A stretch of DNA of 64,000 bases from contig CAZBKB010000003.1 in assembly GCA_964492425.1 (NCBI GenBank), positions 6,682 to 70,681 of the forward strand, written 5' to 3'. How positions within the stretch are numbered: the first letter of the stretch is position 1; each line of letters begins with the position of its first letter. A program made the translations under genes and the position numbers. This DNA is from an uncultured Gammaproteobacteria bacterium (GTDB lineage Bacteria > Patescibacteriota > Microgenomatia > Curtissbacterales > GWA2-41-24). Below, in pieces: positions 1 to 64,000 of the stretch. The notes beneath the pieces are model-generated. The model made no database searches and was not told the DNA's origin. It saw only the letters and a list, made by a program, of their open reading frames with translations.

Positions 1-204
1 GCTTCAAATGACAAAAAAGTTTTTGTTCTCTGGGCACAGTTGGAAAACGCCAACGACCCACAGATTTACACAAACAGCAGCGCTCTTTGCAATTCCAGCG
101 ACCCGGATTTCTCAACCAGTCCTTCAAACACCTCACCTTTCAAAGGACTAGACCAATTCGCAGGCAGCGGCTTTAACTATTGCGTCAAATCACCACCGCT
201 CTAG
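1..204 (+). CDS. 3' end of an unidentified CDS, partial. Frame 1 is open from the window edge to a TAG at 202-204.
   Basis: Open frame from position 1 translating ...NSSDPDFSTSPSNTSPFKGLDQFAGSGFNYCVKSPPL*. No start codon inside the window. No recognisable domain. Confidence 0.25.
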   Translation, partial: ASNDKKVFVLWAQLENANDPQIYTNSSALCNSSDPDFSTSPSNTSPFKGLDQFAGSGFNYCVKSPPL

Positions 205-364
205 CTACCTCCACTCCACTATAAGCCTAACACCCCCCCAATGCAAAGCCAGGCTTTGAAAGCTAAAATACCCGAGTTAAAAAAATATATAAATATACTA
301 TCAGTCTTTTATTATAGAGTGCACAAACCGTATGTGTTGATGATATAATTGTCTACGAACTTTT

Positions 365-435
365 ACGGGCGTCGTTCAACGGCAGGACAGCGGTCTCCAA
401 AACCGCTAATGAGGGTTCGATTCCTTCCGCCCGTG
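365..435 (+). tRNA. tRNA-Trp (anticodon CCA)
   Basis: Manual cloverleaf. Acceptor ACGGGCG/CGCCCGT (A1-U72). D-stem GTTC/GGAC. Anticodon stem GCGGT/ACCGC with loop CTCCAAA (U33, CCA, A37). Variable loop TAAT. T-arm GAGGG-TTCGATT-CCTTC. Discriminator G. 71 nt, no encoded CCA. Confidence 0.8.
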
Positions 436-441
436 CAAGGC

Positions 442-1398
442 CTATTTAGGTGCCACTCTCTGCTCAGGATGAAAATAAAGGATAGCGCTTGCAATCCCTC
501 TTATATTAAAAAGCGTTGTTTTATTTTGATTATTACTAGGATCTTCCAAGTCTTTGTTAATCTCAGCTTGGTCCAATACCTGAAAAACATTAAGTCCCTT
601 CTCTTTTATGTATTCTCTATAATCCCCAATTACATCACCGTGCAATGCTGCATATTGGTCAAGAACCCCCTGAACTCCTTTGGGGCCCTTATGCCAGCTC
701 CAAACCACAAAACCCTCGTTGTCACCGAAAATTTTAGCGCTCCTGTTAAGATAAGCGGCAACCACAGCAGCAGATTTATCATGATCTAACCTGTCATCAT
801 TTTGATCGTTAGTTATATTCATTCCAAACTCTCTTCCCACCGCTTCTGTTATCTGATAATCTCCCAATGCACCTGCATCTGTCATAAACTCAAGCCCACC
901 CAGTTTGCCTCCAAGCGATTCAGCACCAAGCAGAAGAACAAAATCCTCGCCAGGTATATGAGTATACTCAGAGATTTTTTTAATTGTACCCATCCTTTTA
1001 TCTATATTGTCATAAGATTCCTGAGTTAGCCGGTCTCTCATATCAGCTTTCACAACATTAATCTGAATCTTGAGTGTCTCTCTGTCTTTGCCTTCCAGGT
1101 GGGGGTAAAAAAGATCGATTATTTCCTCCTCTGAAAGTATTTGCTCGATAGGTGCAATTTCAACTTTACCCTGTGGAAGCTCCGAAATATTACTGAGCCT
1201 GTTAACTAAATCAACATATGCCTGCTGAGGATTATCTACAATTTCAACAACAGCCCTGGCACTTTCTGCAGGGTGTGCAGCAGCAACACCGCCACCAGTA
1301 GCAAGACCAATCGCAAGCACAGCCCGACCTGCTGGGATAAACCCTGATTTTCTTGGACGACTAACTCTTTTTTCTCCTGACTTCTCGTCCATAAACAT
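442..1398 (-). CDS. Secreted lytic transglycosylase-like protein (SLT domain)
   Basis: N-terminal hydrophobic segment. SLT signature: catalytic ES (..LGAESLGG..) followed by GALGDYQIT (GLMQ-type motif) and the AAYL motif. Confidence 0.65.
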   Translation of the reverse strand: MFMDEKSGEKRVSRPRKSGFIPAGRAVLAIGLATGGGVAAAHPAESARAVVEIVDNPQQAYVDLVNRLSNISELPQGKVEIAPIEQILSEEEIIDLFYPHLEGKDRETLKIQINVVKADMRDRLTQESYDNIDKRMGTIKKISEYTHIPGEDFVLLLGAESLGGKLGGLEFMTDAGALGDYQITEAVGREFGMNITNDQNDDRLDHDKSAAVVAAYLNRSAKIFGDNEGFVVWSWHKGPKGVQGVLDQYAALHGDVIGDYREYIKEKGLNVFQVLDQAEINKDLEDPSNNQNKTTLFNIRGIASAILYFHPEQRVAPK

Positions 1399-1447
1399 AT
1401 TCTAGCTTGAATCATCCTAAATTTGAAGGCATAATATAAAAATTCAT

Positions 1448-2533
1448 ATGGCAGATAGATTCGCGCAAGCTCACGAAATTCTAAAAACACGCCACCTAGA
1501 TTCACTTCTGGTCACCAACCCAACAAATATTTTTTACCTGACCGGTTTCAGGGGTGTTTCCCCCACAGAACGCGAGGCACTGCTTGTCGTCAAAAAGCCA
1601 AAAAACATTTTAATAACCGCCAAACTATACCAAGCGGAAGCTAAAAAAGTCGCGTCTAACAATCTGACAGTTAAAATCGCAGCTGAACGCAACGAATACG
1701 AAGACTTTATAAAAGAATCATTAAACGGCATAAAAAGGCTGGGGTTTGAACAGGATGACCTAAAATTTTCAGAATACAAAAAATTCAAAAAATACCATAA
1801 AGATGCAAAATTTATCCCGACGAACAACTTGATAGAAGACTTAAGATCCATAAAAAGCAATGACGAGATTCAATACATCACCCGCGCCCAGCTTATCACC
1901 CAAAAAGTTTTTAACGAAATCATCAAAACTATCAAGATTGGCCAAACCGAAGCCGAAATCGCACAGCGGCTCAAATCAATAACACACCATTTTACGCACC
2001 AAAGCCTGGCTTTCGAACCTATCGTAGCATCTGGACCTAATTCTGCACGTCCTCACTACACAACAGGGAAACGAAAAATAAAAAATGGGGACATTCTACT
2101 TTTCGATTTTGGCGCAACATACAAAAACTACTGTGCCGACTTCTCAAGAACAGTCTTCATTGGCAAGGCAAACAGCCAGCAGCAAAAAATCCACGAACTT
2201 GTCTTCAACTCCCAGCAAGCTGCCATCAAAACAATAAAAGGAGAAACCTTGGCCAAAAAAGTATTCGAGTCTTCCCACAAAGTTTTCCGCAAAGCTCGGC
2301 TCGATCGTTATTTCATCCACAGTCTGGGCCACGGTATCGGACTCGAAGTACACGAAAAACCTTCACTCTCACGAAAAAGCAAGGACACACTCAAACCCGG
2401 CATGGTCTTCTCAGTCGAACCAGGCCTTTACTTTCCCTGGGGCGGGGTAAGGATAGAAGATCTCGTATTGGTCTTGCAGCATAAAGGCAGTATTATAGGT
2501 AAAAGCGCCATCTTTATTGAGGTTAAACCTTAG
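1448..2533 (+). CDS. Xaa-Pro aminopeptidase/dipeptidase (M24B family)
   Basis: Creatinase-like N-terminal domain (LVTNPTNIFYLTGF). M24 metal-binding motifs (DFGATY, HGIGLEVHE, VEPGLY, RIED). Confidence 0.8.
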   Translation: MADRFAQAHEILKTRHLDSLLVTNPTNIFYLTGFRGVSPTEREALLVVKKPKNILITAKLYQAEAKKVASNNLTVKIAAERNEYEDFIKESLNGIKRLGFEQDDLKFSEYKKFKKYHKDAKFIPTNNLIEDLRSIKSNDEIQYITRAQLITQKVFNEIIKTIKIGQTEAEIAQRLKSITHHFTHQSLAFEPIVASGPNSARPHYTTGKRKIKNGDILLFDFGATYKNYCADFSRTVFIGKANSQQQKIHELVFNSQQAAIKTIKGETLAKKVFESSHKVFRKARLDRYFIHSLGHGIGLEVHEKPSLSRKSKDTLKPGMVFSVEPGLYFPWGGVRIEDLVLVLQHKGSIIGKSAIFIEVKP

Positions 2534-2548
2534 GTGTAAAATAAGTTT

Positions 2549-2944
2549 GTGAACAAAAAAACAATTTTTTCCATCATAGTCGCTGTCAGCCTTACAGCAT
2601 TATTAATATTCGCTTTCCTTGTATCCCACAACAAAGTATCTGCACCAACCACACAGCAAGAATCAACCCGGCAAGCGCAAACAAACAGCCCAAACTTTAA
2701 GGGTAATGAGGATGCATTTAAAAATGCCCTAAACCTTTACATCCAAAAAAAACAGGAAGGTGTAGATATGTCAACCGGTCCATGCCTTGGCAGGGTCGCT
2801 GACGATTGGGTTTTGGATATTGCCCACAACCCCAGACAAGCAGTCGACGACAGCGCAGAAAATCAGTGCCAGGATTTCAAAAACGGCAACGTGAAACATT
2901 TCATAGAGTTTGACCCAAATGGTGAACTAATTCGCTCCCAGTAA
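2549..2944 (+). CDS. Hypothetical membrane-anchored/secreted protein
   Basis: N-terminal TM helix (FSIIVAVSLTALLIFAFLV). No recognisable domain. Confidence 0.4.
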   Translation: MNKKTIFSIIVAVSLTALLIFAFLVSHNKVSAPTTQQESTRQAQTNSPNFKGNEDAFKNALNLYIQKKQEGVDMSTGPCLGRVADDWVLDIAHNPRQAVDDSAENQCQDFKNGNVKHFIEFDPNGELIRSQ

Positions 2945-2964
2945 CTTCTAATATTCGCCAAAGT

Positions 2965-3531
2965 ATGAGATTATTAATCGTGATGTTGCTGCTCTCCAAA
3001 AATCACAAAGGGTCAATTTTGATTCCCCTCATAATTTTGCTGCTGATATCCACAAGTGTGCTCTTACTCTCAAAGTTTCTCTCAACATCCCAAGCAAATG
3101 TCGAAACAGCGATTGATAGCCGATACCAAACGTCCCTTTCTGCCAAAATGGACCCTCCCAACAACTGGGTAAAAGCCGAAAATAAACGTTACAAATTCAG
3201 CATTTTCTACCCAAAACAATGGGTCGGGTCACTCAATCCAAAGCCACGAGGAAACGAGTTGTTTATACTTGAGAAATTCCTCTCAAATAAAATCAAATTG
3301 AAAGTGACGGTCATGTCCAAATATGAAATCCCTCAAGGCACAATAGCAATAAAATTCAATAAAAATACCTTTCACCTCCAAACTGACGAATCCGCCACTA
3401 AACTAGCCATACTACAAAACGGGGGATTTTATTACTTACTGGAACTCACCAATAACACTTATTTTGCCGAAGAATTAGACTTCAAGAGCACTTTCTTCCA
3501 GATACTTAAAAAATTCGAAGAACTGGAATAG
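2965..3531 (+). CDS. Hypothetical membrane-anchored protein
   Basis: N-terminal TM segment (IPLIILLLISTSVLLL). No recognisable domain. Confidence 0.4.
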   Translation: MRLLIVMLLLSKNHKGSILIPLIILLLISTSVLLLSKFLSTSQANVETAIDSRYQTSLSAKMDPPNNWVKAENKRYKFSIFYPKQWVGSLNPKPRGNELFILEKFLSNKIKLKVTVMSKYEIPQGTIAIKFNKNTFHLQTDESATKLAILQNGGFYYLLELTNNTYFAEELDFKSTFFQILKKFEELE

Positions 3532-3539
3532 TACAAAAT

Positions 3540-3809
3540 TTACTGCCTGGGTCCATTATCGGCTTTAGGTCTTGCTTCGGAAACATACATTTTTCTGCCT
3601 TCAACCTCTGTTTCATTAATTTCCGCAATTGCTTTCTTTGCGTCATCCTCAGTCTTCATTTCAACAAAACCAAAGCCTCTCGACCTTCCTGTTTGCTTAT
3701 CCATCACAACATTGGCATCAACAACTTCTCCAACTTTCGCAAAAACTGCACGCAAGCCGTCTGAAGTCATAGAATATGACAAGTTGCCAACAAATAATTT
3801 AGTACTCAA
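3540..3809 (-). CDS. RNA-binding protein with a single RRM domain
   Basis: RNP-2 LFVGNL and RNP-1 RGFGFVEM motifs. 89 aa. Confidence 0.8.
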   Translation of the reverse strand: MSTKLFVGNLSYSMTSDGLRAVFAKVGEVVDANVVMDKQTGRSRGFGFVEMKTEDDAKKAIAEINETEVEGRKMYVSEARPKADNGPRQ

Positions 3810-3988
3810 TTAAATCACGCTCCTTTCATCAATAACTTTGGGATAACATTAATAATTCAAGAAGATTATACTTGCGCCGCTCAACTTTCTAAAATTATTT
3901 TAACTAAATCCATTACTATTAGTCAATACCGTTTTACCACTTGTAAAATTTCGGTAACTAGGTTTAAATCAACCCAAAGTCTGCTTTA

Positions 3989-4336
3989 GTGGAAAATGTA
4001 AAAAATACTTCACTAGTTATATCTACAAAAAATGTGCTCACAATTAGGGCAAATATTTCTTTTAAAAAAATTCTCAAAAAAATTTACAAAAATAAAAAAG
4101 CGGATATCGTCATACTGGAAAAAGCAAAGTCCAACCAAATGGCGGCTATCCTACTATCTCGTCTCATGGGCAAGAAGTTCATTTGGGCACAATGTTTTTC
4201 CAATCCGCCAACTCCTAACTTTCCGGCCAAACTACTGATGAATCAAGCGGATACCATAATTGTCGCTTCCAAAAAATCGGCTGCCAAACTTCACTCGTTT
4301 GGTATCGACAAACCCAAGATTAGAATTAGGAAATAA
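3989..4336 (+). pseudogene. Possible truncated fragment of a GT4-like glycosyltransferase (N-terminal half only)
   Basis: Weak resemblance to the GT4 N-domain (ADIVILEK..AAILLSRLMGKKFIW ... ADTIIVASKKSAAKL). Only 115 aa, in an AT-rich region, with the overlapping ORF 4032..4238. Could also be noncoding. Confidence 0.2.
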
Positions 4337-4343
4337 TTTTAAA

Positions 4344-4736
4344 TTAACCCAAAACTACCCACGGCCTCAAATCCTTCTTCTTAATAACCGGCGCAATGAT
4401 AAACTTTGTAGCAGATTTGATAAACATCAGTGTCACAAAATTCACCTTCTCATGCTCATTCCAAAACCCGACCGGCACCCCAAGGTCATCACCGTAGGTC
4501 TTCTTAATAAGTTCTACCTCCTCAACTCTCGGATGGTCAAAATAGAAAACCCGATCAACTATAAATTGACCCACTATTTTTTCGCCGGGCACTTTTAAAA
4601 GCACCACATCCCCTGCCGCAACTTTACCGAAAGGATCAATCTTAATCTTAGAAAATCTTCCCTCTATCCTCTTACGGCCGCTAAACATCGCCTCAATTGC
4701 CTCACTTTTCAAAATAGCCAGATGCTTACCCATCAC
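4344..4736 (-). CDS. ASCH (PUA-like) domain protein
   Basis: Pattern HLAILKSEAIEAMFSGRKRIEGRF...GDVVLLK typical of ASCH domains. 130 aa. Confidence 0.45.
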   Translation of the reverse strand: MMGKHLAILKSEAIEAMFSGRKRIEGRFSKIKIDPFGKVAAGDVVLLKVPGEKIVGQFIVDRVFYFDHPRVEEVELIKKTYGDDLGVPVGFWNEHEKVNFVTLMFIKSATKFIIAPVIKKKDLRPWVVLG

Positions 4737-4784
4737 AGGGATTTTAATCCATTTGACAAAAAGATTCTATGCATCAGTAAAATG

Positions 4785-5669
4785 TTAGAACTCCAAACTT
4801 TTGAGGTAATCCCGCAACTCATCACCTATATCATCGCGCAAAAGACCATAATCTATAACAGTTTTCAAGTACCCAATTCTACTCCCGCAATCGTAATATT
4901 TGCCATTTTCAATCTCAATCGCATGAACCTTTTTACCATCCGAAATCATATTATTAACGCCATCTACATAGTAAAGTTCTTCTCCTTTGTCTATGGTGGT
5001 AGGCATCGCCCGCTCCAGTGCCTCAAATATATCCGGTGTAAATAAAAAACCGGATACTACAGCCAGATCACTCGGTGCCCTCTCCACTCCGGGTTTTTCA
5101 ATAAAAGTCTCAACATCAATAACTCCATTTGCAACCTCACGGCCCCCAACATATCCATACTTCTTTTTATCATCAGCATCCGGCCGCACAATACCAGACA
5201 AGATTGAAGTTCCATATTTTTCATAAGCTGTAATCATCTGCTTTGTCCTCGATGGTTTTGCCGCTACAAAATCATCTCCCCACAACATTACTACCGGCTC
5301 ATCCCCAACAATTTCGCGAGCCACCAGCAGCGCGTGACCGTTACCGAGTGCTTCTTTCTGTCTAACATACACAAAGTTGGCCAGTTCCGAAATTCTTCTT
5401 ACTTCCTCAAGCATTTGAGTTTTTCCGTCTTTTTCCAGTCTCGCCTCAAGCTCAAAATGCTTATCAAAATGATCCTCTATCGCCCGCTTGTGCCACCCAG
5501 TCACCAGAATTATCTGCTCTATACCTGCTTCTATCGCTTCCTCAACAACATATTGAATAATAGGCTTGTCAACCACAGGCAGCATCTCTTTGGGCATTGC
5601 CTTGGTTGCCGGCAAAAACCTCGTCCCAAACCCCGCCGCAGGAATTACTGCTTTCCTCACCTTTTTCAT
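4785..5669 (-). CDS. galU: UTP--glucose-1-phosphate uridylyltransferase
   Basis: N-terminal VIPAAGFGTRFLPATKAMPKEMLPVVDKPIIQY nucleotidyltransferase motif. Length 294 aa. Confidence 0.85.
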   Translation of the reverse strand: MKKVRKAVIPAAGFGTRFLPATKAMPKEMLPVVDKPIIQYVVEEAIEAGIEQIILVTGWHKRAIEDHFDKHFELEARLEKDGKTQMLEEVRRISELANFVYVRQKEALGNGHALLVAREIVGDEPVVMLWGDDFVAAKPSRTKQMITAYEKYGTSILSGIVRPDADDKKKYGYVGGREVANGVIDVETFIEKPGVERAPSDLAVVSGFLFTPDIFEALERAMPTTIDKGEELYYVDGVNNMISDGKKVHAIEIENGKYYDCGSRIGYLKTVIDYGLLRDDIGDELRDYLKSLEF

Positions 5670-5782
5670 TAGTACAAGAAATTATCTCCCAAAAACTATC
5701 CTAAATCAACTTATTTATTGCTTATTACTAATTGCTTTTGGTATCATAACCAACAACCTTTGACAAAAAGGAGAGTTGTTTA

Positions 5783-5974
5783 GTGGTATTTAACCCTTTA
5801 GAGTACGTAAAAGAATCAAGGGCCGAACTGGAAAAAGTAGTTTGGCCAACAAAAACAGAGACCATCAAGTTAACTGTCTTAGTTCTCATAGTCTCTGTAT
5901 TAGTGGGTGCTTACATCGCAGGGCTCGATACACTTTTTACACTGCTGGTTGAAAGATTTCTACAGAAAGGATAA
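5783..5974 (+). CDS. secE: Preprotein translocase subunit SecE
   Basis: 63 aa with a single C-terminal TM. ELEKVVWPTK motif. Sits immediately upstream of nusG. Confidence 0.8.
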   Translation: MVFNPLEYVKESRAELEKVVWPTKTETIKLTVLVLIVSVLVGAYIAGLDTLFTLLVERFLQKG

Positions 5975-5977
5975 CAA

Positions 5978-6712
5978 GTGGACGACAGTCAAAAAAATAT
6001 AAAAAGCACGGAAGAAAAATCAAAAAAGACGGAAAAATCCGAAAATTCTGACCGAGGCGACAAAACCGCATCAACTATACCGTCAGAAGTCATAGATCAG
6101 TCCAAAAATACAGACAATACTAATGTTATCAATCAGGTCGATGATAATGAAAAATCCAAACCCCGCCCAGTAGACACTCCACCATTAAAAGGTGCCCACT
6201 GGTATGTTGTCCATACATATTCAGGCCACGAAGCAAAAGTCGCCGCAACTTTAAAACAACGGATTGAATCCCAAAAACTCAGCGACAAAATACTCGACAT
6301 TCTGGTTCCAACACAAGACAAAATAGAAATTAAAGAAGGCAAAAAATCTACAGTCAAAGAAAAGATTTTTCCCGGCTACTTACTTATTAATATGGTACTG
6401 GACGATAACACCTGGCTTGCGGTAAGAACCACACCGGGAATCACCGGCTTTATCGGCACTGCAAACAAACCGACACCACTTCCTGAGGCAGAAGTAGAAA
6501 CAATCAAACGCTTCATGAACTTGGAAGCTCCAAAGTTCAAGACGGCTTTCTCGCAGGGCGAAGCCGTAAAAATTACCGATGGACCCTTTGCCGAATTCTT
6601 GGGAACAATTTCTGAAATAGATGAAGAAAAAGGCAAACTTAAAATACTAGTTTCTATCTTCGGGCGCGAAACACCTGTTGAGCTTGATTTTCTACAAGTT
6701 GCAAAACTTTAA
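5978..6712 (+). CDS. nusG: Transcription antitermination factor NusG with a K/E/D-rich N-terminal extension of about 70 aa
   Basis: NGN domain ([15 protein letters not shown]) and C-terminal KOW ([22 protein letters not shown]). Conserved position secE-nusG-rplK. Confidence 0.9.
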
Positions 6713-6713
6713 T

Positions 6714-6992
6714 ATGGAAACCTTAAGAATCGCAGATAAAGTTTTGACAGTCTCGCAAGTTGCAGAAAAAATCCATATCGCTGCAGCCGATTTATCAGCC
6801 CTTGTGGATGCAGGAGTATCTCATAAAAAAGTCATGCCGCAAGCAATAATGGTGACACACGCAGCAATAAAAGTTGCAGAAAAAATAGACGGAATAACCG
6901 CCGAAATAGAAGACGCAGCACGTGACCTGCAAAATACGGTAGACAAAAAGGTCCAAAGGGGTAAAAGAATAGAGATAAGAATAGTAAAATAA
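6714..6992 (+). CDS. Hypothetical small protein between nusG and rplK
   Basis: The ATG at 6714 lies just after the nusG stop. The listed ORF 6678..6992 overlaps nusG in another frame. No recognisable domain. Confidence 0.35.
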   Translation: METLRIADKVLTVSQVAEKIHIAAADLSALVDAGVSHKKVMPQAIMVTHAAIKVAEKIDGITAEIEDAARDLQNTVDKKVQRGKRIEIRIVK

Positions 6993-6996
6993 AGAT

Positions 6997-7887
6997 GTGC
7001 CCAACATCAATAAAATCAAGCGCACGATAAAAAGGAATCGCTTAAAAATATTACTACTCGCCATTGCAGTCAGTACCATCACCTTCTTCTCATTAAATGA
7101 AATCTCACCAAACCAAATTGCCACAGAGCAAAATAAAACGCCATCTCCTAACCCAAACCAAATAACCACAATTACCGAACCTGATTCAAATATCCAAAAT
7201 CTTCTGCAAACAGAAATTCAACAACTTACAGGCACTTACAATATTGTCATAAAAGACCTAAAAACAAACCAGATTTACTCCATAGGACAAAACCAAAAAA
7301 TCCCCAGCGCCAGTATTTATAAACTTGCCGTTATGTACAAGGCTTTCGATGCGTTAGAAAAAGGAGAACTAAAAAAAAATCAGATTCTCTCAAACGGCCT
7401 AACTGTTGAAAAAGCACTGGAGCAAATGATAACTATATCCGATAACGAATCCGCCCTCATATTGGCAGAAAAACTAGGCTGGAAAAACATAAACTATTTT
7501 CTTCAAAGTGAAGGGGTTACAGGTTTTAACCTGATGATTAAAGATTACCCAGAAACAACTGCCAGGGCCACCGCAGATCTCCTTGAGAGAATTTACAGAA
7601 AAACCGCAGTCTCCGCCCAAGCATCGCGTGAAATGCTAGAACTACTGCTTGCTCAGCAAAAAAATGACCGAATCCCATCCCTTCTGCCACCAAATATCAA
7701 AGTAGCACATAAAACCGGAGAATTGGACAACTTCCGCCATGATGCCGGCATTGTCTTTGGCAAAAGAAGTGATTACATATTTGTATTTTTAACAGAAACA
7801 CCAGTCCCCGAAGATGCATACACAAACATTGCCAATCTCTCAAAAACCACGTTCGATGCACTGGAAAATCCCAATACCTTGAAATAA
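6997..7887 (+). CDS. Class A beta-lactamase-like serine hydrolase (membrane-anchored/secreted)
   Basis: N-terminal TM. SxxK (SASIYK), SDN (ISDNES) and KTG (HKTGEL) motifs in the canonical order and spacing. Confidence 0.65.
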   Translation: MPNINKIKRTIKRNRLKILLLAIAVSTITFFSLNEISPNQIATEQNKTPSPNPNQITTITEPDSNIQNLLQTEIQQLTGTYNIVIKDLKTNQIYSIGQNQKIPSASIYKLAVMYKAFDALEKGELKKNQILSNGLTVEKALEQMITISDNESALILAEKLGWKNINYFLQSEGVTGFNLMIKDYPETTARATADLLERIYRKTAVSAQASREMLELLLAQQKNDRIPSLLPPNIKVAHKTGELDNFRHDAGIVFGKRSDYIFVFLTETPVPEDAYTNIANLSKTTFDALENPNTLK

Positions 7888-8005
7888 AGTCAGCATTTAG
7901 CGTATACTTTCAACTTAATTGTTAGATTGTTGCATTGCAACTCCGAGCTAGATAGACACTCTCAATATAACGATTTATCAATAAAACAATATAACTATCT
8001 AATCC

Positions 8006-8431
8006 ATGACAAAAAAAGTTAAAACCTTCATTAAGTTAACCCTCAAAGGCGGACAAGCAACTGCCGCCCCCCCAGTTGGAACGGCACTCTCACCTCAAGG
8101 TATACCTATAATGGACTTTGTCAAAGCTTTTAACGACAAAACAAAAGATCAAATGGGGACTCCCCTGCCTGTTGTAATTACAGTTTTTGAAGACAGGACT
8201 TTCGCTTTTATTGTAAAAAAACCTCCTGTTGCAGTCCTTATTAAAAAAGCTCTGAACATTGAAAAAGGTGCCCAAACTACAAGCAAGCAGACTGTTGGCA
8301 AACTATCAATCAACCAGGTAAAAAAAATCGCTGAAGAAAAAATGCCGGACTTAAACACCAAAAACATAGATGCTGCAACAAGAATAGTCCAAGGAACCGC
8401 AAGATCCATGGGGGTAGAAACCGAAATTTAA
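8006..8431 (+). CDS. rplK: 50S ribosomal protein L11
   Basis: MTKKVKTFIKLTLKGGQATAAPPVGTALSPQGI... signature. 141 aa. Confidence 0.9.
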   Translation: MTKKVKTFIKLTLKGGQATAAPPVGTALSPQGIPIMDFVKAFNDKTKDQMGTPLPVVITVFEDRTFAFIVKKPPVAVLIKKALNIEKGAQTTSKQTVGKLSINQVKKIAEEKMPDLNTKNIDAATRIVQGTARSMGVETEI

Positions 8432-8463
8432 AATTTCAAATTTAAAATTAAAAATTAATTAAT

Positions 8464-9435
8464 ATGGGCACCACTCGCATAAAAGTTATCGATCTTTCTT
8501 CAAGTCAGCAGGAAATTAAAACTGCAAGAAAGCACGCGGAAAAACTTTCTGGCGCAGTAAAAATTAAAAAGGATAAAACGAAAGCAGAAACAATACCTGC
8601 AAGCGAAATTCCAACCCAGGAAATACAAGCGACCTTGGCCCAAACACAAGAAATGCCGGTTGAACAAAAAGACTCAATCCCCGACACAAAAGTAAAGGAG
8701 GGAAAAAATCAACCAACCCCAATAGTTAAAAAAACAAAAGAGTCACCGCTCAAAAAACACGCACGCCACAAGGGCGCAAAATACCAAAAGGCAGCAGCTT
8801 TAATAGAGCCAAAAGACTATTCTCCAAAGGAAGCTTTCAAACTGCTACCCATGACATCTTTCACCAAATTCGACCCAACAGTGGAGGTACACCTGGGCCT
8901 TTCTGAAAAAAATATCAAAGTTACAGTCAATATGCCCCATTTTAAGGAAAAAAAGGACCATCACCCAAAATACTTAATTTTTGCCGACCAAAAAACTCTC
9001 CCCAAAGAAGCACAAGTAATCTGGGGTAATGAAAAAACAATTGCTGAGGTAGAAAAAGGATCCCTCAAAGCCGGTCGTGATTTTACAGAAGTTATTGCAT
9101 CTCCACAATACATGCCAAAACTTGCAAAAATCGCCAAAATCCTTGGACCAAAAGGTTTAATGCCAAACCCCAAAAACGAAACTGTTTCAGAAAATGTTGA
9201 AAAATTTTTCGATGGGTCTGCAAGTTTAGCCGGAACAACCGTAAAAACCGATCCAACAGCTCCAGTTATTCACACGAAAATCGGTAAACTTTCCCAGAAA
9301 ACAACCGAACTGGAAGCCAACTTCAAAGCACTCATAACTGCAATCGGCACCACAAAAATTAAAAAAGCAACGCTTACAACCTCGATGGGCCCACCAATCA
9401 GACTCGACCCTAATAAATTAACCGCTGCCCAATAG
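8464..9435 (+). CDS. rplA: 50S ribosomal protein L1 with an N-terminal K/E/T-rich extension of about 95 aa
   Basis: The L1 core begins near KHARHKGAKYQKAAALIEPKDYSPKEAFKLL...FDPTVEVHLGL. No Met is near the core start, so the extension appears to be translated. Confidence 0.85.
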   Translation: MGTTRIKVIDLSSSQQEIKTARKHAEKLSGAVKIKKDKTKAETIPASEIPTQEIQATLAQTQEMPVEQKDSIPDTKVKEGKNQPTPIVKKTKESPLKKHARHKGAKYQKAAALIEPKDYSPKEAFKLLPMTSFTKFDPTVEVHLGLSEKNIKVTVNMPHFKEKKDHHPKYLIFADQKTLPKEAQVIWGNEKTIAEVEKGSLKAGRDFTEVIASPQYMPKLAKIAKILGPKGLMPNPKNETVSENVEKFFDGSASLAGTTVKTDPTAPVIHTKIGKLSQKTTELEANFKALITAIGTTKIKKATLTTSMGPPIRLDPNKLTAAQ

Positions 9436-9537
9436 CCCAACGCCTACTTGTCCTACATCTACCGAAGTATCAATCTTGGAAATTTATAAAGCCACATAAA
9501 CAAGAAATTACCTAATTAATTACCCCAGCCACGACAC

Positions 9538-9567
9538 TTGACAACCCCCCCCCCACAATGATAGACT
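9538..9567 (+). promoter_or_regulatory. Sigma70-like promoter candidate for the inserted operon: TTGACA - 18 nt spacer containing C10 - TAGACT
   Basis: TTGACA at 9538-9543, TAGACT at 9562-9567, about 40 nt upstream of the 9607 start. The spacer contains a 10-nt homopolymeric C run in an otherwise low-GC genome. Confidence 0.4.
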
Positions 9568-9606
9568 ATGGGTCTTGAATTTCTGCCCAAATTTTTATAG
9601 GTAAAA

Positions 9607-12201
9607 ATGCCTAAAGAACAGCCACCGCTAAATTTAGAAGCCTTACAGGCAAAAGAGAGAAAACTGCAAGGCAGCCTGCTAAAGGCCGATCGCGTTGAGC
9701 TTACTTATACAGCCCGAATATACGCACCACATCTTGAGGAAGCAGTCAGAAAATCACCCGAAAAAGCAAGGTCTTGGGTCAACAAAGGCCAATTACTTCA
9801 GCCCCAGCACATTGCACTTGAAGCAAACATTCGGGTTGCCGATATTCGCGGAGCAATAAGGGACAATGCGATCCCGAAAATAGTGCAAAGCCTTGGCAAG
9901 ACCCAGGAGCAGATAAGAACACAAGACGAATCACCTGAACAAATAAGCATGTACGCCAGCCACCTTGAAGAATTAAAACGGGCAGCAACCTATGTCGAAG
10001 TCACCAAAGACAGAGTTATAGCAGGGCTTCTTACAAGCGGTGACCTAGACGAGGTCAAGGCTTACTACAGCAGCATAGAAAGCCTCCAGCAAACCGACCC
10101 CGAGCTTGCCCGCGCAAAAGAGGTCTACTTGGCAAAATTACAGAAGCAAGAAAGACAAGGCAGAACTACTTTTATCCCCCCAATTGAAAAACGAACTGGC
10201 AACGAACAAGAACCCCTAGCCTCTTTGAAAATCGACCGCAGCGTAAGTACAGTCCAAGTTGGTGGAAATGAGGTGGTTACACTGACCAAGGCTCAAATGG
10301 CCATCTTTGCAAGGCTGGCAAGGGAAACTAATGAAGCGGTGAAGCCGAAAACCCTGCGCGGTGTTCTAAAGAACGCGGGAGTCAGTCCTAAAACAAGCAT
10401 CACACAGGTCATTAATGAAATAAGAGCAAAAATTGAAGTAGATCCAAATGCACCTAAAATCTTAACCATGACTGGTTCAAGAAACGGTGCGAAATATGCC
10501 ATTAATGCCAATGTTGAATTTATCGGCAAATCAGAACGGTCAAGATTATCCAAAGAAGGATGGAAAATCTTCGAGATCGAGATGCCAGACGGTCAAGTTG
10601 TCAAAATTCAGGGTCAAAGATATGCCGATACCTTAAAACACTTGCTTCCGGCAACAATCGATAACCCAACAGGAACAGAAAGTCTATCAATGCAACTTTA
10701 TGGTAAAGCAGACAGAAGTAGTAGGAGCAGAGTTGCAAGCAAGGTAGCGAAGGTTAAAAGTGTACTCAAACCATACAATTGGACTGTAATTCAGCCTGTC
10801 CCACACGAAGATCTCAAATTTAAAAAGGGCGTAAAAAGCACTGAGCAACAAATCCCAAACGCCAAATATTATCTCGAAAAAATCACACCAGACGGTGTAC
10901 AAGCCAAACCGGCTACCTTTCCGCCAACCCCACCCGTTGAAACTCCGCCCGTACAAATTCCACCTGTAGAGTTTGGTCTTCGCCAAAGCCACCTAGACAC
11001 ACTCGACTACATCAGACAAAACCCAGACGGCCGGATGCAAACCGCAATCGCACTGCTTCGTACAACCAAGAAAGGCATTCCCCACACAAGGCCTCAAGCT
11101 GCTTTTGCAGCCAATCGCGCACTTTGGCATCTTTTCAACAGGAACCAAATGGGTATCGCAACAGAGGCAGAACAAGCTTTAAAAACCAACATCGAACAGG
11201 CACTTGGCTTAAAAGACGTTGAGGCAAAAGCCAAATTCAAAGAAATCGTAACCAACTTTTTCAGTTCAGATAGAAAGCAAGTTGAGGAAGTGCTTAAAAG
11301 CAAGGAAGTTAAAGAACCCATCAAAGAATTACCAACGGAAGCCGAAGTAGCACTTCTGGTAACTATCTACAAGCTAAGAAGAGACATTATTAAAAAATAC
11401 GAGCTGCCCCAACTCCCCCAAGATATAATCGAAGAGGCGTTAAAAGCATTCCCGGGAAGGCTAGATCTCGCAGCTGACGAGATAGTGAGCTTGCGCAATA
11501 GCGCCTACGACAAATTTGCAAGCATTGTCCAAAGCGACCAGTTAAACGAACTCTACGATCAAGCACCAGAAAGTACCAAGAAACTTATTATATATTTCAT
11601 GGAAATTGACCCTGAGACGCAACTTCAAGCACTCAAAGAAGCTTTACTTGCACCAACAGAAGCAGGATGGAAAGTGGTATCAGGCAGAGTTCAAGAATAC
11701 TGGAAAGGATTAGACGGCCATGAAATCAAAAGTGCCCAAACAGGGATAAATCCAATCCCAGATCCCGATGGGAAACCCGAAAATCAAAAACATACAGATT
11801 TGGCCGACTTAAGCACATCAAGTGTTTCCCCAGATAACCAAACAAACTCGATAACTGAAAAACCAAAGGTCTACAGCCTTGAGCGCCATGATCCCCAACT
11901 AAGGCAAAGAATACAGGGAATTCTGGACCAACTCGAATCAATAGCTGCCGACAGAAGTCGGACTCTCACGGTTCCGCAACTCGGTAATCTTGGCATCAAA
12001 GCAAAATTCGCCCAAAAAGTAGAGAGGGAGGGTTATATCCAAAGTAAAAAAGGACGAGACCATCATCCGATATTTACAGTCCATGAAGTAGCAATTCTTC
12101 TTTATTTAAAAGATTTTGCAAACGGTTTAAGCAAAAGAGACAAAAAACAAATAAGACATTTCGTCCAAGAAGAGTTGGCAAAACGAGATGAACAAAACTA
12201 A
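9607..12201 (+). CDS. Large (864 aa) protein with an internal OmpR/PhoB-type winged-helix DNA-binding domain. First gene of a three-gene insertion in the rplA-rplJ junction.
   Basis: Residues around 225-300 (VVTLTKAQMAIFARLARETNEAVKPKTLRGVLK...ITQVINEIRAKIEVDPNAPKILTMTGSRNGAKYAI) fit the trans_reg_C pattern. A Pro-rich linker PPTPPVETPPVQIPPVE follows. The rest is mostly helical with no other recognisable domain. Confidence 0.5.
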   Translation: MPKEQPPLNLEALQAKERKLQGSLLKADRVELTYTARIYAPHLEEAVRKSPEKARSWVNKGQLLQPQHIALEANIRVADIRGAIRDNAIPKIVQSLGKTQEQIRTQDESPEQISMYASHLEELKRAATYVEVTKDRVIAGLLTSGDLDEVKAYYSSIESLQQTDPELARAKEVYLAKLQKQERQGRTTFIPPIEKRTGNEQEPLASLKIDRSVSTVQVGGNEVVTLTKAQMAIFARLARETNEAVKPKTLRGVLKNAGVSPKTSITQVINEIRAKIEVDPNAPKILTMTGSRNGAKYAINANVEFIGKSERSRLSKEGWKIFEIEMPDGQVVKIQGQRYADTLKHLLPATIDNPTGTESLSMQLYGKADRSSRSRVASKVAKVKSVLKPYNWTVIQPVPHEDLKFKKGVKSTEQQIPNAKYYLEKITPDGVQAKPATFPPTPPVETPPVQIPPVEFGLRQSHLDTLDYIRQNPDGRMQTAIALLRTTKKGIPHTRPQAAFAANRALWHLFNRNQMGIATEAEQALKTNIEQALGLKDVEAKAKFKEIVTNFFSSDRKQVEEVLKSKEVKEPIKELPTEAEVALLVTIYKLRRDIIKKYELPQLPQDIIEEALKAFPGRLDLAADEIVSLRNSAYDKFASIVQSDQLNELYDQAPESTKKLIIYFMEIDPETQLQALKEALLAPTEAGWKVVSGRVQEYWKGLDGHEIKSAQTGINPIPDPDGKPENQKHTDLADLSTSSVSPDNQTNSITEKPKVYSLERHDPQLRQRIQGILDQLESIAADRSRTLTVPQLGNLGIKAKFAQKVEREGYIQSKKGRDHHPIFTVHEVAILLYLKDFANGLSKRDKKQIRHFVQEELAKRDEQN

Positions 12202-12225
12202 GATAATTAAAACAATTCAAAATAA

Positions 12226-13695
12226 ATGAGCGAGAGAAAACCACTTTTTATTCAGGAAGATATTGTAAATGCCCACAAGTACGTGGAGCGAGTAAAAGGA
12301 CGCGTTGATGCAGGCCAACTTACAGACGAACATCTGCAGAGTGCCCAAGCATATCTTGCGGGAGTAGAATTTTACGAGCCCCACCGACCACATCAGCTGT
12401 CAAGACAAACAATACGTTCAAAAGAAGAGGGAGAAAAGTTTCTACCAAAAATCTTAGTTAATCCAGAAACAAAAAGGGTCGAAATACCAAAATACGAAAT
12501 CGCCACAAAAATACCAGGAAAAGTCGAATGGGTACTATTTACTTACCTTGCACAAAATCCAAATAAAGACCTTCCTAAACAGATTTTAATCGCGGTTGCC
12601 CAACAAGCCGGTTCTAGTGCAAATGATATTAGAGATTTAATCTATCGCTTAAGAAAGAGTTTGGAACCGGATTCTAAAAACCCACTAATAATTACTACCA
12701 CCAAAATAGATAGCAAGTATTTCTATAGCTTAAACGCCAAAGTAGAATTTGTAGAAGATGAAAAAGAAAAGGAAAAGAAAAAAGTAACAAAACCAAAAGA
12801 AACACAGGAAGAAAGGCGAAGCTATACCATTAATTTATCAGAACGATCCCTAACCGATCAAGTGACGGGCACAGTGTTGGATATTATCGACGATCTGGAT
12901 TTTGTTATTTTAGCTAAAATTGCCCAGTCACAACAAAAAGGCTTTCTCGGAGAAACAATTGCCAGAATCTGTCGTGAAGCAGGCGATAAAAAAGGACCGT
13001 CACACGGAGTCATCAAAAGATTAAGGAGTATCTTTAATGACACTGAAGATACTCCAAAAATCATCACTCAAACTGGCAAAACGAGAGGCACAAGATACTT
13101 TCTAAATGCGGACGTTGAGCTCATAAGCGATGAAAAGACAATTCAAGAAGTTTCATCCACCCAACCGGAAACAGACGAGAAACAGCCTGTTGCAAGCCCA
13201 GACCAGCAAGCCGCTGGCTCACCAAGGATTGATTCAGCACAACGAACCTACGTACCATACAAAGCAACAGAAGATGAAAAGAGATCCAGTGCGGAAAACC
13301 GTACATTAAAAGCAGTTATCTTGGCAATTCACCCAGTAAACAACACAATAGACTTTGAAACGCTGCAGAAAGGGTTATTTTCCCCGGATTCGATTTATCA
13401 AACACCAACCGGTAAATGGATCACTATAAAACAGGCAGATGAAATAATTGAGGTTTTTGACAGAGCTGTTGCTAAAATTCGCGAAGAGGCAGCAATACCT
13501 GCACTTCGCCAAAACTGGACCGACGGGGACAAACAAATCTGGGAAATACTGAACGAATCGATAAACCGTGTGTCCTCCGGAAATGTTGCAGAGTATTCCA
13601 AAAAACTTAAAAGTAAAATTAGACAGTCTCAAAATAGGTACTACAAGCAACCCCGCCCACAAAACGGTAACACCGTTTTTAGGATTAAAATATGA
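12226..13695 (+). CDS. 489-aa protein with two OmpR/PhoB-type winged-helix domains. Second gene of the insertion.
   Basis: Two trans_reg_C-like segments: KVEWVLFTYLAQNPNKDLPKQILIAVA...IRDLIYRLRKSLEPDSKNPLIITTTKIDSKYFY and VILAKIAQSQQKGFLGETIARICREAG...GVIKRLRSIFNDTEDTPKIITQTGKTRGTRYFL. Starts 24 nt after the upstream gene. Its stop overlaps the next start (ATGA). Confidence 0.5.
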   Translation: MSERKPLFIQEDIVNAHKYVERVKGRVDAGQLTDEHLQSAQAYLAGVEFYEPHRPHQLSRQTIRSKEEGEKFLPKILVNPETKRVEIPKYEIATKIPGKVEWVLFTYLAQNPNKDLPKQILIAVAQQAGSSANDIRDLIYRLRKSLEPDSKNPLIITTTKIDSKYFYSLNAKVEFVEDEKEKEKKKVTKPKETQEERRSYTINLSERSLTDQVTGTVLDIIDDLDFVILAKIAQSQQKGFLGETIARICREAGDKKGPSHGVIKRLRSIFNDTEDTPKIITQTGKTRGTRYFLNADVELISDEKTIQEVSSTQPETDEKQPVASPDQQAAGSPRIDSAQRTYVPYKATEDEKRSSAENRTLKAVILAIHPVNNTIDFETLQKGLFSPDSIYQTPTGKWITIKQADEIIEVFDRAVAKIREEAAIPALRQNWTDGDKQIWEILNESINRVSSGNVAEYSKKLKSKIRQSQNRYYKQPRPQNGNTVFRIKI

Positions 13696-15230
13696 AGGAA
13701 CACGAGCCTGTAATTAAACTAATAATCGAAGAGAAGTTCTCGCCCGGAGCAATAGAAGCTCTAATGGCTAATTACCGGGATGCCCAACTGGCTTTTTTAG
13801 AGCTTATAGATAATGCCATTGACAACCGTATTGAGGGCAGTGCCAATCCCCTGCAGGTTCGTGTTCGGGTTTCCAGAGACGAGCTCTCTGTCCATAATCA
13901 GGGTGGTGAGGGCTTAGACCTTTCCGGTCTTACAGACTTTTTCAACTGGGGCCATTCCGAAAAATCCGGGCGCATCGGCATTTGGGGTGTAGGCGGTAAA
14001 GGGGCTGCCGGCTATCTCGGCCAAAGCTTGGAATTAGTTTGCTCTGCCAAAGCTTCTCAACAGGAATACAAAGTAGCGGATCCAAACTGGACAAGAAGAG
14101 TAGAAGGCGAAACAAAACGACTCACACCGGAAGTGAAAAAGGCGCATACCGAAGACGGCTATTTCAGGATCAGAATAACCAATCTGACCAAAGAAGTTAA
14201 TGCGGCTGCTCTTACAACGAAACTTGGAGATATCTACCGCCCCCTGCTTTTAACCAATAGGGTCAAGATTAAAGTTAATGGTAAAGACGTTGAACCTCTT
14301 CAAATTCGCTATGTTGAAAACGATCCAAAATTAAAGCCTGATAATTTGCTTGTTCAAACACGCTTTGGGGACCATTTTGAGTTAAAAGTTGGGATAATGG
14401 AAGAAGGCCAAATCCTTAAACCGGGTATCCGATGCTATTATCATGGGCGTTTAATAGAAGCGGAGCATTTTTTCGGTCACCCAACTCCAGCCCAAATGCC
14501 CGAAGCGGCAAGACTAATTGGTGAGGTAGACTTCGATTTCGTCCCGGTAACGCCGAATAAATCCAGCTTCATACACTCCTCACCTCAATGGATTCATGCT
14601 TCAAAAAGAATGCAGGAGGTACTAACTCCATGGAATGATAAATTGCAAGGTATAAAAATAGACCACAGGACACCAGTTGAAAACTACGAAAAAGAGTTAG
14701 CCAGAAAAGCAAAAAGGGTACTCGAGCACGTCCTTGCAACCACCGGGATAATCACCAAAACTATGCTGCCGGGAGAATCCGAAGGCCGCAGACCGCCAGG
14801 CCCAAGTGGTAAGCCAAAGGTTAAAACCGGCAGAACAAGTTCAAGCCGTGGTCCCCAGGAAGGTCAGACAGCTCCTGTTCTCGACGCAACCATCGGTGAA
14901 ATGAAACGCTGGGGTGCTTTGCACGAGATAGATGTTGCTCCAATGGGAAATAACGGTAGAAGAAGTGAAGCAATAGACGAAAAAGGTCGGAAAATTTTAA
15001 AAATTAACTCCGACCATCCTCTATATCAAGCCGAAAAAAAGGCTGGAGACGACGCCCTGGGTCTTTATCAGACGGAAACCGCCATTTTAAAAATTGCCGA
15101 GCTTGCAACACAAGGCAAATCAATTGAGGAATACATCGAGCTTGTTGACAATCTTTCTCGAGAATGTGGAGCTGTTTATAATGCTCGACTGGCCCAAAGA
15201 GATAGAAAAAACGGGAGAAGAAAAAAATAA
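13692..15230 (+). CDS. MORC/Hsp90-like GHKL (Bergerat-fold) ATPase. Third gene of the insertion.
   Basis: N-terminal GHKL motifs. N-box FLELIDNAIDN. G1-like VHNQGGEGLD. G2 box GIWGVGGKGAAGYLG (MORC-type GxYGxGxK). 4-nt overlap with the upstream gene. Confidence 0.6.
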   Translation: MKEHEPVIKLIIEEKFSPGAIEALMANYRDAQLAFLELIDNAIDNRIEGSANPLQVRVRVSRDELSVHNQGGEGLDLSGLTDFFNWGHSEKSGRIGIWGVGGKGAAGYLGQSLELVCSAKASQQEYKVADPNWTRRVEGETKRLTPEVKKAHTEDGYFRIRITNLTKEVNAAALTTKLGDIYRPLLLTNRVKIKVNGKDVEPLQIRYVENDPKLKPDNLLVQTRFGDHFELKVGIMEEGQILKPGIRCYYHGRLIEAEHFFGHPTPAQMPEAARLIGEVDFDFVPVTPNKSSFIHSSPQWIHASKRMQEVLTPWNDKLQGIKIDHRTPVENYEKELARKAKRVLEHVLATTGIITKTMLPGESEGRRPPGPSGKPKVKTGRTSSSRGPQEGQTAPVLDATIGEMKRWGALHEIDVAPMGNNGRRSEAIDEKGRKILKINSDHPLYQAEKKAGDDALGLYQTETAILKIAELATQGKSIEEYIELVDNLSRECGAVYNARLAQRDRKNGRRKK

Positions 15231-15299
15231 TAATTGCCAGTACATTGACAATCGACATTCATTATTGCTATATTTCCCCTAGTCCAAAGACCGTAGCTA

Positions 15300-15514
15300 T
15301 TCACTTCGTTCAGAATAAACTCGAGCAAAGTGAGGTTAAATTTCAAAGGTCACTCAGGGTCTACCCTGAGGAGTACACGATGAAGGGCTACGCAGGCGAA
15401 GCCCCGTTTGACGGGGCGAAGCGCTCTTAAGCTTTCCTGTCCTTCGTAGTTTTAACGAATAAGGAATGCGAGGGAGGAAAAAAAGGTCATAAAATTCAAA
15501 TTTTTTGACCATCC
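15300..15514 (+). promoter_or_regulatory. Structured 5' leader upstream of rplJ (candidate L10 autoregulatory leader)
   Basis: About 310 nt noncoding before rplJ, with stable hairpins CTCAGGGT-CT-ACCCTGAG (15353-15370) and GCCCCGT-TTG-ACGGGGC (15401-15417). The position matches the known rplJ leader in other bacteria. The L10-binding structure itself was not verified. Confidence 0.3.
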
Positions 15515-15539
15515 AACGTCTCTTTGGAGACGTTTTTTT
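15515..15539 (+). terminator. Intrinsic terminator/attenuator hairpin immediately 5' of the rplJ start codon
   Basis: AACGTCTC-TTTG-GAGACGTT followed by TTTTT, ending 1 nt before the rplJ ATG at 15540. Confidence 0.5.
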
Positions 15540-16091
15540 ATGAAAAAACAAACTAAATCTGCACGCGAAATAAAAGAAGATAAAGTTACCGCGTTTAGTG
15601 AAAAAATAGAAAAAGCAAAAACTGTAACTTTTGCCGACTACCGTGGTTTAACCGCAAATCAGCTGACAGAATTAAGAGCAAAAGTAAAAAACGTCGGTGG
15701 TGAATTTTTAGTCGAAAAAAATAATTTGATCAAGATCTCCTTAAAATCTACAAAACACCAAATTCCATCGGGCCAAGATCAGTTGCTAGTAGGCCCCACA
15801 GCCGCAATCGTTGCATATGACGATGAAATTGCACCAATAAGAGAAATCGCCGAAAGTAACAAAAACTTTGGTCTTCCAATTTTTAAGTTCGGCTTTTTTA
15901 ATGAAAACTTTTTAACTTCAGAAAATGTCGAAAAACTATCCAAAATACCAAGTAGGGACGCGCTTCTTCAAAAAATGGTTGCCTCTCTCAACTCACCGCT
16001 TTATGGAATAGTTTCGGTTCTTTCTGCAAATCTCAAAAACCTTGTTTACACGCTAAGCGCAATAAAAACAAGAAAGGAAACTAACACCTAA
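15540..16091 (+). CDS. rplJ: 50S ribosomal protein L10
   Basis: TFADYRGLTANQLTELRAKV motif. 183 aa. Upstream of rplL. Confidence 0.85.
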   Translation: MKKQTKSAREIKEDKVTAFSEKIEKAKTVTFADYRGLTANQLTELRAKVKNVGGEFLVEKNNLIKISLKSTKHQIPSGQDQLLVGPTAAIVAYDDEIAPIREIAESNKNFGLPIFKFGFFNENFLTSENVEKLSKIPSRDALLQKMVASLNSPLYGIVSVLSANLKNLVYTLSAIKTRKETNT

Positions 16092-16163
16092 TTACTGGCA
16101 ACTAAAGTTCTTGTGTCAGTCGCCAGACTTAATGCGTTAGACATTGAACGGAGGTGAATTTAT

Positions 16164-16745
16164 ATGGCAGACAACAATCAAAAAGCAGCCGGTGCTGCAG
16201 TCGATGCAGAGGAAGCCGCAAAAGAAGCACAAGATGCTGCACAAAAGGCTGAAAAGGCAGCAGATGAGGCCAGGGAGGTAAAAGAGGAGGTAAAAGAAGT
16301 CGCACAAAAGGTTGAAGAGAAAAAAGTGGAATCAAAAGAAGAAAAACCACAAGTAAAAGTATCTGCAAATTTAGAAAAGATTATCAAATCAATTGAGGGA
16401 CTTTCTATTTTGGAATTAGCAGATTTAGTAAAAGCTCTTGAGGAAAAGTTTGGAGTTTCGGCAGCAGTACCGACAGCAGCAATAGCAGCAGGCACACCGG
16501 CAGCAGGCACTGAGCAGGAAGGAAGTGAACAAACAACTTTCAATGTAATTTTAGCAGACGGCGGTGCAAACAAAATTTCAGTGATTAAAGCTGTTCGTGA
16601 GCTTGTCCCAACACTTGGCCTTGCAGAAGCAAAAACTTTAGTCGACACCGCTCCAAAAACAGTTCTTGAAGGAGTTAACAAGGAAAACGCAAATGAAGCA
16701 AAAACTAAGCTTGAAGCAGTTGGCGCGAAAGTCGAGCTAAAGTAA
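16164..16745 (+). CDS. rplL: 50S ribosomal protein L7/L12 with an A/E/K-rich N-terminal extension of about 68 aa
   Basis: GGAGGTGA RBS 8 nt upstream of the [66 protein letters not shown]...[12 protein letters not shown]. Confidence 0.9.
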
Positions 16746-16760
16746 ATAGATCACATTTTA

Positions 16761-16794
16761 AAAACGACTGACTGTAAATTATCAGTCGTTTTTA
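16761..16794. terminator. Bidirectional intrinsic terminator between rplL (+) and the convergent gene 16792..17184 (-)
   Basis: AAAACGACTGA-ctgtaaattat-TCAGTCGTTTTT, with an A-run 5' and a T-run 3'. Confidence 0.6.
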
Positions 16795-17184
16795 AATGGC
16801 CTGTCTCAAAAGAGTAAACGTGTAATCTCCCGAATTTCTCAGATTCATTGTGGACTCAAAAATCTCAAAACCTTCTGCACCTACAGTAATTTTATAATCT
16901 CCTGCTTCCAGTCTCCTTATCAAAAATCGTCCGCCTGAATCTGCATACATGTAGTTATTTTTTCCATCCCGGGCAAGTACAACTCTGGCACCGCTCACAC
17001 CAATGCCACTCTCATCAGTTATTCTTCCGCCAGCAGATAAACGCAAACTATTATCAAGTGCAGCATACGGTTTCAAGTCCCCATAAACTTGCATAATCAA
17101 AAGAGAAGCGATAATCACAAAAATCCACACCAATATGCTTGCAAAAACCAAAATTCTAAACCCGACTTTATGGCGCGCATTCAC
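16792..17184 (-). CDS. Membrane-anchored protein with a carboxypeptidase-regulatory-like (transthyretin-fold) domain
   Basis: N-terminal TM. GARVVLARDGKNNYMYADSGGRFLIRRLEAGDYKITVGAEGF resembles CarbopepD_reg-like domains. Confidence 0.4.
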   Translation of the reverse strand: MNARHKVGFRILVFASILVWIFVIIASLLIMQVYGDLKPYAALDNSLRLSAGGRITDESGIGVSGARVVLARDGKNNYMYADSGGRFLIRRLEAGDYKITVGAEGFEIFESTMNLRNSGDYTFTLLRQAI

Positions 17185-17582
17185 TTTACATTCACCTTTC
17201 CCACAAAATTTGCTGTCTTATCAACATAAGAATATTCTCCAGCATTTTCAAATTTAAAACTCAGGGTCTCTCCTGGCTCTAAATACTCGTTTATAGCAGC
17301 CAGATTATCCAAACTCGTTGAGAGGGTAAACATAACACTGTGTTTATAACTGCCATTATTAATCCATTTAATCTGGGTCCCGCTTTTGATGGTAATGTTT
17401 TCCGGATTAAAACCTTTGTCGCTGGCATAAACCGTCACTTCTCCTTCTCTGCTTACCTGAGGTATAACACTGGCAGATATCTTTTCATCTCTGGCGCTAA
17501 ATAGAAAATATAGTATTATCGAAAAAACAACAACACCACTTACAAAAGCAAAGGCCCAAAACTTGTTTTGCACAAGCCCCAT
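17181..17582 (-). CDS. Membrane-anchored cupredoxin-like fold protein (no Cu ligand set)
   Basis: N-terminal TM. ITIKSGTQIKWINNGSYKHSVMF resembles plastocyanin/pseudoazurin beta-strands, but no Cys/Met ligands are present. 4-nt overlap with the downstream gene. Confidence 0.3.
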   Translation of the reverse strand: MGLVQNKFWAFAFVSGVVVFSIILYFLFSARDEKISASVIPQVSREGEVTVYASDKGFNPENITIKSGTQIKWINNGSYKHSVMFTLSTSLDNLAAINEYLEPGETLSFKFENAGEYSYVDKTANFVGKVNVK

Positions 17583-17767
17583 ACACTAATTATATGCACT
17601 TCTTGGCAAAAATAACCAATTTCCCCCATTGACGAGTCTAATCTTGCGTGATACATTAAAGTCCATAATTGACTTGTTAGTTTTGTAATAAGACTCACTA
17701 ATAATCATAAAACCTCTACTTACTAAAAACAATTGACTATGAACTATCAACTACCAACTATTTATAA

Positions 17768-17980
17768 ATGGCACTAGGAGATGACTGGCCGGATTTGCTA
17801 ACAGTTAAGGAAGTTGCAAAAATACTTCGGGTTGCTCCACTTACAGTCAAACGATGGGGCAAGCGCGGTAAACTGCCGGCAATTAGGATAAACTCCCGCG
17901 GCGACCGCAGATATAAAAAAGAAGCAGTGCTTTGGCTACTCGGCGCGATCAAATCTGTAGACCAGTCTTTAAATCAATAA
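17768..17980 (+). CDS. HTH_17 (excisionase/MerR-like) family DNA-binding protein
   Basis: LLTVKEVAKILRVAPLTVKRWGKRGKLPAIRI matches the excisionase-family HTH. 70 aa. Confidence 0.55.
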   Translation: MALGDDWPDLLTVKEVAKILRVAPLTVKRWGKRGKLPAIRINSRGDRRYKKEAVLWLLGAIKSVDQSLNQ

Positions 17981-18088
17981 ATCCAAAACTGCTGTTTTAT
18001 TAAGGGACTCCGCACCAGAAAAATTAGACAAAAATTATGCTATCGCTTGCTTTTTGCCTAAACACCATATAAACTCAACATTAACAAA

Positions 18089-18655
18089 GTGCAAAGTAAA
18101 CTCCAAATAATAACTAAATCCACAACAACCAAAACAATTTTAGCAACTATTGCCGTATCAGCACTGATTGGCTCCGCCATAATCTTCCCTTCTCTACCAT
18201 ATGCAATCAGCAAATTCACCAAGCTTAATACTAAAAAAGAAAAATACTATCTCAAAAAAGTTTTCAAAAAGCTTGAAAGGCAAAACCTCATATCCATCTC
18301 CGAAACATCGGATGGAAAAGTAAAAATTACATTAACGGAAAACGGTAGGGCAAGAATTCTAGACCATAAAATAGATGCTATAACAATTAAAAAAGCAGAT
18401 AACTGGGATAAAATATGGCGACTAGTAATCTTTGATATTCCAGAAACCAAAAAAGTAAATCGAGATATATTTAGGCAAAAGTTAAAAAACTTAGGTTTCT
18501 ATCCCCTTCAAAAAAGCATCTTTGCGATTCCTTATCATTGCAAAGACGAAATAGACTTTCTAAAACACAACTTCGGCATTGCAGATCACGTTACATACAT
18601 CGAAGCAAAATATATAGACAAGCAAAACCACCTAAGAAACTATTTCCAAATTTAA
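18089..18655 (+). CDS. PaaX-like regulator (wHTH plus PaaX_C/Cas2-like C-terminal domain) with an N-terminal TM
   Basis: WRLVIFDIPETKKVNRDIFRQKLKNLGFYPLQKSIFAIPY matches the PaaX C-terminal motif (W..V.F.iPE..R..R..L..LGFg.L...vw). N-terminal wHTH-like ISISETSDGKVKITLTENGRARIL. Confidence 0.45.
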   Translation: MQSKLQIITKSTTTKTILATIAVSALIGSAIIFPSLPYAISKFTKLNTKKEKYYLKKVFKKLERQNLISISETSDGKVKITLTENGRARILDHKIDAITIKKADNWDKIWRLVIFDIPETKKVNRDIFRQKLKNLGFYPLQKSIFAIPYHCKDEIDFLKHNFGIADHVTYIEAKYIDKQNHLRNYFQI

Positions 18656-18825
18656 CCTAAGCACTTATCCATTATCGCGAACATAAATTAGAACTTTTTT
18701 ATGCGACCGCATATTTTCGTTCCAAATGAAGATCTATAATAAATTACCCTCACATGAACAAATATTCTCCCCACTTTTCACTAGGTTGTAAAATACTCTC
18801 CTAAAATATATACTCAAGCCAAAAT

Positions 18826-19572
18826 ATGTTAGACGTAGCAATTCAAGCAGCAAAAGCCGGTGGACAAGTAGCCTACTCATACTTCAAAAACATCCCAAAA
18901 GTGTCTTACAAGGCCGATCACAGCCCCTTTACCAAAGCAGACATTGAAGCTGAAAAGGCTATGAGAAAAATAATCACCAAGAACTTTCCTGACCACGAGA
19001 TAATAGGAGAAGAATCCGGCTCAAACCGCAAAAAAAACACGTATCACTGGGTAATCGATCCAATAGACGGAACAAGATCGTTTATAAGGGACATTCCTCA
19101 ATGGTGTGTTTTAGTATCAGTAATGAAAGATAACAAGCCTATAATTGGAGTCTCTTATTACCCTAACCAAAATGATTTGTTCACTGCCCAAAAAGGTAAG
19201 GGTACTTTTTTCAATGGTAAAAGAACAAGGGTCTCAAAGATTAAAAATCTCGAAGAAGCATCTATTTCTTACTACAATGTCAAACACTTTGCGCGTCTTA
19301 AAAAAACCCAAAATCTCGTCAAACTGTGTCAAAAATCTTTCTATACGATGAGCTACTCTCCTTTCGGCATAAATTACCTGCTGCAAGGAAAAATCGATGC
19401 GTACATCTGCGCTCATGGTCTGATTTGGGACTTTGCGGCACCATCAATTTTAACTACAGAAGCAGGCGGCAAATTCTCTGACTTCGCAGGGAGAAATTCT
19501 CTGACGTCTGACGTCGCAGTTTTCTCAAACGGTGCCATTCACAATCAAATACTAAAAATACTCAATACTTGA
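18826..19572 (+). CDS. Inositol monophosphatase family protein (SuhB/HisN-like)
   Basis: IGEESG...WVIDPIDGTRSFI metal-binding motifs. Confidence 0.8.
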   Translation: MLDVAIQAAKAGGQVAYSYFKNIPKVSYKADHSPFTKADIEAEKAMRKIITKNFPDHEIIGEESGSNRKKNTYHWVIDPIDGTRSFIRDIPQWCVLVSVMKDNKPIIGVSYYPNQNDLFTAQKGKGTFFNGKRTRVSKIKNLEEASISYYNVKHFARLKKTQNLVKLCQKSFYTMSYSPFGINYLLQGKIDAYICAHGLIWDFAAPSILTTEAGGKFSDFAGRNSLTSDVAVFSNGAIHNQILKILNT

Positions 19573-19623
19573 TAACCCATATCTCATAGCAAACAAGCCG
19601 CCACATTAATCCCCGATCTATCC

Positions 19624-19700
19624 AAAAACACGCCTAAAGCCAGGCTTTAAAGTTAAGAATGCAAAAACACGCCTAAAGCCAGGCTTTAAAGCTAAGAATG
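19624..19700. repeat. Tandem direct repeat (2 x about 39 bp), each copy containing the palindrome AAAGCC-A-GGCTTT. Probable bidirectional terminator between convergent genes.
   Basis: caaaaacacgcctaaagccaggctttaaag(t/c)taagaatg occurs twice in tandem. The same core (caaagccaggctttgaaagctaa) occurs at 244-268. Confidence 0.6.
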
Positions 19701-19753
19701 GCAAGATAGAACAAAATTGAAGCTAAAGTAACTGTCAGTGATTTGTAAGTCCC

Positions 19754-21142
19754 TTAGTGTACTTTCCCCCACTCCAGGTTCACACCCTCAACTTTATACT
19801 TTTCCAGCGCCTCTTCCACCACTTTTTCAATCTCATTAAGTCTAGCCTCAGTACTGGCCTCAGCCCGCAGTGTCAGCTGTGGTTGCGTGTTAGAAGCCCG
19901 AATTACTGCCCAACCATCGTCCCACTCAAGCCTTATCCCATCGATTGTTAAAAATTCATAACCTTTTTCGGAAAAATATCCCTTCAGCTCCTCAACCATT
20001 TCGAATTTTCTATTATCTGGCGCAAATATTCGCGTGGTCGGAGCAGATACATATTTGGGCAACGTTTGAACAAGCTCAGCCAAAGTTTTCTCCTCCAAGC
20101 TCAAGTATTCTAAAAGCCTACACGCCGCATAAATAGCATCGTCAAACCCATACCACCTGTCCTCAAAAAATATATGCCCGGAAGTTTCCCCTGCCAGTTC
20201 CGCACGATCATTTCTCAAAGCCTCCTCTATATAAGAATGACCAACTCGAATCAGCTTAGCCTTACCTCCATGCTTTTCAACATCATCAGTCGCACTCTTG
20301 CTGCACTGAAGCTCAAAAAGAATAAGCCCCCCAAGTTTATCCTCAAGAACCTTTCGCGCACACAAAGCTGTAATCTGGTCTCCCCAAATAATATTTCCTA
20401 AGTTATCGACTACCCCTAGCCTGTCCGCATCGCCGTCAAACAAAAGCCCACAATCGTACTTGCCAGCTTTAACCTTTTCAATCACATATGGATAAGCTTT
20501 CGGGTCCTGAGGATCTGGCGGGTGGTTTGGCTGGGCAAAATCTATGTCACAAAAAAGCTCTTCGACATCTGCTCCGACAGCGCGAATCACCTCCGGCACA
20601 TACGGCCCGCCGGTCGAGTTACCACAATCGACAATTACCCGAATCTTCTTGGCAAGTTTAACTTTCGAGACTATATCAGCCTTATATTCTTCAAATATTT
20701 TCTTATCAGAAACCTGACCCTCCCCAGACTCAAAGTCTTCAGCAATCATCAATCTCATGATCTTTTGGATCTCTTCCCCAAACAGCGCCCCCCCTCCAGA
20801 AGCCGGTTTAAACCCATTAAACTCCGGCGGATTATGCGAAGCGGTAATATTCATTCCACCGTCAATCTTGTAAAACTTCCTGGCCCAGTACATCATGGGC
20901 GAAGTTACCAGGCCTATTTTGACAACATTGATTCCCGTGAACAAAAGTCCCTCGATGCAGGCACTGTAGTATCCTTCTGAACTCTCTCTCGCATCGTAAC
21001 CAATCAATGCTTCCTTCGTCCCTTTTCGCAACAGATATGTCCCGAAAGCCTTGCCTATACACGCGGCAAATTCCTCGCTTAAATCATCGCCGACAATCCC
21101 ACGAATATCATAGTCACGAAATATCGACTCATTAACCTTCAC
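19754..21142 (-). CDS. Phosphomannomutase/phosphoglucomutase (alpha-D-phosphohexomutase family)
   Basis: Active-site TASHNPPEFNGFK. N-terminal DYDIRGIVGDDL. 462 aa. Confidence 0.85.
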   Translation of the reverse strand: MKVNESIFRDYDIRGIVGDDLSEEFAACIGKAFGTYLLRKGTKEALIGYDARESSEGYYSACIEGLLFTGINVVKIGLVTSPMMYWARKFYKIDGGMNITASHNPPEFNGFKPASGGGALFGEEIQKIMRLMIAEDFESGEGQVSDKKIFEEYKADIVSKVKLAKKIRVIVDCGNSTGGPYVPEVIRAVGADVEELFCDIDFAQPNHPPDPQDPKAYPYVIEKVKAGKYDCGLLFDGDADRLGVVDNLGNIIWGDQITALCARKVLEDKLGGLILFELQCSKSATDDVEKHGGKAKLIRVGHSYIEEALRNDRAELAGETSGHIFFEDRWYGFDDAIYAACRLLEYLSLEEKTLAELVQTLPKYVSAPTTRIFAPDNRKFEMVEELKGYFSEKGYEFLTIDGIRLEWDDGWAVIRASNTQPQLTLRAEASTEARLNEIEKVVEEALEKYKVEGVNLEWGKVH

Positions 21143-21176
21143 AGCTTAGTTTAAAGTAAGTTCCTAAAGTTTAACA

Positions 21177-22055
21177 TCATTTTGGTATCTCCTGCCTCAG
21201 CGTTTCCGCCGCATCTACCGGGTCAACAATATTCACCTGTATTCCCGTTCCAAGCTCAAATCCCGCCCTATGAACCAGCCTTGGAATAATCCTGAGATAC
21301 CAGTCTTTCCCATGATGAATATAGAAGTTATATGCCGGGCCATCCTTAAACGGGATCATGGGCATTCCCGGATGGACATGTTTTCCACCCACAAGATGAT
21401 AAAGCAGTCTATTCAAAGTATCCTTAAGAATAAAGGCCAGCTCATGTATCTCGTAATCTGTTATTTCACCAAAAAACTTACCCTTGCTTTTTGGCGCAAT
21501 CCAGACTTCAAACGGCCACTGCGAAAAATCCGGGCAAAAAACGGTAAAATACTTATTATCCCCAACCACATTCACAATAGGCTCAAGTTCTAGAGTATCA
21601 ATATTAATCTGCTTAGGCACTACAACCAGCTGGGAATGAGGATGACGTATAGAAGCCCCGGCTGCCTCTCCAACGTTGTTAAAAATAATCACATGCCCTC
21701 GAGTTGAGTTTGTCACAAAACGATGCCGATAAGCGGCAATAATAAGCTCTATCTGGGGCACAGGTAAGGTGTCAATGTCATCTTTATCATCCACAGAATG
21801 AATAATTACCTCGTGATAGTCCGTAATAGGGTATTTGTTCTTAATTACCCTAACCTTCCAGCCCCTTTCGTATGGTTTGCCTTCACCTATCCTATAAATC
21901 TCCTCACCAGGAATACGCTCAAAACCAGGGCAAAAGACACAAATCTTGTTAATGTTTGCTGCCTCGGCAAGTTTGGTGTCTGTCGGCCTTTTTGTACGGC
22001 CTTCAGCCACAATTACCCATCTGTCGGTAGTTATATCCGGAACATACTTAGCCAT
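21177..22055 (-). CDS. galT: Galactose-1-phosphate uridylyltransferase-like (GalT/HIT superfamily)
   Basis: Zinc motif CVFCPGFE and the HPH..Q active site (IRHPHSQLVVVP). Confidence 0.7.
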   Translation of the reverse strand: MAKYVPDITTDRWVIVAEGRTKRPTDTKLAEAANINKICVFCPGFERIPGEEIYRIGEGKPYERGWKVRVIKNKYPITDYHEVIIHSVDDKDDIDTLPVPQIELIIAAYRHRFVTNSTRGHVIIFNNVGEAAGASIRHPHSQLVVVPKQINIDTLELEPIVNVVGDNKYFTVFCPDFSQWPFEVWIAPKSKGKFFGEITDYEIHELAFILKDTLNRLLYHLVGGKHVHPGMPMIPFKDGPAYNFYIHHGKDWYLRIIPRLVHRAGFELGTGIQVNIVDPVDAAETLRQEIPK

Positions 22056-22062
22056 AAAATTG

Positions 22063-22094
22063 GTTTATAGTTTATAGTTTATAGTTTATAGTTG
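22063..22094. repeat. Tandem octamer GTTTATAG x4 immediately upstream of the galT start
   Basis: ggtttatagtttatagtttatagtttatagttgac, directly 5' of the galT start codon on the minus strand. Confidence 0.6.
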
Positions 22095-22222
22095 ACATAA
22101 GCAATAATCTCAGAATTCAAAGATTAAAAACTATGAGACTTTCCATAAAAGATCAGTAAGTCAATCTAAAATACAATATCGAACACAACTTTTAACCTAT
22201 TAGAAATCAACATAATCATATC

Positions 22223-22263
22223 TGAAAATTTAAAATTGAAAATTTAAAATTGAAAATTTAAAG
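22223..22263. repeat. Tandem 14-mer TGAAAATTTAAAAT x about 3 in the tagA-galT intergenic region
   Basis: tgaaaatttaaaattgaaaatttaaaattgaaaatttaaag. Confidence 0.6.
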
Positions 22264-22301
22264 AATGCTATAAGTCAGCATTTTTAAGACTATAGTAAGA
22301 A

Positions 22302-23096
22302 CTAGAAGACAATTCTATAATTTTTGTAAATTTTTGTCGGAAAACTTTTTTTGTAAAATTTGCCAAAAAACCAAAATTGAAAAACCGGCAAAACCCTCAT
22401 CCGCCAAATTCTCACCGGGTCAAGTATTAGTCGCCATAACCATTCAAGTCCCATTTTCTGCAAAAACACCGGCGCTCTCTTTTTTTTCCCGGCAATATAA
22501 TCAAAGGCTCCACCGACACCGATATATAGGCCTACATCCAATTTATCCCTCATTTTTTCAATCCAAAACTCTTGTTTTCCCATCCCAAATGCAACAAACA
22601 GGACATCTATCCTCCCAATCGCCTCTAACTCAGACTTTAGCTTCAAGTTTCGACCTATAGTTGATTCTCCAGGCTTTGCGTACACAACATTCATGCGTGA
22701 GTACTTTACAAGCTGGCGCTTTGCGACCAAAGCTGCCACATCACCAAAACCGCCCATATAGCCTATTCTAATAGGCTTATCATTTGCTATTTTACTAACC
22801 ATTTCTACTAATTCCACACCTGTAATCCTGTCTTGAGAACTACCCCCGCAAATTAGCTTCGATTTAGCTACCCACCAACCATCAGCAACAGAAACGTCGG
22901 AATTTGCCAATATTTGGGCAAATTTACGATTCCTATGGGCCATCATTATAAACTCGCTGTTTATAGTAACTAAATAATGACCGCATCCGGCTGCTTTTGC
23001 CAATCTCAATATCTCACGCTCCACTTCTCTTTTACCAAGATCATCTACACCAACTCCGAATACGTTAATACGACTAAAATTACTCCTTTTTTCCAT
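22302..23096 (-). CDS. WecB/TagA/CpsF family glycosyltransferase (GT26)
   Basis: C-terminal GLEWLWRL motif and overall GT26 pattern. 264 aa. Confidence 0.75.
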   Translation of the reverse strand: MEKRSNFSRINVFGVGVDDLGKREVEREILRLAKAAGCGHYLVTINSEFIMMAHRNRKFAQILANSDVSVADGWWVAKSKLICGGSSQDRITGVELVEMVSKIANDKPIRIGYMGGFGDVAALVAKRQLVKYSRMNVVYAKPGESTIGRNLKLKSELEAIGRIDVLFVAFGMGKQEFWIEKMRDKLDVGLYIGVGGAFDYIAGKKKRAPVFLQKMGLEWLWRLILDPVRIWRMRVLPVFQFWFFGKFYKKSFPTKIYKNYRIVF

Positions 23097-23847
23097 GATG
23101 TCTTGACTGTTCTTGTTAAACTAAAGCCTTTAAAATCGTTTTTATCGCCTCGCAATATTCAAGGCCAAAAACAAAATTATGTACACTTTAATTCTAACTC
23201 ATATAAAGCCCCATGCCTAGTAATGCAATTATTGAACCTGATACATAAGATACTTGATATATAAATATAACTATATTATATAGAAATATATAATATGATA
23301 TAAGAAACACAAAAGTTGGTGGTCATTCCATATTTTGCCAAGATGCCAGCCTCATAAATTTCCTCAGGCATGAAAACATATTACATCCTCAAAAAACATT
23401 ACGCGATTTAAGCAAAATCACGAATCTTTTGCCTTCCAGCCTGAATAAATTATTTGTGATTAACACCGGGTTATAAAAAATAGAGAAATTCAGGCAAAAT
23501 AAAAAAATATAATCGCCTCCCAAAACTTTCCCATTTTCTTCTCTTTTCTCCAAAAAAAACGCAAAACAATCACAAAAATTCACTGCTCACCAAAAAATCA
23601 ATTATTAAATTGCATTATCCTACCCCAACAACCTAAACATAAAGATTAACCGGCCTGGCATTTAACCGTCCCAATTGCTACAAAAAATTTAGCTTTGCAA
23701 AAATGTTCACAGTAAAAAATACTTAAGAAAACAGTAGATTTCACCAAAAAATTACCAGCAAAACCAATAAAATTTTCGGCAACCACGAAACTTTACTTTT
23801 GATAACCTATATAGACACAAAGTGGATCAGACAAATACAATATTTAT

Positions 23848-24876
23848 TTATCTTCTCTGCAGAATTTTTCGCCAATTATCAATGTTTTCCAAAGCAACCC
23901 CGGTACCATACACCACACACTGAACAGGATCTTCTGCAAGATGCACACTCACACCTATCTGGTTGCTGACATACTTATCCAAACCTTTAAGCTGTGAAGT
24001 GCCCCCGCAGAGCACAATCCCCCTGTCGATAATATCCGAGGCCAGCTCCGGTGGAGTTTGTTCAAGAACTGCCTTTATACAGGCAATAATGGCCCCTAGA
24101 ACCGGATTTATTGCTTCTGTCACCTCTAAAGAATCGACCGTGACTGTCTTGGGCATGCCGGAAATTGCATCCCTCCCTTTTACCGCCATTGTCCTCTTTG
24201 AGGTTGAAGCAATTGCAGAACCTATAGCCAGCTTTACTTCCTCTGCCATCCTATCCCCGATAATCAGATTATGTATCCTTCGGATATAAGCAACAACAGC
24301 CTCGTTTAATTTATCCCCTCCTGCACGTGTTGAACCTGCCGCTACTATTCCGCCCAAAGAAACGACAGCCGCACCCACCTGTCCGCCTCCAATATCAACA
24401 ATCATAGATCCGTATGCAGCGTCAATCTGAACCTTGGCACCAATTGCAGCCGCAAGCGGAGCTTCAATCAAATAAGCAGTCTTAGCCCCGGCAGAAAGTG
24501 TAGCTTCTAAAACAGCCCGCCTTTCTACTTGTGTAATACCATACGGTACGCAAACCATAACCTCCGGTTTGGCAAAACGCGAATAGGCAAGCACCCTGTC
24601 CATAAAATATTTGAGCATGGCCTCACACACCAGATAGTCAGCCACGACACCGTCGCGCAGAGGCCTCTGGGCAATTAGATCGCTGCCGGTTTTCCCGAGC
24701 ATTTCATGGGCACGTGTCCCCACAGCCACTACCTTACCGCTTAGGGAATCGACAGCCACGACAGAGGGTTCCGAAACAACAATGCCCTCCCCACAAGACC
24801 AGACAGAAGAATTAGAAGTACCTAAATCAATACCTAAACGTTTAGAAGAAAATAAAGGAAAACGCATCGGTGGCAT
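23848..24876 (-). CDS. mreB: Rod shape-determining protein MreB
   Basis: Actin-fold motifs GIDLGTSNS and DIGGGQ (..MIVDIGGGQVGAAV..). 342 aa. Confidence 0.85.
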   Translation of the reverse strand: MPPMRFPLFSSKRLGIDLGTSNSSVWSCGEGIVVSEPSVVAVDSLSGKVVAVGTRAHEMLGKTGSDLIAQRPLRDGVVADYLVCEAMLKYFMDRVLAYSRFAKPEVMVCVPYGITQVERRAVLEATLSAGAKTAYLIEAPLAAAIGAKVQIDAAYGSMIVDIGGGQVGAAVVSLGGIVAAGSTRAGGDKLNEAVVAYIRRIHNLIIGDRMAEEVKLAIGSAIASTSKRTMAVKGRDAISGMPKTVTVDSLEVTEAINPVLGAIIACIKAVLEQTPPELASDIIDRGIVLCGGTSQLKGLDKYVSNQIGVSVHLAEDPVQCVVYGTGVALENIDNWRKILQRR

Positions 24877-25037
24877 TGTAAAACCCCGGCACCTAAAGCC
24901 GTCAAGGGGTAGGTATAAATTTATAGACGCAAATAGGCACTAAAGATATCAAACACGAATTGATAATTTTCAATTCGAAATTCGAAATGAAAATTTAAAA
25001 TTATAAATTAAAAATTTACCAGTTGCCTCCGGCCCCC

Positions 25038-28000
25038 CTACGGCGAGGCCTCTTGCCAGCCAACCGAAGAACTGGCCAGAAGCGTGTTCAAAAGGATTAT
25101 ATATTTGGGATCAAATTTGAAAACATCCGAAGGATATAGTGTATTTACAACTGGATCACTGTAATATCTCAGCAAATTAGCCTTCGTTCCTTCTTCGCCA
25201 TCAACATATAAACTGCCATTTACAGTTAATGCATTTGCAGCTGAGTTAAATATGTGATTTTCTCCTCCAAATTCGACATCCGTATCGGCAAATCCTTTTC
25301 TTGCAACATATATGCCATCAAGCCTATTTACCATTCCAGCAGTGTACAACCTGTTAACAGTAATATTGCCCCCAACCACAAAAACAGCCGCATTATCCCC
25401 GGAAGTTACGGTAACGTTGGACCTAACCCTTAAATTACCATCGACAAAAAACACCGCTTTGCCGCCTATTGTCACACCCCCGTCCACAACTTCGGCATCC
25501 CCACCGCAATAATACAGCCCGTTGTACGTGTTGTTACTAATAGTGCAAGCCGTCAACCCGCCGGCAATTGCTTTACTTCTGAACCTGGAAGCAAAGTAAT
25601 TGTATACCCCGCCGCCGGGAACCAGGGGCTTGATGTAATTTGTAAACCTAATCCCTCCTCCAGGATAACAAAAACCAACAGTTGGGAAGCCGCCAAACGA
25701 TGAATAACCCGAACCACCGTTGGTAACCGTTACCGAACTGATTGCACCCCCCGAAACCGTAGCTTCCGCCGTAGCACCGCTTCCGGAACCTCCGTATAAC
25801 AAAACTGTTGTGCCGTTTGAATAACCGGCGCCTCCACTCGTGACATTAACGGCCGTAACCGCACCAGAACTGATAGTGACCGTAGCAACCGCAGCAGTCA
25901 CAATGGCCTTGCCTTTAATTTTTGCACCTATGCTACCTCCTGCAATCACATAATCCGATTGGTACTTCCCAAAGCATGACCTATCCACATCCGCAGAAAT
26001 AATTCCCGCAGCCCCTACATCCCCACCCTGCGTTTCAAAAAATTTCGGGACACCCACGCTATATAGAAATCTGGGCCCACCGCTAAAACGCGAATTATTG
26101 TTTACCCAATTGTACTCGCTTAGACCCCCACCTACCATACAGGTTGGCATCACATACGCAACTCCTTCAAAAGTACCCGGTGTGGACCCAACAATAAATG
26201 TTACAGTCTTGGTAACTGACCCGCCCAATGGGATCGAAGAAGTAATAGGATAACCGCGTTGGTTACCCGCTCCGTCTAGCGGGGCAGGATAAAAATCAGC
26301 GGTCCCCGGGGGGCTTGGACAAGTTGGCACACCTGAGTTTTGGTAGTAAAAAAAGAGGTCGGTACCATTCGTAGTAAGTTGTGAACTTTTTATATTTTCA
26401 ACTTTGAAATCCACATCAACACTTTCTCCGGCGACAAACGCAGTTGTATGCTCCTGGGTCGCACTCTTCCTGGAACTTCCCGCAACCATGCTAACCTTCA
26501 AATCGTAACCTTCTTTACAAATAGGTATCCAAAAGGGCAAACCGCTATAGTTAAGCGTTGAGCTGGCAGTACCATCCGGGTACACATAACTGCTTTGACC
26601 GGCTGCCCCCATCGCTTTAACCCTCCAGTAATATCTGGTCTCTTCAATAGGCACACGCTCACTTCCCGCCGGAGTAACACCCGGGTTTGCGTTGGCCCAG
26701 CCAAGAGGGCTGGCCGCACTCCAGGTAAATGTGACAGTACCCCCGGACCCCGGGTTCGCCGGCAAAGATTTCACTCCCCACATGTTCGAAGGATTTGTGG
26801 TGGCAGGGCCGGTAAACGGCTCCCTGGAAACTTCCAGGGTATAACCGGTTTCACTGCTGGAATTATCCATAAACTTTAAATCTATCGATGGTAAATACTG
26901 AGAATTACAACCTACACGGTAAGCGGGCAAGACTGGTGGAGTCGCCTCCGCCAGCAAATTATTCGGCGCATTCGGCACAGGACCGCAAGTCACATCCACA
27001 ATTGTAATAGTGTTTGAATCAATGTCACTAGTGGATGTCAGAATTTTCCAAGTATGCGTGCCAGTGCCATCTAGGCTTGGATTATAATCGTTGCCTTGGG
27101 TAGAAACTATGAAATATGCATTACTTGTGTAAGAATAATCGGCGGAAAACTGATAGTCACTAAACCCATCATATCGAACGGTATAAACATAATTCCCGCC
27201 GTTCCAGTACAAAAATCGCTTTGATACTCCCTCGTCACAATAACTGAAGCCGTGAAGATCAGTCGGATCAGCGGGATCTTCTAAATGATAAGTACACTTG
27301 TAAATACCTTCAGACTCTTCAGCCACAGATGGATACCAAACATTGTTGGTCATCCGCGTATTTATTCGCCAATAGTAATGGGTTGTGGCAGTAAAGCTAA
27401 CGTTTGTTCCCTGGTAAATCCCGTCGGCACCGTTTTGGCCCTCAAGCACCATGCCAGTAGTGATATTCGTATCCGGCGGAAACGCAGGGTTAGTCGAATA
27501 TTCAAGCTTTTCCTCTTGGATCAAACTATTCGGAGTCGCTCTGCTCCATCGAAATTGCATATTATTTGGGACAGCATTATACCCTCCCCACGCGCAGAAC
27601 GTTAAATCAAGCGCTGACGCGGGCACATTTGCCGGGCATGAACTGGGCGTTGTAAAAGTATTGGTGGTCGAATAATTCACCTCGCCGGTTCCCATTTGAA
27701 AAGCCTGAACGCGCCACCAGTACTGTGTACCGGCGGCAAACGCGTCGACATTCATATACGTATTGGTAAGAGGACTTGGAGTAAAAATTACACCCGGCCA
27801 CGGCCCGGATGCACTTGTAGAATTTGTTTCCACACGATACTCAGAAATTCCGGGCGCAGCCGGATTCCAGGAAAATTCTACTCTAAACGCCAGCGGTGAA
27901 GGGCTAATGCAATTAATATTGGCACCAGGGCTTGAGGGCGGTGTAAAAGTTCCCGGACAGGTAAATTGCCCGTCGGCAAACACTGAATTATTGTCCGGCG

Positions 28001-28625
28001 AATTCGTAAATGCCTTGACCCGCAAGGTCCAGGTGCCATTGGCCAGTGAATTTAAAGCATTCGGCAAACTGGTATTTGGCAAACTATAACTATTGGTGCC
28101 CGAAACATAATTAACCGTTAGTGGACTGCCATCGCTGTCCGGAGTCCCGCTAAGCGACTTATAAACCTTAAAGTAAGCAATGTTGGCACCACCGTAGCCG
28201 GAGGTCACATTCCAGTATATTTGCCCGTTACTATTATTACAATTGGTTGAAGTTACTGTTATTGTGCTATTCGGCGTCGTACAGTGTACATTCTGCTCAG
28301 CAAATGTGTAGGCGCCTCCTGTGCCCCCGGTCGAGGACGAACCCAAATTACAGGCTGTAAACCAGGTGACAAATGGAAAATCCCCTGAAGTAATTGATTG
28401 CGGAGTCAGGTATTGCCTGGCACCAGCTGCAACTACTTGCGAAGAAATAGTACCTGCTGAGCCGCCGCTTTCGTTTTTAACACTAAAGCTTACGGTTACC
28501 GCAGTGCTCCCTGCCCTGTTGTCTAACCATCCCTCAATTGTCGCCGCAAAAGTATCGGCTGCAAAAACACTCTTTATGGCAAATATCAGAAAAAATACAG
28601 TCGCCAGTTTAAAAAAAGTTCTCAT
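25038..28625 (-). CDS. Giant secreted surface protein (1195 aa), paralog of 29443..32400
   Basis: Signal peptide [26 protein letters not shown]-rich Ig/FN3-like modules. A GGxGY repeat insertion. C-terminal roughly 300 aa homologous to the C-terminus of the next large ORF (..[61 protein letters not shown]). Confidence 0.6.
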
Positions 28626-28630
28626 ATTAC

Positions 28631-29464
28631 TTACTCCAAAAGTATTTGCTCGGGAATCTTAGCCCCCAAAGTCGCCAGCAGTTGCTTCAGCTTTAAATAA
28701 TTGCTTTTTATGCCTTCGTCTTGTGTCCTTTCGTATTCGGAATAAAGAGACGACAAAACGTTCATATAGTTGTTTGTCTGGGTTGTCTTGTCCCCCGTCA
28801 CCGCCGCCGCGTCAAAATTGCGCCCAATCGCACCGCGAACCTCATCGTCAACTGCCGTGTTGCCTTCCAGATCTTTTATAATTTCCTCTACCTCCGGCGG
28901 ATATTTAGCCTCGCCGCAAAGTCTATCAATACAGGGAAAATCGTAAAAACCCTTGTCTTTTTCGTATTGAGCCGGATAGTTCTTCTTCATATAATCCTTA
29001 TACTCATCCAGCTGGACCCGGTAATCATAAGAGCTTGTAGAAAGATAAAAACCGCGCAAAAACTCAAAATCGTCCGTCAATAATTTATATCTAATGTCCG
29101 CATCTTTCTCTTCGGAAGCCCTTTGGAAATTTTCCAAAAACTTTTCTTTTAAAAAGTCGCTTGGGAATTTAACATCGTTAACATTCAGAGGATATTCAAA
29201 AGTCTGCTCCTGCCCTTTCGTGTCTTTCGACCGGTTCCTGGCTGATAATGTTGAGTAAACAACCCAGAAACTCACCAAAACCACTACCAGAAGGCATAAC
29301 AGCAGTATCAGCCGGTAATGGTTCGACCCTGGCCAGATTCTAATTCTTTTTGGCTTGAGAACTACCCTGATTCCCCGATCCCAGCTGGGCTTGTCCAATA
29401 ACTCGGCTTCCTTGGCATCTGCAACAAAGGGCAGTTTAGGCACTACGGTTCTACCTCCCTCCAA
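28631..29464 (-). CDS. Hypothetical membrane-anchored protein, co-transcribed with the giant surface protein genes
   Basis: [21 protein letters not shown]. Overlaps the upstream gene by 22 nt and ends 5 nt before the downstream gene. Confidence 0.4.
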
Positions 29465-32400
29465 ACAATCGGGCTCACCCCGATTAGGCTTTGAAGAGTC
29501 AAGAGATATTTAGGCTCATATTTAAACACATTAGACGGGTAAATATTATTAATTGGCGATGTAAAATACCTGGCCATAGAAACAATACCCCCCTCTTCAC
29601 AGTCTACATACAAACCACCATTAATTGTCAAGGCGCCCGATGGGCCTACTCCAGCACTTGGAATATCTGAATCAAAAAAACCCTTTTTTGCAATATAAAC
29701 CCCGTCAACTCTTGTCACATCGAGCTCAACCGTAATGTTCCCACTCACAATAAATGTGGCTGTGCTTTGCGCGTCTGGAAGCACAACATTATCCGCAATT
29801 CTCAAGTTGCCGTCCACAATCATCACCAAATTGCCGGAAGGAAAAATATCAATATTGCTTAAGACTCGCTCTGTCGCCCTGCAAAGCTTAATGCCAACAC
29901 TCATACCGCAATTCTCAGGAGGAGCTTTTTCCATAAGCCGGGTGTAAAAATAGTCGTAAATTCCGCCACCGGGAACTTGAGGTTTTATGTAATTACCCAG
30001 AATCTTACTATTCCTAGAAGTAACTTTAGAATCTATACTCTGCGCCACAATAATATAATCAGATTGATATTTCATGTCTGGAGAGGGAATGTCAGCAGAC
30101 CTGAAACCAACCGAGATATTAGCGGCTGCTCCAATATCCCCCCCGACAGTTTCGAAAAATTTATCAACAGAAACGCTGTAAGTAAAACCTCCGGACCTGT
30201 TATTGGAAAAATCAGGATCTACCCCCGGACTTGGCAAAAATGAACACGACGGTACAACATAGGCATATGCGGTAGCTGAAGTCTCCACAGGGCCAACCGC
30301 AAAACTAACAGGTACCTCAGCAGTCCCTCCGGCGGGGATTGATCCAACGGCATATTCCTGGTTAACATTGTTTCCATCCCTGGGTGGCACGGCAACCCCG
30401 GACCCCGGACAAACCGGCAAGCCGGCACCGTTATAGAAGAAATAGAACCTTGTCGGAGCTGAAGCGGTCAGTGAATTATTTCTCACCTCAACCCTAAGGG
30501 TCGCATTACTGCCCAACTCAAACGTCTGTGTAACAACACCGGCATTATTTCTCCAGGAACCGGGAACTATACTTGCTGACAAATCATAAGATATATTCAC
30601 ACAGTTCAGCGTCGTAACAGCCGTTCCGGGCACAGTTGTAGAATTTGCCGGATAAATATGTGAACTGTCCCCAGTTGTATTACTATGTGCCTTAACACGC
30701 CAGTAATATGTTTTGCTATTGGCCGGCACAACCTGGTCTCCAGCAGTCCCTGGGTCCACATCGCTGCCTACAGTAGTATCCATTGTGTTTGCAGCAGACC
30801 ACACGAATGAAGGTGTAACCAAACCAGTACCACTTTTCTCGGCAGCGCTCCTATTAATAGTCTTTACCCCCCATGGGGATGGTAGTGTCGCACTTGTCCA
30901 GGCGGCACCGTTAACATCCAACCAGAAAAGGTCTTCAGTTGTCGAATTGTCTGTGAATGTAAAAGTCACAGTAGGTGCTCCCGCCGAACACCCGGCCACC
31001 GCCGACAATGCAGATGGGTTTGCAGGGCTAACTGTAACCGTAACCGAAGCCGATGTTGATCCACCAGCATTTGTGCAAGTCAGTGTATATGTTTTGTCTA
31101 CTGTCAGAGCCCCTGTTGATGCAGTGCCGTTGTTCATGGTAGACCAATTCCCCGCCGGCATATTAAGGGTATTGGTACAGCCAGTTGGAGAGCCTGATAT
31201 TGTCCAAGTTAAAGTTGATGCTGTATTGTAGGCAACTGGATTCGGGCTCGCAGTCAGTGTCACTACAGGCGCTGCTAAGGTTGTAAAGCTCATAACAGAT
31301 CCAAAAGCGGATCCGCTAGCGTTGCTTGCGATTGCACAATAGTAATACAGTGTACCAGTAGTTAAACCTGTAAGGCTTCGGCTGTATGAAACGGCTGCGG
31401 AACCTGAACCTAAACTGGTACCCCCGCTAAGTGGGGCTCGCGTGCCAAAAGTATCATTACAGTTCGCACCAGGGTTGGTTGAACTATAACGAAACCAGCC
31501 TGTAGTTGCAGCACCGTTTGGATTAGCGGACCCGTTTAAGGTTGCGGTGGTTGTAGTTATGCTGGTTGCTGCGGAAGTTGTAACCGTTGGTACTGGTGTG
31601 TAAGTATATGTTGCATATATTGAATATGTCGTGTTGCTTTGCGGTGTACCTGCCGGGGCAGTTGCAGGAAATGCAGTTCCCCAGGTTAAAGCAAAGTATC
31701 TGAAGTTATTAGTACCTCCAATACTATCCAGTTTTGGATTATTTAGATTATTATTTGTGCCGTTTGTCGTATACATCAGCCAGTAAGAAGCATTGGCATT
31801 TAGAGTTGCCGGAGTAACTGCAATCGTATTCCAAGAATTGGCAACCAAAGTCCCTGATGCAGAATTTGTAACTTTGGTTCCCGGTACGCCTGCATTATCG
31901 TTGTAAATTACCACCGCGTAGCTTTTGCTGCCTGCAGCACCAACATTTCCGACATACACTGACATACTGGTAACTGTTCCGGATGTAGAACCCATTGTAA
32001 ACCTGGTACCACCAACATTATTTTGATCACAACAATCAGAGAATGCACCAATGGAACCGTACCCAAATGTTCCAGTTGCAGCGACCTGGCCTTGTCTTGC
32101 AAAAGTCGCAGGTTCGGAAAGATTGCTTGCTAACTTATCATCACCCCCAAAAGGCCTTGTTACAGTTGGAGAAACTAAAGCCTGGAGAGGCTCCCAGAAA
32201 CTTTCAGACTTATCACCTAAGTAGATCACAAACGCCGCCGATGCACTCAAGCCTACAAAAATCAAAACCAAAACGAGACCTGCTATTCTTAGCTTACACT
32301 TAACTATAACTTTTTGTATTTTTTTTCTATCTTGGGCAGACTGAACCACTAAAAAAACTTCCTCTAATTTGATGGTAGAGTAGCCATACCTGGGTGTCAA
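29443..32400 (-). CDS. Giant membrane-anchored/secreted surface protein (985 aa) with FN3-like repeats, paralog of 25038..28625
   Basis: N-terminal TM LRIAGLVLVLIFVGLSASAAFVIY. FN3-like module TLNGSANPNGAATTGWFRYSS...YYYCAIASNASGSAFGSVMSFTT, also found three times in 37664..39403. C-terminal domain shared with 25038..28625. Confidence 0.6.
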   Translation of the reverse strand: MTPRYGYSTIKLEEVFLVVQSAQDRKKIQKVIVKCKLRIAGLVLVLIFVGLSASAAFVIYLGDKSESFWEPLQALVSPTVTRPFGGDDKLASNLSEPATFARQGQVAATGTFGYGSIGAFSDCCDQNNVGGTRFTMGSTSGTVTSMSVYVGNVGAAGSKSYAVVIYNDNAGVPGTKVTNSASGTLVANSWNTIAVTPATLNANASYWLMYTTNGTNNNLNNPKLDSIGGTNNFRYFALTWGTAFPATAPAGTPQSNTTYSIYATYTYTPVPTVTTSAATSITTTTATLNGSANPNGAATTGWFRYSSTNPGANCNDTFGTRAPLSGGTSLGSGSAAVSYSRSLTGLTTGTLYYYCAIASNASGSAFGSVMSFTTLAAPVVTLTASPNPVAYNTASTLTWTISGSPTGCTNTLNMPAGNWSTMNNGTASTGALTVDKTYTLTCTNAGGSTSASVTVTVSPANPSALSAVAGCSAGAPTVTFTFTDNSTTEDLFWLDVNGAAWTSATLPSPWGVKTINRSAAEKSGTGLVTPSFVWSAANTMDTTVGSDVDPGTAGDQVVPANSKTYYWRVKAHSNTTGDSSHIYPANSTTVPGTAVTTLNCVNISYDLSASIVPGSWRNNAGVVTQTFELGSNATLRVEVRNNSLTASAPTRFYFFYNGAGLPVCPGSGVAVPPRDGNNVNQEYAVGSIPAGGTAEVPVSFAVGPVETSATAYAYVVPSCSFLPSPGVDPDFSNNRSGGFTYSVSVDKFFETVGGDIGAAANISVGFRSADIPSPDMKYQSDYIIVAQSIDSKVTSRNSKILGNYIKPQVPGGGIYDYFYTRLMEKAPPENCGMSVGIKLCRATERVLSNIDIFPSGNLVMIVDGNLRIADNVVLPDAQSTATFIVSGNITVELDVTRVDGVYIAKKGFFDSDIPSAGVGPSGALTINGGLYVDCEEGGIVSMARYFTSPINNIYPSNVFKYEPKYLLTLQSLIGVSPIVWREVEP

Positions 32401-32406
32401 GGAAAT

Positions 32407-32661
32407 TCAGAAGCCGTATGGAGAGTATTTACCACCAACAACAGGAGTTGCTGCCGTAAGTAACCCCTTTTGCAATAAAAATAAAGTAATTAAAAGAAAA
32501 AGTGCAACAACCGCAGCCAAAATTACCAGTCCGTTTTCCCTATAAAAATTCTTCTTCGTCAGACCGGGCGCGATATAGTATGGCGTTATATCAGCCATTC
32601 TTCTGTCAAAACTCTGCAATGTCGAAAGAGGCGGTACTCCGGCGATAACAGAATCAGGCAT
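32407..32661 (-). CDS. Small membrane protein
   Basis: 84 aa, one TM (LVILAAVVALFLLITLFLL). Confidence 0.3.
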   Translation of the reverse strand: MPDSVIAGVPPLSTLQSFDRRMADITPYYIAPGLTKKNFYRENGLVILAAVVALFLLITLFLLQKGLLTAATPVVGGKYSPYGF

Positions 32662-32744
32662 AACTTAAGCCTAAACCATTAAAACAAAAATATCAATAAA
32701 TCGCCGGCAAACAACTATAAGATAAATATTGTCTAAACTATAAG

Positions 32745-34292
32745 CTAATTATTTAATGGCGAGAGCTCATAGGTACAAAAACGTGGTTCAGCGATATATA
32801 CTCGGTTTCCTACAACCTCAAAAATGACATAAGGTTCAGCGGCACCTGTATAAAGATCAAATCTTTTAAAACCTAACCTTCGTCCGTGGGCGTCTGTCCA
32901 GTTATGGACAAAACCTACAAGAATTTTAAACCTTTCTCTCTGATAACCTTGTTGGTAATTTAGGTACATCTCCCTGGTCAATCGCTTTGGGACACCACCG
33001 GGGATGGGCCAATTGACGTTAACATCATACGTTTGCCCTTCATCCATTTCCAAACTGCATCGCTGAAGGATTCTTAAGTCAGCCTTATGGCTGTAAAGCC
33101 CAACTTCGTTAAATCGACCAAATTCCAGATTTTCAGGAACCTGCATGTTATACGCCGCTTCAAGATCAGCGGGAGTACCGGATAAAAGGTGATTTATAAA
33201 TTCCCAAGCCATATTGTAACTTTCCTCCTCGGCAAGCCTTGCCCATGCTTCACGCTGCGACGGATTGTATGGGTCGAGTCCCCGAATCCGGTCAACTGCT
33301 CCCCCGGGTGGTGAAGTAAGACCAGATTCCCATGGCGGCGAGACAGGGTCAACGGTAATTGGCCCCAAGGTTGGCACCGGAGCCATTGTCGGCCTCATTT
33401 CAACTGTCGGCGCAAGCTCGGCATCGGAATTACTCCAGCGGATATCATTTCTTATTATCCCGCCACATAATTTGATCGACTCCTCACCCGGTCCGCATCG
33501 TCGTCTGTCTGCAGTCCTTGCATCATCCTGGTCCTGATACATAATTCCCTTATAATCAGTCCCCGCTCCTTCTATAGTCCACCCCGACATAACAATCCTA
33601 TCTATCTCAATGGGCTTTCCGTTAAGTTCTCCGTAAAAATGCAGATGCTGGCCTTCTGTAGTACCCCCGGGAGGCGATTCACACGAAACATAACCAAGAG
33701 CATCTCCCTGCTCCACATACTGTCCTATTTCAACCAATATATTATCAAGGTGCATATAACCCGAAGTAAATTCCTCCCCATGGTCAATTTCGACAACACT
33801 GTGGAACTTATCAGCTGTATCATTTTCATTGCCAACAGCAGTCACTTCCCCGTTTGCAATGGCCCGAACAGTTTTTTCCATGTAAGGATTACTCCCAGGA
33901 CAAGCCCGCCGCACTCCAGCTGGTGTTACGTCAATTGCATACTTTACACCATTTGATAATGCGTCACTATGCGGGCCGCCTGTATACCACCACGTTTCAT
34001 ACGGACTAAACGGCAATATCAAGCTATATTTCAACCTCCCTTGAAGGTCAGATGTCTTCGGGGTATCCTCTTCCCCGCATACGGCACCGCCGTATACGGC
34101 AGCAGCTACTGCCATAGCAGTTGGAGTAATGTAGCGGGCAAGTTTCTTTGGTAAATATTTTGTAATATCAGGAAAATTTAACTTTCCGGGGCGATTTACA
34201 GCCTGTTCCGCTGCAACAGCCAAACCAACATTAGCGTCAATGTTGCCTCTCAAATCTTCATGAGGAAAAATTCCATCCTCTTTCATACGCAA
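32745..34292 (-). CDS. M23 family metallopeptidase (LytM-like) with extra domains
   Basis: HGEEFTSGYMHLDNILVEIGQYVEQGDALGYV...GQHLHF motifs (HxxxD ... HLH). Confidence 0.7.
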   Translation of the reverse strand: MRMKEDGIFPHEDLRGNIDANVGLAVAAEQAVNRPGKLNFPDITKYLPKKLARYITPTAMAVAAAVYGGAVCGEEDTPKTSDLQGRLKYSLILPFSPYETWWYTGGPHSDALSNGVKYAIDVTPAGVRRACPGSNPYMEKTVRAIANGEVTAVGNENDTADKFHSVVEIDHGEEFTSGYMHLDNILVEIGQYVEQGDALGYVSCESPPGGTTEGQHLHFYGELNGKPIEIDRIVMSGWTIEGAGTDYKGIMYQDQDDARTADRRRCGPGEESIKLCGGIIRNDIRWSNSDAELAPTVEMRPTMAPVPTLGPITVDPVSPPWESGLTSPPGGAVDRIRGLDPYNPSQREAWARLAEEESYNMAWEFINHLLSGTPADLEAAYNMQVPENLEFGRFNEVGLYSHKADLRILQRCSLEMDEGQTYDVNVNWPIPGGVPKRLTREMYLNYQQGYQRERFKILVGFVHNWTDAHGRRLGFKRFDLYTGAAEPYVIFEVVGNRVYIAEPRFCTYELSPLNN

Positions 34293-34606
34293 ATTTTATA
34301 TAAACCGAAAGGCTTCTCTTGTCAACGAGGGAATGGGTCATAAACTGCCCGCAAACTTGTCACACAAAGATTCATCGTGGTGGAAGCTTATGCGACATAA
34401 GGTTCAGGCTTTACCTCATTTCGGTTATACGAATCTACAAATCTATTCTACCCGACTACCGACCTTATTGGCCCATCGACCATACCGACCACCACATTAC
34501 AAATCAAAATATATCAAACAGTTATTTTTATATATCCTTTATGTTCTATTTTTTGTCTTTGACTTTTCCCCCCACTCTGTTAAAATTCTCACAACAGAGC
34601 CAGTTT

Positions 34607-35818
34607 ATGAAAAAATTGGGACAATACAGAGTCGCTTATTCAATAATAGTCTTAGCCACAGTCGCCATCCTTGCAACTATTGCCATATTTTACGCAAGGG
34701 GTTTTAAACCAAACCTCCAAAATGGCACAATAGACAGAACCGGGCTCATAGTCGCCAACTCCACACCTACCGGTGCAAACGTTTACATAGACGGACGTCT
34801 AGCCTCTGCAACTAATACGACTATAACTTACTTAGAACCTAAAACCTATCAGATCAGGATCGAAAAAGACGGTTATTCACCCTGGGAAAAAAGCGTCGAA
34901 ATCAAAGAGGACCTGGCAACAGAAATCCATGCCCTTCTCTTCCCGCTAGCGCCCGAAATAAAACCGTTAACCATCACTGGCGCAGTAAACCCCACTCTTT
35001 CCCCGGACGGCACTGAAATCGCCTATGGCGTCTCGGGAGAAAAAGGCGGGATTTGGATATTACCAATGGAATCCAGTCCATTCTCGTTTCGCCAAAATGC
35101 AAGGCAGGTTGCCAAGAATACAAGCAAGTTTGACTTCTCAAAAAGCACCTTTATTTGGGATCCAGATTCAAAACAGCTTATCACCCGTTTTGTTGACTCA
35201 AGTGGAAATGCAACTGCCAACTTGCTGCTGGACACTGAATCGGCAAATCAGGAGCCCAGAGATATCACAGCTTCACTAACTGCAACGCTTGCCAGTTGGC
35301 AGCAAATTATAAACGAACGCACCCAAACTGCGACATTAAATGTCCCAGATGCAGTCAAAAACGCCACAGCATCCGCATCCGTTGCTTCACCATCACCGGC
35401 ATCAACATCAAAACCGACAGCCAGCCCCGCTCCGAAAGCAATTGTAAATACATTAGTTCTTAATTATTTCCCAACAGGCATGATACTTTCTCCCAACGAA
35501 GAAAAAATTCTATACAAAAATAACGAGGGTAAATACAAAGTTTACAATTTAAAGGAAGAGAAAGAATTCACCCTGCCGGACTTGCCCCAAATAATTAATA
35601 TTTCATGGTTTCCTGATTCTGACCACCTGGTAATTGCCCAAAACGGTTCAATTTCCATAATCGAATCAGACGGTACAAATAACATAACAGTTTATACAGG
35701 AAAATTTGAAAACGGTTTTGTATTTGCCCACCCTTCGGCAACCAGGCTAATAATACTCACAACTCTTACACAGCAGGAAAGTTCCCCCGCTAACCTCTAT
35801 TCAATAAACCTTAGATAG
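34607..35818 (+). CDS. Membrane-anchored PEGA-domain protein with TolB-like (PD40) beta-propeller repeats
   Basis: In-frame ATG at 34607 with MKKLGQYRVAYSIIVLATVAILA (TM). The listed ORF starts upstream at 34319, which is unlikely. PEGA domain STPTGANVYIDGRLASATNTTITYLEPKTYQIRIEKDGYSPWEKSVEI. PD40-like LSPDGTEIAYGV. Confidence 0.55.
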   Translation: MKKLGQYRVAYSIIVLATVAILATIAIFYARGFKPNLQNGTIDRTGLIVANSTPTGANVYIDGRLASATNTTITYLEPKTYQIRIEKDGYSPWEKSVEIKEDLATEIHALLFPLAPEIKPLTITGAVNPTLSPDGTEIAYGVSGEKGGIWILPMESSPFSFRQNARQVAKNTSKFDFSKSTFIWDPDSKQLITRFVDSSGNATANLLLDTESANQEPRDITASLTATLASWQQIINERTQTATLNVPDAVKNATASASVASPSPASTSKPTASPAPKAIVNTLVLNYFPTGMILSPNEEKILYKNNEGKYKVYNLKEEKEFTLPDLPQIINISWFPDSDHLVIAQNGSISIIESDGTNNITVYTGKFENGFVFAHPSATRLIILTTLTQQESSPANLYSINLR

Positions 35819-35830
35819 TTCGTAGACAGG

Positions 35831-36514
35831 CTATTCACCCCCCACTGCACTTGCCGGTTTTGCGATAACCAACAGCCTTTTCCAGGTTGTTCCCGGTGGA
35901 TAACATGTTTGCAATACCAGAATTTGCTCTTGTGTCACAAGCGTAAAATAACTGACATCCTCCGGTTCAGTTATCTTTTTTTCCGTAACTTTATAGTTAA
36001 ACCTCTTGTTATTAAAAAACACTACAACATCATCCCCCGCCACTAAATCATTCAAAAGATAAAAAATCGCATTATACCTGGGAACGTTAAATATCGTATC
36101 TGTTGAATGAGCAAATAAGTATGTAACACCCGCCTGCCCCGGGAAAGACGTACCTAAGGCGTGTGCCACACCGCGCTTGAGAGCTTCATTATAAACTGCT
36201 TTATTAGAAGCATCTACATTGGGAATAACAGGTGCATCTGCTCCAATCTTTTCAACGATTATCGAAAAATTCGGGTCTTTTGGCACCAATAATTTTACAT
36301 TCTCATCTTCTCTACCCAACAAAGATCCGAACGACCGGCCACCACCCGAAGCCGACTGTGCCACTTCAAACTTTTTACCAGAAATACCGTCAATAGCATG
36401 ACCAATATACGCACCCATAACCGGCCAAAAAGTAAAACCTATGGCAACAAAAGCGCCAATAACTAAAAAGTTTCCGATGGTCCTGACCAAAAGGACTTTT
36501 TTGTCAATTCGCAT
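35831..36514 (-). CDS. Sortase family transpeptidase
   Basis: N-terminal TM. Catalytic His (TYLFAHST), Cys (LVLQTCYPPG, TLxTC-like) and Arg (KRLLVIA). Confidence 0.65.
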   Translation of the reverse strand: MRIDKKVLLVRTIGNFLVIGAFVAIGFTFWPVMGAYIGHAIDGISGKKFEVAQSASGGGRSFGSLLGREDENVKLLVPKDPNFSIIVEKIGADAPVIPNVDASNKAVYNEALKRGVAHALGTSFPGQAGVTYLFAHSTDTIFNVPRYNAIFYLLNDLVAGDDVVVFFNNKRFNYKVTEKKITEPEDVSYFTLVTQEQILVLQTCYPPGTTWKRLLVIAKPASAVGGE

Positions 36515-36611
36515 AGGGATATAGATTATTATAGAAGGTGAGCGTTAAATTTAAAAACCGACACATAGCAGGTTGTGCGAAGCGCAAGGCTGATATATAA
36601 TCTGGCAACAT

Positions 36612-36685
36612 GCGCCCGTAGTTCAACTGGATAGAACAGTCGCGTCCTAAGCGATCGGTTACAGGTTCAAGTCCTGTCGGGCGTA
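36612..36685 (+). tRNA. tRNA-Arg (anticodon CCU)
   Basis: Manual cloverleaf. Acceptor GCGCCCG/CGGGCGT. D-arm GTTC-AACTGGATA-GAAC. Anticodon stem GTCGC/GCGAT with loop GTCCTAA. Variable loop CGGTT. T-arm ACAGG-TTCAAGT-CCTGT. Discriminator A. 74 nt. Confidence 0.75.
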
Positions 36686-36788
36686 CAAATTATAATAAAA
36701 GGAGTTCGCTTCCAGGTAAAGCGAAGACTCTCGAAAGCAGCTCCATCCTAAATTACATAGGCGATAATTCAGTAGAGCCAGTAGTCAA

Positions 36789-37220
36789 TTAACAGCCGGA
36801 AGTACGGGTATACTTTTGATCTAACTCGATTTGAGATACAGACATATAGATTATCTTTAAGCTGCAAAGCGATTCCAAACTCAGCGTGTTTTTAAGCGAA
36901 AGCTGTGCAGCCAATTTATTGTCGATATAAACAGGCAGCGTCGAGCCCTCTACAAAAACGTAATACAAATTAGAATCGCTTGCATAAGTAATTTTGTAGC
37001 TGTCTGTCACCAGGGGGAAATTGGCTGTATTCACAACAACTTTATCCTTAAAAAAAGGCTTAAAAGTTACGCTAAGGCTCGCCTTATTAAGCGAATTTGG
37101 ATAATAAATGAGAGTAAAATAAACAAGAACAGCAAAAAAAACCAGAATTAGCCCCTGGAATGCTACCATCATTGGCTTGTGAATACCCTCTTCCAACTTA
37201 ATACCCCCTTGAAACCGCAA
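36789..37220 (-). CDS. Hypothetical membrane protein (TTG start)
   Basis: TM LILVFFAVLVYFTLIYY. No recognisable domain. Confidence 0.3.
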   Translation of the reverse strand: MRFQGGIKLEEGIHKPMMVAFQGLILVFFAVLVYFTLIYYPNSLNKASLSVTFKPFFKDKVVVNTANFPLVTDSYKITYASDSNLYYVFVEGSTLPVYIDNKLAAQLSLKNTLSLESLCSLKIIYMSVSQIELDQKYTRTSGC

Positions 37221-37531
37221 ACTGATGAAGAGATAGCAAAAGCGCGATAAACGTAAAAACTAAAATAGCCAAAGAAACGACAGGATCCAAAAGGAAACCG
37301 GTAAATGAATTGTCCCGACCAAAATGCCTCCTCCCAGGCTCCTGGAAACTGCGGCTTTTTTTCTTTTTCATGGGCAGGCTTAATTTAAGCTTATAACTTT
37401 AGCTTTACCCGTGTCAAACACAATACATCGTTACACATAGTTACATTGTTATATTGATATATTGGTTCTATAAAAAAGTTCTTAGACAATCTAACCATCT
37501 ATCCAACTATCTAACTAACTAACTAATAAAG

Positions 37532-37603
37532 TCGGGGTGCTGGGAATTGAACCCAGTGTCTCTCCGTCCCGAACGAAGCGTGTTACCGATACACTACACC
37601 CCG
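37532..37603 (-). tRNA. tRNA-Pro (anticodon CGG)
   Basis: Read on the reverse complement. Acceptor CGGGGTG/CACCCCG (C1-G72). D-arm GTGT-ATCGGTA-ACAC. Anticodon stem CTTCG/CGGAG with loop TTCGGGA (U33, CGG, G37). Variable loop AGACA. T-arm CTGGG-TTCAATT-CCCAG. Discriminator A. 72 nt. Confidence 0.8.
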
Positions 37604-37663
37604 CAATAACAATCTAAAATTCCTTAGGGAATTATACCAACTTTTAAAAATGAAGGGAGTTGA

Positions 37664-39403
37664 TTACAGACAATTAGTACTGACTTGGGCAAGAAGTACA
37701 GATACATCCTGCAAGGTAACCGAACCATTAGGTGGACCCGACCTCCATGGCTGGCCCGGGAATGGACTTGGAGTTCTGTCATACTCTCGACCATCTGCAA
37801 TACCATTTCCATTAAAATCACTATTGTACCTCATCCCGACAGCATTAGGTTGGCCACCATCGACAGTGCCTACGTAATAAAGAGCTGCAAGCACATCACC
37901 AAGGGTAACTGCCCGGTTTTTTGGCGAATTTGGGCTGGAAGCAGATAGATTGGGCACTGGCACATCACCAAAATCCCACGGGTTATTTGGGTCTCTTTGG
38001 CCGCCAAGCCTCCAGTTCCCTCCAAGCTCCTTGGCATCACTGCAGCCATCACCATCTGTATCTGCCAAAACTGTCGGAGTTGTAAAACTCATAACAGACC
38101 CAAGACCAACTCCACCGCCATTGGCGGCAATTGCACAATAGTAATATGTGCTTCCAGAGGTCAAACCCGCAATTGGCTGGTTGTACGCAACATCACTTGT
38201 CCCCGCACCCAAGAGGCTCACGTCAGTCTTAGTACCGAAAGTGTCATTGCAATTTTCCCCCGGACTAACTGAATCATATCTAAACCAACCGCCTGTTGCA
38301 TCGCCATTTGGATTAGCAGTTCCATTTAAAGTTGCAGAAGTTGAAGTAAGATTTGTCTGAATATTTGTGATAACAGTCGGTGCAGGCTGTGAAAGCGTAT
38401 CAAAGCTCAAGACGGTGCCGAACCCGTAACCACCCTCGTTCCTTGCGATCGCACAGTAAAAATATTGGGTGGAAGAGTTTAGGCCATTAACCGCTTTGCT
38501 ATACGCAACCGCGCTTGTGCCAGCACCCAACGAAGTTACCGGACTCGTTGCAGTACCAAACGTGTCGTCGCAAGTACCCGGATCAACAGTGTCATATCTA
38601 AACCATCCGTCAGTAGCACTATCATTTGGATTACCACTGCCGTTCAAAGTTGCCGCAGAAGTTGTAACACCGCTCACAGCAGAAGTTATAACTGTCGGCG
38701 GAGCCGCAGCCAGCACATCCGGCTCAAAGTCATAAGTTGTACCATTAATGGTAAGGTTGTCCACATTACCGTCAAATACCTCTGGGGTTGATCCAGGCCC
38801 AATTTCCAACCTGAACCCACCCGTACCATCTGCCCTATTAACAATTACTGGCGAAGAAGAAAAAGTGTTTACAAACGCAACATACTCAGAAAGTGTTCCG
38901 CCGGTAAATCCGGGGAAAATACTCGAAGTCCAAGCACCTGATTCAGTATCCCATGTTTGCCATTGACCAGGTTGTTCTGCCCGTGCTTGTTCTTCAGGAT
39001 CAAAACGAACCACATCAGTACCATAATCAGTCGTCACGTCTATCAAAACAACCGGATATTTGTTCCCATCCGCAACGCTGGAAGCAAAGGTAGAGTAATC
39101 CAAATTGGTTACACTTGAAAGTTGGGTACCTGCAAAACTAGTACGGTGTACCGCTATTCTTGAATTACCATGAGTCCCCGTAAACAACCTTACGCTACCA
39201 GTACCAAGTGGTGCGATATCCGGACCGGTTACAAACGTACCGGATCCATCCGGGCTCTGAACCTGGAATGCCCAACCATTCATATTACCTTGTGAAACGA
39301 CAGTAGCCGCAAGAACCTGGTTGACAACAAGGGTTAGGACTAAGACAACAGAAAGTATAGGCAGTGCGAGAAGCTTAAATATTATATTCGCGTCTTTCTT
39401 CAT
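37664..39403 (-). CDS. Secreted protein with 3 FN3-like repeats and a C-terminal TSP3/dockerin-like Ca-binding module
   Basis: Signal peptide. Three repeats of the TLNG..NPN..T.GWFRYD...C.DTFGT...YYCAIA.N.GG.G.G.V.SF.T type. C-terminal DTDGDGCSDAKE and DFNGNGIADG aspartate-rich loops. Confidence 0.55.
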   Translation of the reverse strand: MKKDANIIFKLLALPILSVVLVLTLVVNQVLAATVVSQGNMNGWAFQVQSPDGSGTFVTGPDIAPLGTGSVRLFTGTHGNSRIAVHRTSFAGTQLSSVTNLDYSTFASSVADGNKYPVVLIDVTTDYGTDVVRFDPEEQARAEQPGQWQTWDTESGAWTSSIFPGFTGGTLSEYVAFVNTFSSSPVIVNRADGTGGFRLEIGPGSTPEVFDGNVDNLTINGTTYDFEPDVLAAAPPTVITSAVSGVTTSAATLNGSGNPNDSATDGWFRYDTVDPGTCDDTFGTATSPVTSLGAGTSAVAYSKAVNGLNSSTQYFYCAIARNEGGYGFGTVLSFDTLSQPAPTVITNIQTNLTSTSATLNGTANPNGDATGGWFRYDSVSPGENCNDTFGTKTDVSLLGAGTSDVAYNQPIAGLTSGSTYYYCAIAANGGGVGLGSVMSFTTPTVLADTDGDGCSDAKELGGNWRLGGQRDPNNPWDFGDVPVPNLSASSPNSPKNRAVTLGDVLAALYYVGTVDGGQPNAVGMRYNSDFNGNGIADGREYDRTPSPFPGQPWRSGPPNGSVTLQDVSVLLAQVSTNCL

Positions 39404-39549
39404 TCTACAATCGCGAAAGTATATACTAAATCGTCAAAATAATCAAGTCAAGACAGTCTAAGTAGATCAAACAATGTCGGTTACCGGTGCATGGTTACCA
39501 GTCTATGGTTCCTAAGTTTATTGTTTTTGGTTAATGGTTAATACGTCTC

Positions 39550-40260
39550 TTGCCACATACCGTCCGTCGCGCTACTATGGAATTAATGCCCGATATGATC
39601 GCAAACAGACTACAGACTACAGACTACAGCAAAAAAAGGACAGTAGTCGGTAGTCGGTCGACAATCAGCAAACCCGCCTTCACCCTCATCGAACTCCTGG
39701 TGGCTTGCCATCCGAAGCTTCAGCGAAGGAAAGCAATTCCTGGCTTTACTTTGATCGAATTGCTGGTGGTTATCTCAATTATCGCAATTCTTATGGCCGT
39801 TGCCACAGTTTCCTACACCAACGCCCAGCAAAAAGGCCGCGACAATAAACGCAAGGCAGACCTCAAAGCCGTCCAACAAGCACTGGAGATTTACTTCAAC
39901 CAAAATGGAAAGTACCCAATTGACGGAGGAGCCGGCGGTGAAATCACCTGCAATGTTACCGGTGACTCCAATCCCCAACCATGGGGCACAGAATTTGATT
40001 GTGATGAAAACGGCTCCTCAACTGACCCAACAAAAATAACTTATATGAATCCACTGCCCAAAGACCCAGTATTTGTTTCAGGTTCAAGCCAAAACTATTA
40101 TTATGACCAGACCGGCACAAGTACGTACATCCTCAGTGCCAGATTAGAAAACACTAAGGATCAGGATTATAGAGGACACCCTACCACAAATACTTCCTGT
40201 ACACCACAAGGCTGGACAGCAGCCAATCTTGAACGAAACTACTGCGTCATCAACCCGTAA
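39550..40260 (+). CDS. Type IV pilin-like protein (prepilin class III N-terminus). The true start is uncertain.
   Basis: Canonical KAIPG|FTLIELLVVISIIAILMAVA with E5. An unusually long 72-aa leader if started at 39550. An upstream degenerate second copy KPAFTLIELLVA sits in the same frame. Confidence 0.65.
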   Translation: MPHTVRRATMELMPDMIANRLQTTDYSKKRTVVGSRSTISKPAFTLIELLVACHPKLQRRKAIPGFTLIELLVVISIIAILMAVATVSYTNAQQKGRDNKRKADLKAVQQALEIYFNQNGKYPIDGGAGGEITCNVTGDSNPQPWGTEFDCDENGSSTDPTKITYMNPLPKDPVFVSGSSQNYYYDQTGTSTYILSARLENTKDQDYRGHPTTNTSCTPQGWTAANLERNYCVINP

Positions 40261-40460
40261 AATTTTTAACTTTAAACCTGTCCGCAATGCTACGCATAGC
40301 GTTGCAGGCGGACCGTAAACTGTAAACAAGAAACCAGCGCAGAGCGTTAGTTAATGGTTAATGGTTCGTGGTTAATCAGGGCTTTCTAAAAGCTGGGATA
40401 AAAACGATAAAACACAAACGACCTACAAAATTTGAACCTAATATGTTATGATGACGGCGT

Positions 40461-40727
40461 ATGACAAACAACGATTTAATAACCCAAGACCCAAAAATCT
40501 TAGGCGGTAAACCAATCGTCGCAGGTACAAGGATGTCGGTTGAAAACATTCTTGAGCTGCTTTCTTCTGGTATGGAAATTAGAGAAATACTCAAAGAATA
40601 TCCTTTCCTGGGGAAAAAACAGGTGCAGGCTGCAATCGGCTATGCTGCCAAGCTGATCAACAAAGAAGAGAGTTACGTCTTTCGCAAGCCCTCTACTGTC
40701 GCCCATGAAATTTCTGGCCGACGTTAA
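40461..40727 (+). CDS. DUF433 family antitoxin-like protein
   Basis: DPKILGGKPIVAGTRMSVENILELLSSGMEIREILKEYPFL matches the DUF433 consensus. Confidence 0.65.
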   Translation: MTNNDLITQDPKILGGKPIVAGTRMSVENILELLSSGMEIREILKEYPFLGKKQVQAAIGYAAKLINKEESYVFRKPSTVAHEISGRR

Positions 40728-40950
40728 TATTCCCCAATCCGTAATTTTATTTCTTAGCAAGGCCGGTTACGATGTTTTGGACATTAAGAAAAAAAGCCTA
40801 AAATTAACAGATACAGAAATTGTTAGTATCGCCAAAAAAGAGAACAGGACTATACTTACAAGAGACAAAGATTTCATCGCCTTGACCCAATATCCGCAGT
40901 CCAAGCAAGAAACTACTGCCTCATCAATCCGTAAGTTGGTTGACAGTTGA
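40705..40950 (+). CDS. DUF5615 (PIN-like) toxin-like protein, possibly C-terminally short
   Basis: MKFLADVNIPQSVILFLSKAGYDVLDI...ENRTILTRDKDF matches DUF5615. 23-nt overlap with the upstream DUF433 gene. Confidence 0.5.
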   Translation: MKFLADVNIPQSVILFLSKAGYDVLDIKKKSLKLTDTEIVSIAKKENRTILTRDKDFIALTQYPQSKQETTASSIRKLVDS

Positions 40951-41221
40951 TCGATAGTTGATAAATTGAATATTTACTTAGATGCAACAGTTTCTAGCGC
41001 ATCTACTCTTGGTTCCAGATCATCTACTTTCATTTCAACATCCCCCAATGCGCCTACTGTGCTCAACAACAACCGCACCCACAGTTTCCGCAAGCGGTAC
41101 AATCCTGTGCTCTATATCTGCCAGTGCTCTCGAATGTGCAGCCTGAATTTGCTTTACATCCTTAATGTCTTCTTTAATAGGCTTCAGTTTTGTGTCTAAC
41201 AACCTCGAAATTTGATCTAAA

Positions 41222-41416
41222 CTAATATTTCCCGATTTCATTCTTGTCTTGAATCTTTATTTGGTATTTCCTGATCGCGTAGTCTTCAATTGGCTTGAAA
41301 CAATTATCACAGAACACTCCGGTTCTTAGCCTTTTACCGCTAAGTGAATTTCTGGTAAATGTTCCTACTTGCCTCCCGCAACCGTCGCAAATTGAAATGA
41401 TTGGCATAGAAACCAA
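41222..41416 (-). CDS. Small zinc-ribbon protein
   Basis: CDGC...CDNC pair of CxxC motifs. 64 aa. Confidence 0.3.
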   Translation of the reverse strand: MVSMPIISICDGCGRQVGTFTRNSLSGKRLRTGVFCDNCFKPIEDYAIRKYQIKIQDKNEIGKY

Positions 41417-41464
41417 TCTACATTAAGCAGCAAAGCCAAACAAGTAGAAAAAATTTACCCAAAT

Positions 41465-41719
41465 CTAACTCACCAGCACCAAAAACCCGGCCAGAAGCGC
41501 GATAAAGCCAATAAACAAATATTCCAAAATCACTCGCCTGGTAGTATCACCCTTCATGTGGTGGTAAACATAACCCCAAACCAAATAAAACAACACTAAC
41601 ATCATAAGAATCAGGTATTGCCTGGTGGCGTCAAAGCGCGAAAGATAAACCGCAATTACACCAACACCTAACCCCAGATATAAAAATGTATGCCAGAATA
41701 TATCGTGTTCTTTAATCAT
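41465..41719 (-). CDS. Small 2-TM membrane protein
   Basis: Two hydrophobic helices. 4-nt overlap with the upstream CAP-domain gene. Confidence 0.3.
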   Translation of the reverse strand: MIKEHDIFWHTFLYLGLGVGVIAVYLSRFDATRQYLILMMLVLFYLVWGYVYHHMKGDTTRRVILEYLFIGFIALLAGFLVLVS

Positions 41720-42735
41720 AGTATCGCCCCGCTTACCGCATACCAGATTACCAGTAGCACAAACCCCAGTAACCCAAGATGCGCCAATATTCCGCTTCTA
41801 AGCTTTAGATGCTCGCGGCGCACAACCATCACAACTTCGGCCGCAAATAATACAAATATAAACCCGACTAAACCTAGCGTTATGCCTTTAGAAATAGAAA
41901 ACTGGTTACTTGCAAGGACTGTGGCAGACTGCCCCACGTTATCCCCCACAATAATATCCGCCTGTGCAACAGCAATTGGTGTCGGGCTTGAGGATGGACT
42001 TGGCTCAGGTGATGGTGCAGGGGTTAACGTCGGGGTCGGGCTTGCCTGCGCAAACGAGTTGCGTATTGGTGTCGGGATTGGAGTAACGACAGGAGCCGGT
42101 GAGGGTGATGCCTGCGCCAAATTCTGCGGCACCGGAACCTGGGAAACAGGTGTTGCAAACAACTGCACTACCAGAATCCCCTCGTGTCCGGTTACATTTC
42201 CCGAAGCAACTGCAACCCCAATTTCCTTAAAGCCCCGGTCAAGTAAATTACTTTTGTGCGAAGGCGAATTCATCCACGCATTGACAACAGATTGTGCGTC
42301 ACCAAAATCACGGGCCAAATTTTCCCCTGCGTACACGTATTTATACCCGACAGAGTTCATAAAACTCCACGGGCTTTTCCCGCTCGGGCTAAAGTGCGCC
42401 CAGTAATTTTCCGCAAACATATTAGAAGCTTTAGCTGCAGCCGCCTGTGCCAGAAGCGGATTATAGGAAACCGCTCCTACCCCATTTTCTGTCCGCTTAA
42501 CGTTGGTAAGCTCAATAATCTGATCAGCAGTAAAAGTAACCACACCAAGAATCTGGGGAGCGGTAAATTTGATGACATAAAATCCGCCAATTGTAAAAGC
42601 AAATATCTGCATGTAGGCAAAAAGTGCAACGAGTGACAAACCGTGTGCATGGTGTTGCTGTCCATCCTCGTGAAGATGAGGCAAAACGTGGTGATGGATA
42701 CGCCTGAAATGTCCGGCTATGTGTTTTTTTACCAC
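41716..42735 (-). CDS. CAP/SCP (PR-1-like) domain protein with N-terminal TMs, a P/T/S-rich linker and a C-terminal TM
   Basis: YWAHFSPSGKSPW...GENLA...AWMNSPSHKSNLLDRGFKEIGVAVA (CAP motifs). Confidence 0.65.
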   Translation of the reverse strand: MVKKHIAGHFRRIHHHVLPHLHEDGQQHHAHGLSLVALFAYMQIFAFTIGGFYVIKFTAPQILGVVTFTADQIIELTNVKRTENGVGAVSYNPLLAQAAAAKASNMFAENYWAHFSPSGKSPWSFMNSVGYKYVYAGENLARDFGDAQSVVNAWMNSPSHKSNLLDRGFKEIGVAVASGNVTGHEGILVVQLFATPVSQVPVPQNLAQASPSPAPVVTPIPTPIRNSFAQASPTPTLTPAPSPEPSPSSSPTPIAVAQADIIVGDNVGQSATVLASNQFSISKGITLGLVGFIFVLFAAEVVMVVRREHLKLRSGILAHLGLLGFVLLVIWYAVSGAIL

Positions 42736-42873
42736 AAACTTATATTACATTGTTAGATAGCTTGATTGCTAGATTGTTAGTCAATCAAGACCCCACTAAA
42801 AAGCCCCAACCATGGGCAGGGGCTATTAGTCTAAACACGAATATACTAGTCACATCAGTTCACATTAACATGA

Positions 42874-43470
42874 TCAAAGTGTGTTAGAAGGTGCATTTAC
42901 TGTAACACCAACACTAGAACTTGCAGGCCCGGTAGTAATACCTACCGTACCGTTTGTGTTTTTCTTGGCCTTATTTTTACCTGTCTTTGCCTTTACCTTC
43001 GCATTGACACCAACAGTCGTCGCATTTAATTGCGAAACAGGCTGCACAATAGAATTCGTTTCCCCTGCAGTATTAGTTGATCTCGCACCATTGGCATCAA
43101 TCGTTACATCAAGACCGGTCACACATATACAACAATTCGGCAATTGAGCAGTATTTGTCGAACCGCCAACAACAACATTTACCGAACTGGTTGCTGCACC
43201 GGTACCAATGGTTACATCGCCTCCGGTGTTGCTGCTTGCTGTATTACCACCTGTGCTTGCGCTAACATCTGCATTCACACCAACAGTAAGACTGTTTGAC
43301 TGTGAAACTGTAGAAACGCAAGAATTTACAACATTTACGGTATTTTCGGAATTCGCACCATTATTTGTTATAGCAATAGTGGTATCTGCAAATGCAGCAC
43401 CAGCAAGACCTGATGCAATAAGTGCACCAGCTGCTATTGTTCCTCCAACTTTAAACATCAATTTTTTCAT
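42874..43470 (-). CDS. Secreted N/T/G/S-rich repeat protein (family shared with 60136..62322 and 62526..63794)
   Basis: Signal peptide. NTGGDVTIGTG motif and an NCCICVTG Cys pair. Conserved TTCACCTCCTTTC RBS context upstream. Confidence 0.5.
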   Translation of the reverse strand: MKKLMFKVGGTIAAGALIASGLAGAAFADTTIAITNNGANSENTVNVVNSCVSTVSQSNSLTVGVNADVSASTGGNTASSNTGGDVTIGTGAATSSVNVVVGGSTNTAQLPNCCICVTGLDVTIDANGARSTNTAGETNSIVQPVSQLNATTVGVNAKVKAKTGKNKAKKNTNGTVGITTGPASSSVGVTVNAPSNTL

Positions 43471-43776
43471 TTATTGTTCACCTCCTTTCGTTATCCATCA
43501 ATAATCGCCCCCCACACGTACGTTTACCCTGAGTAAATCGAGGGGTAGTTTCGAAAAAACCTGAAACATGATCGAAATGAGCACAACAGGATGGGCAGAA
43601 CATAATAATTTACTTCCTTTTGGGATAAAAGCGAGTCCTAATTCGCATCGGTAAATGTATAATTTACCGACAGTTTATGTCAACTGGAACAAAAAGGGCA
43701 AAATGGGGTCAAAAAAATACAAAGTATAGCCGCCCATTCTTACAATATCCTGTCCTAATAATCAATTCGTGAAAGT

Positions 43777-44703
43777 TTAAGAAATATCTCTGTGTTTCTG
43801 AAGTCTCTCCTCAAAAACATTTGATGCAAACTCGCCGGGGCTAACCTCTGGTAGTTGTTTTCTTCCCTTCCTGAACCTTGCAAGATACACTCCAAGTGGC
43901 GCTGCAGAAAACATCGATGCATACCCCAGCACTCCAACTCCTGTATCTGGCTGTTTAGCTGGAGCTTTCCCCGAAAGCACTTTTTCCCCGCCTGCCTTCT
44001 CACCGCTTACTGTAACGTTGACCGTCTGGTTATTGTTTTGTTCCTGGTGCTGTTCTTGACTGTTATCATTGTTATTGGTGTTTGTACTCGTGTTTCCCCC
44101 AACAGTCGGTGTTGGAGTAGGAACTGGCGATGGTGTGGGCGTTGCAGGGTTGCAGGAATCAGGATCCTTAACGAATACATAATCTATCATGTCGCTGCCG
44201 GCATAATTTGGTGGTGTTCGCACATCACTTGTCCTTGTCGCATCAACCTGGTACCAGCAAAAATCAGCATTTGGAACATCCACTTGGACTTTGAAATCAG
44301 ATACCCCCTGCGCAACATTAACTGTTTGCGATTTGACAAAAGCCTGGGACTTTAACCAACCTTGGCTTTCCGGCTCCTGTCTTGAACCGAATATTAGTAT
44401 ATAAACATTATCCGAACAATCCGGATTTGCTGCCTTATTATAAAAATAGCCAGTTATGGGGTTACCAGACAAATGGTTTCCAGAATATTCAAACCTTCCG
44501 TGAACATCCGTTGAGACACACGGGCCCACAGATGGACTTGGTGTAAGTGAAGGTGTATTTGTTGGTGTGGGGGTAGGGCTAGGGGTCTGATCACCTTCAA
44601 AATTATGACTTGCCAACACTTGAGTGTTAACATTCAGCGAAACAACTAGGGCAACTAATGCCGAAATTATCGCCGGAGCAATAAATTTTACTGCTTTTTT
44701 CAT
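43777..44703 (-). CDS. Secreted protein with PT-rich linkers and a C-terminal sorting-signal-like segment
   Basis: Signal peptide. Two PTPTP linkers. N/Q-rich tract. KQPDTG + hydrophobic VGVLGYASMFSAAPLGVYLA + RFRKGRK. Confidence 0.5.
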   Translation of the reverse strand: MKKAVKFIAPAIISALVALVVSLNVNTQVLASHNFEGDQTPSPTPTPTNTPSLTPSPSVGPCVSTDVHGRFEYSGNHLSGNPITGYFYNKAANPDCSDNVYILIFGSRQEPESQGWLKSQAFVKSQTVNVAQGVSDFKVQVDVPNADFCWYQVDATRTSDVRTPPNYAGSDMIDYVFVKDPDSCNPATPTPSPVPTPTPTVGGNTSTNTNNNDNSQEQHQEQNNNQTVNVTVSGEKAGGEKVLSGKAPAKQPDTGVGVLGYASMFSAAPLGVYLARFRKGRKQLPEVSPGEFASNVFEERLQKHRDIS

Positions 44704-44849
44704 ATAAAGTTTTGGCAGGGAATACCAGTGAGCAGAAGATTAAAGTTGCTATATTCTAGATAGTTATTTTAAGTTTGTCAAATTCCCCTGATAATATAAT
44801 TTATTAATATCTACTAGAACTTACAATATCAAACATTACTCACCACAAG

Positions 44850-47800
44850 TTATATTTTTTTACTACTATAAACAATCGTAGCCCCTCCACCATTTTCGTA
44901 GTACTCAAGCTTTATTACATGAAGCCCGGCTGTCATACTTTTGGTAACTTTATATGTAGTTGGTGGTTGGTCTATCCACTTGTCTATTACCAATTGCCCA
45001 TCGATAAAGAGCCTTATACCATCGTCTGCAGTAACTGTAAACTCATAAGTCCCTGCCTCAATGGTTTCTGTTTTGCCAAATCGTGCGCTAAAGTGGTCGT
45101 TTGGTATCGCCGGGTCTGGGGATCCATTACCCCAGTTGAAATTTATACTTAATTCTTGCCTAATAATCTTGGCAATTCCCGACAGACTAATATTGTCGAA
45201 ATATTCTGCTACGAAAAAATCGCCGCTTGGCGGTGTATCTATTTTGGCATAAGAAAATTTTGCAACTGCCCCACCGCTGTTTTCGTAATATTCAACTTCA
45301 ATGTCATGCTCTCCGGCTGTTACTGCTTTATCAACCGTATAAGTTGTCGGTGCATGATCGTTCCACTGGTCAAGTATCATAACGTTATCCAGATAAACCC
45401 TAATCCCATCATCCGAAACCATCGTAAATCGGTAATTCGCTGCCTCAAAAGTTTTCCTGGCTTTCCATCTGGCTATGAAGTGATCAGCATTAATGGCTGC
45501 GTCCGGAGAAACACCATCCCAATCAAAATTAATTTCTGCGTCATTCCTCACCAAATTGGCAGCTGTCGTCGGTATAGTTGGAGATGAACCATTACCCGCA
45601 TTCCAATAATACCCTTGGTAATCGCCAGTCGGTGGTGGAGGCGGTGGGAGTGAACCAGTTTTTAAGTAACCAAATTGCAAAACTGCCCCACCGGTTTTTT
45701 CATAATATTCTACCTTGACCTCATGCATACCCGCAGTTATATCTTTAGAAACTGTATAAGTAGTTGCCGCCTGGTCTATCCACTTATCCAGGATTAATAC
45801 ATTATCAATATATACCCGCACACCGTCATCAGCCGTTACTTTAAATTCGTAAGTACCTGCTTCAAAATTGTCATTTTTAACATATCGTGCCGAAAAATTG
45901 TCAGCTCCAATTAAAGGATCCGGCGAGCCATCGTCTCCCCAATCAAAGTTAATAGCTGGTTCATTTTGCTGGACTACCGAAGTACCCGATAACGTTATGT
46001 TATTAAAATATTGAGCCAGAAAGACACCGGCTGCCGGTATCGGCGCAGGCGCTTCGTCTATAATTTCCCAAAAAAGTTTTGCAACCGCCCCCCCGGTATT
46101 TTCAAAATATTCCATTTTAACATCATGTTCTCCGGCTGTTAAAGTAATATCCGCACTATATGTCGTAGGTGGCTGGTTTACCCACTTATTGATTATCAAA
46201 TTACCGTCAACATAAATTCTCACACCGTCATCTGCAGTGGTCGTAAACTTATATTTTCCAGCCACAAAATATTGTTTTTTTGTCCAACGCACCGAAAACT
46301 TATCAGTCCCGATACCGGCAGCCGGAGATTTACTTCCCCAGTTAAAATCAACAACCGTATCTTGTCTGGTCAATTTTGGGACTCCATACAAAGTCATATT
46401 TGTAAAATATTCACCCTTAAAGGGTGGCATTTCCAAATAATTGGCAACATAAGTCGTATCTGCTGCTGGCGTCGAAATTCTACGAGAAATCGCACCACCG
46501 TCCGACCAGTTGGCAAATTGGTAATTTTTACCACCTAAAACTTGAATAAGTGGCGCCTTAATTTCACGCTCGAAACTAACAACGCCGGTTACCGTTTTTG
46601 GTGTACCAATGAGCGTACCGTCTAAAAATAATTGCATGCCTCCAGGGCTTGTCAAAAGGGTAAAGTTGGAAGTTACCGGATATACACTCACAGATTTTGA
46701 AGAAACGAGGTTATCGTAATCACGTGCACTGACTTTAATTTCAAACCAGCTTTCTGCAGAATCCTCACCAGTCATCGGGACGGTAAACGACCCGCTTGTC
46801 CCGACTATTGGACCCAAAAATGGATGTATATGGGTCTGGTGGTGAAGTAAAATTTCAGTCGATACTGCGCTTGATGGCAAGTCAATTCCACGTCCGTCTA
46901 CTGCCGATGCTATCCAAAATATTGTATCGCCCGCTTTGTATTTGGCCCCATCTGAAGGCGCTCCAATAGATATAGTCGGTGGTACGCCAACATTAATTAT
47001 GATAGGTACAGATTGTGCACTGTTCACACCATCAGAAACTGTAAGTTGAACTGTAAAACTCCCCAGGCTAAAAATTTTAGTAGGGTTTGCCAGAATACTT
47101 TGTGTTCCATCTCCAAAATCCCAAAGATACGTTAGAGAGTCACCGTCTGGATCATACGTCCCACTGCTAGAAAAATGTACAGCAAGCGGCGCATCGTCAC
47201 TTGTAGTCACATCTGCAGAAGAATTGGCAATCGGTGTCTGGTTGCTTACAGAATAAGTTATCTTATATAACCGTCCTGGGAAATACGTTATGTAGTACAA
47301 AGAACCGTCTTGCGCCACCTTAAAATCAACAACACTGCCAGCATTCAGATCAAAATCGGCAACACTCACATAATTCCCGCTTGAATCAAGATTTAACCTT
47401 TTAATAAATCCTCCGGCGTAATCTCCAAAGAAGAGATCGCCCTTATACTCGGCAGGAAACATATTCCCTTGGTAAACTGGCCCCAAAGCAACTGCCCGGC
47501 TTGCACCATTATGGTTATAGGCATAAATTGGCTGAATATAAGGGCAACTGGATACACATGGCCCTTCGACAATCGGCCAACCGTAATTTCCACCTTTTTG
47601 AACTAAATCAATTTCTTCCCATGTTGCATCACCTACATCACCAACATAAAGTCGACCGCTATCAGGATCAAAACTAAGCCTCCATGGGTTTCTAAATCCA
47701 TATGCCCATATTGCGCCGTACTTACCCGCCTGTCCATAAAACGGGTTATCGACAGGAACAGTTCCATCACTATTAATCCTTAAAATCTTGCCGTGTGGGT

Positions 47801-48338
47801 TGGATAAGTCCTGTGGATTGCTGGTATCACCGTTATCTCCAACAGCAAAATAAAGTTTTCCGTCCGGACCAAATCCCAAACTTCCACCTACATGAAATTG
47901 CAGTGAAGGCGAATTTGTCCTATAAATTTCAACAGCATTTATTCCAACATCCGCCGAAGCATCAAGCCTTACAATCTTGTTCAATAAGTCATTTTTGGAA
48001 GTATAGTAAAAATACGCATAGTGATTACTGCTAAAATCCGGATCAAAAGCTACCCCAATCAACCCTCTGTCTCCGGAAGCCTCTGCATTTAAATCAACAA
48101 ACGGCGTTTGAAGTAAACTACCATTTTTGTAAATTTTTACTTTTCCTGCCCTCTCAAGTACAAAAATTCTGGAATCCGGTGCAATCGCAAATCCAGTTGG
48201 TCCATCAAGCCCGCTTCCAATAACTTGTGTTGTCTGAAAATTTACAGGTGGAGCTGCATATGTAAACTGCCGGGCTGCAAGAAATATAACGATAAAAAGA
48301 AAAATAAACCCCACACACAAACTCAATATTTTTCTCAT
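44850..48338 (-). CDS. Large secreted protein: glucose/sorbosone dehydrogenase-like beta-propeller + PKD domain + five PA14 domains
   Basis: GSDH-like motifs (GLIGVAFDPDF, HVGGSLGFGPDGKLYFAVGDNGD, GKILRINSDGTVPVDNPF, YGFRNPWRLSFDP, NYGWP). PKD YLWDFGDGTQS. Five PA14-like repeats (..FSVRWTK..ADDGVRIYVDGNLIINKW..). Confidence 0.7.
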   Translation of the reverse strand: MRKILSLCVGFIFLFIVIFLAARQFTYAAPPVNFQTTQVIGSGLDGPTGFAIAPDSRIFVLERAGKVKIYKNGSLLQTPFVDLNAEASGDRGLIGVAFDPDFSSNHYAYFYYTSKNDLLNKIVRLDASADVGINAVEIYRTNSPSLQFHVGGSLGFGPDGKLYFAVGDNGDTSNPQDLSNPHGKILRINSDGTVPVDNPFYGQAGKYGAIWAYGFRNPWRLSFDPDSGRLYVGDVGDATWEEIDLVQKGGNYGWPIVEGPCVSSCPYIQPIYAYNHNGASRAVALGPVYQGNMFPAEYKGDLFFGDYAGGFIKRLNLDSSGNYVSVADFDLNAGSVVDFKVAQDGSLYYITYFPGRLYKITYSVSNQTPIANSSADVTTSDDAPLAVHFSSSGTYDPDGDSLTYLWDFGDGTQSILANPTKIFSLGSFTVQLTVSDGVNSAQSVPIIINVGVPPTISIGAPSDGAKYKAGDTIFWIASAVDGRGIDLPSSAVSTEILLHHQTHIHPFLGPIVGTSGSFTVPMTGEDSAESWFEIKVSARDYDNLVSSKSVSVYPVTSNFTLLTSPGGMQLFLDGTLIGTPKTVTGVVSFEREIKAPLIQVLGGKNYQFANWSDGGAISRRISTPAADTTYVANYLEMPPFKGEYFTNMTLYGVPKLTRQDTVVDFNWGSKSPAAGIGTDKFSVRWTKKQYFVAGKYKFTTTADDGVRIYVDGNLIINKWVNQPPTTYSADITLTAGEHDVKMEYFENTGGAVAKLFWEIIDEAPAPIPAAGVFLAQYFNNITLSGTSVVQQNEPAINFDWGDDGSPDPLIGADNFSARYVKNDNFEAGTYEFKVTADDGVRVYIDNVLILDKWIDQAATTYTVSKDITAGMHEVKVEYYEKTGGAVLQFGYLKTGSLPPPPPPTGDYQGYYWNAGNGSSPTIPTTAANLVRNDAEINFDWDGVSPDAAINADHFIARWKARKTFEAANYRFTMVSDDGIRVYLDNVMILDQWNDHAPTTYTVDKAVTAGEHDIEVEYYENSGGAVAKFSYAKIDTPPSGDFFVAEYFDNISLSGIAKIIRQELSINFNWGNGSPDPAIPNDHFSARFGKTETIEAGTYEFTVTADDGIRLFIDGQLVIDKWIDQPPTTYKVTKSMTAGLHVIKLEYYENGGGATIVYSSKKI

Positions 48339-48466
48339 TGAAATTTAAAAGAGGCAGGAACATTAAAACATCGCGATTATAGGTTATAAAACCTAATGTG
48401 TCAAACATTCTTTTAACAGAACCTTAAAGAAACTAAAGGACAATTAGTGTATCAATTATTTACAAA

Positions 48467-49492
48467 TTACAGGACATTTAAATCATGGATTCTATAGTAT
48501 TTTTCAAGAATGGATTGGGCTTTTTTCTCCCCCAAATCACTAAAAATTGCACTCTCACCGCCAAAACCAACCCACCAATTTACCCCAACAATACTTTCCT
48601 GTTCAGATATCAAAGAGAGTACCCGCTCAATCCATCTTGACTGTTCTTCTTCATCCATCTCTCCATGAATGTGAAGGATTGGAGCTCCGAGTTCTCCAAG
48701 TATGATCTGTGCTTTGGTCGAATTTTTAAGTTCAACGATTTGGTCCACAAAATCCTCCGGCTTTCTAGTATAATGGTCAACAACAATTAAATTGTCCATT
48801 TCAGAAAGTGTTTTTTTATCAAATACTAACTTTGCCACATCCAAATTCATGGAAGTGTAATTTGTATTTACCTTTTTGCCGGTCTTTGCAAATTCCTCAT
48901 CCATCACTCGCCTCTCGCTGGTCATAAAAGTGCGAAAACCATCAATATCAGTATTATATCTTGGGTCACCCGGTCCACCGTTCTCACATTCCGGGCATGC
49001 TGTAAAAATGTCTCCATCTTCAAATAAATCAGCATTACTGCCAATAAACTGTTTTAATTTCTCAATATGCCCATCACGATTTAAATTCTTTTCGTAACCG
49101 AACCAACCTTCCCAGGACGAAAAGTTTCCTCGAAACCATACTTTCAAATTATATTGTCTGGCAAAGTTCACCCATCGTTTTAAATAAGGGACAAATTCCT
49201 GATCGTATGGGGTATCCACTGCAACATGGGTAGCACCAGTTTTAGAAATCAGTCCCATCTGCCTGTTTATTTCTAAATCAAAAGATTGTTCTTTGAACTT
49301 TATCCTCGCCTTGTCCCTGGAATCCTTCATCGTATCTATCGATTTAACCCGCCAAACACGCCCCGAGACAGGAAATTCCAATTGCTCACTATCTTTTTTA
49401 CCGGTAGCGTTAAAAAGAGATGAAAAAATTATTAATGCCCCAAAGACCAATATTGCAGAAATAACAATCTTCTTAATATTTACTAGATTCAC
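48467..49492 (-). CDS. Membrane-anchored putative TIM-barrel glycoside hydrolase-like protein
   Basis: N-terminal TM. Composition and length resemble GH5/GH113-like barrels, but no firm motif. Confidence 0.35.
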   Translation of the reverse strand: MNLVNIKKIVISAILVFGALIIFSSLFNATGKKDSEQLEFPVSGRVWRVKSIDTMKDSRDKARIKFKEQSFDLEINRQMGLISKTGATHVAVDTPYDQEFVPYLKRWVNFARQYNLKVWFRGNFSSWEGWFGYEKNLNRDGHIEKLKQFIGSNADLFEDGDIFTACPECENGGPGDPRYNTDIDGFRTFMTSERRVMDEEFAKTGKKVNTNYTSMNLDVAKLVFDKKTLSEMDNLIVVDHYTRKPEDFVDQIVELKNSTKAQIILGELGAPILHIHGEMDEEEQSRWIERVLSLISEQESIVGVNWWVGFGGESAIFSDLGEKKAQSILEKYYRIHDLNVL

Positions 49493-51192
49493 AGTTTCTT
49501 GTATATTTTTAGATTCCCCTCACTATAAACAACCTCAAAATTATTGTATAGCAGTTCTTTATTTTCCAAAAGTTCACCTAAAGCATCACCCGAAAGATTC
49601 TCATCAAGAACCACCCAGGTTGCATGTCGGGTTGGATCTGTTAGTGAATTCCTCCACCACTTTCTACTCCCTTCGTATATAAAATTGTTATAGGAAAGTT
49701 TAGTTTGAAACATGAAATTTTCGTGCCTATGAGCACTTACTAAAATTAAACCTCCGTCATAATTCTCGCGAAACCACTTTGAATACTCAAATTCAAGATA
49801 CTCGGCCTTTTTAGGAAGAGAAAAAGTCAATAAAAATGGTGTTGCAAATAATGTATAAAGCTGGAATATAATTAGCCCAAACACAATTCCGGTTAATAAT
49901 TTATTCCTGCCGTAAACGAGCCCAATCATAACTGCCATAAGTGGTAATGTAATTATTCCATAGCGAATATTAGAACTTGACCCAAAATTTAAATTCTTAT
50001 TCAAAATATTGGCAAAAGTTACCATTGGTGTTTCGATTTTCGGGATTAACCCTTTCGAATATCCCACAATTAAGAAACCGAATACGCAAAAGGTCATTAT
50101 AAAAATCGGGGTTAATAAAACATCTAATTTTCGCCTAACAACGTTTAGCAAATTTAGAGCACATAAGTACAAGAAGGCAATTGCAGCCAGAAGACTGATA
50201 ATAATACCATTTATAAAAAGCATAGCTGTGGAATAAATTTTTAAAGCATCGAATAATTTTATATTCCTATCAGGTTCAGAAACTGCCCCGACACCCTCTA
50301 CTGTAACCACTGGATCTACGGCAATGACCAGCTTTTTACCTGTATATAAATTTAACCAGTATATCGGATCCTTAAAAATTAAAAATGAATAAAATGACCA
50401 CAATAAAATACCAAAAACAGCCAAAGTTACAAAGAAAATAACTACACCCTGTATTTTCTGTTTGTTTTTAAGTGAATAAATTGCAGCCGAAACTGCCCCA
50501 ACACTCAATGTGGCAGCACCAAATAGTGCATAACCCTCATAACGGGTCAATGTTGTTAAAATTACAAACACTGCAGCATACAACAGATGCAAAATATTTT
50601 TGGTCTTTGCCCATTTGGTTAAAAAGTAAACAATCATGACCAGTGTGAAAAGGAAAAAAGATTCACTCATAGCCATAGTTTGCAAAAAAAGTATATTAAT
50701 ATTTGTGACATACACAAACCAGGCTAAAATTCCGCCAAACCTGTTTTTCGTGATTATATAAACAGTCTTGTAGAGAAACACCGCACTTATAATAAATGCA
50801 ATCATTGAAGGAATTGCCCCAGCCAGCCCGCTATGCCATAAGAATTTATTCCAAATAAATGGCAAAAATAATACCTGCGGAAATGGAAGCCAAATACCTC
50901 CAAGCTGAGCAAAGCCAGGTGTTAATGAATCAATAATTTTTCTTGCAATATTTAGACGTGCAATTGCATCATAATCTGCCAGATTCTTATTCCCCGAAAA
51001 ATAAAACACCAAAAAAGAAATAATGCTTATAAAAATTGTTGCCAGAATAAGCCAAAAATCAAACTTATTGTAAAAAAAATCCTTTTTAAAACCGTTTTTT
51101 TGCCTCTCTTTTCTCTCACCAATAATCGAATTCGCACTGGCAAGTGCTCCATGATTCGGCAATCTTGGTGCAATCACTTTATTCCCTTTCAA
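49489..51192 (-). CDS. GT-C superfamily glycosyltransferase (PMT/ArnT-like, GT39/83-type), about 12 TM
   Basis: Multi-TM architecture with a periplasmic loop. The 4-nt overlaps with the GT2 gene upstream and the TIM-barrel protein gene downstream suggest an operon. Confidence 0.5.
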   Translation of the reverse strand: MKGNKVIAPRLPNHGALASANSIIGERKERQKNGFKKDFFYNKFDFWLILATIFISIISFLVFYFSGNKNLADYDAIARLNIARKIIDSLTPGFAQLGGIWLPFPQVLFLPFIWNKFLWHSGLAGAIPSMIAFIISAVFLYKTVYIITKNRFGGILAWFVYVTNINILFLQTMAMSESFFLFTLVMIVYFLTKWAKTKNILHLLYAAVFVILTTLTRYEGYALFGAATLSVGAVSAAIYSLKNKQKIQGVVIFFVTLAVFGILLWSFYSFLIFKDPIYWLNLYTGKKLVIAVDPVVTVEGVGAVSEPDRNIKLFDALKIYSTAMLFINGIIISLLAAIAFLYLCALNLLNVVRRKLDVLLTPIFIMTFCVFGFLIVGYSKGLIPKIETPMVTFANILNKNLNFGSSSNIRYGIITLPLMAVMIGLVYGRNKLLTGIVFGLIIFQLYTLFATPFLLTFSLPKKAEYLEFEYSKWFRENYDGGLILVSAHRHENFMFQTKLSYNNFIYEGSRKWWRNSLTDPTRHATWVVLDENLSGDALGELLENKELLYNNFEVVYSEGNLKIYKKL

Positions 51193-52084
51193 AAATGGTT
51201 AAATTTTGAGAGTTAGTCCTGAGGTTAAAGGTTACATACCGAGAAAAATTTACCGCAAATTCCAAAACCGCAAGTATAGTAAATATTGGCGACTTAAAAA
51301 AACTCAAAAAAAGCTGCTTTAAAAGTAAAATCCTGGGAAACCTGTATTCAATGTCAATATATTGCTTGTCGAAATATTGAGACAAGGCTGATTTTCCAAG
51401 ATAAAATTTGTCGCTATGTGCTTGCCGATCCTCAGTCGTACTAATATTCTTTGCTAACACCCTGGCGTCGTTTGCCTTCACCATCAGGAATCCAAGTTCT
51501 TTTAGCCTTAAATAGCAGTAGCAATCTTCAGGTACATCAGATGGAAAAAATAATTTTCTAGAAAAGCTGCGTGCAATCGCTCTCATTGTATGGCCGCTGC
51601 AATTGTATAAATTATCACCTCCGCGAAATTTTTCGAACGCGTTTTGCTTTATTTCATTTTCAGTCCGAAAAACTTTCTCAAAGAACGTTCTTGGAGTTTC
51701 CATAATATCCCTTCCAACCACCATACCGATTCTAGAGTTGTCACAGTCATGATACGGTTTAACCAGTTTTGCAAGCGTCCAACAGTCATATGGTACAGTA
51801 TCAGCTTCCACTATAACCAAAATATCCCCCTTAAATTTTGCAATCATTTGATTCTGTCTTGCCTGCTGACTCATTCTTTGTCCGTCATCATAAAACTTTA
51901 CCCTTCTATCCTTTATACTTTTAACTATTTGTGCAGTTAAATCAGTGCTCCCGTCAGAAATTATCAAAACCTCACTAAGTTTGAAACCAACCTCCTTTTG
52001 CGAAAGTATCAGCCGAACGAGCTTTCCAATATTTTTTTCTTCGTTGTAGGCAGGAATTCCGACCGTTACTTGTAAATTTTTCAT
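51179..52084 (-). CDS. Family 2 glycosyltransferase (polyprenyl-phosphate sugar transferase-like)
   Basis: VGIPAYNEEKNI...ISDGSTD motifs. Confidence 0.75.
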   Translation of the reverse strand: MKNLQVTVGIPAYNEEKNIGKLVRLILSQKEVGFKLSEVLIISDGSTDLTAQIVKSIKDRRVKFYDDGQRMSQQARQNQMIAKFKGDILVIVEADTVPYDCWTLAKLVKPYHDCDNSRIGMVVGRDIMETPRTFFEKVFRTENEIKQNAFEKFRGGDNLYNCSGHTMRAIARSFSRKLFFPSDVPEDCYCYLRLKELGFLMVKANDARVLAKNISTTEDRQAHSDKFYLGKSALSQYFDKQYIDIEYRFPRILLLKQLFLSFFKSPIFTILAVLEFAVNFSRYVTFNLRTNSQNLTIFERE

Positions 52085-53163
52085 ATTGATATTTTTGTAA
52101 ACTTGGCAAATTTCAGGGTGTTTTTTATGATTGAGCTTATCTCTTTACCTTTTAATCTTGGGTAAAGCGGCAAGCTTACACACCTTGCACCTATAAATTC
52201 TGTATTTCTTAAAGAACCTCGAAAGTATTTCTTGTAACCTTTCATTTTGTGAAGAGGCAAATAGTGAATCCCCAGATGAATTCCTGCTTTTCTCATAGAA
52301 ATCAGGAACCGGTCCCTGTTTTCAACAAGTATCGGGTACAGATGGTTGCCAGTGTTCTTAAAACCAAAAGCCTTGTTGTACTTATTAACTATTTCATTTC
52401 TTTTATTGTTAAACTTCTCAACCTTTAGAAGCTGCTTCCGCCCAATGGCTGCCTCAACATCTGTCATATCAAAGTTCCAGGAAGGAAAATCTACCTCCCA
52501 ATAAAATCCGGATGGGTCATCAACTTTTTCCCTGCCTCGGTAACGCGCCAGTGTATCTTTGGTTAACCCTCCATGGCACGCTTTTTGGTAAAAGTTCCAA
52601 TCTTTTTTACTGTTTGTCGCAATCATACCACCACGAACAGTCGTCATATTCTTGACAGCATAAAACGAATAACAGCTCACATTGCCACGAAAGTCATTCT
52701 TTTCAATTCTATGTGCACTATCATAAATAACCGGAACACTAAAACTGCTAAAACCGGTAGCATATCGTGCAGCAAAGTGTACAGGAATGATAGCTTTGGT
52801 TTTTTTAGTAATCTTACGCTTGACATCTGCCGGATCCAGACACCAATCGGACAACTTTACATCCGCAAAAACCGGCACACCGCCTGCATGTATCACCACA
52901 GCAGCTGTTGCAGTCCAGGTTAAAGAAGGCACAATCACTTCATCACCAGACTTTAAATTCAACTTGGAAAGTGCCAGGTAAAGCGCCATAGTACAACCGT
53001 TTGTAGCAACTGCATATTTTGAACCGATAAATTTGGCGAACTCTTGCTCCAGGGCAACACAATGCTGACCGCGAATGAGCCATTCCGACTTCAAAACCGC
53101 AACTGCTGCGTTTATCTCATCCCGGCCAATATTAGGTCTTGATAAATTGATAGACTTTCTCAT
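52081..53163 (-). CDS. DegT/DnrJ/EryC1/StrS family PLP-dependent sugar aminotransferase
   Basis: GDEVIVPSLTWTATAAVV, pyridoxal-Lys region SFYAVKNMT. Confidence 0.8.
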   Translation of the reverse strand: MRKSINLSRPNIGRDEINAAVAVLKSEWLIRGQHCVALEQEFAKFIGSKYAVATNGCTMALYLALSKLNLKSGDEVIVPSLTWTATAAVVIHAGGVPVFADVKLSDWCLDPADVKRKITKKTKAIIPVHFAARYATGFSSFSVPVIYDSAHRIEKNDFRGNVSCYSFYAVKNMTTVRGGMIATNSKKDWNFYQKACHGGLTKDTLARYRGREKVDDPSGFYWEVDFPSWNFDMTDVEAAIGRKQLLKVEKFNNKRNEIVNKYNKAFGFKNTGNHLYPILVENRDRFLISMRKAGIHLGIHYLPLHKMKGYKKYFRGSLRNTEFIGARCVSLPLYPRLKGKEISSIIKNTLKFAKFTKISI

Positions 53164-54161
53164 AAAACCAGCCTCTCGATCATCACCCTTTTTCTGTAAT
53201 TGGGTCTGTTTATATGATTTCTAAGGTATTTAACACGAAAATACTCATCGTCACCTAGATCTTGTATCTCTCCATTCTCAAAAGACTTATAAAGCTCTGA
53301 AATTGCATCTTTTATTGTGAAGCGGCACTTAAACTTTAATTCACTCTTAATCCTGGAAAAATCAACAAGATAACTTCTTTTATCAACATTGTCATAAAGT
53401 TGTACAAACTCAACCTTTGGTAAATATTCGGCAATTTTTACGCCCAGCTGAGAAATTTTAAAATTCTGGTCGTTCGAACCGACATTAAAAACCCTATGTT
53501 TTGGACTTTTAATATGAAGAGCAAGATAAATTGCGCTTGCAACATCCCTGACATGAACAACCGGTCTCCATTGTTCCCCACCGTTTACAACTATTTTCTT
53601 TTCAAAAAAACTGTTTCCTATCATTGTATTAACCACTAAATCAAATCGTGGCTTTTTTGAATACCCATAAACTGTTGCAAGCCTCAAAATTATGCCATTT
53701 ACGTCAGAATCTAAATAAAATTTCTCAGACAGCATCTTTGTTCTTGCATATAAAGAAACAGGATTAGGTTTGTCCAGCTCATTAAAGATTCCTCTGCTGC
53801 TAAAGCCATAAACGGAACAAGATGAAGCATAAACTACCCTTTTGTCTGTTGACCTGCACAAATTGGCAATTGTCTCGTTCGCCCGATAATTTATTTCCCA
53901 GGTTAATGAAGGCGCAAGGTCAGAAGCAGGATCGTTAGATATCGCCGCCAAATTTACGATTGCTTCATGGCAGTCAATGGCCGGTAACAAATCATTGATA
54001 TTAGTAACATCAGCATGAATAAAATTACATCCGGCGTCAATTTTTGTACCTTTCTCATATAAAAGGTTGTCATAAACAGTAACCTCATCACCCCGAGATT
54101 TTAGATATTCACACAAAACAGAACCAATAAAGCCAGCCCCGCCTAAAATTAAAACCTTCAT
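53160..54161 (-). CDS. NAD-dependent epimerase/dehydratase (extended SDR)
   Basis: MKVLILGGAGFIGSVLCEYL Rossmann motif. 333 aa. Confidence 0.8.
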   Translation of the reverse strand: MKVLILGGAGFIGSVLCEYLKSRGDEVTVYDNLLYEKGTKIDAGCNFIHADVTNINDLLPAIDCHEAIVNLAAISNDPASDLAPSLTWEINYRANETIANLCRSTDKRVVYASSCSVYGFSSRGIFNELDKPNPVSLYARTKMLSEKFYLDSDVNGIILRLATVYGYSKKPRFDLVVNTMIGNSFFEKKIVVNGGEQWRPVVHVRDVASAIYLALHIKSPKHRVFNVGSNDQNFKISQLGVKIAEYLPKVEFVQLYDNVDKRSYLVDFSRIKSELKFKCRFTIKDAISELYKSFENGEIQDLGDDEYFRVKYLRNHINRPNYRKRVMIERLVL

Positions 54162-55285
54162 AATCTCTGCCTTTCGCGTTTATCCAGATCAACAACCTCA
54201 CGGCAAAAGTTGGCATAATCTCGCGAGATATTATTCCAACCATATTTTCTGGCAAAAGGCCTGGCAGATTTAGATAATTTCAGCCGAAGCTTAGAATTAG
54301 TCGAAATTTCAATCAATTTTTGAGATAGTTCATCAACCCTGAATGGTCTCGCCTTTAGCGAAACATCATCCGTAACCCACTTCATACCGGCAACATCAAA
54401 GCAAACAACCGGTTTTGAAAAACTCGTATATTCCAGAGGAACCAGTGGAAAATCTTCAAAACGTGAAGGATACACACCAAACTTTGCACCGCGAAGTAGC
54501 AGCTCTTTCTTTTTCCCATCAGCCCTCCCGACAAATCTGACTTTACCTTCAAGTTTTTTCTTTTTTATAAGACCGACAAGTCTTTTTTCCTCATCTTTTG
54601 GTCCATTTCCTGCAATTACAAGCTTTGTCGAAACCTTCCCATTTATCCTTGCGAATGCTTCAAGTAACAAGTCCAAACCTTTTTGTACAATATCAATCCT
54701 GCCGATAAAAAGTGCATAGTTCCCATCTTTTACTTTTTTTGTAAATGCTTCCTCGCCAATACCGTTCGGAATAAGCCGAAAATGAATTTTCGGATTCATT
54801 TTCAACATTTTTTTCTGGTTTATAGGTGAATATGCAAGAAAATATTTATAGAATCTAACACCCAATTTTTCAACTAAATGAAACGGCAAATGATACTTCT
54901 TGGAAAATTCACCGGCTTCGAACATTGTAGGCATCCCGATTACAGGAATCTTGGTATAAAGCGGCGAAAAACAAGTTGAAATCGGGGCAGTAAAACACTC
55001 AATAATAACGTCTGCCTTAAATTTCCAAAGTGCAAGAGGAAGAGCCACAAAGAAAGCTGCATTGTTAAACCGTATATTAGCACTCCCCAAACCTATGTGC
55101 TTATAAAAAATCCCATAATACTTTTGGTCCTTGGATTTCGGGTACCTTGAACAAATTATCGTTACCTTATGACCCATTTTGACCAGACGCCTGCTCACCT
55201 CAAAAGTTGCCCTTGCCTGGCCACCAGACAAAAAAGGATTTTTAATATCATCAAAATCAACAAATGTTATGTGTAACTTCTTCAT
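54158..55285 (-). CDS. Family 4 (GT-B) glycosyltransferase
   Basis: GT4 C-terminal domain with an E-x7-E-like FEDFPLVPLE. Confidence 0.7.
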   Translation of the reverse strand: MKKLHITFVDFDDIKNPFLSGGQARATFEVSRRLVKMGHKVTIICSRYPKSKDQKYYGIFYKHIGLGSANIRFNNAAFFVALPLALWKFKADVIIECFTAPISTCFSPLYTKIPVIGMPTMFEAGEFSKKYHLPFHLVEKLGVRFYKYFLAYSPINQKKMLKMNPKIHFRLIPNGIGEEAFTKKVKDGNYALFIGRIDIVQKGLDLLLEAFARINGKVSTKLVIAGNGPKDEEKRLVGLIKKKKLEGKVRFVGRADGKKKELLLRGAKFGVYPSRFEDFPLVPLEYTSFSKPVVCFDVAGMKWVTDDVSLKARPFRVDELSQKLIEISTNSKLRLKLSKSARPFARKYGWNNISRDYANFCREVVDLDKRERQRL

Positions 55286-58200
55286 ATTTTCTCCCCACCC
55301 AAAGCCACGTTCTCAGTAAATTTCGGACTTTTAGCTGAATTCACTTCCCTAAGTATTAGATTGTAAAAAGCAGTGGAACTACGCTCCCATGAAAATTGGG
55401 ATGCCCACAAAGTACCCTGACGCTCTAACCTTTTTCTAAGTTCTTCATTGGATATTAAGCTTAAAATTGAACTTGAAAATGAATCTACGTTTCCCCACTC
55501 AACCAGAAATCCGTTATAGTTGTGGACAACTGAATCACGAAGACCAGCAACGCTGGAAGCGATAACAGCCGTGGAGCAAGAACTTGCTTCCACTACCGAG
55601 ATTCCCCACCCCTCTAGCATTGATGGTTGTACAAATATCCAAGATTCTGAAAGTAATTTCCACTTCAGCTCGTCATCAACCCGACCCATGAACTCCACCG
55701 AACTTACGAGTCCTAATTTTTCGACTAATCGTTTCAGAAAATCTTCACTCTCCCCTTCTCCAGCAATGATTAGTCTAGCCTTAGGATAAACAGATGCAAT
55801 TTTTATCATCGAATAAATCAATGTATCAATAGATTTATACGGTTTTAATCTACCCATGTATAAAAGTTGCGGGTATTGGGTCTTTGCATATTTATTGACG
55901 TTTACATTGTCAACTCCAGGATTAATTACTTCTATACTGTTTACAAAGCCAAGTTTTTCCAAGTCAACTTTCGAAGAATTAGACACAGTCACAAGCTTCT
56001 TATTCCTGTACGCAACAGGCATCAAAAACCCTTCTAAAACCTGTGCAATTTTATTAAACGGAAACGCAAGCTGTGTTCTAAAAACTTCTTGATGCACGTG
56101 ATGTACCAGTACAATGATCGGCAAATTTGAATACAGAGGTGTAAAAAACGGGATTCCGTTTTCGCAGTCAATCACCAGATCAAATTTTTTCCTAAATCTG
56201 AAAATGTAATAAAGAAATGCCCATATATACACTGTATAAAAACCGCCACGTCTGATAATATTTACACCATCAATTTTTTCAAACCTCAAATTATGGCCAT
56301 CATTACCGCAAAATATAGTAACCTGATGGCCCTGTTTTACTAAATTTTTTGCAATCTCATGGGCATATATCTCTGCTCCTCCTGCCCATTTGTGCTTTAA
56401 GTCTCGCCAGTTCATAATTAAAATTCTCAAGTTTGGATAAATTAATGCTTTTTTATTCTTATTAGGCGCAAACAGTAATACCAAATCCTCTAAATTCCTA
56501 CTAACAACCCGCACCCTCTCTTCAAATATGTGCATTAACAGCAAGACCACGAAACCCGATATGCTTACAATAAACATTCCGTTCACTATCTGACTAATAT
56601 TGGAATGGAAAATGGAAATCATAAAAATTTCGAAGAGTGCCAATGCTAATCCAACCGCAGGAAATAAATTTAGTTTTCTTGTCTGATGAAAAAGCATCAG
56701 AGAGGTTGATATAGTAAAAAGCAAAATCGCAAACCCAAATAGCGGCAAAAACTGCGCAATCACATGTGCCTTATCACCAAATAATATTGGCGCACTTATA
56801 TGCCCAAAAAGACCAATTGCAATATATGCCCCACAGGCACCGATTGACGAAAGTGCGAAAATTTTATTAAATGTGCTCTTACTCTTTTGGCCCTCTCCTT
56901 CTTCTTTAGAAACTATTGGAGTAATAAATTGCGAAAAAAGGGAACCTATAAAGAAAATCGACTTGGCGGCAATAGAAAGTAATGCGTACCTCCCGGCTTC
57001 TTCATTTGGTAAATAATGCTTCGCTAAGATTAAATCCAAGCTTATAAATGCAACGATCCAAAACTTCGTCAAGATCGAAGTAATAAAAAACTTAGATGGG
57101 AATAAAAGATGGTCTTCAATTCTCTTATGTTTTGCCTTACCAAGCCTCGAAGCATAAATCCAACCTGCGCAAAATGCGATTACCAGTGAGATTGGAATCG
57201 CCACATAAACAAATCTTCCAAATCCCATTTCAACCAAGAACCAGGTAAACATTAACCTAGAAATAGCCTCAACGACTAAAAGGATCCCGACTGCCTGGTA
57301 CTTATGACTTCCAAAAATAAAACCTTCATCGACAGCTGCAACTGCACCAACGAGCCAAACCGGCGAAAACAGAATAAACGGCAAAATAGAATTTTCTCTA
57401 AAATAGACACTAAAAAACGGTGACAAAATGATCCATACAAGTGCAACCCCGCAGCTCAACAGGAAAACTTTCTTTCTTGTTTGCCTCCAAAATTCAGATA
57501 TCACTTCCTTGTGCTTGCCCAGGAAAAAAGCGGTCTTGTGGGTAACAGTTCTTGAAAGTGATACGAAAAGTATTGTTGTTAAAAATGTAAAACTGCCGAT
57601 TAGAGAAATAAGTGCGTAACTTTCCAAAGAAACAGCTCTTGTTAAATATGCGTTGTAAATGAAATTCAAAAAGTTGGCAAATACTGTCGAAATCACCAAA
57701 AATGAACCGGAACCTGCCAGATAACCGGATATTTTTGGGAGTCCAGGAATATTATTCTTTAGCCTCGGTAAACTTAAAAAACTATATACCCCTTCAAATT
57801 GAGACCCAAATACTGCCTTAATATTTTGCCAAATAGATAATGTGCCGGATAGTTCGGTTTGTTTGATATTCAAACCGTGCTGTGTCTTTTCCCAAAAATG
57901 AGGCTTAAAGATTAACTGGTGCAACCCAACGAGAGCCGCAACACTCCCTAATAACCAGTACAAAGGAATTAAAAATACATATTTTACAAGAGACCACTGT
58001 TCACGTTTAGCACAACCGATCATGAAGAAATACATGTACATAAAGTTCCCAAAAACAAGGGAAATTATTGCCATATAAAAAACAGGTGCCGGATAAAGCT
58101 TATTTACGGTTTCCCCCATAATCGAAAAGAGCGGAAAATACAGTAGTGTTACTAACCACAAAATTGGGTTAATAAACATAAATGCAATTTTTCCACCCAA

Positions 58201-59994
58201 AAGAAGCTGGAATACAAATGCATGTAATCCATATTCTCTATAAAATTTCAGCGGGTTTCTCGTATGTACAAGATAGGTTTGCATGTAACCCTTAAGCCAG
58301 CGGGAACGCTGCCTGATCCAATTGCCAACCCTGCTATTTGCCTCTTCATACGTAGTAGAGTCAATAACAGCCGTTTTGTAACCTGCTTTGAAAAGCCTTA
58401 CGCCAAGGTCTGCATCCTCGGTAACATTAAAGGGGTCCCATCCTTCTAATTTTTTAAGTTCGTCAACCGGAAAATGGTTACTGGTTCCTCCAAGAGGAAT
58501 ATTGGTTTTAATGGATTGCAAACCCATAAGTACAACGTCAAACCAGAGGGAATATTCTGCTGTAAAAAGCCTGGTCAAAATGTTTTGATGGGCGTTGTGG
58601 TAGTTTAATTTCGCTTGAAGACACATCACATCCCGTGGTACTTTTGAGAAAGCTATGTACGCCTTTTTCAGCTGTTTTGGGTCCGGTACGTCCTCGGCAT
58701 CATAGACAACCAAAAGCTCTCCCCTCGCATGCCATAATCCCCAGTTACAAGCCTTGGGTTTTGTCTTTGGAAGAGAATCGGGAACAACAAGTGTACTTAC
58801 ATAAGATGGCAAATTACCCGCTTCGCACAACTCAATACTCTCACGGTCATCTTCCTCAAGAAGCAATATTGTATCCAGCTTGTCTTTTGGCCAATCCAGT
58901 TTATCAATTGCTCCTAAAAAATTAGGTAAAATTTCAGCCTCTTTATACAAAGGACAAAGTATTGTATATATTGGCAAATCAGATTCAACCAAAGCATCAA
59001 TTTCCTCATCAGTTACACTAATGGCAGACTCATGATGAAGGCTTCTTAAAATAAGAAAGAAGTTAAAAATTACATCAACAAAGTAAACAACGCTTAAAAC
59101 CCCAACGAATATTCCAAGTGTAAAAAGTACATTTTTGAAAAGACCATAAGACACCACACCAAACAAGAAAAATACAAATAATTTTTGCCAGGCAACAAAA
59201 TTTTCAAGAGCGCTTATATCGGATTTTAATATTGTATGTGTTATATATCTCTTTCCACCATACGCGACTCCCGCACCAATGTTTGTATCGCTCGCTTTGG
59301 GTTTAAAATAAACAGGTTCAATTCTTCTAAGCTTTAACAGCAGTGCATTTAGAAACAGTTCAACTGAGACTTTGCCAACATTAAGTTTAGATTTTCCAGC
59401 ATTTCTTTTTTTAAATTCAATATCATGGCTGCCGATAGTAAAACCGGCTTCTTTTGCCCTTTTCAAAAATTCAAGGTCAAATGTCCAAGCGCTTTTAGCC
59501 CTATAAGAGATAGTTTCTATCACCTCGCGCCTAAAAACCTTCAAACCGGATTGTACGTCGGCATTAATATCAAAAAATAGATTGGAAAATACGTTTTTAA
59601 AAGTTTTACTTAAAAAGGTTCTTAATTTACCGGTTTTATTTACTTTTCTGTTTGCAACAACAATATCGTAATCTTTTAATCTTTTTAACATTTCATAAAT
59701 CTCCCCGGGGTCATATTGTAAATCTGAGTCCAGAATTGCCAATATATCATATTTTGCGCTCAAAAATCCCTGAATTAGCGAATAAGCCTTACCCTTTTTG
59801 CCAGTTTTCCGAAATACGCGAATAGGGTGTAAACTTGAAAGCTCATTTAAAAACTCAAATGTACCATCCTCTGATTTATCATCAACAAAAATAATTTCAA
59901 ATTCCAAATAAGGTAATAAGGCCTCCTCAAGCCGCAAAATAAGAGGTTCAACGTTTTCCCTTTCGTTATATGTCGGAACAATGACACTAAGCAT
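55282..59994 (-). CDS. 1570-aa fusion protein: GT2 (Dpm1-like) + processive CESA-like GT2 (QxxRW) + multi-TM transporter/flippase-like region + GT4
   Basis: N-terminal VIVPTYNERENV. QRSRW motif. About 20 predicted TM helices in the middle. C-terminal EGWGISVVEA GT4 motif. One continuous ORF. Confidence 0.65.
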   Translation of the reverse strand: MLSVIVPTYNERENVEPLILRLEEALLPYLEFEIIFVDDKSEDGTFEFLNELSSLHPIRVFRKTGKKGKAYSLIQGFLSAKYDILAILDSDLQYDPGEIYEMLKRLKDYDIVVANRKVNKTGKLRTFLSKTFKNVFSNLFFDINADVQSGLKVFRREVIETISYRAKSAWTFDLEFLKRAKEAGFTIGSHDIEFKKRNAGKSKLNVGKVSVELFLNALLLKLRRIEPVYFKPKASDTNIGAGVAYGGKRYITHTILKSDISALENFVAWQKLFVFFLFGVVSYGLFKNVLFTLGIFVGVLSVVYFVDVIFNFFLILRSLHHESAISVTDEEIDALVESDLPIYTILCPLYKEAEILPNFLGAIDKLDWPKDKLDTILLLEEDDRESIELCEAGNLPSYVSTLVVPDSLPKTKPKACNWGLWHARGELLVVYDAEDVPDPKQLKKAYIAFSKVPRDVMCLQAKLNYHNAHQNILTRLFTAEYSLWFDVVLMGLQSIKTNIPLGGTSNHFPVDELKKLEGWDPFNVTEDADLGVRLFKAGYKTAVIDSTTYEEANSRVGNWIRQRSRWLKGYMQTYLVHTRNPLKFYREYGLHAFVFQLLLGGKIAFMFINPILWLVTLLYFPLFSIMGETVNKLYPAPVFYMAIISLVFGNFMYMYFFMIGCAKREQWSLVKYVFLIPLYWLLGSVAALVGLHQLIFKPHFWEKTQHGLNIKQTELSGTLSIWQNIKAVFGSQFEGVYSFLSLPRLKNNIPGLPKISGYLAGSGSFLVISTVFANFLNFIYNAYLTRAVSLESYALISLIGSFTFLTTILFVSLSRTVTHKTAFFLGKHKEVISEFWRQTRKKVFLLSCGVALVWIILSPFFSVYFRENSILPFILFSPVWLVGAVAAVDEGFIFGSHKYQAVGILLVVEAISRLMFTWFLVEMGFGRFVYVAIPISLVIAFCAGWIYASRLGKAKHKRIEDHLLFPSKFFITSILTKFWIVAFISLDLILAKHYLPNEEAGRYALLSIAAKSIFFIGSLFSQFITPIVSKEEGEGQKSKSTFNKIFALSSIGACGAYIAIGLFGHISAPILFGDKAHVIAQFLPLFGFAILLFTISTSLMLFHQTRKLNLFPAVGLALALFEIFMISIFHSNISQIVNGMFIVSISGFVVLLLMHIFEERVRVVSRNLEDLVLLFAPNKNKKALIYPNLRILIMNWRDLKHKWAGGAEIYAHEIAKNLVKQGHQVTIFCGNDGHNLRFEKIDGVNIIRRGGFYTVYIWAFLYYIFRFRKKFDLVIDCENGIPFFTPLYSNLPIIVLVHHVHQEVFRTQLAFPFNKIAQVLEGFLMPVAYRNKKLVTVSNSSKVDLEKLGFVNSIEVINPGVDNVNVNKYAKTQYPQLLYMGRLKPYKSIDTLIYSMIKIASVYPKARLIIAGEGESEDFLKRLVEKLGLVSSVEFMGRVDDELKWKLLSESWIFVQPSMLEGWGISVVEASSCSTAVIASSVAGLRDSVVHNYNGFLVEWGNVDSFSSSILSLISNEELRKRLERQGTLWASQFSWERSSTAFYNLILREVNSAKSPKFTENVALGGEKI

Positions 59995-60135
59995 GGCAAG
60001 CTAATTTTTAGGGATATTAAAAATCCCAACGGGCAGCGCAAATTAACGATTGAACATATTATCATATAGTAATCACGTTTACAAGTTAAATCCAAAATAT
60101 TAAATATCTTATAATTTTGAGGTGTAAGCTAAAAC

Positions 60136-62322
60136 TCAAGCTTTTTGAAGATCTGTTTTCCTGCGGAGAACAAAAGTTGCAAGCCCAAGAATAGCAAATG
60201 CAATTGCCATTCTAAGATAAATAGGCATACCAAAATCAAACGGGTCTCTTTCCGCCCTATATGTGGTTATAGATTGGACTTGGGTATCTGGCCCCTCACC
60301 TTCAACTGACCCGCCGCCAGCTTTTGAGAAGAAATTTTGATTTAAAATAGCAGCAACTTGAGCCGATAATCCTGAATCTCCTCCAGATGTTGAAAAACCA
60401 TCATCCGAAGAATTCGAAGAAGAATTTGAGCTAATCGCGCTGTTTGTTTGGGAACTTGAATTTCCTACATTTACTCCCCCGACTGCAGGAATTTGACCTG
60501 TAAATCCTGCCGGCACGAAATTACCAATCCAGGATCCAAATACGTTTACCAATGTCATCACAACTTTGCGGCCTGAGAAATTTGAGTTAATAAAGTTGAT
60601 CACATTCACTACAATATTAGCATCACCTGTTGTGATACTTGAATTTCCACCTGTATTCTTGCTTGCATCATTTCCACCAGTATTGGCATCGATATTAATA
60701 TTGTTAGTAATTGTCCCGTTATTATTTATATTTGTGTAATTTGTATTTGTATTGTTAATCTCTGAACTGTTAACAGAATCTGTCCCGTTATTTTGGTTCA
60801 TAGCAACCAACTGACCATTTTGATCTACAAAGAAAATTGAACCATCCGATGTATAGAAATAAGTGCCTGGTGCCGCCCCTAAAATCTGTCCCTGCCAATC
60901 TCCCGAAATGTCGTTTATGAATACAAAATAGATAGGTTCGCAGCTTCCGGCCGTTACGTTTACGTTGGCAATGTTGACAACGTTTGCATCAACATTGACA
61001 TCCCCCGTACTTATAGTGCTGAAACCTCCTGTATTGCCACTTGTACTGTTACCACCTGTACTTGCGTCTAGGTTAAGGTTATTTTCAACTGTGGTCTTAT
61101 TGGTTACATTGGACGTATCTGTGTTTGTGCTGTTAACTGTCGCGTTGTTTGTCGAATCGCTCCCGTTGCCTATATTGGTTGCTGTCATATCTTGGCTACA
61201 TTCACAGGAACAATCAGACGTGGGTCCTGTAATACCTGGCTGGACAATGTTTCCGACCATATCACCGAAGATGTTAACAACATTCATAGCACCATCTACA
61301 ACAGTATTTAGTGCGTTTACTACATTGGCAACTACATTAGCATCACCTGTATCGATGGTAGAATCACCACCAGTGTTTTTACTTGTCTTGTTATAACCGG
61401 TATTGGCATCTATATCGATATTATTTACGATATCCCCATTGTTATTGACCGTCTCCACATTTGTATTTGTATTATTAATTGTCGAATCATTTGTAGAATC
61501 TGAACCATTCCCTATATTTTGTGCAGCCAATGTTGAGGAGTCCAAAAGTATATCCCCATTATAGTTTCCGTTAACATCAAACTGATAAACTCCAAGGCTT
61601 ACTTCATTAGCATCTGTAATCACCGTAACAACAACATTTGCATCGCCTGTTATGATCTCGCTGTCTCCAACATTGCCTGATGCGTCGTTGTAGCCGGAAT
61701 TAGCATCGAAATCCAAGTTATTGTCAATATTTGCATTATTGTTAATGACTACGGCTGTATTATTGTTATTGTTTGCAGTTGCTGTATTGTCCGATCCCGA
61801 TCCGTTTGCACTGTTTGTGACGGTCGTATCGCCGACACAGGCACTACAATCGCCATCCGTAGAAATTGCAGTATTATTGGCGCTGGTTGTCAAAACGCCG
61901 TTGGCATTGGCGTCGCCGGTATTAATAGAAGTGTCTCCGACATTTCCGCCACCGTCTATTCCTCCGGTAGAATCAGTAGCACCGGGGTTCTGGCTTGCAA
62001 GCCAGGCCTGGTATTCCTGCCATCGCCTTTCTTTCTCGTCATCACTAATGTAATAGTCGGTTTTACTATCCCCGTCACGGTCATCTGGATCAACCACACT
62101 TGGGCCATCCCAACTGCTAACAGGTGTAGGCAAAGGTGACGCTACTATAGTTGGATCCGGACTTGAAGCCGGGCTCGGTTCCGGACTTGGTGAAGGCCCA
62201 GACTCAGAATCTGACGGCGCGTCTAGGCCTGGATCATTCCCTGCCATTACCACCATGGTCGGGTTCAAAACCAAGCTCAAAGACAGGAATATGGATATTA
62301 ATGTTTTTTTCAGTTTAATCAT
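60136..62322 (-). CDS. Secreted 728-aa N/T/G/D-rich repeat protein with a C-terminal TM + RRK tail
   Basis: Signal peptide. PSPEPSP linker. Repeats of NTGG(D/N)S(T/S)I(D/T)TGDANVV.NV.N. Cys pairs (DCSACVGD, DCSCECSQD). C-terminal MAIAFAILGLATFVLRRK. Confidence 0.5.
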   Translation of the reverse strand: MIKLKKTLISIFLSLSLVLNPTMVVMAGNDPGLDAPSDSESGPSPSPEPSPASSPDPTIVASPLPTPVSSWDGPSVVDPDDRDGDSKTDYYISDDEKERRWQEYQAWLASQNPGATDSTGGIDGGGNVGDTSINTGDANANGVLTTSANNTAISTDGDCSACVGDTTVTNSANGSGSDNTATANNNNNTAVVINNNANIDNNLDFDANSGYNDASGNVGDSEIITGDANVVVTVITDANEVSLGVYQFDVNGNYNGDILLDSSTLAAQNIGNGSDSTNDSTINNTNTNVETVNNNGDIVNNIDIDANTGYNKTSKNTGGDSTIDTGDANVVANVVNALNTVVDGAMNVVNIFGDMVGNIVQPGITGPTSDCSCECSQDMTATNIGNGSDSTNNATVNSTNTDTSNVTNKTTVENNLNLDASTGGNSTSGNTGGFSTISTGDVNVDANVVNIANVNVTAGSCEPIYFVFINDISGDWQGQILGAAPGTYFYTSDGSIFFVDQNGQLVAMNQNNGTDSVNSSEINNTNTNYTNINNNGTITNNINIDANTGGNDASKNTGGNSSITTGDANIVVNVINFINSNFSGRKVVMTLVNVFGSWIGNFVPAGFTGQIPAVGGVNVGNSSSQTNSAISSNSSSNSSDDGFSTSGGDSGLSAQVAAILNQNFFSKAGGGSVEGEGPDTQVQSITTYRAERDPFDFGMPIYLRMAIAFAILGLATFVLRRKTDLQKA

Positions 62323-62525
62323 TTTTTGTTTACTACTCTAAGCCTAAAAGGGCAAAGTCGCTATCTTTTATATTATTTATATTCTTCAAAATTTTCTTTT
62401 TCGTTAAATGTTACTGTTTATTGTTAACTGTTAACTTTTTCCATCTATTCTTGGAGGCTACCCTTCAGCTTACCTAGGTGGTTCAACCTAATCAGGTAAA
62501 CCTCCAAGAATTCAGGAATTCTGCT

Positions 62526-63794
62526 TTAAGCAATTAATGCCAAAAGCAATAAGAGAACAGACATAGAACCACCCATTTCCGGAAGGTCAAAATCTACATC
62601 TCCAAGTACGTTAGAGTTTGCAGTGTTCTCTACTTCTACGTCTGCGTCTGCATCACCAGTGGTAACCGATGGATCACCACCATGGGTGTTGTCATTGACA
62701 TCGTTTTTACCGGTGTCCAAATCAACATCCACTTCGTTGCAGTCATTCTTGTGACCACGCCAGAACCATTCCTGGTATCCGCCTTTGCCACAATCATAAT
62801 CGTTTGTTTGGGTAATATACTTAACAGATGTCAAGTATGCCTTAACAGTATTGTCACTGTCAGAACCGTTACCCTTTACTAGAACGTCTAGGTCTTCAAG
62901 ACAACCACAACCTTCTAGCTCTGCTGCATTGAAGTTAGCCATATTACTGACATTAACGTCTGCATTTGCATCACCTGTGTCGATTGAAACATCGCCACCT
63001 GTGTTGTCATTTGCATCGTTTTTACCTGTATCGGCGTCTACGTCGACATCGTTAGAAATGTCAGCATAATTGGATTGGTTGATAGTGTTATTAGAAGTCA
63101 AATTAACTTTGACTGTATTGTCGCTATCAGAACCGTTTCCAGAAATTTCGACAGCTACTCCACCGCCGTTTCCGCCGGTAATAGCCGCCCAGTTTGCGTT
63201 TGCTTGGTTACTTACAGTAACGGTCGCATCTGCATCACCAGTTTCAACGGAAACATCACCACCCGTATTACCGTTTGCGTCGTTCTTGCCGGTGTCTAGA
63301 TCAACATCGACATCGTTATCGAACTCAGCATTGTTCGTCTGGGTGATGGAATTTGTGTTGTTAGACGTGAACTTTATTTTGTTCTCATCATTGTTTCCAT
63401 TGTCTGTTCCGTTACCCTTAATGGTTAAGGTAACGTCATCTGGACAACATCCGTCAACGCTAGCCTGGTTTGAATTAGCAGTGTTTGTAACACTTACTGT
63501 CGCATCAGCATCACCTGTGTCGATAGAAACATCGCCACCTGTGTTGTCGTTTGCGTCATTGTTACCAGTGTCAGCGTCTACATCTATGTTGTTGGAGATG
63601 TTAGCTGTATTGGTTTGGTTAACGGTAGTTGTGTTTGTTTGGTTAACTTCAACAGTGTTGTCGCTATCCGAACCGTTTCCAGAAATTTCAACTGTTGTTG
63701 CCGCAAGAGGCATAGCAAATGAGGAAACTACCAAAGCAGCTGTAGAAGCAGCAGTTGCAAGTTTTATTGCAATTTTGTTCATATTATTTTTCAC
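62526..63794 (-). CDS. Secreted 422-aa N/T/G/D-rich repeat protein with a C-terminal LPEMGG + hydrophobic tail
   Basis: Signal peptide. Four repeats of NGSDSDNTV.VN.TN...N.DVD.DTGKNDANDNTGGDVS(I/V)(D/E)TGDA(D/N)A.V.V(S/T)N. Cys pairs (DGCCPDD, EGCGCLED). C-terminal DLPEMGGSMSVLLLLLALIA. Confidence 0.5.
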   Translation of the reverse strand: MKNNMNKIAIKLATAASTAALVVSSFAMPLAATTVEISGNGSDSDNTVEVNQTNTTTVNQTNTANISNNIDVDADTGNNDANDNTGGDVSIDTGDADATVSVTNTANSNQASVDGCCPDDVTLTIKGNGTDNGNNDENKIKFTSNNTNSITQTNNAEFDNDVDVDLDTGKNDANGNTGGDVSVETGDADATVTVSNQANANWAAITGGNGGGVAVEISGNGSDSDNTVKVNLTSNNTINQSNYADISNDVDVDADTGKNDANDNTGGDVSIDTGDANADVNVSNMANFNAAELEGCGCLEDLDVLVKGNGSDSDNTVKAYLTSVKYITQTNDYDCGKGGYQEWFWRGHKNDCNEVDVDLDTGKNDVNDNTHGGDPSVTTGDADADVEVENTANSNVLGDVDFDLPEMGGSMSVLLLLLALIA

Positions 63795-64000
63795 CTCCTT
63801 TCATCCTTTGAAGCTTTAGCGAAAGAGGACTTCCTTGCTAAACTTCTTTAATTCCGTTAACTCTCCTCCAACACCTTATGCGAAAGAGAAAACGAAAACG
63901 GAGGCTCATCACCTAGACAATATTATCTAAGTAACGAACCTCCGTTTGCGGTCGGCTCTGTCGTCCGTAGCCTTAGCAAAGGACGACCGTTATTCAATTT

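What the first reader, a model, noticed from the sequence alone, without database searches (positions are those of the whole stretch)
9436..15539. A three-gene module of about 6 kb inserted inside the conserved rplK-rplA-rplJ-rplL ribosomal operon
secE-nusG-rplK-rplA-rplJ-rplL is one of the most conserved gene strings in bacteria, and rplA is normally followed directly by the rplJ leader. Here 9607..15230 lies between them. It encodes two large non-response-regulator proteins with OmpR/PhoB winged-helix domains and a MORC-like GHKL ATPase. The genes are tightly spaced (24-nt gap, then a 4-nt overlap), co-oriented with the ribosomal genes, and have their own promoter-like element upstream. A structured leader and attenuator still sit downstream before rplJ. 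No transposase or integrase is present, so this does not look like a simple IS insertion. A DNA-binding + ATPase module in this locus is not a described arrangement. It could be a defence/DNA-surveillance module, or a regulator coupled to ribosomal protein transcription.
Basis: partly seen in the sequence, partly recalled or inferred. Interest (0 to 1): 0.85.

Follow-up and report, generated by a model that had tools for sequence, protein, structure and literature searches.

The report
MORC ATPase module inside ribosomal operon
A candidate-phyla (Microgenomates) bacterium has picked up a three-gene cassette between ribosomal genes rplA and rplJ, encoding two fast-evolving multi-winged-helix DNA-binding proteins and a MORC-type ATPase; the cassette sits at unrelated sites in other genomes, so it is an accessory DNA-targeting system and not a ribosome regulator.

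Summary
rplK-rplA (8006-9435) and rplJ-rplL (15540-16745) are separated by three co-oriented genes: ORF1 9607-12201, ORF2 12226-13695 and ORF3 13692-15230. Two fully syntenic relatives (L089, L090) have only a 470-570 nt spacer there. A 99.98 %-identical independent assembly (L088) has the same insertion.

The cassette occurs at different chromosomal sites in other Microgenomates. It has no hit in PADLOC, phage or plasmid collections. No nuclease, helicase or methylase was found. Between the two closest cassettes the MORC is 84 % identical, but the DNA-binding domains are only 17-38 %.

Best reading (inferred): a nuclease-free system in which DNA-binding adaptors recruit a MORC clamp, probably for conflict or silencing. 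Its position in the ribosomal operon looks incidental. It is a new variant of prokaryotic MORC systems.

The parts
8464..9435 (+). rplA (L1, with N-terminal extension); left flank of the insertion
   Evidence: Pfam Ribosomal_L1, E 6e-24. Syntenic with L089/L090.
9538..9567 (+). Promoter-like element upstream of ORF1 (TTGACA-N18-TAGACT, TG-extended)
   Evidence: Consensus scan, 10 of 12 matches. No + strand terminator is predicted between rplA and ORF1, so read-through from rplKA is also possible (inference).
9607..12201 (+). ORF1, 'class A' partner (864 aa). Domains: N-terminal domain including a helical hairpin paralogous to the ORF2 N-terminus (aa 121-166); OmpR-type wHTH (aa ~205-305); divergent wHTH (aa ~306-440); helical domain of unknown function (aa ~456-700); C-terminal MerR/GlnR-like HTH domain (aa ~746-864).
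   Evidence: Trans_reg_C E 1.6e-4 and MtrA DNA-binding domain. hhalign of aa 306-440 against the wHTH units: Prob 95-96 %, E ~1e-8. C-terminal profile hits GlnR 7tec, E 5.8e-5. Only one full-length homologue among 5.8 billion proteins (P0191, 55 %). Its domains are shared modularly with other partner proteins.
12226..13695 (+). ORF2, 'class B' partner (489 aa). Domains: helical hairpin (aa 7-49); OmpR/PhoB-type wHTH1 (aa 73-178); wHTH2 (aa 198-302); conserved uncharacterised C-terminal domain (aa ~341-489; nt 13246-13692).
13692..15230 (+). ORF3, MORC-type ATPase (512 aa). Domains: GHKL+S5 module (aa 1-352); conserved low-confidence linker (aa 353-410); ~100-aa C-terminal domain (aa 411-512).
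15245..15274 (+). rplJ promoter (TTGACA-N18-TATATT, TG-extended), starting 14 nt after the ORF3 stop codon
   Evidence: 11 of 12 matches. Promoter plus leader start are conserved in L089 and L090.
15276..15539 (+). rplJ leader, with a conserved 5' motif AGTCCAAAGACCGTAG and a terminal attenuator-like hairpin plus U-run (15515-15534)
   Evidence: MFE -91 kcal/mol, z -4.99. Terminator-like site. Same architecture in relatives. No Rfam L10_leader match.
15540..16091 (+). rplJ (L10); right flank of the insertion
   Evidence: Pfam Ribosomal_L10, E 2.5e-20.

Best explanation
The 5.6-kb cassette is an accessory three-gene DNA-targeting system whose conserved core is two genes. It was acquired by this lineage in the rplA-rplJ spacer, where it replaced a small acidic ORF and its terminator.

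Proposed mechanism:
1. ORF2 (class B), and probably ORF1 (class A), use arrays of OmpR-type winged helices, plus a MerR-like HTH in ORF1, to recognise DNA.
2. The conserved C-terminal domain of ORF2 couples to the MORC ATPase ORF3. ORF2 is translationally coupled to ORF3.
3. ORF3 acts like other MORC, MutL and Hsp90-type GHKL proteins. Nucleotide-driven dimerisation of its N-terminal module, together with its C-terminal domain, closes a clamp on the bound DNA.
4. The outcome is occlusion, compaction or silencing of the target. The target is most likely invading or otherwise 'conflict' DNA. The system has no nuclease of its own.

The ribosomal-operon location is incidental. It does provide strong transcriptional context, and with the ancestral terminator gone, transcripts may run into the rplJ leader.

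Shown: the insertion, the domain identities, the conserved gene adjacency, the variable loci, and the rapid divergence of the DNA-binding modules.
Inferred: the physical ORF2-ORF3 interaction, the DNA clamping, and the defence or silencing role.
For: Insertion:
- Syntenic relatives lack the cassette.
- Homology resumes at ~15232, directly after the ORF3 stop codon.
- An independent assembly is identical.

MORC identity:
- Profile hits to MORC3 and MORC4.
- The S5 lysine and the MORC-specific G-h-x-h-h-p-x-x-R-h-l motif are conserved (motif definition from PMC2292703).

DNA-binding partners:
- One to two wHTH units per partner protein at the cut-off used, with up to 5 of the divergent subtype in some family members.
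- GlnR-like HTH at the ORF1 C-terminus.

Functional linkage:
- A protein carrying the ORF2 CTD directly precedes the MORC gene, often overlapping it, in most of the ~13 distinct Microgenomates loci examined.

Accessory and conflict-like behaviour:
- Only 65 clusters in 5.8 billion proteins.
- Different chromosomal sites in different lineages, some next to HicAB, PIN, a Y1 transposase or a XerC-like integrase.
- Between the two closest cassettes the MORC is 84 % identical, while ORF2 wHTH1 is 17 %, ORF2 wHTH2 is 38 % and the ORF1 C-terminal HTH is 29 %.
- The numbers and fusions of domains vary between loci.

Mechanistic precedent:
- MORC2 dimerises on ATP binding (PMC5811534).
- MORC2 compacts DNA (PMC12216690), and C. 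elegans MORC-1 entraps and condenses DNA (cited in PMC8277788).
Against: - No experiment exists.
- There is no PADLOC hit.
- No nuclease, helicase or methylase was found, unlike about 70 % of the prokaryotic MORC operons described in 2008.
- The window shows no defence island around the cassette.
- GC and GC3 are within the host range, so composition gives no evidence of recent foreign origin.
- The whole clade lacks the motif II Asp that contacts adenine N6 in MORC2. Canonical ATP binding is therefore uncertain.
- ORF1 aa 456-700, the ORF2 CTD and the ORF3 CTD have unknown functions and could hide an effector.
- Distant Chloroflexota homologues lack the partner proteins.
Confidence: 0.5

Rival explanations
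1. A dedicated transcriptional regulator of the ribosomal protein operon, or of growth rate. The wHTH proteins would bind the rplKA/rplJL control regions and the ATPase would remodel them.
For: The cassette is co-oriented with the ribosomal genes and embedded between them. No terminator is predicted on either side of the cassette. OmpR-type wHTH domains are classical transcription-factor domains.
Against: Homologous cassettes are at unrelated loci in every other genome examined. Fully syntenic relatives manage without it. The rplJ promoter, leader and attenuator are retained unchanged in kind.
Confidence: 0.08
2. A classical restriction-like or abortive-infection defence system. The MORC would work with a nuclease or toxin that is unrecognised within ORF1 or ORF2, or encoded elsewhere.
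For: Prokaryotic MORCs and paraMORCs are mostly embedded in RM-like operons (PMC2292703). Three domains remain uncharacterised. Some homologues neighbour TA or AbiEii genes.
Against: Profile searches of every unassigned domain against PDB and Pfam found no nuclease, helicase or methylase. There is no PADLOC match. The zincin-like fold suspected in the ORF3 CTD lacks metal ligands.
Confidence: 0.2
3. A two-component-like signalling pair. The GHKL protein would act as a kinase that phosphorylates the OmpR-type DNA-binding proteins.
For: A HATPase_c-type fold occurs together with OmpR/PhoB-type effector domains. TCS-like elements related to paraMORCs have been proposed.
Confidence: 0.04
4. A remnant maintenance, replication or partition module of an integrated mobile element.
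Against: There is no recombinase, TIR or TSD here. The MORC family is absent from 50,697 phage and 72,556 plasmid records, and only two distant hits were found in IMG/VR. The cassette is stably placed within sub-lineages: L009 and L010 share a site, and L001 and L011 share a site. All three ORFs are intact and conserved.
Confidence: 0.08

Closest known systems
Prokaryotic MORC / paraMORC ATPases of RM-like operons (Iyer, Abhiman & Aravind 2008, PMC2292703)
   Same: GHKL+S5 ATPase module. The MORC-specific S5 motif is present (G245-IRCYYHG-R253-LI). Distribution is sporadic and genomic context is variable.
   Different: No linked SFII helicase, nuclease or methylase. The partners are instead arrays of OmpR-type winged helices with a novel C-terminal coupling domain. 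The motif II Asp is missing. The group is confined, as far as seen, to Microgenomates, with stand-alone ~30 % relatives in Chloroflexota and Dormibacterota.
Eukaryotic MORC2/3/4 and SMCHD1
   Same: These are the best sequence and structure matches. The proposed working principle is the same: a nucleotide-dependent dimeric clamp that compacts or silences DNA and is recruited by separate DNA- or chromatin-binding adaptors.
   Different: No CW, chromo or coiled-coil domains. The C-terminal domain is different. Recruitment would be by separately encoded wHTH proteins. Identity is only 15-20 %.
OmpR/PhoB-family DNA-binding domains outside response regulators (ToxR, CadC, SARP/AfsR, EmbR)
   Different: Two or more wHTH units in tandem per polypeptide (up to 5 in relatives). 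No transmembrane or periplasmic sensor and no BTAD/NB-ARC domain. Fused to family-specific N- and C-terminal domains, and encoded with a MORC.
SMC-based DNA-surveillance systems with wHTH (KITE) accessory subunits (MukBEF, Wadjet/JetABCD). This is an analogy from my own knowledge.
   Same: An ATP-driven DNA-entrapping dimer plus winged-helix accessory proteins encoded in one operon. These are accessory systems that act on foreign DNA.
   Different: The ATPase fold is unrelated (GHKL versus ABC/SMC). There is no kleisin and no Toprim nuclease. This is an analogy only.

Membership tests
MORC family (sensu Iyer et al. 2008) | N-terminal GHKL (Bergerat) domain followed by an S5-fold transducer domain | tested here: met
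   [not shown]
MORC family (sensu Iyer et al. 2008) | MORC-specific G-h-x-h-h-p-x-x-R-h-l motif in the S5 domain | tested here: met
   G245-I-R-C-Y-Y-H-G-R253-L-I. G245 and R253 are invariant in 62 sequences. The motif aligns to MORC3 'GIMMYHRNRLI'. Motif definition.
MORC family (sensu Iyer et al. 2008) | Motifs I and III and the S5 lysine for Mg-ATP binding and hydrolysis (MORC2 Glu35, Asn39, Gly98/101/103, Lys105, Lys427) | tested here: met
   N41, G96, G99, G101, K103 and K290 are invariant; position 37 is E in 48 and D in 14 of 62 sequences. Residue roles are from PMC5811534.
MORC family (sensu Iyer et al. 2008) | Motif II D-x-G-x-G with the adenine-N6-contacting Asp (MORC2 Asp68) | tested here: not met
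   The glycines G72 and G74 and L75 are present. The Asp position is Q70 here, and is Q, E, R, I, H or V in the family and V, I or R in Chloroflexota relatives. About 90 loci show no Asp. I therefore file ORF3 as a divergent MORC-like clade and not as a canonical MORC.
MORC family (sensu Iyer et al. 2008) | Operon association with an SFII helicase, nuclease or DNA methylase (about 70 % of prokaryotic MORCs) | tested here: not met
   None of these is present in the cassette in the window or in L001-L012, L091 or L094.
OmpR/PhoB response regulators | N-terminal receiver domain with a phospho-acceptor Asp | tested here: not met
   No Response_reg hit at E <= 0.1. The AF2 model shows a helical hairpin, two wHTH units and a CTD, with no Rossmann-like receiver.
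OmpR/PhoB response regulators | C-terminal winged-helix effector domain (Trans_reg_C) | tested here: met
   [not shown]
Two-component histidine kinases | DHp/HisKA dimerisation-phosphotransfer domain next to the CA (HATPase_c) domain | tested here: not met
   [not shown]
Catalogued anti-phage defence systems (PADLOC-DB v2) | HMM match of the component proteins | tested here: not met
   0 families for all three proteins at E <= 0.1.
IS / transposon / integrative element | Recombinase gene and terminal repeats or a target-site duplication | tested here: not met
   There is no such ORF between rplA and rplJ. No flanking direct or inverted repeats stand out from chance-level short matches.
Rfam L10_leader | Covariance-model match upstream of rplJ | tested here: not met
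   No hit at the gathering threshold or at E <= 10. A structured leader with a terminal attenuator-like hairpin is nevertheless present and conserved in kind in relatives.

The most novel reading that the evidence does not exclude
A nuclease-free prokaryotic silencing system. Rapidly diversifying arrays of OmpR-type winged helices act as programmable DNA-recognition adaptors. Through a dedicated coupling domain they load a MORC clamp, whose nucleotide pocket is non-canonical, onto target DNA and repress it. This would be a bacterial counterpart, and a tractable minimal model, of eukaryotic transcription-factor/MORC silencing complexes, found in ultra-small CPR bacteria.
Probability: 0.3. Interest if true: 0.8.

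Novelty: new variant of a known kind. Interest (0 to 1): 0.55.

Why it matters
The biochemistry of prokaryotic MORC ATPases is still essentially unstudied. Their only proposed role, from comparative genomics in 2008, is as parts of restriction-like operons.

This cassette pairs a MORC with sequence-reading adaptors and no recognisable nuclease. It could therefore show what a MORC does on its own, such as clamping, compaction or silencing, and how it is recruited.

It also adds a candidate conflict or regulatory system to CPR bacteria. Their small genomes carry few recognised defence systems.

Finally, the missing adenine-contacting Asp across a whole conserved clade poses a clear biochemical question about nucleotide use in the GHKL fold.

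The position inside the rplKAJL string is a curiosity. It shows that even this locus tolerates insertions when each half keeps its own promoter and leader.

Tried and rejected
- Compositional foreignness is rejected. The local GC rise around the cassette disappears when compared gene by gene. Cassette GC is 0.40-0.455, against a window gene mean of 0.42 +/- 0.04; GC3 likewise.
- No insertion scars. No TSD or TIR was found. The left junction could not be mapped because the intergenic DNA is too diverged.
- No Rfam L10 leader match.
- No hits in PADLOC, cultured phages or plasmids. PHROGs gave only a weak hit to phrog_731 (unknown function) on the ORF1 wHTH. IMG/VR gave two distant partial hits.
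- The metagenome scan with L1 returned only one distant locus, with the ordinary rplA-rplJ adjacency. Synteny was obtained instead from L1 homologues.
- An exact look-up of the window's own ORF3 found no record.
- A search for a conserved partner of the ~30 % Chloroflexota homologues found none. Their upstream genes are heterogeneous (AbiEii, PIN, DUF6036, unknown). My naive ORF caller is unreliable in those high-GC loci.
- Profile searches of the ORF2 CTD, ORF1 aa 456-700 and the ORF3 CTD against PDB and Pfam gave nothing significant. The weak EAD10 hit (E 0.014-0.058) is not significant.
- Tandem repeats that could serve as wHTH array targets were sought in the window. Nothing convincing was found.
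Full report
OBSERVATION

The window encodes nusG (5978-6712), rplK (8006-8431), rplA (8464-9435), three co-oriented ORFs, then rplJ (15540-16091) and rplL (16164-16745). The three ORFs are ORF1 9607-12201 (864 aa), ORF2 12226-13695 (489 aa) and ORF3 13692-15230 (512 aa).

A promoter-like site lies at 9538-9567. A stronger one (11 of 12 matches) lies at 15245-15274. A hairpin plus U-run lies at 15515-15534, directly before the rplJ start codon. The 270-nt leader is strongly structured (z = -5.0). It does not match Rfam's L10 leader.

IS IT A REAL INSERTION?

An independent ENA assembly (L088) is 99.98 % identical over 20 kb and has the same order. A chimeric assembly is therefore unlikely.

Two relatives, found through their L1 proteins (58-59 % identity), share the whole neighbourhood. 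It runs Peptidase_M24 ... secE-nusG-small ORF-beta-lactamase-like-rplK-rplA, then rplJ-rplL-CarboxypepD_reg-cupredoxin-HTH_17. They have only 470-570 nt between rplA and rplJ.

In those relatives the spacer holds five elements in order: a promoter-like site, a conserved 31-32-aa acidic ORF (MIDDTQ..DDEE..), a terminator hairpin, the rplJ promoter, and the leader. Window homology to them resumes at ~15232, immediately after the ORF3 stop codon. It includes the -35 box, the extended -10 box and the leader start AGTCCAAAGACCGTAG.

The cassette therefore replaced the small ORF and its terminator, and left the rplJ control region intact.

No recombinase, TSD or TIR is present. Gene-by-gene GC and GC3 of the cassette lie within the host range, so composition says nothing about origin.

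This lineage also has a conserved interruption between nusG and rplK: a small ORF plus a PF13354 beta-lactamase-like gene.

ORF3

A 62-sequence family alignment (A1) hits MORC3 and MORC4 in the PDB at E 5e-12 to 4e-11, in both the GHKL part and the S5 part. The next best hit is SMCHD1 at 2e-3.

Using the residue roles described for MORC2 (PMC5811534), the equivalents conserved in the family are: E37 (Glu or Asp across the family), N41, G72, G74, G96/G99/G101, K103 and the S5 lysine K290. The motif that Iyer et al. 2008 use to separate MORCs from paraMORCs (G-h-x-h-h-p-x-x-R-h-l) is present as G245-IRCYYHG-R253-LI.

The exception is motif II. The Asp that bonds adenine N6 (MORC2 Asp68) corresponds to Q70. 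That position is variable in the family and is V, I or R in the distant relatives. No Asp appears in about 90 loci.

ORF1 AND ORF2

Pfam, NCBIfam and PHROGs give weak but consistent OmpR-type wHTH hits.

ORF1 is paralogous to ORF2 in its aa 121-314 segment. It carries one typical wHTH and one divergent wHTH (hhalign Prob 95-96 %). It also has a ~250-aa helical domain with no match and a C-terminal domain whose profile hits the MerR-family regulator GlnR (E 5.8e-5).

No nuclease, helicase, methylase or other enzymatic signature was found in any segment.

FAMILY AND CONTEXT

The ORF3 family comprises only 65 clusters among 5.8 billion proteins. In species-representative genomes, close members (>36 % identity) are in Microgenomates. 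The named records are Curtissbacteria and Levybacteria. L1's nearest named relatives are also Curtissbacteria. Relatives at about 30 % identity are widespread in Chloroflexota and Dormibacterota, as stand-alone genes with heterogeneous neighbours (AbiEii, PIN, DUF6036).

In Microgenomates, the gene immediately upstream of the MORC, and often overlapping it, encodes a protein ending in the ORF2-type C-terminal domain. This held in most of the ~13 distinct loci examined; the L003, L012 and L016 matches are partial or weaker. Most loci also contain an ORF1-type (class A) protein, upstream or downstream. L094 has only the class B protein plus MORC, so the core is two genes.

Partner proteins are modular. 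They combine 1-5 wHTH units with a shared N-terminal domain and class-specific C-terminal domains, and fusions and fissions occur between loci.

The chromosomal site differs between lineages:
- after pheST-hicBA-DUF5674 in the closest cassette (L091);
- between a PPIase gene and nrdR/RNR (L001);
- next to a XerC-like integrase and bipA (L003);
- near PIN and a Y1 transposase (L006);
- next to msrB (L094).

Within sub-lineages the site is stable (L009 and L010; L001 and L011).

Nothing similar was found in 50,697 phage or 72,556 plasmid records, and IMG/VR gave only two distant hits. PADLOC has no match. ORF1 has a single full-length homologue. ORF2's family has 95 representatives in 1.84 billion proteins.

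EVOLUTIONARY RATE PATTERN

Between the window and the closest cassette (L091), identities are as follows:
- MORC: 84 % overall (82.5-87 % by domain, including the linker).
- ORF2 hairpin 71 %; ORF2 CTD 57 %.
- ORF2 wHTH1 17 %; ORF2 wHTH2 38 %.
- ORF1: 55-67 % over its main domains (33-40 % in the linkers), but 29 % in its C-terminal HTH.

The presumed DNA-reading modules are thus the fast or swapped parts. The putative interaction modules and the ATPase are conserved. This pattern is typical of specificity subunits in conflict systems.

INTERPRETATION

The best-supported reading is an accessory DNA-targeting system. The wHTH arrays recognise DNA. The ORF2 C-terminal domain couples to the MORC. 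The MORC acts as a nucleotide-driven dimeric clamp.

The clamp mechanism rests on precedent. MORC2 dimerises on ATP binding (PMC5811534). MORC2 compacts DNA (PMC12216690), and MORC-1 entraps DNA (cited in PMC8277788). The result would be occlusion or silencing and not cleavage.

The steps from 'adjacent and co-conserved' to 'interacting', and from 'MORC-like' to 'clamps DNA', are inferences. So is the defence or silencing role.

The ribosomal location appears incidental, because the cassette lives elsewhere in all other genomes and syntenic relatives lack it. One possible local consequence is read-through into the rplJ leader, since the ancestral terminator is gone and none is predicted after ORF3. 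The leader's own attenuator is retained.

COMPARISON WITH THE LITERATURE

Prokaryotic MORCs and paraMORCs were described in 2008 as components of RM-like operons with SFII helicases, nucleases and methylases. Later mentions are few: a TCS-like HEF_HK/paraMORC proposal and a GHKL-Shedu fusion. Full-text searches for MORC with CPR or Patescibacteria, or for HATPase_c_3 with Trans_reg_C, found no description of this arrangement.

I therefore rate it a new variant of a known kind. It is a divergent MORC clade, non-canonical in motif II, with a new class of multi-wHTH partner proteins and no linked nuclease.

It is not a member of the OmpR/PhoB response regulators (no receiver), of the histidine kinases (no DHp), or of any catalogued defence system.

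VERDICT

- Observation: confirmed.
- 'Coupled to ribosomal transcription': not supported.
- 'Defence / DNA surveillance': plausible but unproven.
- Interest: moderate (0.55). The value lies in the MORC-adaptor system itself and not in its address.

Noticed in passing
window 6714-7887 (beta-lactamase-like ORF 6997-7887); also L088-L090: A small ORF (67-92 aa) and a class-A-like beta-lactamase family gene (PF13354, E 2e-42) sit between nusG and rplK. They are conserved in all syntenic relatives. This is a second, older interruption of the secE-nusG-rplKAJL string in this lineage.
   Followed up: partly
L089 9195-9293; L090 9120-9215 (absent from window): Relatives carry a conserved 31-32-aa highly acidic small ORF (MIDDTQ[VI].DDEE...) between rplA and the rplJ promoter. 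It has a strong SD (GGAGGTGAT) and its own terminator hairpin. The cassette replaced it in the window. Its function is unknown.
   Followed up: partly
window 15245-15539; L089 ~9420-9516; L090 ~9290-9438: The rplJ promoter and the leader 5' motif AGTCCAAAGACCGTAG are conserved across ~60 %-diverged relatives, and each leader ends in a hairpin plus U-run. None of them matches Rfam L10_leader. This may be an undescribed L10-leader variant of Microgenomates.
   Followed up: partly
window 13692-15230, aa 68-75; about 90 loci (L001-L091): The entire MORC-like clade (Microgenomates, Chloroflexota and Dormibacterota) has x-G-G-x-G-[LM] in place of D-x-G-x-G. It lacks the adenine-N6-contacting Asp but keeps every other catalytic residue. 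This suggests altered nucleotide recognition.
   Followed up: partly
[not shown]
   Followed up: no
L008 and L017 (Curtissbacteria MFBU01): One genome carries two paralogues. One is a 60 %-identical MORC with wHTH partners. The other is a 33 %-identical, Chloroflexota-type stand-alone copy.
   Followed up: no
window 5978-6712, 8464-9435, 16164-16745: NusG, L1 and L7/L12 all have long low-complexity N-terminal extensions of about 70-130 aa relative to their Pfam domain starts.
   Followed up: no
window 44850-48338 and 55282-59994 (- strand): Two large genes. One is a 1162-aa protein with GSDH, PKD and four PA14 domains. The other is a 1570-aa fusion of several glycosyltransferase domains (GT2 x2-3 plus GT4), lying in a run of overlapping genes (49489-59994). 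This looks like a cell-surface glycan locus.
   Followed up: no

Follow-up and report, generated by a model that had tools for sequence, protein, structure and literature searches.

Within the window, the 64,000-nucleotide stretch of DNA that was analysed, positions 9607–15230 hold one three-gene cassette, located between rplA and rplJ, with all genes on the + strand in the order X–Y–MORC. Gene X (9607–12201, +; 864 aa) consists of an N-terminal helical region, two winged-helix (wHTH) modules termed wH1 and wH2, a MID domain and a C-terminal domain (CTD-X), and gene Y (12226–13695, +; 489 aa) of an N-terminal helix, the wHTH modules wH1a and wH1b, and a C-terminal domain (CTD-Y); both open reading frames (ORFs) lie where the first-pass annotation had placed them. 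The third ORF (13692–15230, +; 512 aa) encodes a predicted MORC-family GHKL+S5 ATPase, recognized by profile, AlphaFold, Foldseek and motifs. The stop codon of Y overlaps the start codon of the MORC gene by 4 nt, and the two genes are predicted to be translationally coupled. A consensus scan located a promoter-like site (TTGACA-18-TAGACT with TG, 10/12 matches) 5′ of the cassette at 9538–9567 (+), accompanied by a short direct repeat upstream of X. The count of such sites in the region was not above shuffled expectation, and assignment of this one as the promoter of the cassette is suggestive only.

The first-pass annotation had reported three OmpR/PhoB-type segments, one in X and two in Y, and had proposed a PF00486 (Trans_reg_C) profile search and AlphaFold modelling as checks. 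The profile search returned Trans_reg_C matches, one of them above the gathering score of 26.2 bits, and AlphaFold modelling of the 864-aa protein yielded the OmpR effector fold. Together with leave-out family HMMs, from which window and ortholog sequences had been excluded, and profile matches to OmpR/PhoB proteins, these searches established all three segments as real wHTH domains of this type. In X wH1 (aa 203–308; 10213–10530, +), residues 222–289 matched Trans_reg_C just below gathering (E=1.6e-4, 22.1 bits; 24.8 bits when the segment was searched alone), and the leave-out HMM scored 83.1 bits, compared with at most 6.2 bits for the best of 400 shuffled controls run against the wH1 leave-out model. 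The AlphaFold model of this module (pLDDT about 90) displayed a β-sheet, three helices and a β-hairpin wing (E205–225, H228–239, H247–256, H265–276, hairpin 286–306), and the best PDB fold matches of the X model in Foldseek were OmpR-C (TM 0.77, rmsd 2.6 Å), CovR (0.76) and ToxR (0.71). In Y, wH1a (aa 73–177; 12442–12756, +) was detected by Trans_reg_C, with residues 101–159 scoring above gathering (E=6.9e-7, 29.7 bits), and by its leave-out HMM (93.6 bits). Its neighbour wH1b (aa 200–300; 12823–13125, +) had no direct Pfam match and was assigned by its leave-out HMM (64.5 bits) and by BLASTP similarity to X wH1 (E=2e-8).

The module count of the first-pass annotation was right for Y and one short for X. 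A second, divergent OmpR-type module, wH2 (aa 321–428; 10567–10890, +), was recovered by its leave-out HMM (75.9 bits) and aligned with wH1 of X in hhalign (probability 96.6%, E=5.8e-10); its profile matched ArlR best (E=5.8e-5) and also SaeR, KdpE, AfsR and EmbR. The AlphaFold model placed strands and helices across residues 321–425, and both X modules have the expected wHTH fold order. The wH1-family profile (32 sequences, three of them from this window) matched solved OmpR/PhoB effector domains, led by DrrB (1p2f, E=1.1e-9) and followed by ArlR, WalR, KdpE, ToxR, CadC and OmpR. Individually, 9 of the 32 wH1 members and 5 of the 31 wH2 members matched Trans_reg_C, with no competing family. 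Thus X and Y together contain four OmpR/PhoB-type wHTH domains, two in tandem per protein, the Y pair being assigned from sequence evidence only.

The N-terminal 200 residues of X (9607–10206, +) are modelled as long helices (10–35, 66–106, 108–138 and 144–186). BLASTP aligned X residues 121–303 with Y residues 11–173 (E=9e-9), so that X residues 121–200 are homologous to the Y N-terminus, and the N-terminal region of X is a candidate X–Y pairing or oligomerization region. MID (aa 459–706; 10981–11724, +) is an all-helical domain of about 250 aa (leave-out HMM 172 bits, pLDDT about 80–95) whose profile gave no significant PDB or Pfam match. CTD-X (aa 751–863; 11857–12195, +; leave-out HMM 105.6 bits) is tentatively a MerR/excisionase-like HTH: its profile matched GlnR of the MerR family (E=0.003), 2 of 31 members had weak MerR_1 matches, and its fold resembled that of GlnR bound to DNA (TM 0.65) and the HTH of a phage excisionase (TM 0.62). 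CTD-Y (aa 342–480; 13249–13665, +) is conserved (leave-out HMM 116.5 bits), and its profile had no PDB match.

As the first-pass annotation had observed, the architecture is unusual. It has no receiver, BTAD/TPR or membrane anchor, and the X profile matched only 155 of 1.84 billion cluster representatives; none of the X-cluster members looked up carried a name. Searches of Pfam and NCBIfam found no Response_reg or BTAD match in X or Y at E<=10 and no TPR or NB-ARC match, which bears out the earlier statements that both proteins are without a receiver domain and are not SARP/AfsR-like. Response regulator identity was rejected for want of a receiver, the NCBIfam MtrA and VirG matches to X/Y being confined to the effector-domain part. 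A SARP/AfsR-type identity was rejected without BTAD, AfsR and EmbR matching through the wHTH only, and a ToxR/CadC-type identity was rejected because no membrane segment was predicted (maximum Kyte–Doolittle(19) value 0.95 in X and 1.33 in Y). ToxR/CadC, which are membrane-anchored, and SARP/AfsR/EmbR, which combine wHTH with BTAD, are precedents for receiver-less OmpR-type wHTH domains. However, their wHTH is single and N-terminal, whereas those of X and Y are internal and repeated, in proteins without a transmembrane segment, BTAD, TPR or NB-ARC.

OmpR/PhoB domains dimerize head to tail on direct repeats, and OmpR-family regulators normally place two wHTH domains through phosphorylation-driven dimerization of their receivers. 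All four modules here share detectable sequence homology with OmpR/PhoB effector domains (PF00486) and the same fold, the Y modules by sequence, and by analogy they probably read DNA in the same manner, with a recognition helix in the major groove, a wing contact and direct repeats as sites; homology likewise suggests that X and Y bind DNA sequence-specifically. In contrast to OmpR/PhoB response regulators, which have one dimerizing copy, here two to five copies stand in tandem per chain. X and Y also have no receiver or phosphorylation switch, and the modules are set in 500–1000-aa scaffolds with unrelated terminal domains and linkage to an ATPase gene. The suggestion of a novel DNA-binding scaffold is supported but was incomplete, having overlooked the fourth wHTH, the MerR-like C-terminal HTH and the coupled MORC gene, and it is this gene, immediately downstream, that changes what the scaffold is for.

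Sequence and model both predict that the 512-aa protein is a MORC-family GHKL+S5 ATPase. A profile of 63 homologs matched MORC3 (E=5.6e-12) as well as MORC4 and SMCHD1, and Foldseek with the AlphaFold model (pLDDT 84.8) retrieved MORC3/4/2, TRAP1 and SMCHD1 at about 1e-14. GHKL motif I (ExxxNxxD) is present, with E37 (E in 49/63, D in 14/63) and invariant N41 and D44, as is the G2 box (GxxGxG), which spans G96–G107 with G96, G99, G101, G102, K103 and G107 invariant among the 63 homologs. In the G1 box (DxGxG), glycines G72 and G74 are invariant across the same homologs, whereas HMM alignment to MORC3 places the column of the adenine-contacting Asp at the variable position 70 (Q/E/R/I/H/V), beside N69, which is conserved in 60/63 sequences. 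Because the canonical Asp is not conserved, nucleotide handling may be atypical. The S5 motif specific to MORC proteins, GhXhhpXXRhl (Iyer et al. 2008, PMC2292703), is found as G245-IRCYYHG-R253-LI with G245, G252 and R253 invariant, and the invariant N289-K290 of the S5 domain aligns to the ‘HNK’ of MORC3.

In known prokaryotic MORC operons, the MORC gene is accompanied by genes for SF-II helicases, endonucleases and DNA methylases, and their products are predicted to act in restriction-modification-type systems (Iyer, Abhiman & Aravind 2008, PMC2292703). The cassette ATPase shares with those MORCs the GHKL+S5 arrangement, the S5 motif, the conserved S5 lysine and a sporadic distribution, but its sole conserved partners are multi-wHTH proteins: neither the window cassette nor the annotated surroundings of 10 related loci contained an SF-II helicase, endonuclease or DNA methylase gene. 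The closest solved structures and sequences are among the eukaryotic MORCs (MORC2/3/4, plant MORCs, Toxoplasma MORC), from which the cassette ATPase differs in lacking a CW zinc finger or chromatin-reader domain and in its non-conserved G1-box Asp.

We compared 19 related loci, defined by an ATPase at least 36% identical. In all 19, a protein ending in CTD-Y is encoded directly upstream of the MORC gene, although the gene order varies (Y–MORC–X, Y–MORC–Y–X); because of this invariable adjacency, CTD-Y is a candidate ATPase-docking domain. About 10–12 of the 19 loci encode an X-type protein, which, being absent from several, may be accessory. The number of wHTH modules per partner protein ranges from 0 to 5, and distant MORC relatives outside the clade lack X/Y-type partners entirely. 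These observations bear on the possibility that X and Y are unusual one-component transcription factors for nearby genes including the ATPase, so that co-location reflects co-regulation and not a physical machine. OmpR-type and MerR-type HTHs are classic transcription-factor domains, and a promoter-like site with a direct repeat does lie upstream of X. However, CTD-Y/MORC adjacency in every locus together with the start/stop overlap, retained at ATPase identities down to 36% despite changes in order, favours a stoichiometric complex over co-regulation; the partner proteins are also far larger and more modular, with up to five wHTH, than autoregulators, and are missing beside the distant MORC relatives. 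We consider this explanation very improbable.

The X–Y–MORC order recurs in a second genome (L001) in a different gene context, with orthologs of X (P0004, 55% identical, same three-gene order) and Y (P0002, 39%). Domain-wise comparison of the two cassettes gave 80–88% identity for the ATPase (85% overall) and 57–67% for the scaffold domains, but only 17% for Y wH1a, 38% for Y wH1b and 23% for CTD-X; CTD-Y is 57% identical between orthologs compared with 17–38% in the adjacent wHTH modules. Y wH1a is most similar not to its positional ortholog (17%) but to modules of other proteins (39%), indicating module replacement. These identities mark the MORC ATPase as the conserved core of the cassette, and X and Y as its fast-changing modular partners. 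With exchange and rapid divergence of the DNA-reading modules against a constant ATPase, it is target specificity that would vary between strains.

To date, known occurrences of the cassette are confined to a small number of ultra-small (CPR) bacteria, with the close clade carried by about 7 of 185,579 species representatives, and searches of phage and plasmid collections found no copy. Fairly distant genomes share synteny in pairs (L004/L010, L009/L093 and L006/L092), often with housekeeping surroundings, such as msrB to rseP-frr-tsf in L009/L093 and the vicinity of nrdR in L004/L010, and this synteny persists where the ATPases are 38–66% identical. Other neighbours include HicAB in L001, PIN in L008, NTase-HEPN in L010 and an integrase in L006/L092. 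The housekeeping setting, the synteny and the absence from phage and plasmid collections weaken the picture of a mobile defence island.

A restriction-like or abortive anti-phage or anti-plasmid defence would have the wHTH arrays sense an invader and MORC trigger an effector, either an unrecognized one within MID or CTD-Y or one encoded at another locus, with DNA damage or growth arrest and not simple silencing as the outcome. Hypervariable, swapped sensor-like modules around a conserved ATPase core are typical of conflict systems, the distribution is patchy, toxin–antitoxin or integrase genes adjoin some loci (L001, L008, L010 and L006/L092), and the restriction-modification-type role predicted for prokaryotic MORCs (PMC2292703) points the same way. 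Nevertheless, profile searches including Pfam and NCBIfam detected no helicase, nuclease, methylase or known toxin domain in any cassette protein, PADLOC-DB v2 gave 0 families for all three at E<=10, many loci sit among housekeeping genes in synteny across divergent genomes, and toxin–antitoxin genes are frequent neighbours throughout these genomes. On balance, this form of defence appears unlikely.

The lack of an effector enzyme and the core-gene neighbourhoods (rplA/rplJ, msrB to rseP-frr-tsf and nrdR), with synteny at those ATPase identities, would suit a lineage-specific housekeeping device for chromosome organization or segregation, in which the arrays mark loading sites, as ParB marks parS, and the MORC clamp organizes the nucleoid. 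GHKL clamps are known DNA organizers, and MORC and SMCHD1 are among the fold matches here. However, the cassette occurs in far too small a part of CPR to be essential, X is dispensable in many loci, and close relatives have swapped their DNA-reading domains, where a housekeeping loader should have retained them, all of which makes this reading quite unlikely.

We give roughly even chances to the reading in which wHTH modules joined in one chain read DNA without needing phosphorylation and serve to target or load a MORC clamp, with a silencing role. MORC and other GHKL ATPases form dimers on binding ATP and clamp or compact DNA, and eukaryotic MORCs are brought to their targets by other factors. 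Covalent linkage of the wHTH domains would let the array recognize an extended composite site at all times. The homologous helices at the N-termini of X and Y may mediate their pairing, CTD-Y would dock the MORC dimer, and the dimer would close on or compact DNA at or around the recognized site in an ATP-dependent manner, as eukaryotic MORCs do. DNA cleavage is not implied, because no nuclease was found; an enzymatic or effector activity might conceivably be hidden in CTD-Y or MID, since neither has recognizable relatives. The concept of an ATP-driven clamp with separate specificity factors is similar to that of eukaryotic MORCs, including Toxoplasma MORC with its AP2 factors, except that targeting here would be direct DNA reading by operon-encoded adaptors. 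In these CPR bacteria, the most likely role would be to silence or restrain particular foreign or selfish DNA, selected by its sequence. Together, these results point to a mechanism, not described before, by which a DNA-clamping ATPase is directed to particular sequences.

Two adjacent same-strand genes encode protein X (864 aa; 9607–12201) and protein Y (489 aa; 12226–13695), in which the first-pass annotation had recognized three OmpR/PhoB-type winged-helix (wHTH) domains in an unusual setting, with neither a receiver domain nor BTAD/TPR repeats. Against the Pfam Trans_reg_C model (PF00486), Y residues 101–159 scored 29.7 bits (E = 6.9e-7), above the gathering score of 26.2, and X residues 222–289 scored 22.1 bits (E = 1.6e-4), slightly under it, or 24.8 bits when this segment was scanned alone. 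The second Y segment had no direct Pfam match and was linked to the X segment by BLASTP (E = 2e-8). A word-indexed search of 5.8 billion sequences returned a single ortholog for each protein, and when 1.84 billion cluster representatives were searched exhaustively by HMMER with an X profile, 155 proteins were retrieved at E ≤ 1e-3, among which recurring modules were defined by iterative local HMMs. When these HMMs were rebuilt without window or ortholog sequences, the model of the first wHTH module (wH1) matched Y at residues 73–177 (93.6 bits) and 200–300 (64.5 bits) and X at residues 203–308 (83.1 bits), and that of a second module (wH2) matched X at residues 321–400 (75.9 bits); the best of 400 shuffles reached 8.2 bits or less with any of five models.

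Among solved structures, the wH1 profile (32 sequences, 3 of them from the window) matched the OmpR/PhoB effector domains of DrrB (E = 1.1e-9), then ArlR, WalR, KdpE, RstA, ToxR, CadC and OmpR. The wH2 profile matched ArlR, SaeR, KdpE, AfsR and EmbR (best E = 5.8e-5) and was homologous to wH1 in profile–profile comparison (96.6%, E = 5.8e-10). Individually, 9 of the 32 wH1 and 5 of the 31 wH2 members matched Trans_reg_C, and no other family recurred. An AlphaFold model of X, built with 31 homologs as input (mean pLDDT 81.4, domains about 90), displayed OmpR topology at residues 205–306 and 321–425, and its top PDB fold matches were nearly all OmpR/PhoB proteins (OmpR-C, TM 0.77 at 2.6 Å; CovR, 0.76; ToxR, 0.71); a single-sequence phmmer search of the PDB with Y was uninformative. 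Together, the Pfam, leave-out HMM, profile and X fold evidence confirms the three segments as OmpR/PhoB wHTH domains and corrects their number to four, two per protein, with wH2 of X (residues 321–425) as the addition; the X pair is predicted by sequence and model alike, the Y pair by sequence. No receiver, BTAD or TPR domain and no predicted membrane segment was detected in X or Y. Both proteins thus share the wHTH family of response regulators, SARPs and ToxR/CadC but lack the extra domains that define those groups, and the setting is as unusual as had been claimed.

The wHTH modules are embedded in further domains. The X N terminus consists of long helices, and its residues 121–200 are homologous to the N terminus of Y. 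X also contains a helical domain of ~250 aa (MID) and ends in a domain of ~110 aa (CTD-X), whose profile matched GlnR (E = 0.003) and whose fold matched the GlnR–DNA complex and phage excisionase; sequence and model tentatively place it with MerR/excisionase-type HTH domains. Y ends in a conserved domain of ~140 aa (CTD-Y). Neither MID nor CTD-Y gave anything significant in profile searches of the PDB or per-member Pfam scans.

Directly downstream, the start codon of a gene for a 512-aa ATPase (13692–15230) overlaps the Y stop codon by 4 nt, completing a three-gene cassette. A profile of this protein (63 homologs) matched MORC3 (E = 5.6e-12), MORC4 and, weakly, SMCHD1, and its AlphaFold model (pLDDT 84.8) matched MORC3, MORC4, MORC2, TRAP1/Hsp90 and SMCHD1 at about 1e-14, with MORC2–DNA structures among the matches. 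GHKL motif I (E37, N41, D44) and the G2 box are retained, and N289-K290, which aligns with MORC3, is invariant. The S5-domain motif GhXhhpXXRhl is MORC-defining according to Iyer et al. (PMC2292703), and the ATPase carries it as G245-IRCYYHG-R253-LI. An Hsp90/TRAP1 identity has fold scores similar to those for MORC in its favour, but it was rejected because the profile matched only MORC3/4 and SMCHD1, Hsp90 being absent from its hits at E ≤ 1, and because the S5 motif is MORC-specific. By published sequence criteria, the protein is therefore classified as a MORC. The G1-box Asp is not conserved among the homologs, in which an adjacent N69 is, and this oddity leaves the ATPase chemistry uncertain. 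A MutL-like endonuclease in the C-terminal domain was rejected on inspection of the alignment, where the invariant columns hold no metal-binding His/Glu motif.

The cassette recurs beyond the window. An ortholog cassette with identical gene order lies in an unrelated neighbourhood in GCA_900206355.1. Further loci were collected from ATPase-homolog contexts and by scanning a single genome for each species, and the module HMMs were then run against them. Upstream sequence was available for 19 loci whose ATPase is at least 36% identical, and in every one a CTD-Y protein was encoded immediately 5′ of the MORC gene; about 10–12 of them also carried an X-type protein (MID and/or CTD-X). Gene order varied, with Y-MORC-X at three loci (L009, L020, L091) and Y-MORC-Y-X at one (L008). 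The latter four-gene cassette is flanked by paralogous genes (4296–5051 and 12526–13446; 251 and 306 aa) that closely resemble each other over their C-terminal halves; these genes may be extra components or mark the borders of a unit that is duplicated or mobile. At another locus (L006, 5586–8004), the Y-type gene is divided between two ORFs, one of 698 aa with three wHTH modules and one of 117 aa with the remainder of CTD-Y; a frameshift, sequencing error or pseudogene could account for this, and the relative at L092 is intact (554 aa). An HD-domain protein 3′ of the L004 ATPase was discarded as a conserved effector, being dNTPase-like, located beside nrdR/RNR and lacking a positional homolog at L092.

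The closest relatives of the cassette belong to Candidatus Curtissbacteria and Levybacteria (CPR/Microgenomates); the labels of several metagenome bins, some titled ‘Gammaproteobacteria’, are unreliable. A distant ATPase clade (28–34% identity; ~70 loci), widespread and mostly from Chloroflexota and Dormibacterota but also Limnocylindria and, as a second paralog, one Curtissbacteria genome, was accompanied by none of the X/Y partner modules. OmpR-type matches beside Chloroflexota ATPases proved to be ordinary response regulators with receiver domains instead of array proteins; at four closely related loci of this clade (L067, L070, L076, L080), such a regulator is encoded just upstream. A tblastn search with the ATPase found nothing in 50,697 phage and 72,556 plasmid records, and the sole PHROGs match was an unnamed family, hit through the wHTH. 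Absence from the phage and plasmid collections, together with frequent housekeeping neighbours and local synteny, speaks against a highly mobile defence island.

The number of wHTH modules per partner protein ranges from 0 to 5, they are arranged in many ways, and the C-terminal domain is either CTD-X or CTD-Y. Between the window and the ortholog cassette, identity is 80–88% for the ATPase and 57–67% for the scaffold domains (N-terminal helices, MID, CTD-Y and both X wHTH modules), and falls to 38% for the second Y module (wH1b), 23% for CTD-X and 17% for the first Y module (wH1a). Y wH1a is most closely related to modules of other proteins (39%), as is its positional counterpart in the ortholog, and because the nearest relatives of both sit elsewhere, the sequences indicate module replacement beyond drift. 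Together with the domain-wise identities, this implies that the putative DNA-reading parts vary and that the engine and docking parts stay. Such swapping, and the rarity of the cassette, count against an essential housekeeping role; a part in chromosome organization is possible.

On this contig, which derives from a groundwater metagenome, the cassette interrupts the ribosomal protein genes rplK-rplA (8006–9435) and rplJ-rplL (15540–16745), normally one unbroken cluster. At L020, whose ATPase is ~36% identical, rplA also adjoins the cassette, convergently, yet outside any rplKAJL operon; the shared position beside rplA is probably coincidence and not a conserved rplA–rplJ insertion point. Ribosomal protein L1 of the window (8464–9435; 323 aa) has an N-terminal extension of ~95 aa rich in lysine and glutamate, and L1 at L020 (9919–10776) is likewise extended, by ~105 aa ahead of the Pfam L1 domain. 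A beta-lactamase-like gene (6997–7887; PF13354 in the annotation of the identical ENA contig) lies between nusG and rplK in the otherwise conserved secE-nusG-rplKAJL region. No convincing direct or inverted repeats flank the cassette around 9300–15700, and an Rfam scan found no tRNA or other family adjoining it. Downstream, a strong promoter-like site (15245–15274; 11 of 12 matches, with TG) is followed by a GC-richer, structured-looking leader of ~250 nt and a hairpin with a T-run (15515–15534) whose end lies 5 nt upstream of the start codon of rplJ; the region 15245–15539 matched no Rfam family at gathering score, the L10 leader included. Elsewhere in the window, two very large minus-strand ORFs (25038–28625, 1195 aa; 29443–32400, 985 aa) without a Pfam match at E ≤ 1e-5 occupy its most GC-rich region (0.47–0.48 versus 0.415 overall), and a 1570-aa fusion of glycosyltransferase family 2 and family 4/1 domains (55282–59994, minus strand) heads a run of overlapping minus-strand genes (49489–59994).

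In OmpR/PhoB regulators, dimerization of the receiver domains leads to binding of direct repeats by a head-to-tail dimer. With at least two effector domains in one chain, the phosphorylation/receiver switch would be unneeded and the recognized site would be longer. Two copies of the 7-bp direct repeat AATTACC, spaced by 12 bp, lie just 5′ of the −35-like hexamer in a promoter-like site before X (9506–9524); a wHTH that binds direct repeats might use them as an operator, although so short and AT-rich a repeat could arise by chance. We suggest that CTD-Y docks the ATPase, because the adjacency of the CTD-Y and MORC genes is invariable and the two are translationally coupled, and that X pairs with Y through the N-terminal helices common to both. 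MORC and other GHKL–S5 ATPases undergo ATP-driven dimerization and clamp or compact DNA. From the linked wHTH domains, this clamp precedent and the two proposed contacts, we propose that X and Y serve as adaptors which read a DNA address and recruit the MORC clamp to specific DNA or load it there. That the cassette amounts to a hitherto undescribed form of operon-encoded, ‘programmable’ DNA targeting, with swappable receiver-less OmpR-type arrays specifying long DNA addresses and loading a MORC clamp there for silencing or compaction without cutting, we regard as a tentative and rather doubtful proposition. Foreign DNA could be silenced or restrained by such a clamp. A restriction-like response through an unrecognized effector is also possible; against a classical system of this kind, the cassette encodes no nuclease, helicase or methylase, and PADLOC returned no match to a known defence system.

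Prokaryotic MORC operons have been described with helicase, nuclease or methylase genes (PMC2292703), all three of which are missing here. Our literature searches turned up neither a MORC–wHTH system nor a MORC from a CPR bacterium, nor any experimental study of a prokaryotic MORC ATPase, although sequence analysis had revealed such proteins in 2008; the cluster members that were looked up all lacked names. We rate both the type of prokaryotic MORC system and the deployment of the OmpR domain as new. The OmpR/PhoB domain would here be used in covalent tandem arrays in place of phosphorylation-driven dimerization, its modules exchanged in the manner of specificity cassettes, and, should the arrays turn out to recognize DNA in a modular way, they might be useful as designable DNA readers. 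As a minimal, nuclease-free MORC system of three proteins, with targeting subunits readable from sequence, the cassette opens clamp loading and specificity to direct tests in vitro. If the proposal is true, it would provide the first functional context of prokaryotic MORCs outside restriction–modification-like operons and a bacterial counterpart to the adaptor-guided gene silencing by MORCs in eukaryotes, perhaps even its evolutionary forerunner. The cassette bears on how eukaryotic MORCs became target-guided, and CPR bacteria would gain a lineage-specific DNA-handling system.

Follow-up and report, generated by a model that had tools for sequence, protein, structure and literature searches.

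The ATG-to-stop open reading frame of 512 aa that occupies exactly 13692-15230 on the + strand of the window (the whole 64,000-nucleotide stretch of DNA analysed here) encodes a genuine bacterial relative of the MORC chromatin ATPases, though an atypical one. This identity is firm, and the protein almost certainly belongs, as a divergent member, to the MORC family of prokaryotes. Its gene is the last of a three-gene cassette (ORF-A, ORF-B, MORC), and its domains run in the order GHKL domain, S5 transducer, disordered linker, C-terminal α/β domain and basic tail (Table 1). The protein probably clamps DNA under the guidance of its partners and is probably not part of a restriction-type system, and we consider the full reading of a MORC clamp guided by wHTH adaptors, with identity and mechanism taken together, to be evenly balanced.

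Table 1 Features of the MORC cassette and its borders, with positions in the window
Feature	Position	Strand	Remarks
rplK + rplA	8006..9435	+	Upstream boundary of insert; Pfam Ribosomal_L11, Ribosomal_L1
Promoter-like site TTGACA-18-TAGACT with TG	9538..9567	+	40 nt upstream of ORF-A; consensus match only
ORF-A, 864 aa	9607..12201	+	Accessory cassette member
ORF-A wHTH module, aa 214-306	10246..10524	+	
ORF-A C-terminal module, aa 756-864	11872..12198	+	RHDP ... HHP ... Y-L-K-D; recurrent third cassette component
ORF-B, 489 aa	12226..13695	+	Obligate partner; stop overlaps MORC start (ATGA)
ORF-B wHTH module 1, aa 79-176	12460..12753	+	OmpR/PhoB type, without receiver; Pfam Trans_reg_C
ORF-B wHTH module 2, aa 212-300	12859..13125	+	
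ORF-B conserved C-terminal domain, aa 338-489	13237..13692	+	Uncharacterised; candidate MORC-docking module
MORC-family GHKL ATPase gene (512 aa)	13692..15230	+	ORF, 65 homologs, profile, AF2 model, Foldseek
Motif I / N-box FLELIDNAIDN, aa 35-45	13794..13826	+	Aligned to MORC3 ELIDNAYD
Atypical G1 box HNQGGEGL, aa 68-75	13893..13916	+	N69 for adenine-contacting Asp, extra Gly
MORC-type G2 box IGIWGVGGKGAAGYLG, aa 95-110	13974..14021	+	K103 invariant
Motif IV G156-Y157-F158	14157..14165	+	Phe for canonical Thr
MORC-specific S5 signature GhXhhpXXRhl = G245-IRCYYHG-R253-LI	14424..14456	+	Aligned to MORC3 GIMMYHRNRLI
S5-domain N289-K290	14556..14561	+	K invariant in all groups; aligned to MORC3 T-H-N-K
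Low-complexity Pro/Gly/Arg-rich linker, aa 364-405	14781..14906	+	Predicted disordered, pLDDT <50
C-terminal α/β domain + basic tail, ~110 aa	14907..15227	+	Separate model pLDDT 83
Promoter-like site TTGACA-18-TATATT, 11/12	15245..15274	+	Just past MORC stop, upstream of rplJ
rplJ + rplL	15540..16745	+	Downstream boundary of insert; Pfam Ribosomal_L10, Ribosomal_L12

A sequence-only reading of this DNA had proposed a MORC-like GHKL ATPase from three quoted motifs, and translation confirms both the frame and the motifs. Full-length homologs numbered 65 (~510 aa, 29-100% identity), and a library of 1.84 billion proteins contained 184 representative clusters at E<1e-30 and 647 at E<1e-10; the motifs and the number of homologs are far beyond chance. 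The family alignment and profile, built from 63 homologs, found its best PDB matches in MORC3 (6o1e, E=5.6e-12; 5ix1, 1.5e-11) and MORC4 (7k7t, 4.5e-11), human or mouse proteins that it matches over the GHKL domain as well as the S5 transducer, with SMCHD1 next at 1.7e-3. GyrB/ParE were marginal (E ~0.07 or worse), MutL and histidine kinases were absent from the PDB profile matches at E up to 10, and the best profile matches were therefore not to histidine kinases, MutL or topoisomerases. The window protein alone falls below threshold in Pfam (HATPase_c_3, E=0.015; 15.7 bits, with the cut-off at 25); across the family, HATPase_c_3 is matched by 61 of the 63 members and Morc6_S5 by 9, the latter model also matching distant relatives. 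Other assignments were tried and rejected: MutL, as no MutL Pfam or NCBIfam model (DNA_mis_repair transducer, C-terminal dimerisation/endonuclease domain) was matched; histidine kinase, given a marginal HATPase_c match (E=0.056), no HisKA and a GHKL domain that is N-terminal and followed by S5; and the eukaryotic MORC architecture, as Pfam and the model lack its CW-type zinc finger and coiled-coil.

Structure prediction agrees with the profile. The AF2 model (pLDDT 84.8, pTM 0.78) retrieved MORC3/MORC4 first in Foldseek (E ~2.4e-14), with TRAP1/Hsp90, MORC2 and SMCHD1 close behind. The nearly equal E-values of TRAP1/HtpG would suit an Hsp90/HtpG-like chaperone of three-domain N-M-C layout that takes the partner proteins as clients, as would the shared succession of GHKL domain, S5-like middle and small C-terminal α/β domain, the last of which weakly resembles the HtpG C-terminal dimerisation domain. 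We regard a chaperone as highly improbable: the PDB profile search, read out to E=10, contained no Hsp90, Pfam gave no HSP90 match, the protein has the MORC-specific S5 motif and G2 lysine, its partners in the operon are DNA-binding proteins, and full-length TRAP1 alignments (rmsd ~20 Å, TM 0.43) reflect the shared GHKL and S5 core only.

The motifs themselves point to MORC. Residues D40, N41, D44, G72, G74, G96, G99, G101, G102 and K103 are invariant across the 63-sequence alignment. In the N-box, which fits the GHKL motif I pattern E-x3-N-A-x-D and where E37 is the general base and N41 the Mg2+ ligand, E37 is Glu in 47 and Asp in 14 sequences of the close clade, and N41 and D44 do not vary. 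The G2 box, GIWGVGGKGAAGYLG at aa 96-110 of the translation, had been read as MORC-type, and in the profile alignment it indeed matches GLYGNGFKSGSMRLG of MORC3 residue for residue, lysine included; I95-G-I-W-G-V-G-G-K103 fits G-x-x-G-x-G-x-K, with K103 fixed in all groups. A second profile stretch (aa 245-321) aligns to the MORC3/4 S5 domain and contains the signature GhXhhpXXRhl, which was defined as MORC-family-specific (PMC2292703) and whose G245 and R253 never vary in the close clade and hardly vary in wider sets. By analogy with MutL and MORC, the conserved K290 of this domain may be the basic finger directed toward the nucleotide γ-phosphate.

The G1 box (HNQGGEG, aa 68-74) had been called degenerate, which is correct but understates the case: of the canonical D-x-G-x-G, in which Asp contacts adenine N6, the glycines are retained, and Asn replaces Asp at position 69 in all 61 sequences of the close clade. 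The same position holds N in 35 and D in 31 intermediate relatives, I/V or other residues in part of a sister clade, and D in 19 of 26 canonical distant relatives. Position 158 of motif IV follows suit, with F in 62/62 of the close clade, V in 60 and T in 17 intermediate sequences, and T in 13/29 distant relatives. Because both the G1 Asp and the motif-IV Thr are replaced, we class the window protein as a variant and not a plain member of the family; these two residues belong to the catalytic make-up of the whole superfamily and are no synapomorphy of MORC. Changes of this type abolish ATP binding in other GHKL proteins, and the Hsp90 D79N and GyrB D73N mutants are reportedly unable to bind ATP. 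From the sequence, canonical ATP binding by the window MORC is not assured, nor, given these two replacements, is an ATP-driven clamp cycle.

Taken to its end, this evidence would make the protein a nucleotide-independent pseudo-ATPase scaffold, which kept the GHKL fold, lost ATP binding and has no role left but a structural one beside its wHTH partners; the fixed G1 Asn and motif-IV Phe, the non-Asp residues of the sister clade, the effect of the equivalent Hsp90/GyrB mutations and the Asp found at the catalytic Glu position in 14/61 sequences all lean that way. Yet the residues that handle phosphate and Mg2+ (N41, G96/G99/G101/G102/K103 and K290) are invariant under strong purifying selection, which is hard to explain without nucleotide binding, and the strict fixation of Asn69, in place of drift, suggests that a ligand contact is maintained. 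We therefore hold a pure scaffold to be quite improbable. As the Asp that contacts adenine has given way to a fixed Asn and the motif-IV Thr to Phe, the nucleotide cycle of this MORC is probably non-canonical, that is, weak, slow or of altered specificity.

The C-terminal 350 aa comprise the S5-fold transducer with its MORC motif, the disordered linker, which aligns poorly among homologs, and the ~110-aa α/β domain. The last domain is built of 3 strands and 3 helices with the motifs R406-W407-G408 and I-N439-x-D-x-P, and is common to canonical prokaryotic MORCs, such as P0179 and P0193, which have its I-N-x-x-x-P domain in common with the window protein. The fold search gave it no significant PDB match and no likeness to nucleases; a recurring match to the HtpG C-terminal domain (1sf8; TM 0.42, prob 0.69, E=0.15-0.3) is weak and non-significant. 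The domain is a probable dimerisation module, not a nuclease, and MORC may dimerise through it if that non-significant fold match is a guide. The window MORC resembles paraMORC3, a validated Shedu variant (type I-D, VcSduA; PMC12137116), in its N-terminal GHKL ATPase of the MORC-related radiation and predicted dimeric clamp, but paraMORC3/Shedu variants end in a PD-(D/E)xK nuclease (DUF4263), whereas the window C-terminus has no nuclease similarity. Membership in paraMORC3 / Shedu type I-D was rejected, with no DUF4263 in Pfam, no PADLOC match and no nuclease in the C-terminal fold search, and the Mza system was rejected as PADLOC gave no MzaB match for the window protein or intermediate relatives.

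The invariant companion of MORC is a multi-wHTH protein. In 12/12 Patescibacteria (Microgenomates)-/CPR-type loci the gene just upstream of MORC, on the same strand, encodes a B-type protein, and partner and MORC overlap by the 4-nt ATGA in the window and at loci L001, L003, L010, L088 and L089. The earlier observation that the partner genes encode wHTH proteins instead of nucleases or methylases is thus real and conserved across the 12 loci, none of which has a helicase, nuclease or methylase in the cassette. The Trans_reg_C match of ORF-B (6.9e-7, 29.7 bits) exceeds its cut-off of 26.2, and the wHTH module profile matches the DNA-binding domains of DrrB (1.6e-8), WalR, ToxR, KdpE and OmpR; clear modules number from 1 to at least 3 per B-type protein. 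The ORF-B C-terminal domain is found in all CPR-type partners, with the motif order PY-x-[PA]-x-E-[DE]-E-x-RS ... F..LQ ... K.REE ... L...W, and has no Pfam or PDB match apart from a weak, sub-threshold similarity to the effector-associated domain EAD10 (E=0.013-0.058). ORF-A has a coiled-coil N-terminus, a wHTH, a long helical region and a conserved C-terminal module that has no significant PDB match; an ORF-A-type third wHTH protein occurs in about half of the 12 loci, and the module is present in the window, L001, L010, L014, L087 and L089 and, by eye, in L088. No enzymatic domain was detected in ORF-A, ORF-B or the MORC C-terminal domain.

OmpR/PhoB-type effector domains beside a GHKL protein with a weak HATPase_c match recall two-component systems, and paraMORCs are known to have TCS-like derivatives (PMC8011034). 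In a degenerate pair of this kind, a GHKL kinase would phosphorylate or regulate OmpR-family factors that control nearby genes. The ATPase, however, has no HisKA/DHp or sensor domain, its profile matches MORC and not kinases, and its S5 transducer carries the MORC signature; no receiver domain was found in ORF-A or ORF-B, which give no Response_reg match and PDB alignments that span the effector domain only. There is also no conserved regulon adjacent, because the neighbouring genes differ between loci, and such a pair is very hard to credit. The partners are better compared with receiver-less OmpR/PhoB wHTH proteins (e.g. ToxR-type), with which they share the effector domain as the repeated module; unlike these, they carry it in tandem arrays (1 to at least 3) without receiver or transmembrane segment, join these arrays to coiled-coil or helical stretches and to a novel C-terminal domain, and are genetically locked to MORC.

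The cassette behaves as a unit within variable surroundings. The A-B-MORC trio is retained in the closest relative (85% identity) though its neighbourhood differs, and the position between rplA and rplJ is found only in this genome. The borders of the insert show neither an integrase nor flanking repeats nor any other hallmark of an island, the TTGACA-type promoter-like sites are not enriched relative to shuffles and are consensus matches only, and no DNA target of the cassette was identified. In three loci MORC keeps its synteny next to rseP-frr-tsf. At 52% identity MORC is similar to the syntenic Frr (57%), EF-Ts (60%) and RseP-like protease (51%), whereas the partner stands at 33%. MORC diverges at a housekeeping rate and the partner much faster (27-33% identity versus 52-60% for MORC). 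Where named, the close clade is restricted to Microgenomates (Patescibacteria group), the distribution of the family is patchy, and phage and plasmid collections yielded no relatives, IMG/VR only two remote ones. Distant canonical relatives fuse HTH domains directly (P0201, Sigma70_r4 + DnaA_C; P0209, AbiEi-like), so the coupling of MORC with HTH recurs in this branch.

These features bear on a new type of defence against phages or mobile elements, in which the wHTH arrays would sense foreign DNA, MORC would be a switch or motor, and the effector would be either an unrecognised activity of one of the partners, ORF-A and ORF-B, or the very act of immobilising invader DNA. Prokaryotic MORC/paraMORC genes lie mostly in restriction-modification or defence neighbourhoods (PMC2292703), and about 70% of described MORC operons contain SF-II helicases with restriction endonucleases or methylases (PMC2292703). 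The sequence-only reading had invoked such contexts, which hold for the published neighbourhoods; for this cassette a defence context is at most putative. The validated Shedu role of paraMORC3 (PMC12137116), the fast evolution expected of arms-race sensors in the partners, the movement of the trio as a unit between close relatives, the patchy distribution, the AbiEi-like fusions and weak PADLOC MzaB matches, which are confined to distant canonical MORCs, the faint EAD10 similarity and the toxin-antitoxin genes (Doc/Fic, PIN, RHH) adjoining a distant Chloroflexota/Dormibacterota clade would fit a defence role. Against this, PADLOC matched none of the three cassette proteins of the window, effector domains of any kind, be it nuclease, helicase, methylase or TIR, were not detectable, relatives are missing from phage and plasmid collections, MORC evolves and keeps its synteny like a housekeeping gene, and the insert borders bear no mark of an island. 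We consider dedicated defence rather unlikely.

Measured against the prokaryotic MORC family (Iyer, Abhiman & Aravind 2008, PMC2292703), the window protein has the same succession of GHKL domain and S5-fold transducer, the GhXhhpXXRhl motif, the S5 basic residue (K290) and the G2 box with lysine. It differs in the SF-II helicase, endonuclease and methylase missing from its 12 loci, in an invariant partner of multi-wHTH type whose C-terminal domain is novel, and in the fixed G1 Asn and motif-IV Phe of its clade; the restriction-type operon is a contextual and not a definitional feature of the family. Eukaryotic MORCs (MORC2/3/4, C. elegans MORC-1, Toxoplasma MORC) supply the best profile and structure matches, share the ATPase module and follow an analogous logic, in which the ATPase clamps DNA and depends on separate modules to read DNA or chromatin. 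Toxoplasma MORC is recruited by ApiAP2 DNA-binding factors. It is part of a repressor complex and has been studied together with these factors (PMC11122372), MORC2 binds DNA (PMC11185635; PDB 9cdj), and eukaryotic MORC-1 topologically entraps and condenses DNA (PMC8277788). The window MORC, in contrast, lacks the CW zinc finger, coiled-coil insertion and chromo-like domain, has a different C-terminal domain and does not conserve the G1 Asp; separate OmpR-type wHTH proteins would direct it to its targets.

In the mechanism that we propose, the multivalent wHTH proteins would bind DNA, the conserved C-terminal domain of ORF-B would recruit or load MORC, and MORC, constitutively dimeric through its C-terminal domain, would clamp or bridge DNA upon nucleotide-dependent closure of its GHKL N-terminal gate, with local compaction or silencing, without cleavage, as the outcome. 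A physical interaction of MORC with its partner is suggested by their genomic linkage, and the clamping of DNA by MORC would follow its eukaryotic relatives; for the cassette as a whole, this clamp mechanism is tentative, somewhat short of an even chance. In biological terms the clamp may silence or organise DNA, be it that of the cell itself or foreign, and a role in conflict fits the earlier restriction-modification contexts and the toxin-antitoxin neighbours of the distant clade at least as well as chromosome organisation does. That this Microgenomates MORC, vertically inherited, nuclease-free and targeted by wHTH arrays, is a machine for chromosomal compaction or silencing is a speculative and, at present, doubtful extension. 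If true, the machine may run on a non-canonical nucleotide cycle marked by the fixed Asn, the cassette would be a bacterial counterpart of eukaryotic repression by MORC and DNA-binding factors, and adaptor-guided DNA clamping, not restriction, may be the ancestral activity of MORC.

The gene proposed in the sequence-only reading to encode a MORC-like GHKL ATPase is intact from ATG to stop, and all the motifs quoted for it are present in the translation: FLELIDNAIDN at aa 35-45, HNQGGEG at aa 68-74 and GIWGVGGKGAAGYLG at aa 96-110. Full-length homologs of ~510 aa (n=65) span 29-100% identity, and a profile search of 1.84 billion representatives returned 184 clusters at E<1e-30, 647 at E<1e-10 and 2415 at E<1e-3. 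In the 63-sequence family alignment A1, residues D40, N41, D44, G72, G74, G96, G99, G101, G102 and K103 are invariant. Judged by sequence conservation, the window MORC is a real, conserved gene.

Because single-sequence searches of the MORC were uninformative, a family profile was needed. Alone, the protein reached Pfam HATPase_c_3 below threshold (E=0.015), matched only a sacsin-type GHKL model in NCBIfam (23 bits against a cut-off of 50), and found no match in PADLOC or, by phmmer, in the PDB. Across the family, Pfam detects HATPase_c_3 in 61 of the 63 members and Morc6_S5 in nine. Searched against all PDB sequences, the family profile ranked MORC3 (5.6e-12, 1.5e-11) and MORC4 (4.5e-11) best, followed by SMCHD1 (1.7e-3); GyrB/ParE did no better than E ~0.07, and the matches included no MutL, Hsp90 or histidine kinase. 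The MORC3/4 alignments comprise two stretches, the GHKL N-domain with its N-box, G1 and G2, and the S5 transducer (aa 245-321). The AlphaFold2 model based on A1 is confident (mean pLDDT 84.8, pTM 0.78), and its top Foldseek matches in the PDB are the ATPase-CW cassettes of MORC3 and MORC4 (E ~2.4e-14), with TRAP1/Hsp90, MORC2 and SMCHD1 close behind, every one of which has a GHKL domain and an S5-fold domain.

What defines MORCs and excludes all other GHKL proteins is the S5-domain motif GhXhhpXXRhl (Iyer et al., PMC2292703). The window MORC carries this signature as G245-IRCYYHG-R253-LI, which aligns to GIMMYHRNRLI of MORC3; G245 and R253 are invariant in the window clade of close relatives (where named, from Microgenomates/Patescibacteria) and near-invariant in wider sets. 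The S5 basic finger K290, within an invariant N-K, is conserved, and the G2 lysine and motif I complete the MORC-family features found in the protein. The distant relatives that the profile recovered (E ~1e-36 to 1e-40) match HATPase_c_3 strongly and Morc6_S5 above threshold and are canonical prokaryotic MORCs, among them the HTH fusions P0201, with Sigma70_r4 and DnaA_C, and P0209, with an AbiEi/DUF6577-like region. These relatives, the S5 signature and the MORC3/4 matches therefore support the MORC-like identity; histidine kinases, MutL and topoisomerases were looked for as best matches and did not supply them. By homology, the protein can be placed solidly in the prokaryotic MORC family, and we reject membership among histidine kinases, MutL, topoisomerases or Hsp90. 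That it acts as an Hsp90-like chaperone, as the nearness of TRAP1/Hsp90 in the structural search might suggest, is unlikely on the profile matches.

Compared with canonical prokaryotic MORCs, the window MORC departs at the adenine-contact residues of motifs II and IV. With all homologs aligned to the family HMM, the equivalent of the adenine-N6-contacting Asp of G1 (position 69) is Asn in 61 of 61 window-clade sequences, whereas it is Asp in 19 of 26 canonical distant members and is divided in intermediate ones among Asn (35), Asp (31) and Ser, Ala, Gly or other residues. The motif IV Thr (position 158) is Phe throughout the window clade (62/62), Val (60) or Thr (17) in intermediate members, and Thr in 13 of 29 canonical distant ones. 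Owing to an extra Gly, the G1 box reads N-x-G-G-x-G-L, and the Chloroflexota members P0064 and P0076 have Ile or Val just before its G-G. By contrast, no variation is seen at the Mg2+ ligand N41, the G2 lysine K103 or the S5 lysine K290, nor, within the close clade, at the G2 glycines; the general base stays acidic, as Glu (47) or Asp (14). On these alignments, the Asn at position 69 is to be read as a fixed substitution under selection, not as decay. In Hsp90 and GyrB, this Asp-to-Asn exchange abolishes the binding of ATP; by analogy, the MORC may have a nucleotide cycle that is weak, slow or of altered specificity. N69 and F158 make a pseudo-ATPase scaffold possible, but the invariant Mg2+- and phosphate-handling residues are hard to reconcile with it.

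The region beyond the GHKL domain, where nuclease or transducer domains were sought, contains the S5 transducer, and the C-terminal domain shows no nuclease resemblance. In the AlphaFold2 model, a long helix leads from S5 into a linker that is disordered and rich in Pro/Gly/Arg (aa 364-405, pLDDT <50). A compact C-terminal domain follows (aa 406-512), built of three strands and three helices; modeled separately, it reached a pLDDT of 83. A fold search of this domain against the PDB gave no significant match; the only likeness that recurred, a weak one, was to the C-terminal dimerization domain of E. coli HtpG, 1sf8 (TM 0.42, probability 0.69, E ~0.3). The domain, including its I-N439-x-x-x-P motif, also occurs in canonical prokaryotic MORCs, and an Arg/Lys-rich tail ends every homolog. 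We infer that the domain could be a dimerization module and that the tail could contact nucleic acid. About 11 of the 63 homologs (P0007, P0008, P0025, P0028-P0030, P0033-P0035, P0060 and others) end, after the basic stretch, with a conserved RG[TS]I.F that is absent from the window MORC. A similar beta-strand-like motif, G-x-x-V-x-[WF]-I, ends the B-type partner proteins; as pure speculation, the two tails might be competing or docking peptides.

The MORC gene follows two genes for wHTH proteins, ORF-A and ORF-B (see table). The ORF-B stop and the MORC start overlap in an ATGA that lies 8 nt downstream of an AGGA element. Gene context was compared across 84 genome-collection loci, several metagenome contigs and the loci of specific homologs. 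A B-type protein is encoded immediately upstream of MORC, on the same strand, in 12 of 12 independent close-clade loci (the window, L001, L003, L005-L010 and L087-L089; L014 is marginal), and the 4-nt overlap recurs in at least six of them. An N-terminal helical region is common to the B-type proteins, which have from one to at least three clear modules matching OmpR/PhoB-family winged-helix DNA-binding domains; ORF-B exceeds the Pfam threshold for Trans_reg_C (29.7 bits), and the module profile matches DrrB (1.6e-8), then WalR, ToxR, KdpE, MtrA and OmpR. Such modules might recall a two-component-like kinase, which is an unlikely reading of the MORC; a receiver domain is absent from the B-type proteins. 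Their conserved C-terminal domain of ~150 aa (PY-x-P-[ST]-E-[DE]-E-x-RS ... K.REE ... L...W) has no Pfam or PDB relative, and ORF-B as a single query recovers only itself and one 39% homolog.

ORF-A-type proteins, found upstream or downstream of MORC in 6-7 of 13 loci, combine a wHTH and a long helical stretch with a conserved C-terminal module of ~105 aa ('RDP...HHP...Y-L-K') with no significant known relative. The MerR-like BldC and RacA were rejected as relatives of this module, as a profile match to the PDB at E ~0.5 is not evidence. This module and the C-terminal domain of ORF-B are two additional, uncharacterized protein domains. PADLOC and PHROGs gave no match for MORC or ORF-B, and phrog_731 matches ORF-A in the wHTH only. 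The earlier view that the partners are wHTH proteins in place of nucleases or methylases holds: searches of the cassette proteins turned up no enzyme, be it a helicase, nuclease, methylase or any other. No relevant tandem repeats that could serve as wHTH target arrays were found in the window.

The cassette varies among loci. At L003, the B-type partner is apparently split by a frameshift, reflecting either a sequencing error or a pseudogenized partner: a 698-aa ORF ends at the start of the C-domain (IPYEATVDE...), the next ORF (117 aa) holds the remainder, and the neighboring MORC is intact. At L088 the cassette is expanded: MORC is followed in the same direction by genes for a second B-type protein (526 aa; 1.1e-19 to A4, the ORF-B C-domain alignment), an ORF-A-type protein of 801 aa and an unknown protein of 306 aa, the genes overlapping or abutting at their ends. 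The divergent L014 cassette encodes a 683-aa partner, a MORC of 36% identity and a 429-aa ORF-A-type protein.

Coordinates of the MORC cassette, features around it and variant cassettes at compared loci
Feature	Locus	Coordinates	Strand	Length	Remark
nusG	window	5978-6712
Beta-lactamase2-family gene	window	6997-7887	+		Pfam 2.1e-42
rplK	window	8006-8431
Ribosomal protein L1	window	8464-9435	+	323 aa
ORF-A	window	9607-12201		864 aa	co-directional with MORC
ORF-B	window	12226-13695		489 aa	co-directional with MORC
MORC	window	13692-15230	+	512 aa	last of three co-directional genes
rplJ leader	window	15275-15539	+	265 nt	strong promoter-like site to rplJ start
GC hairpin and T-run	window	15515-15539			ends leader, directly abuts rplJ ATG
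L7/L12	window	16164-16745	+	193 aa
MerR/HTH_17 (excisionase-like) ORF	window	17768-17980	+	70 aa	~1 kb downstream of rplL
PaaX_M (Cas2-like) protein	window	18089-18655	+	188 aa	PaaX_M 5.2e-22; weak CRISPR_Cas2 match
Tandem duplication	window	19623-19700		39 nt	2 copies, 97% matching, intergenic
Split B-type partner	L003	7586-10004
Expanded cassette	L088	11530-16446
Divergent cassette	L014	7912-13776

In described prokaryotic MORC operons, ~70% of neighborhoods have an SF-II helicase and restriction enzymes (PMC2292703), whereas the cassette here has neither; relative to canonical prokaryotic MORCs, the operon partner is a wHTH array and not a helicase, nuclease or methylase. No description of a MORC plus OmpR-wHTH-array cassette was found in the open-access literature searched. 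We regard the cassette as new and clean, and its function as putative.

In the window, the trio interrupts the canonical nusG-rplK-rplA/rplJ-rplL cluster (Pfam identities). Two promoter-like sites were noted, by consensus match only: one precedes ORF-A, and another, a strong one, separates the MORC stop from rplJ. In L087, the closest relative (MORC 85% identical), the A-B-MORC trio is retained in another neighborhood, beside a HicB-like gene, DUF5674 and, on the minus strand, a large gene that by eye resembles one for a class A penicillin-binding protein; L001 is flanked by a PPIase gene and nrdR, and L003 adjoins bipA. With this relative and most other loci elsewhere, ribosomal-operon association was rejected as a conserved feature. 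L014 is the only other locus that abuts the rplA 3' end, in convergent orientation, and this adjacency (window and L014; 2 among ~13 loci) may be a hotspot or coincidence. No integrase and no meaningful direct or inverted repeats were found flanking the window insert; phage and plasmid collections held no MORC relatives, and IMG/VR two remote ones only.

Other features of this ribosomal cluster and its surroundings were also recorded. The nusG-rplKAJL cluster, normally contiguous, is broken twice, by the MORC cassette and by the Beta-lactamase2-family gene between nusG and rplK. The Pfam match of L1 starts only at residue 132, leaving a ~130-aa Lys/Glu/Thr-rich N-terminal extension similar to one in the L014 L1 homolog, and L7/L12 has a ~70-aa Ala/Glu/Lys-rich extension before its dimerization domain (Pfam L12_N from residue 71). 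Since no Rfam L10-leader RNA matched in 15225-15545 at gathering or E<=1, the rplJ leader could be an unrecognized L10-leader or attenuator variant. Two small proteins that look secreted, one cupredoxin-like and one CarboxypepD_reg-like, are encoded on the other strand from the MerR/HTH_17 ORF. A tandem-repeat scan of the window showed no CRISPR array to accompany the Cas2-like PaaX_M protein. Genes resembling inositol monophosphatase and phosphoglucomutase (identified by eye from translations) flank the tandem duplication.

The named close-clade genomes are Curtissbacteria and Levybacteria (Microgenomates group, Patescibacteria). One Curtissbacteria MAG (MFBU01) has two family members, L006 and L015, of which one is 60% identical to the window MORC and has two wHTH partners, while the other, a 33% paralog, has none. 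Chloroflexota, Dormibacterota and Limnocylindria (L011-L084) contribute a sister clade (28-36% identity) that is without the wHTH partner. Its loci often neighbor genes for Doc/Fic toxins (Pfam 3.8e-14), PIN/VapC (5.5e-13) and RHH antitoxin-like proteins, suggesting for that clade a setting of toxin-antitoxin or defense-island-like type.

Synteny with rseP-frr-tsf(-rpsB) is common to L007, L008 and L089. Between L007 and L008, from two Levybacteria genomes, MORC is 52% identical, near the RseP-like protease (51%), Frr (57%) and EF-Ts (60%), while the B-type partner is 33% identical over part of its length. These values indicate that the MORC core evolves at a housekeeping rate and that its DNA-binding partner diverges quickly; inheritance of MORC in this lineage is apparently vertical.

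The analysis shows the homology, architecture, gene linkage, wHTH identity, lack of recognizable effectors and relative evolutionary rates; the best-supported explanation is a MORC clamp guided by adaptors. DNA would be bound by the multivalent wHTH proteins, and the conserved C-terminal domain of ORF-B, which is tightly and translationally coupled to MORC, would dock a MORC made dimeric through its own C-terminal domain; nucleotide-dependent closure of the GHKL gate would then entrap or bridge DNA, leading to compaction or silencing without cleavage. HTH domains fused directly to MORC in distant bacterial relatives are a precedent for MORC-HTH coupling, and Toxoplasma MORC is reportedly recruited by AP2 factors. 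That protein acts in a repressor complex and was studied with ApiAP2 DNA-binding factors (PMC11122372), human MORC2 binds DNA (PMC11185635; also PDB 9cdj), and C. elegans MORC-1 is described as topologically entrapping and condensing DNA (PMC8277788). The main rival is a defense system whose effector is unrecognized or whose action is purely immobilizing. It draws on the family history of MORCs, the fast-evolving partners and the relocation of the trio as a unit, but is opposed by the absence of a defense-database match, of an effector and of mobile-element association, and by the housekeeping-like conservation of MORC. A further-reaching form of the clamp explanation, in which DNA-reading adaptors guide a vertically inherited bacterial MORC machine for silencing or compaction, is one we put forward tentatively and rate as rather doubtful.

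The biochemistry of bacterial MORCs was still poorly understood in 2021 (PMC8011034), and their presumed role derives from restriction-modification neighborhoods. The close clade offers a stripped-down system of MORC and DNA-binding adaptors, with no nuclease, helicase or methylase, together with a natural variant series (Asp, Asn, Ile/Val) at the adenine-binding Asp. Should the cassette prove to be a defense system, it would be one without a recognizable effector. If instead the adaptor-guided clamp is correct, it would provide a tractable prokaryotic model for MORC loading on DNA and for the role of the ATPase cycle, and would bear on the origin of eukaryotic MORC silencing.
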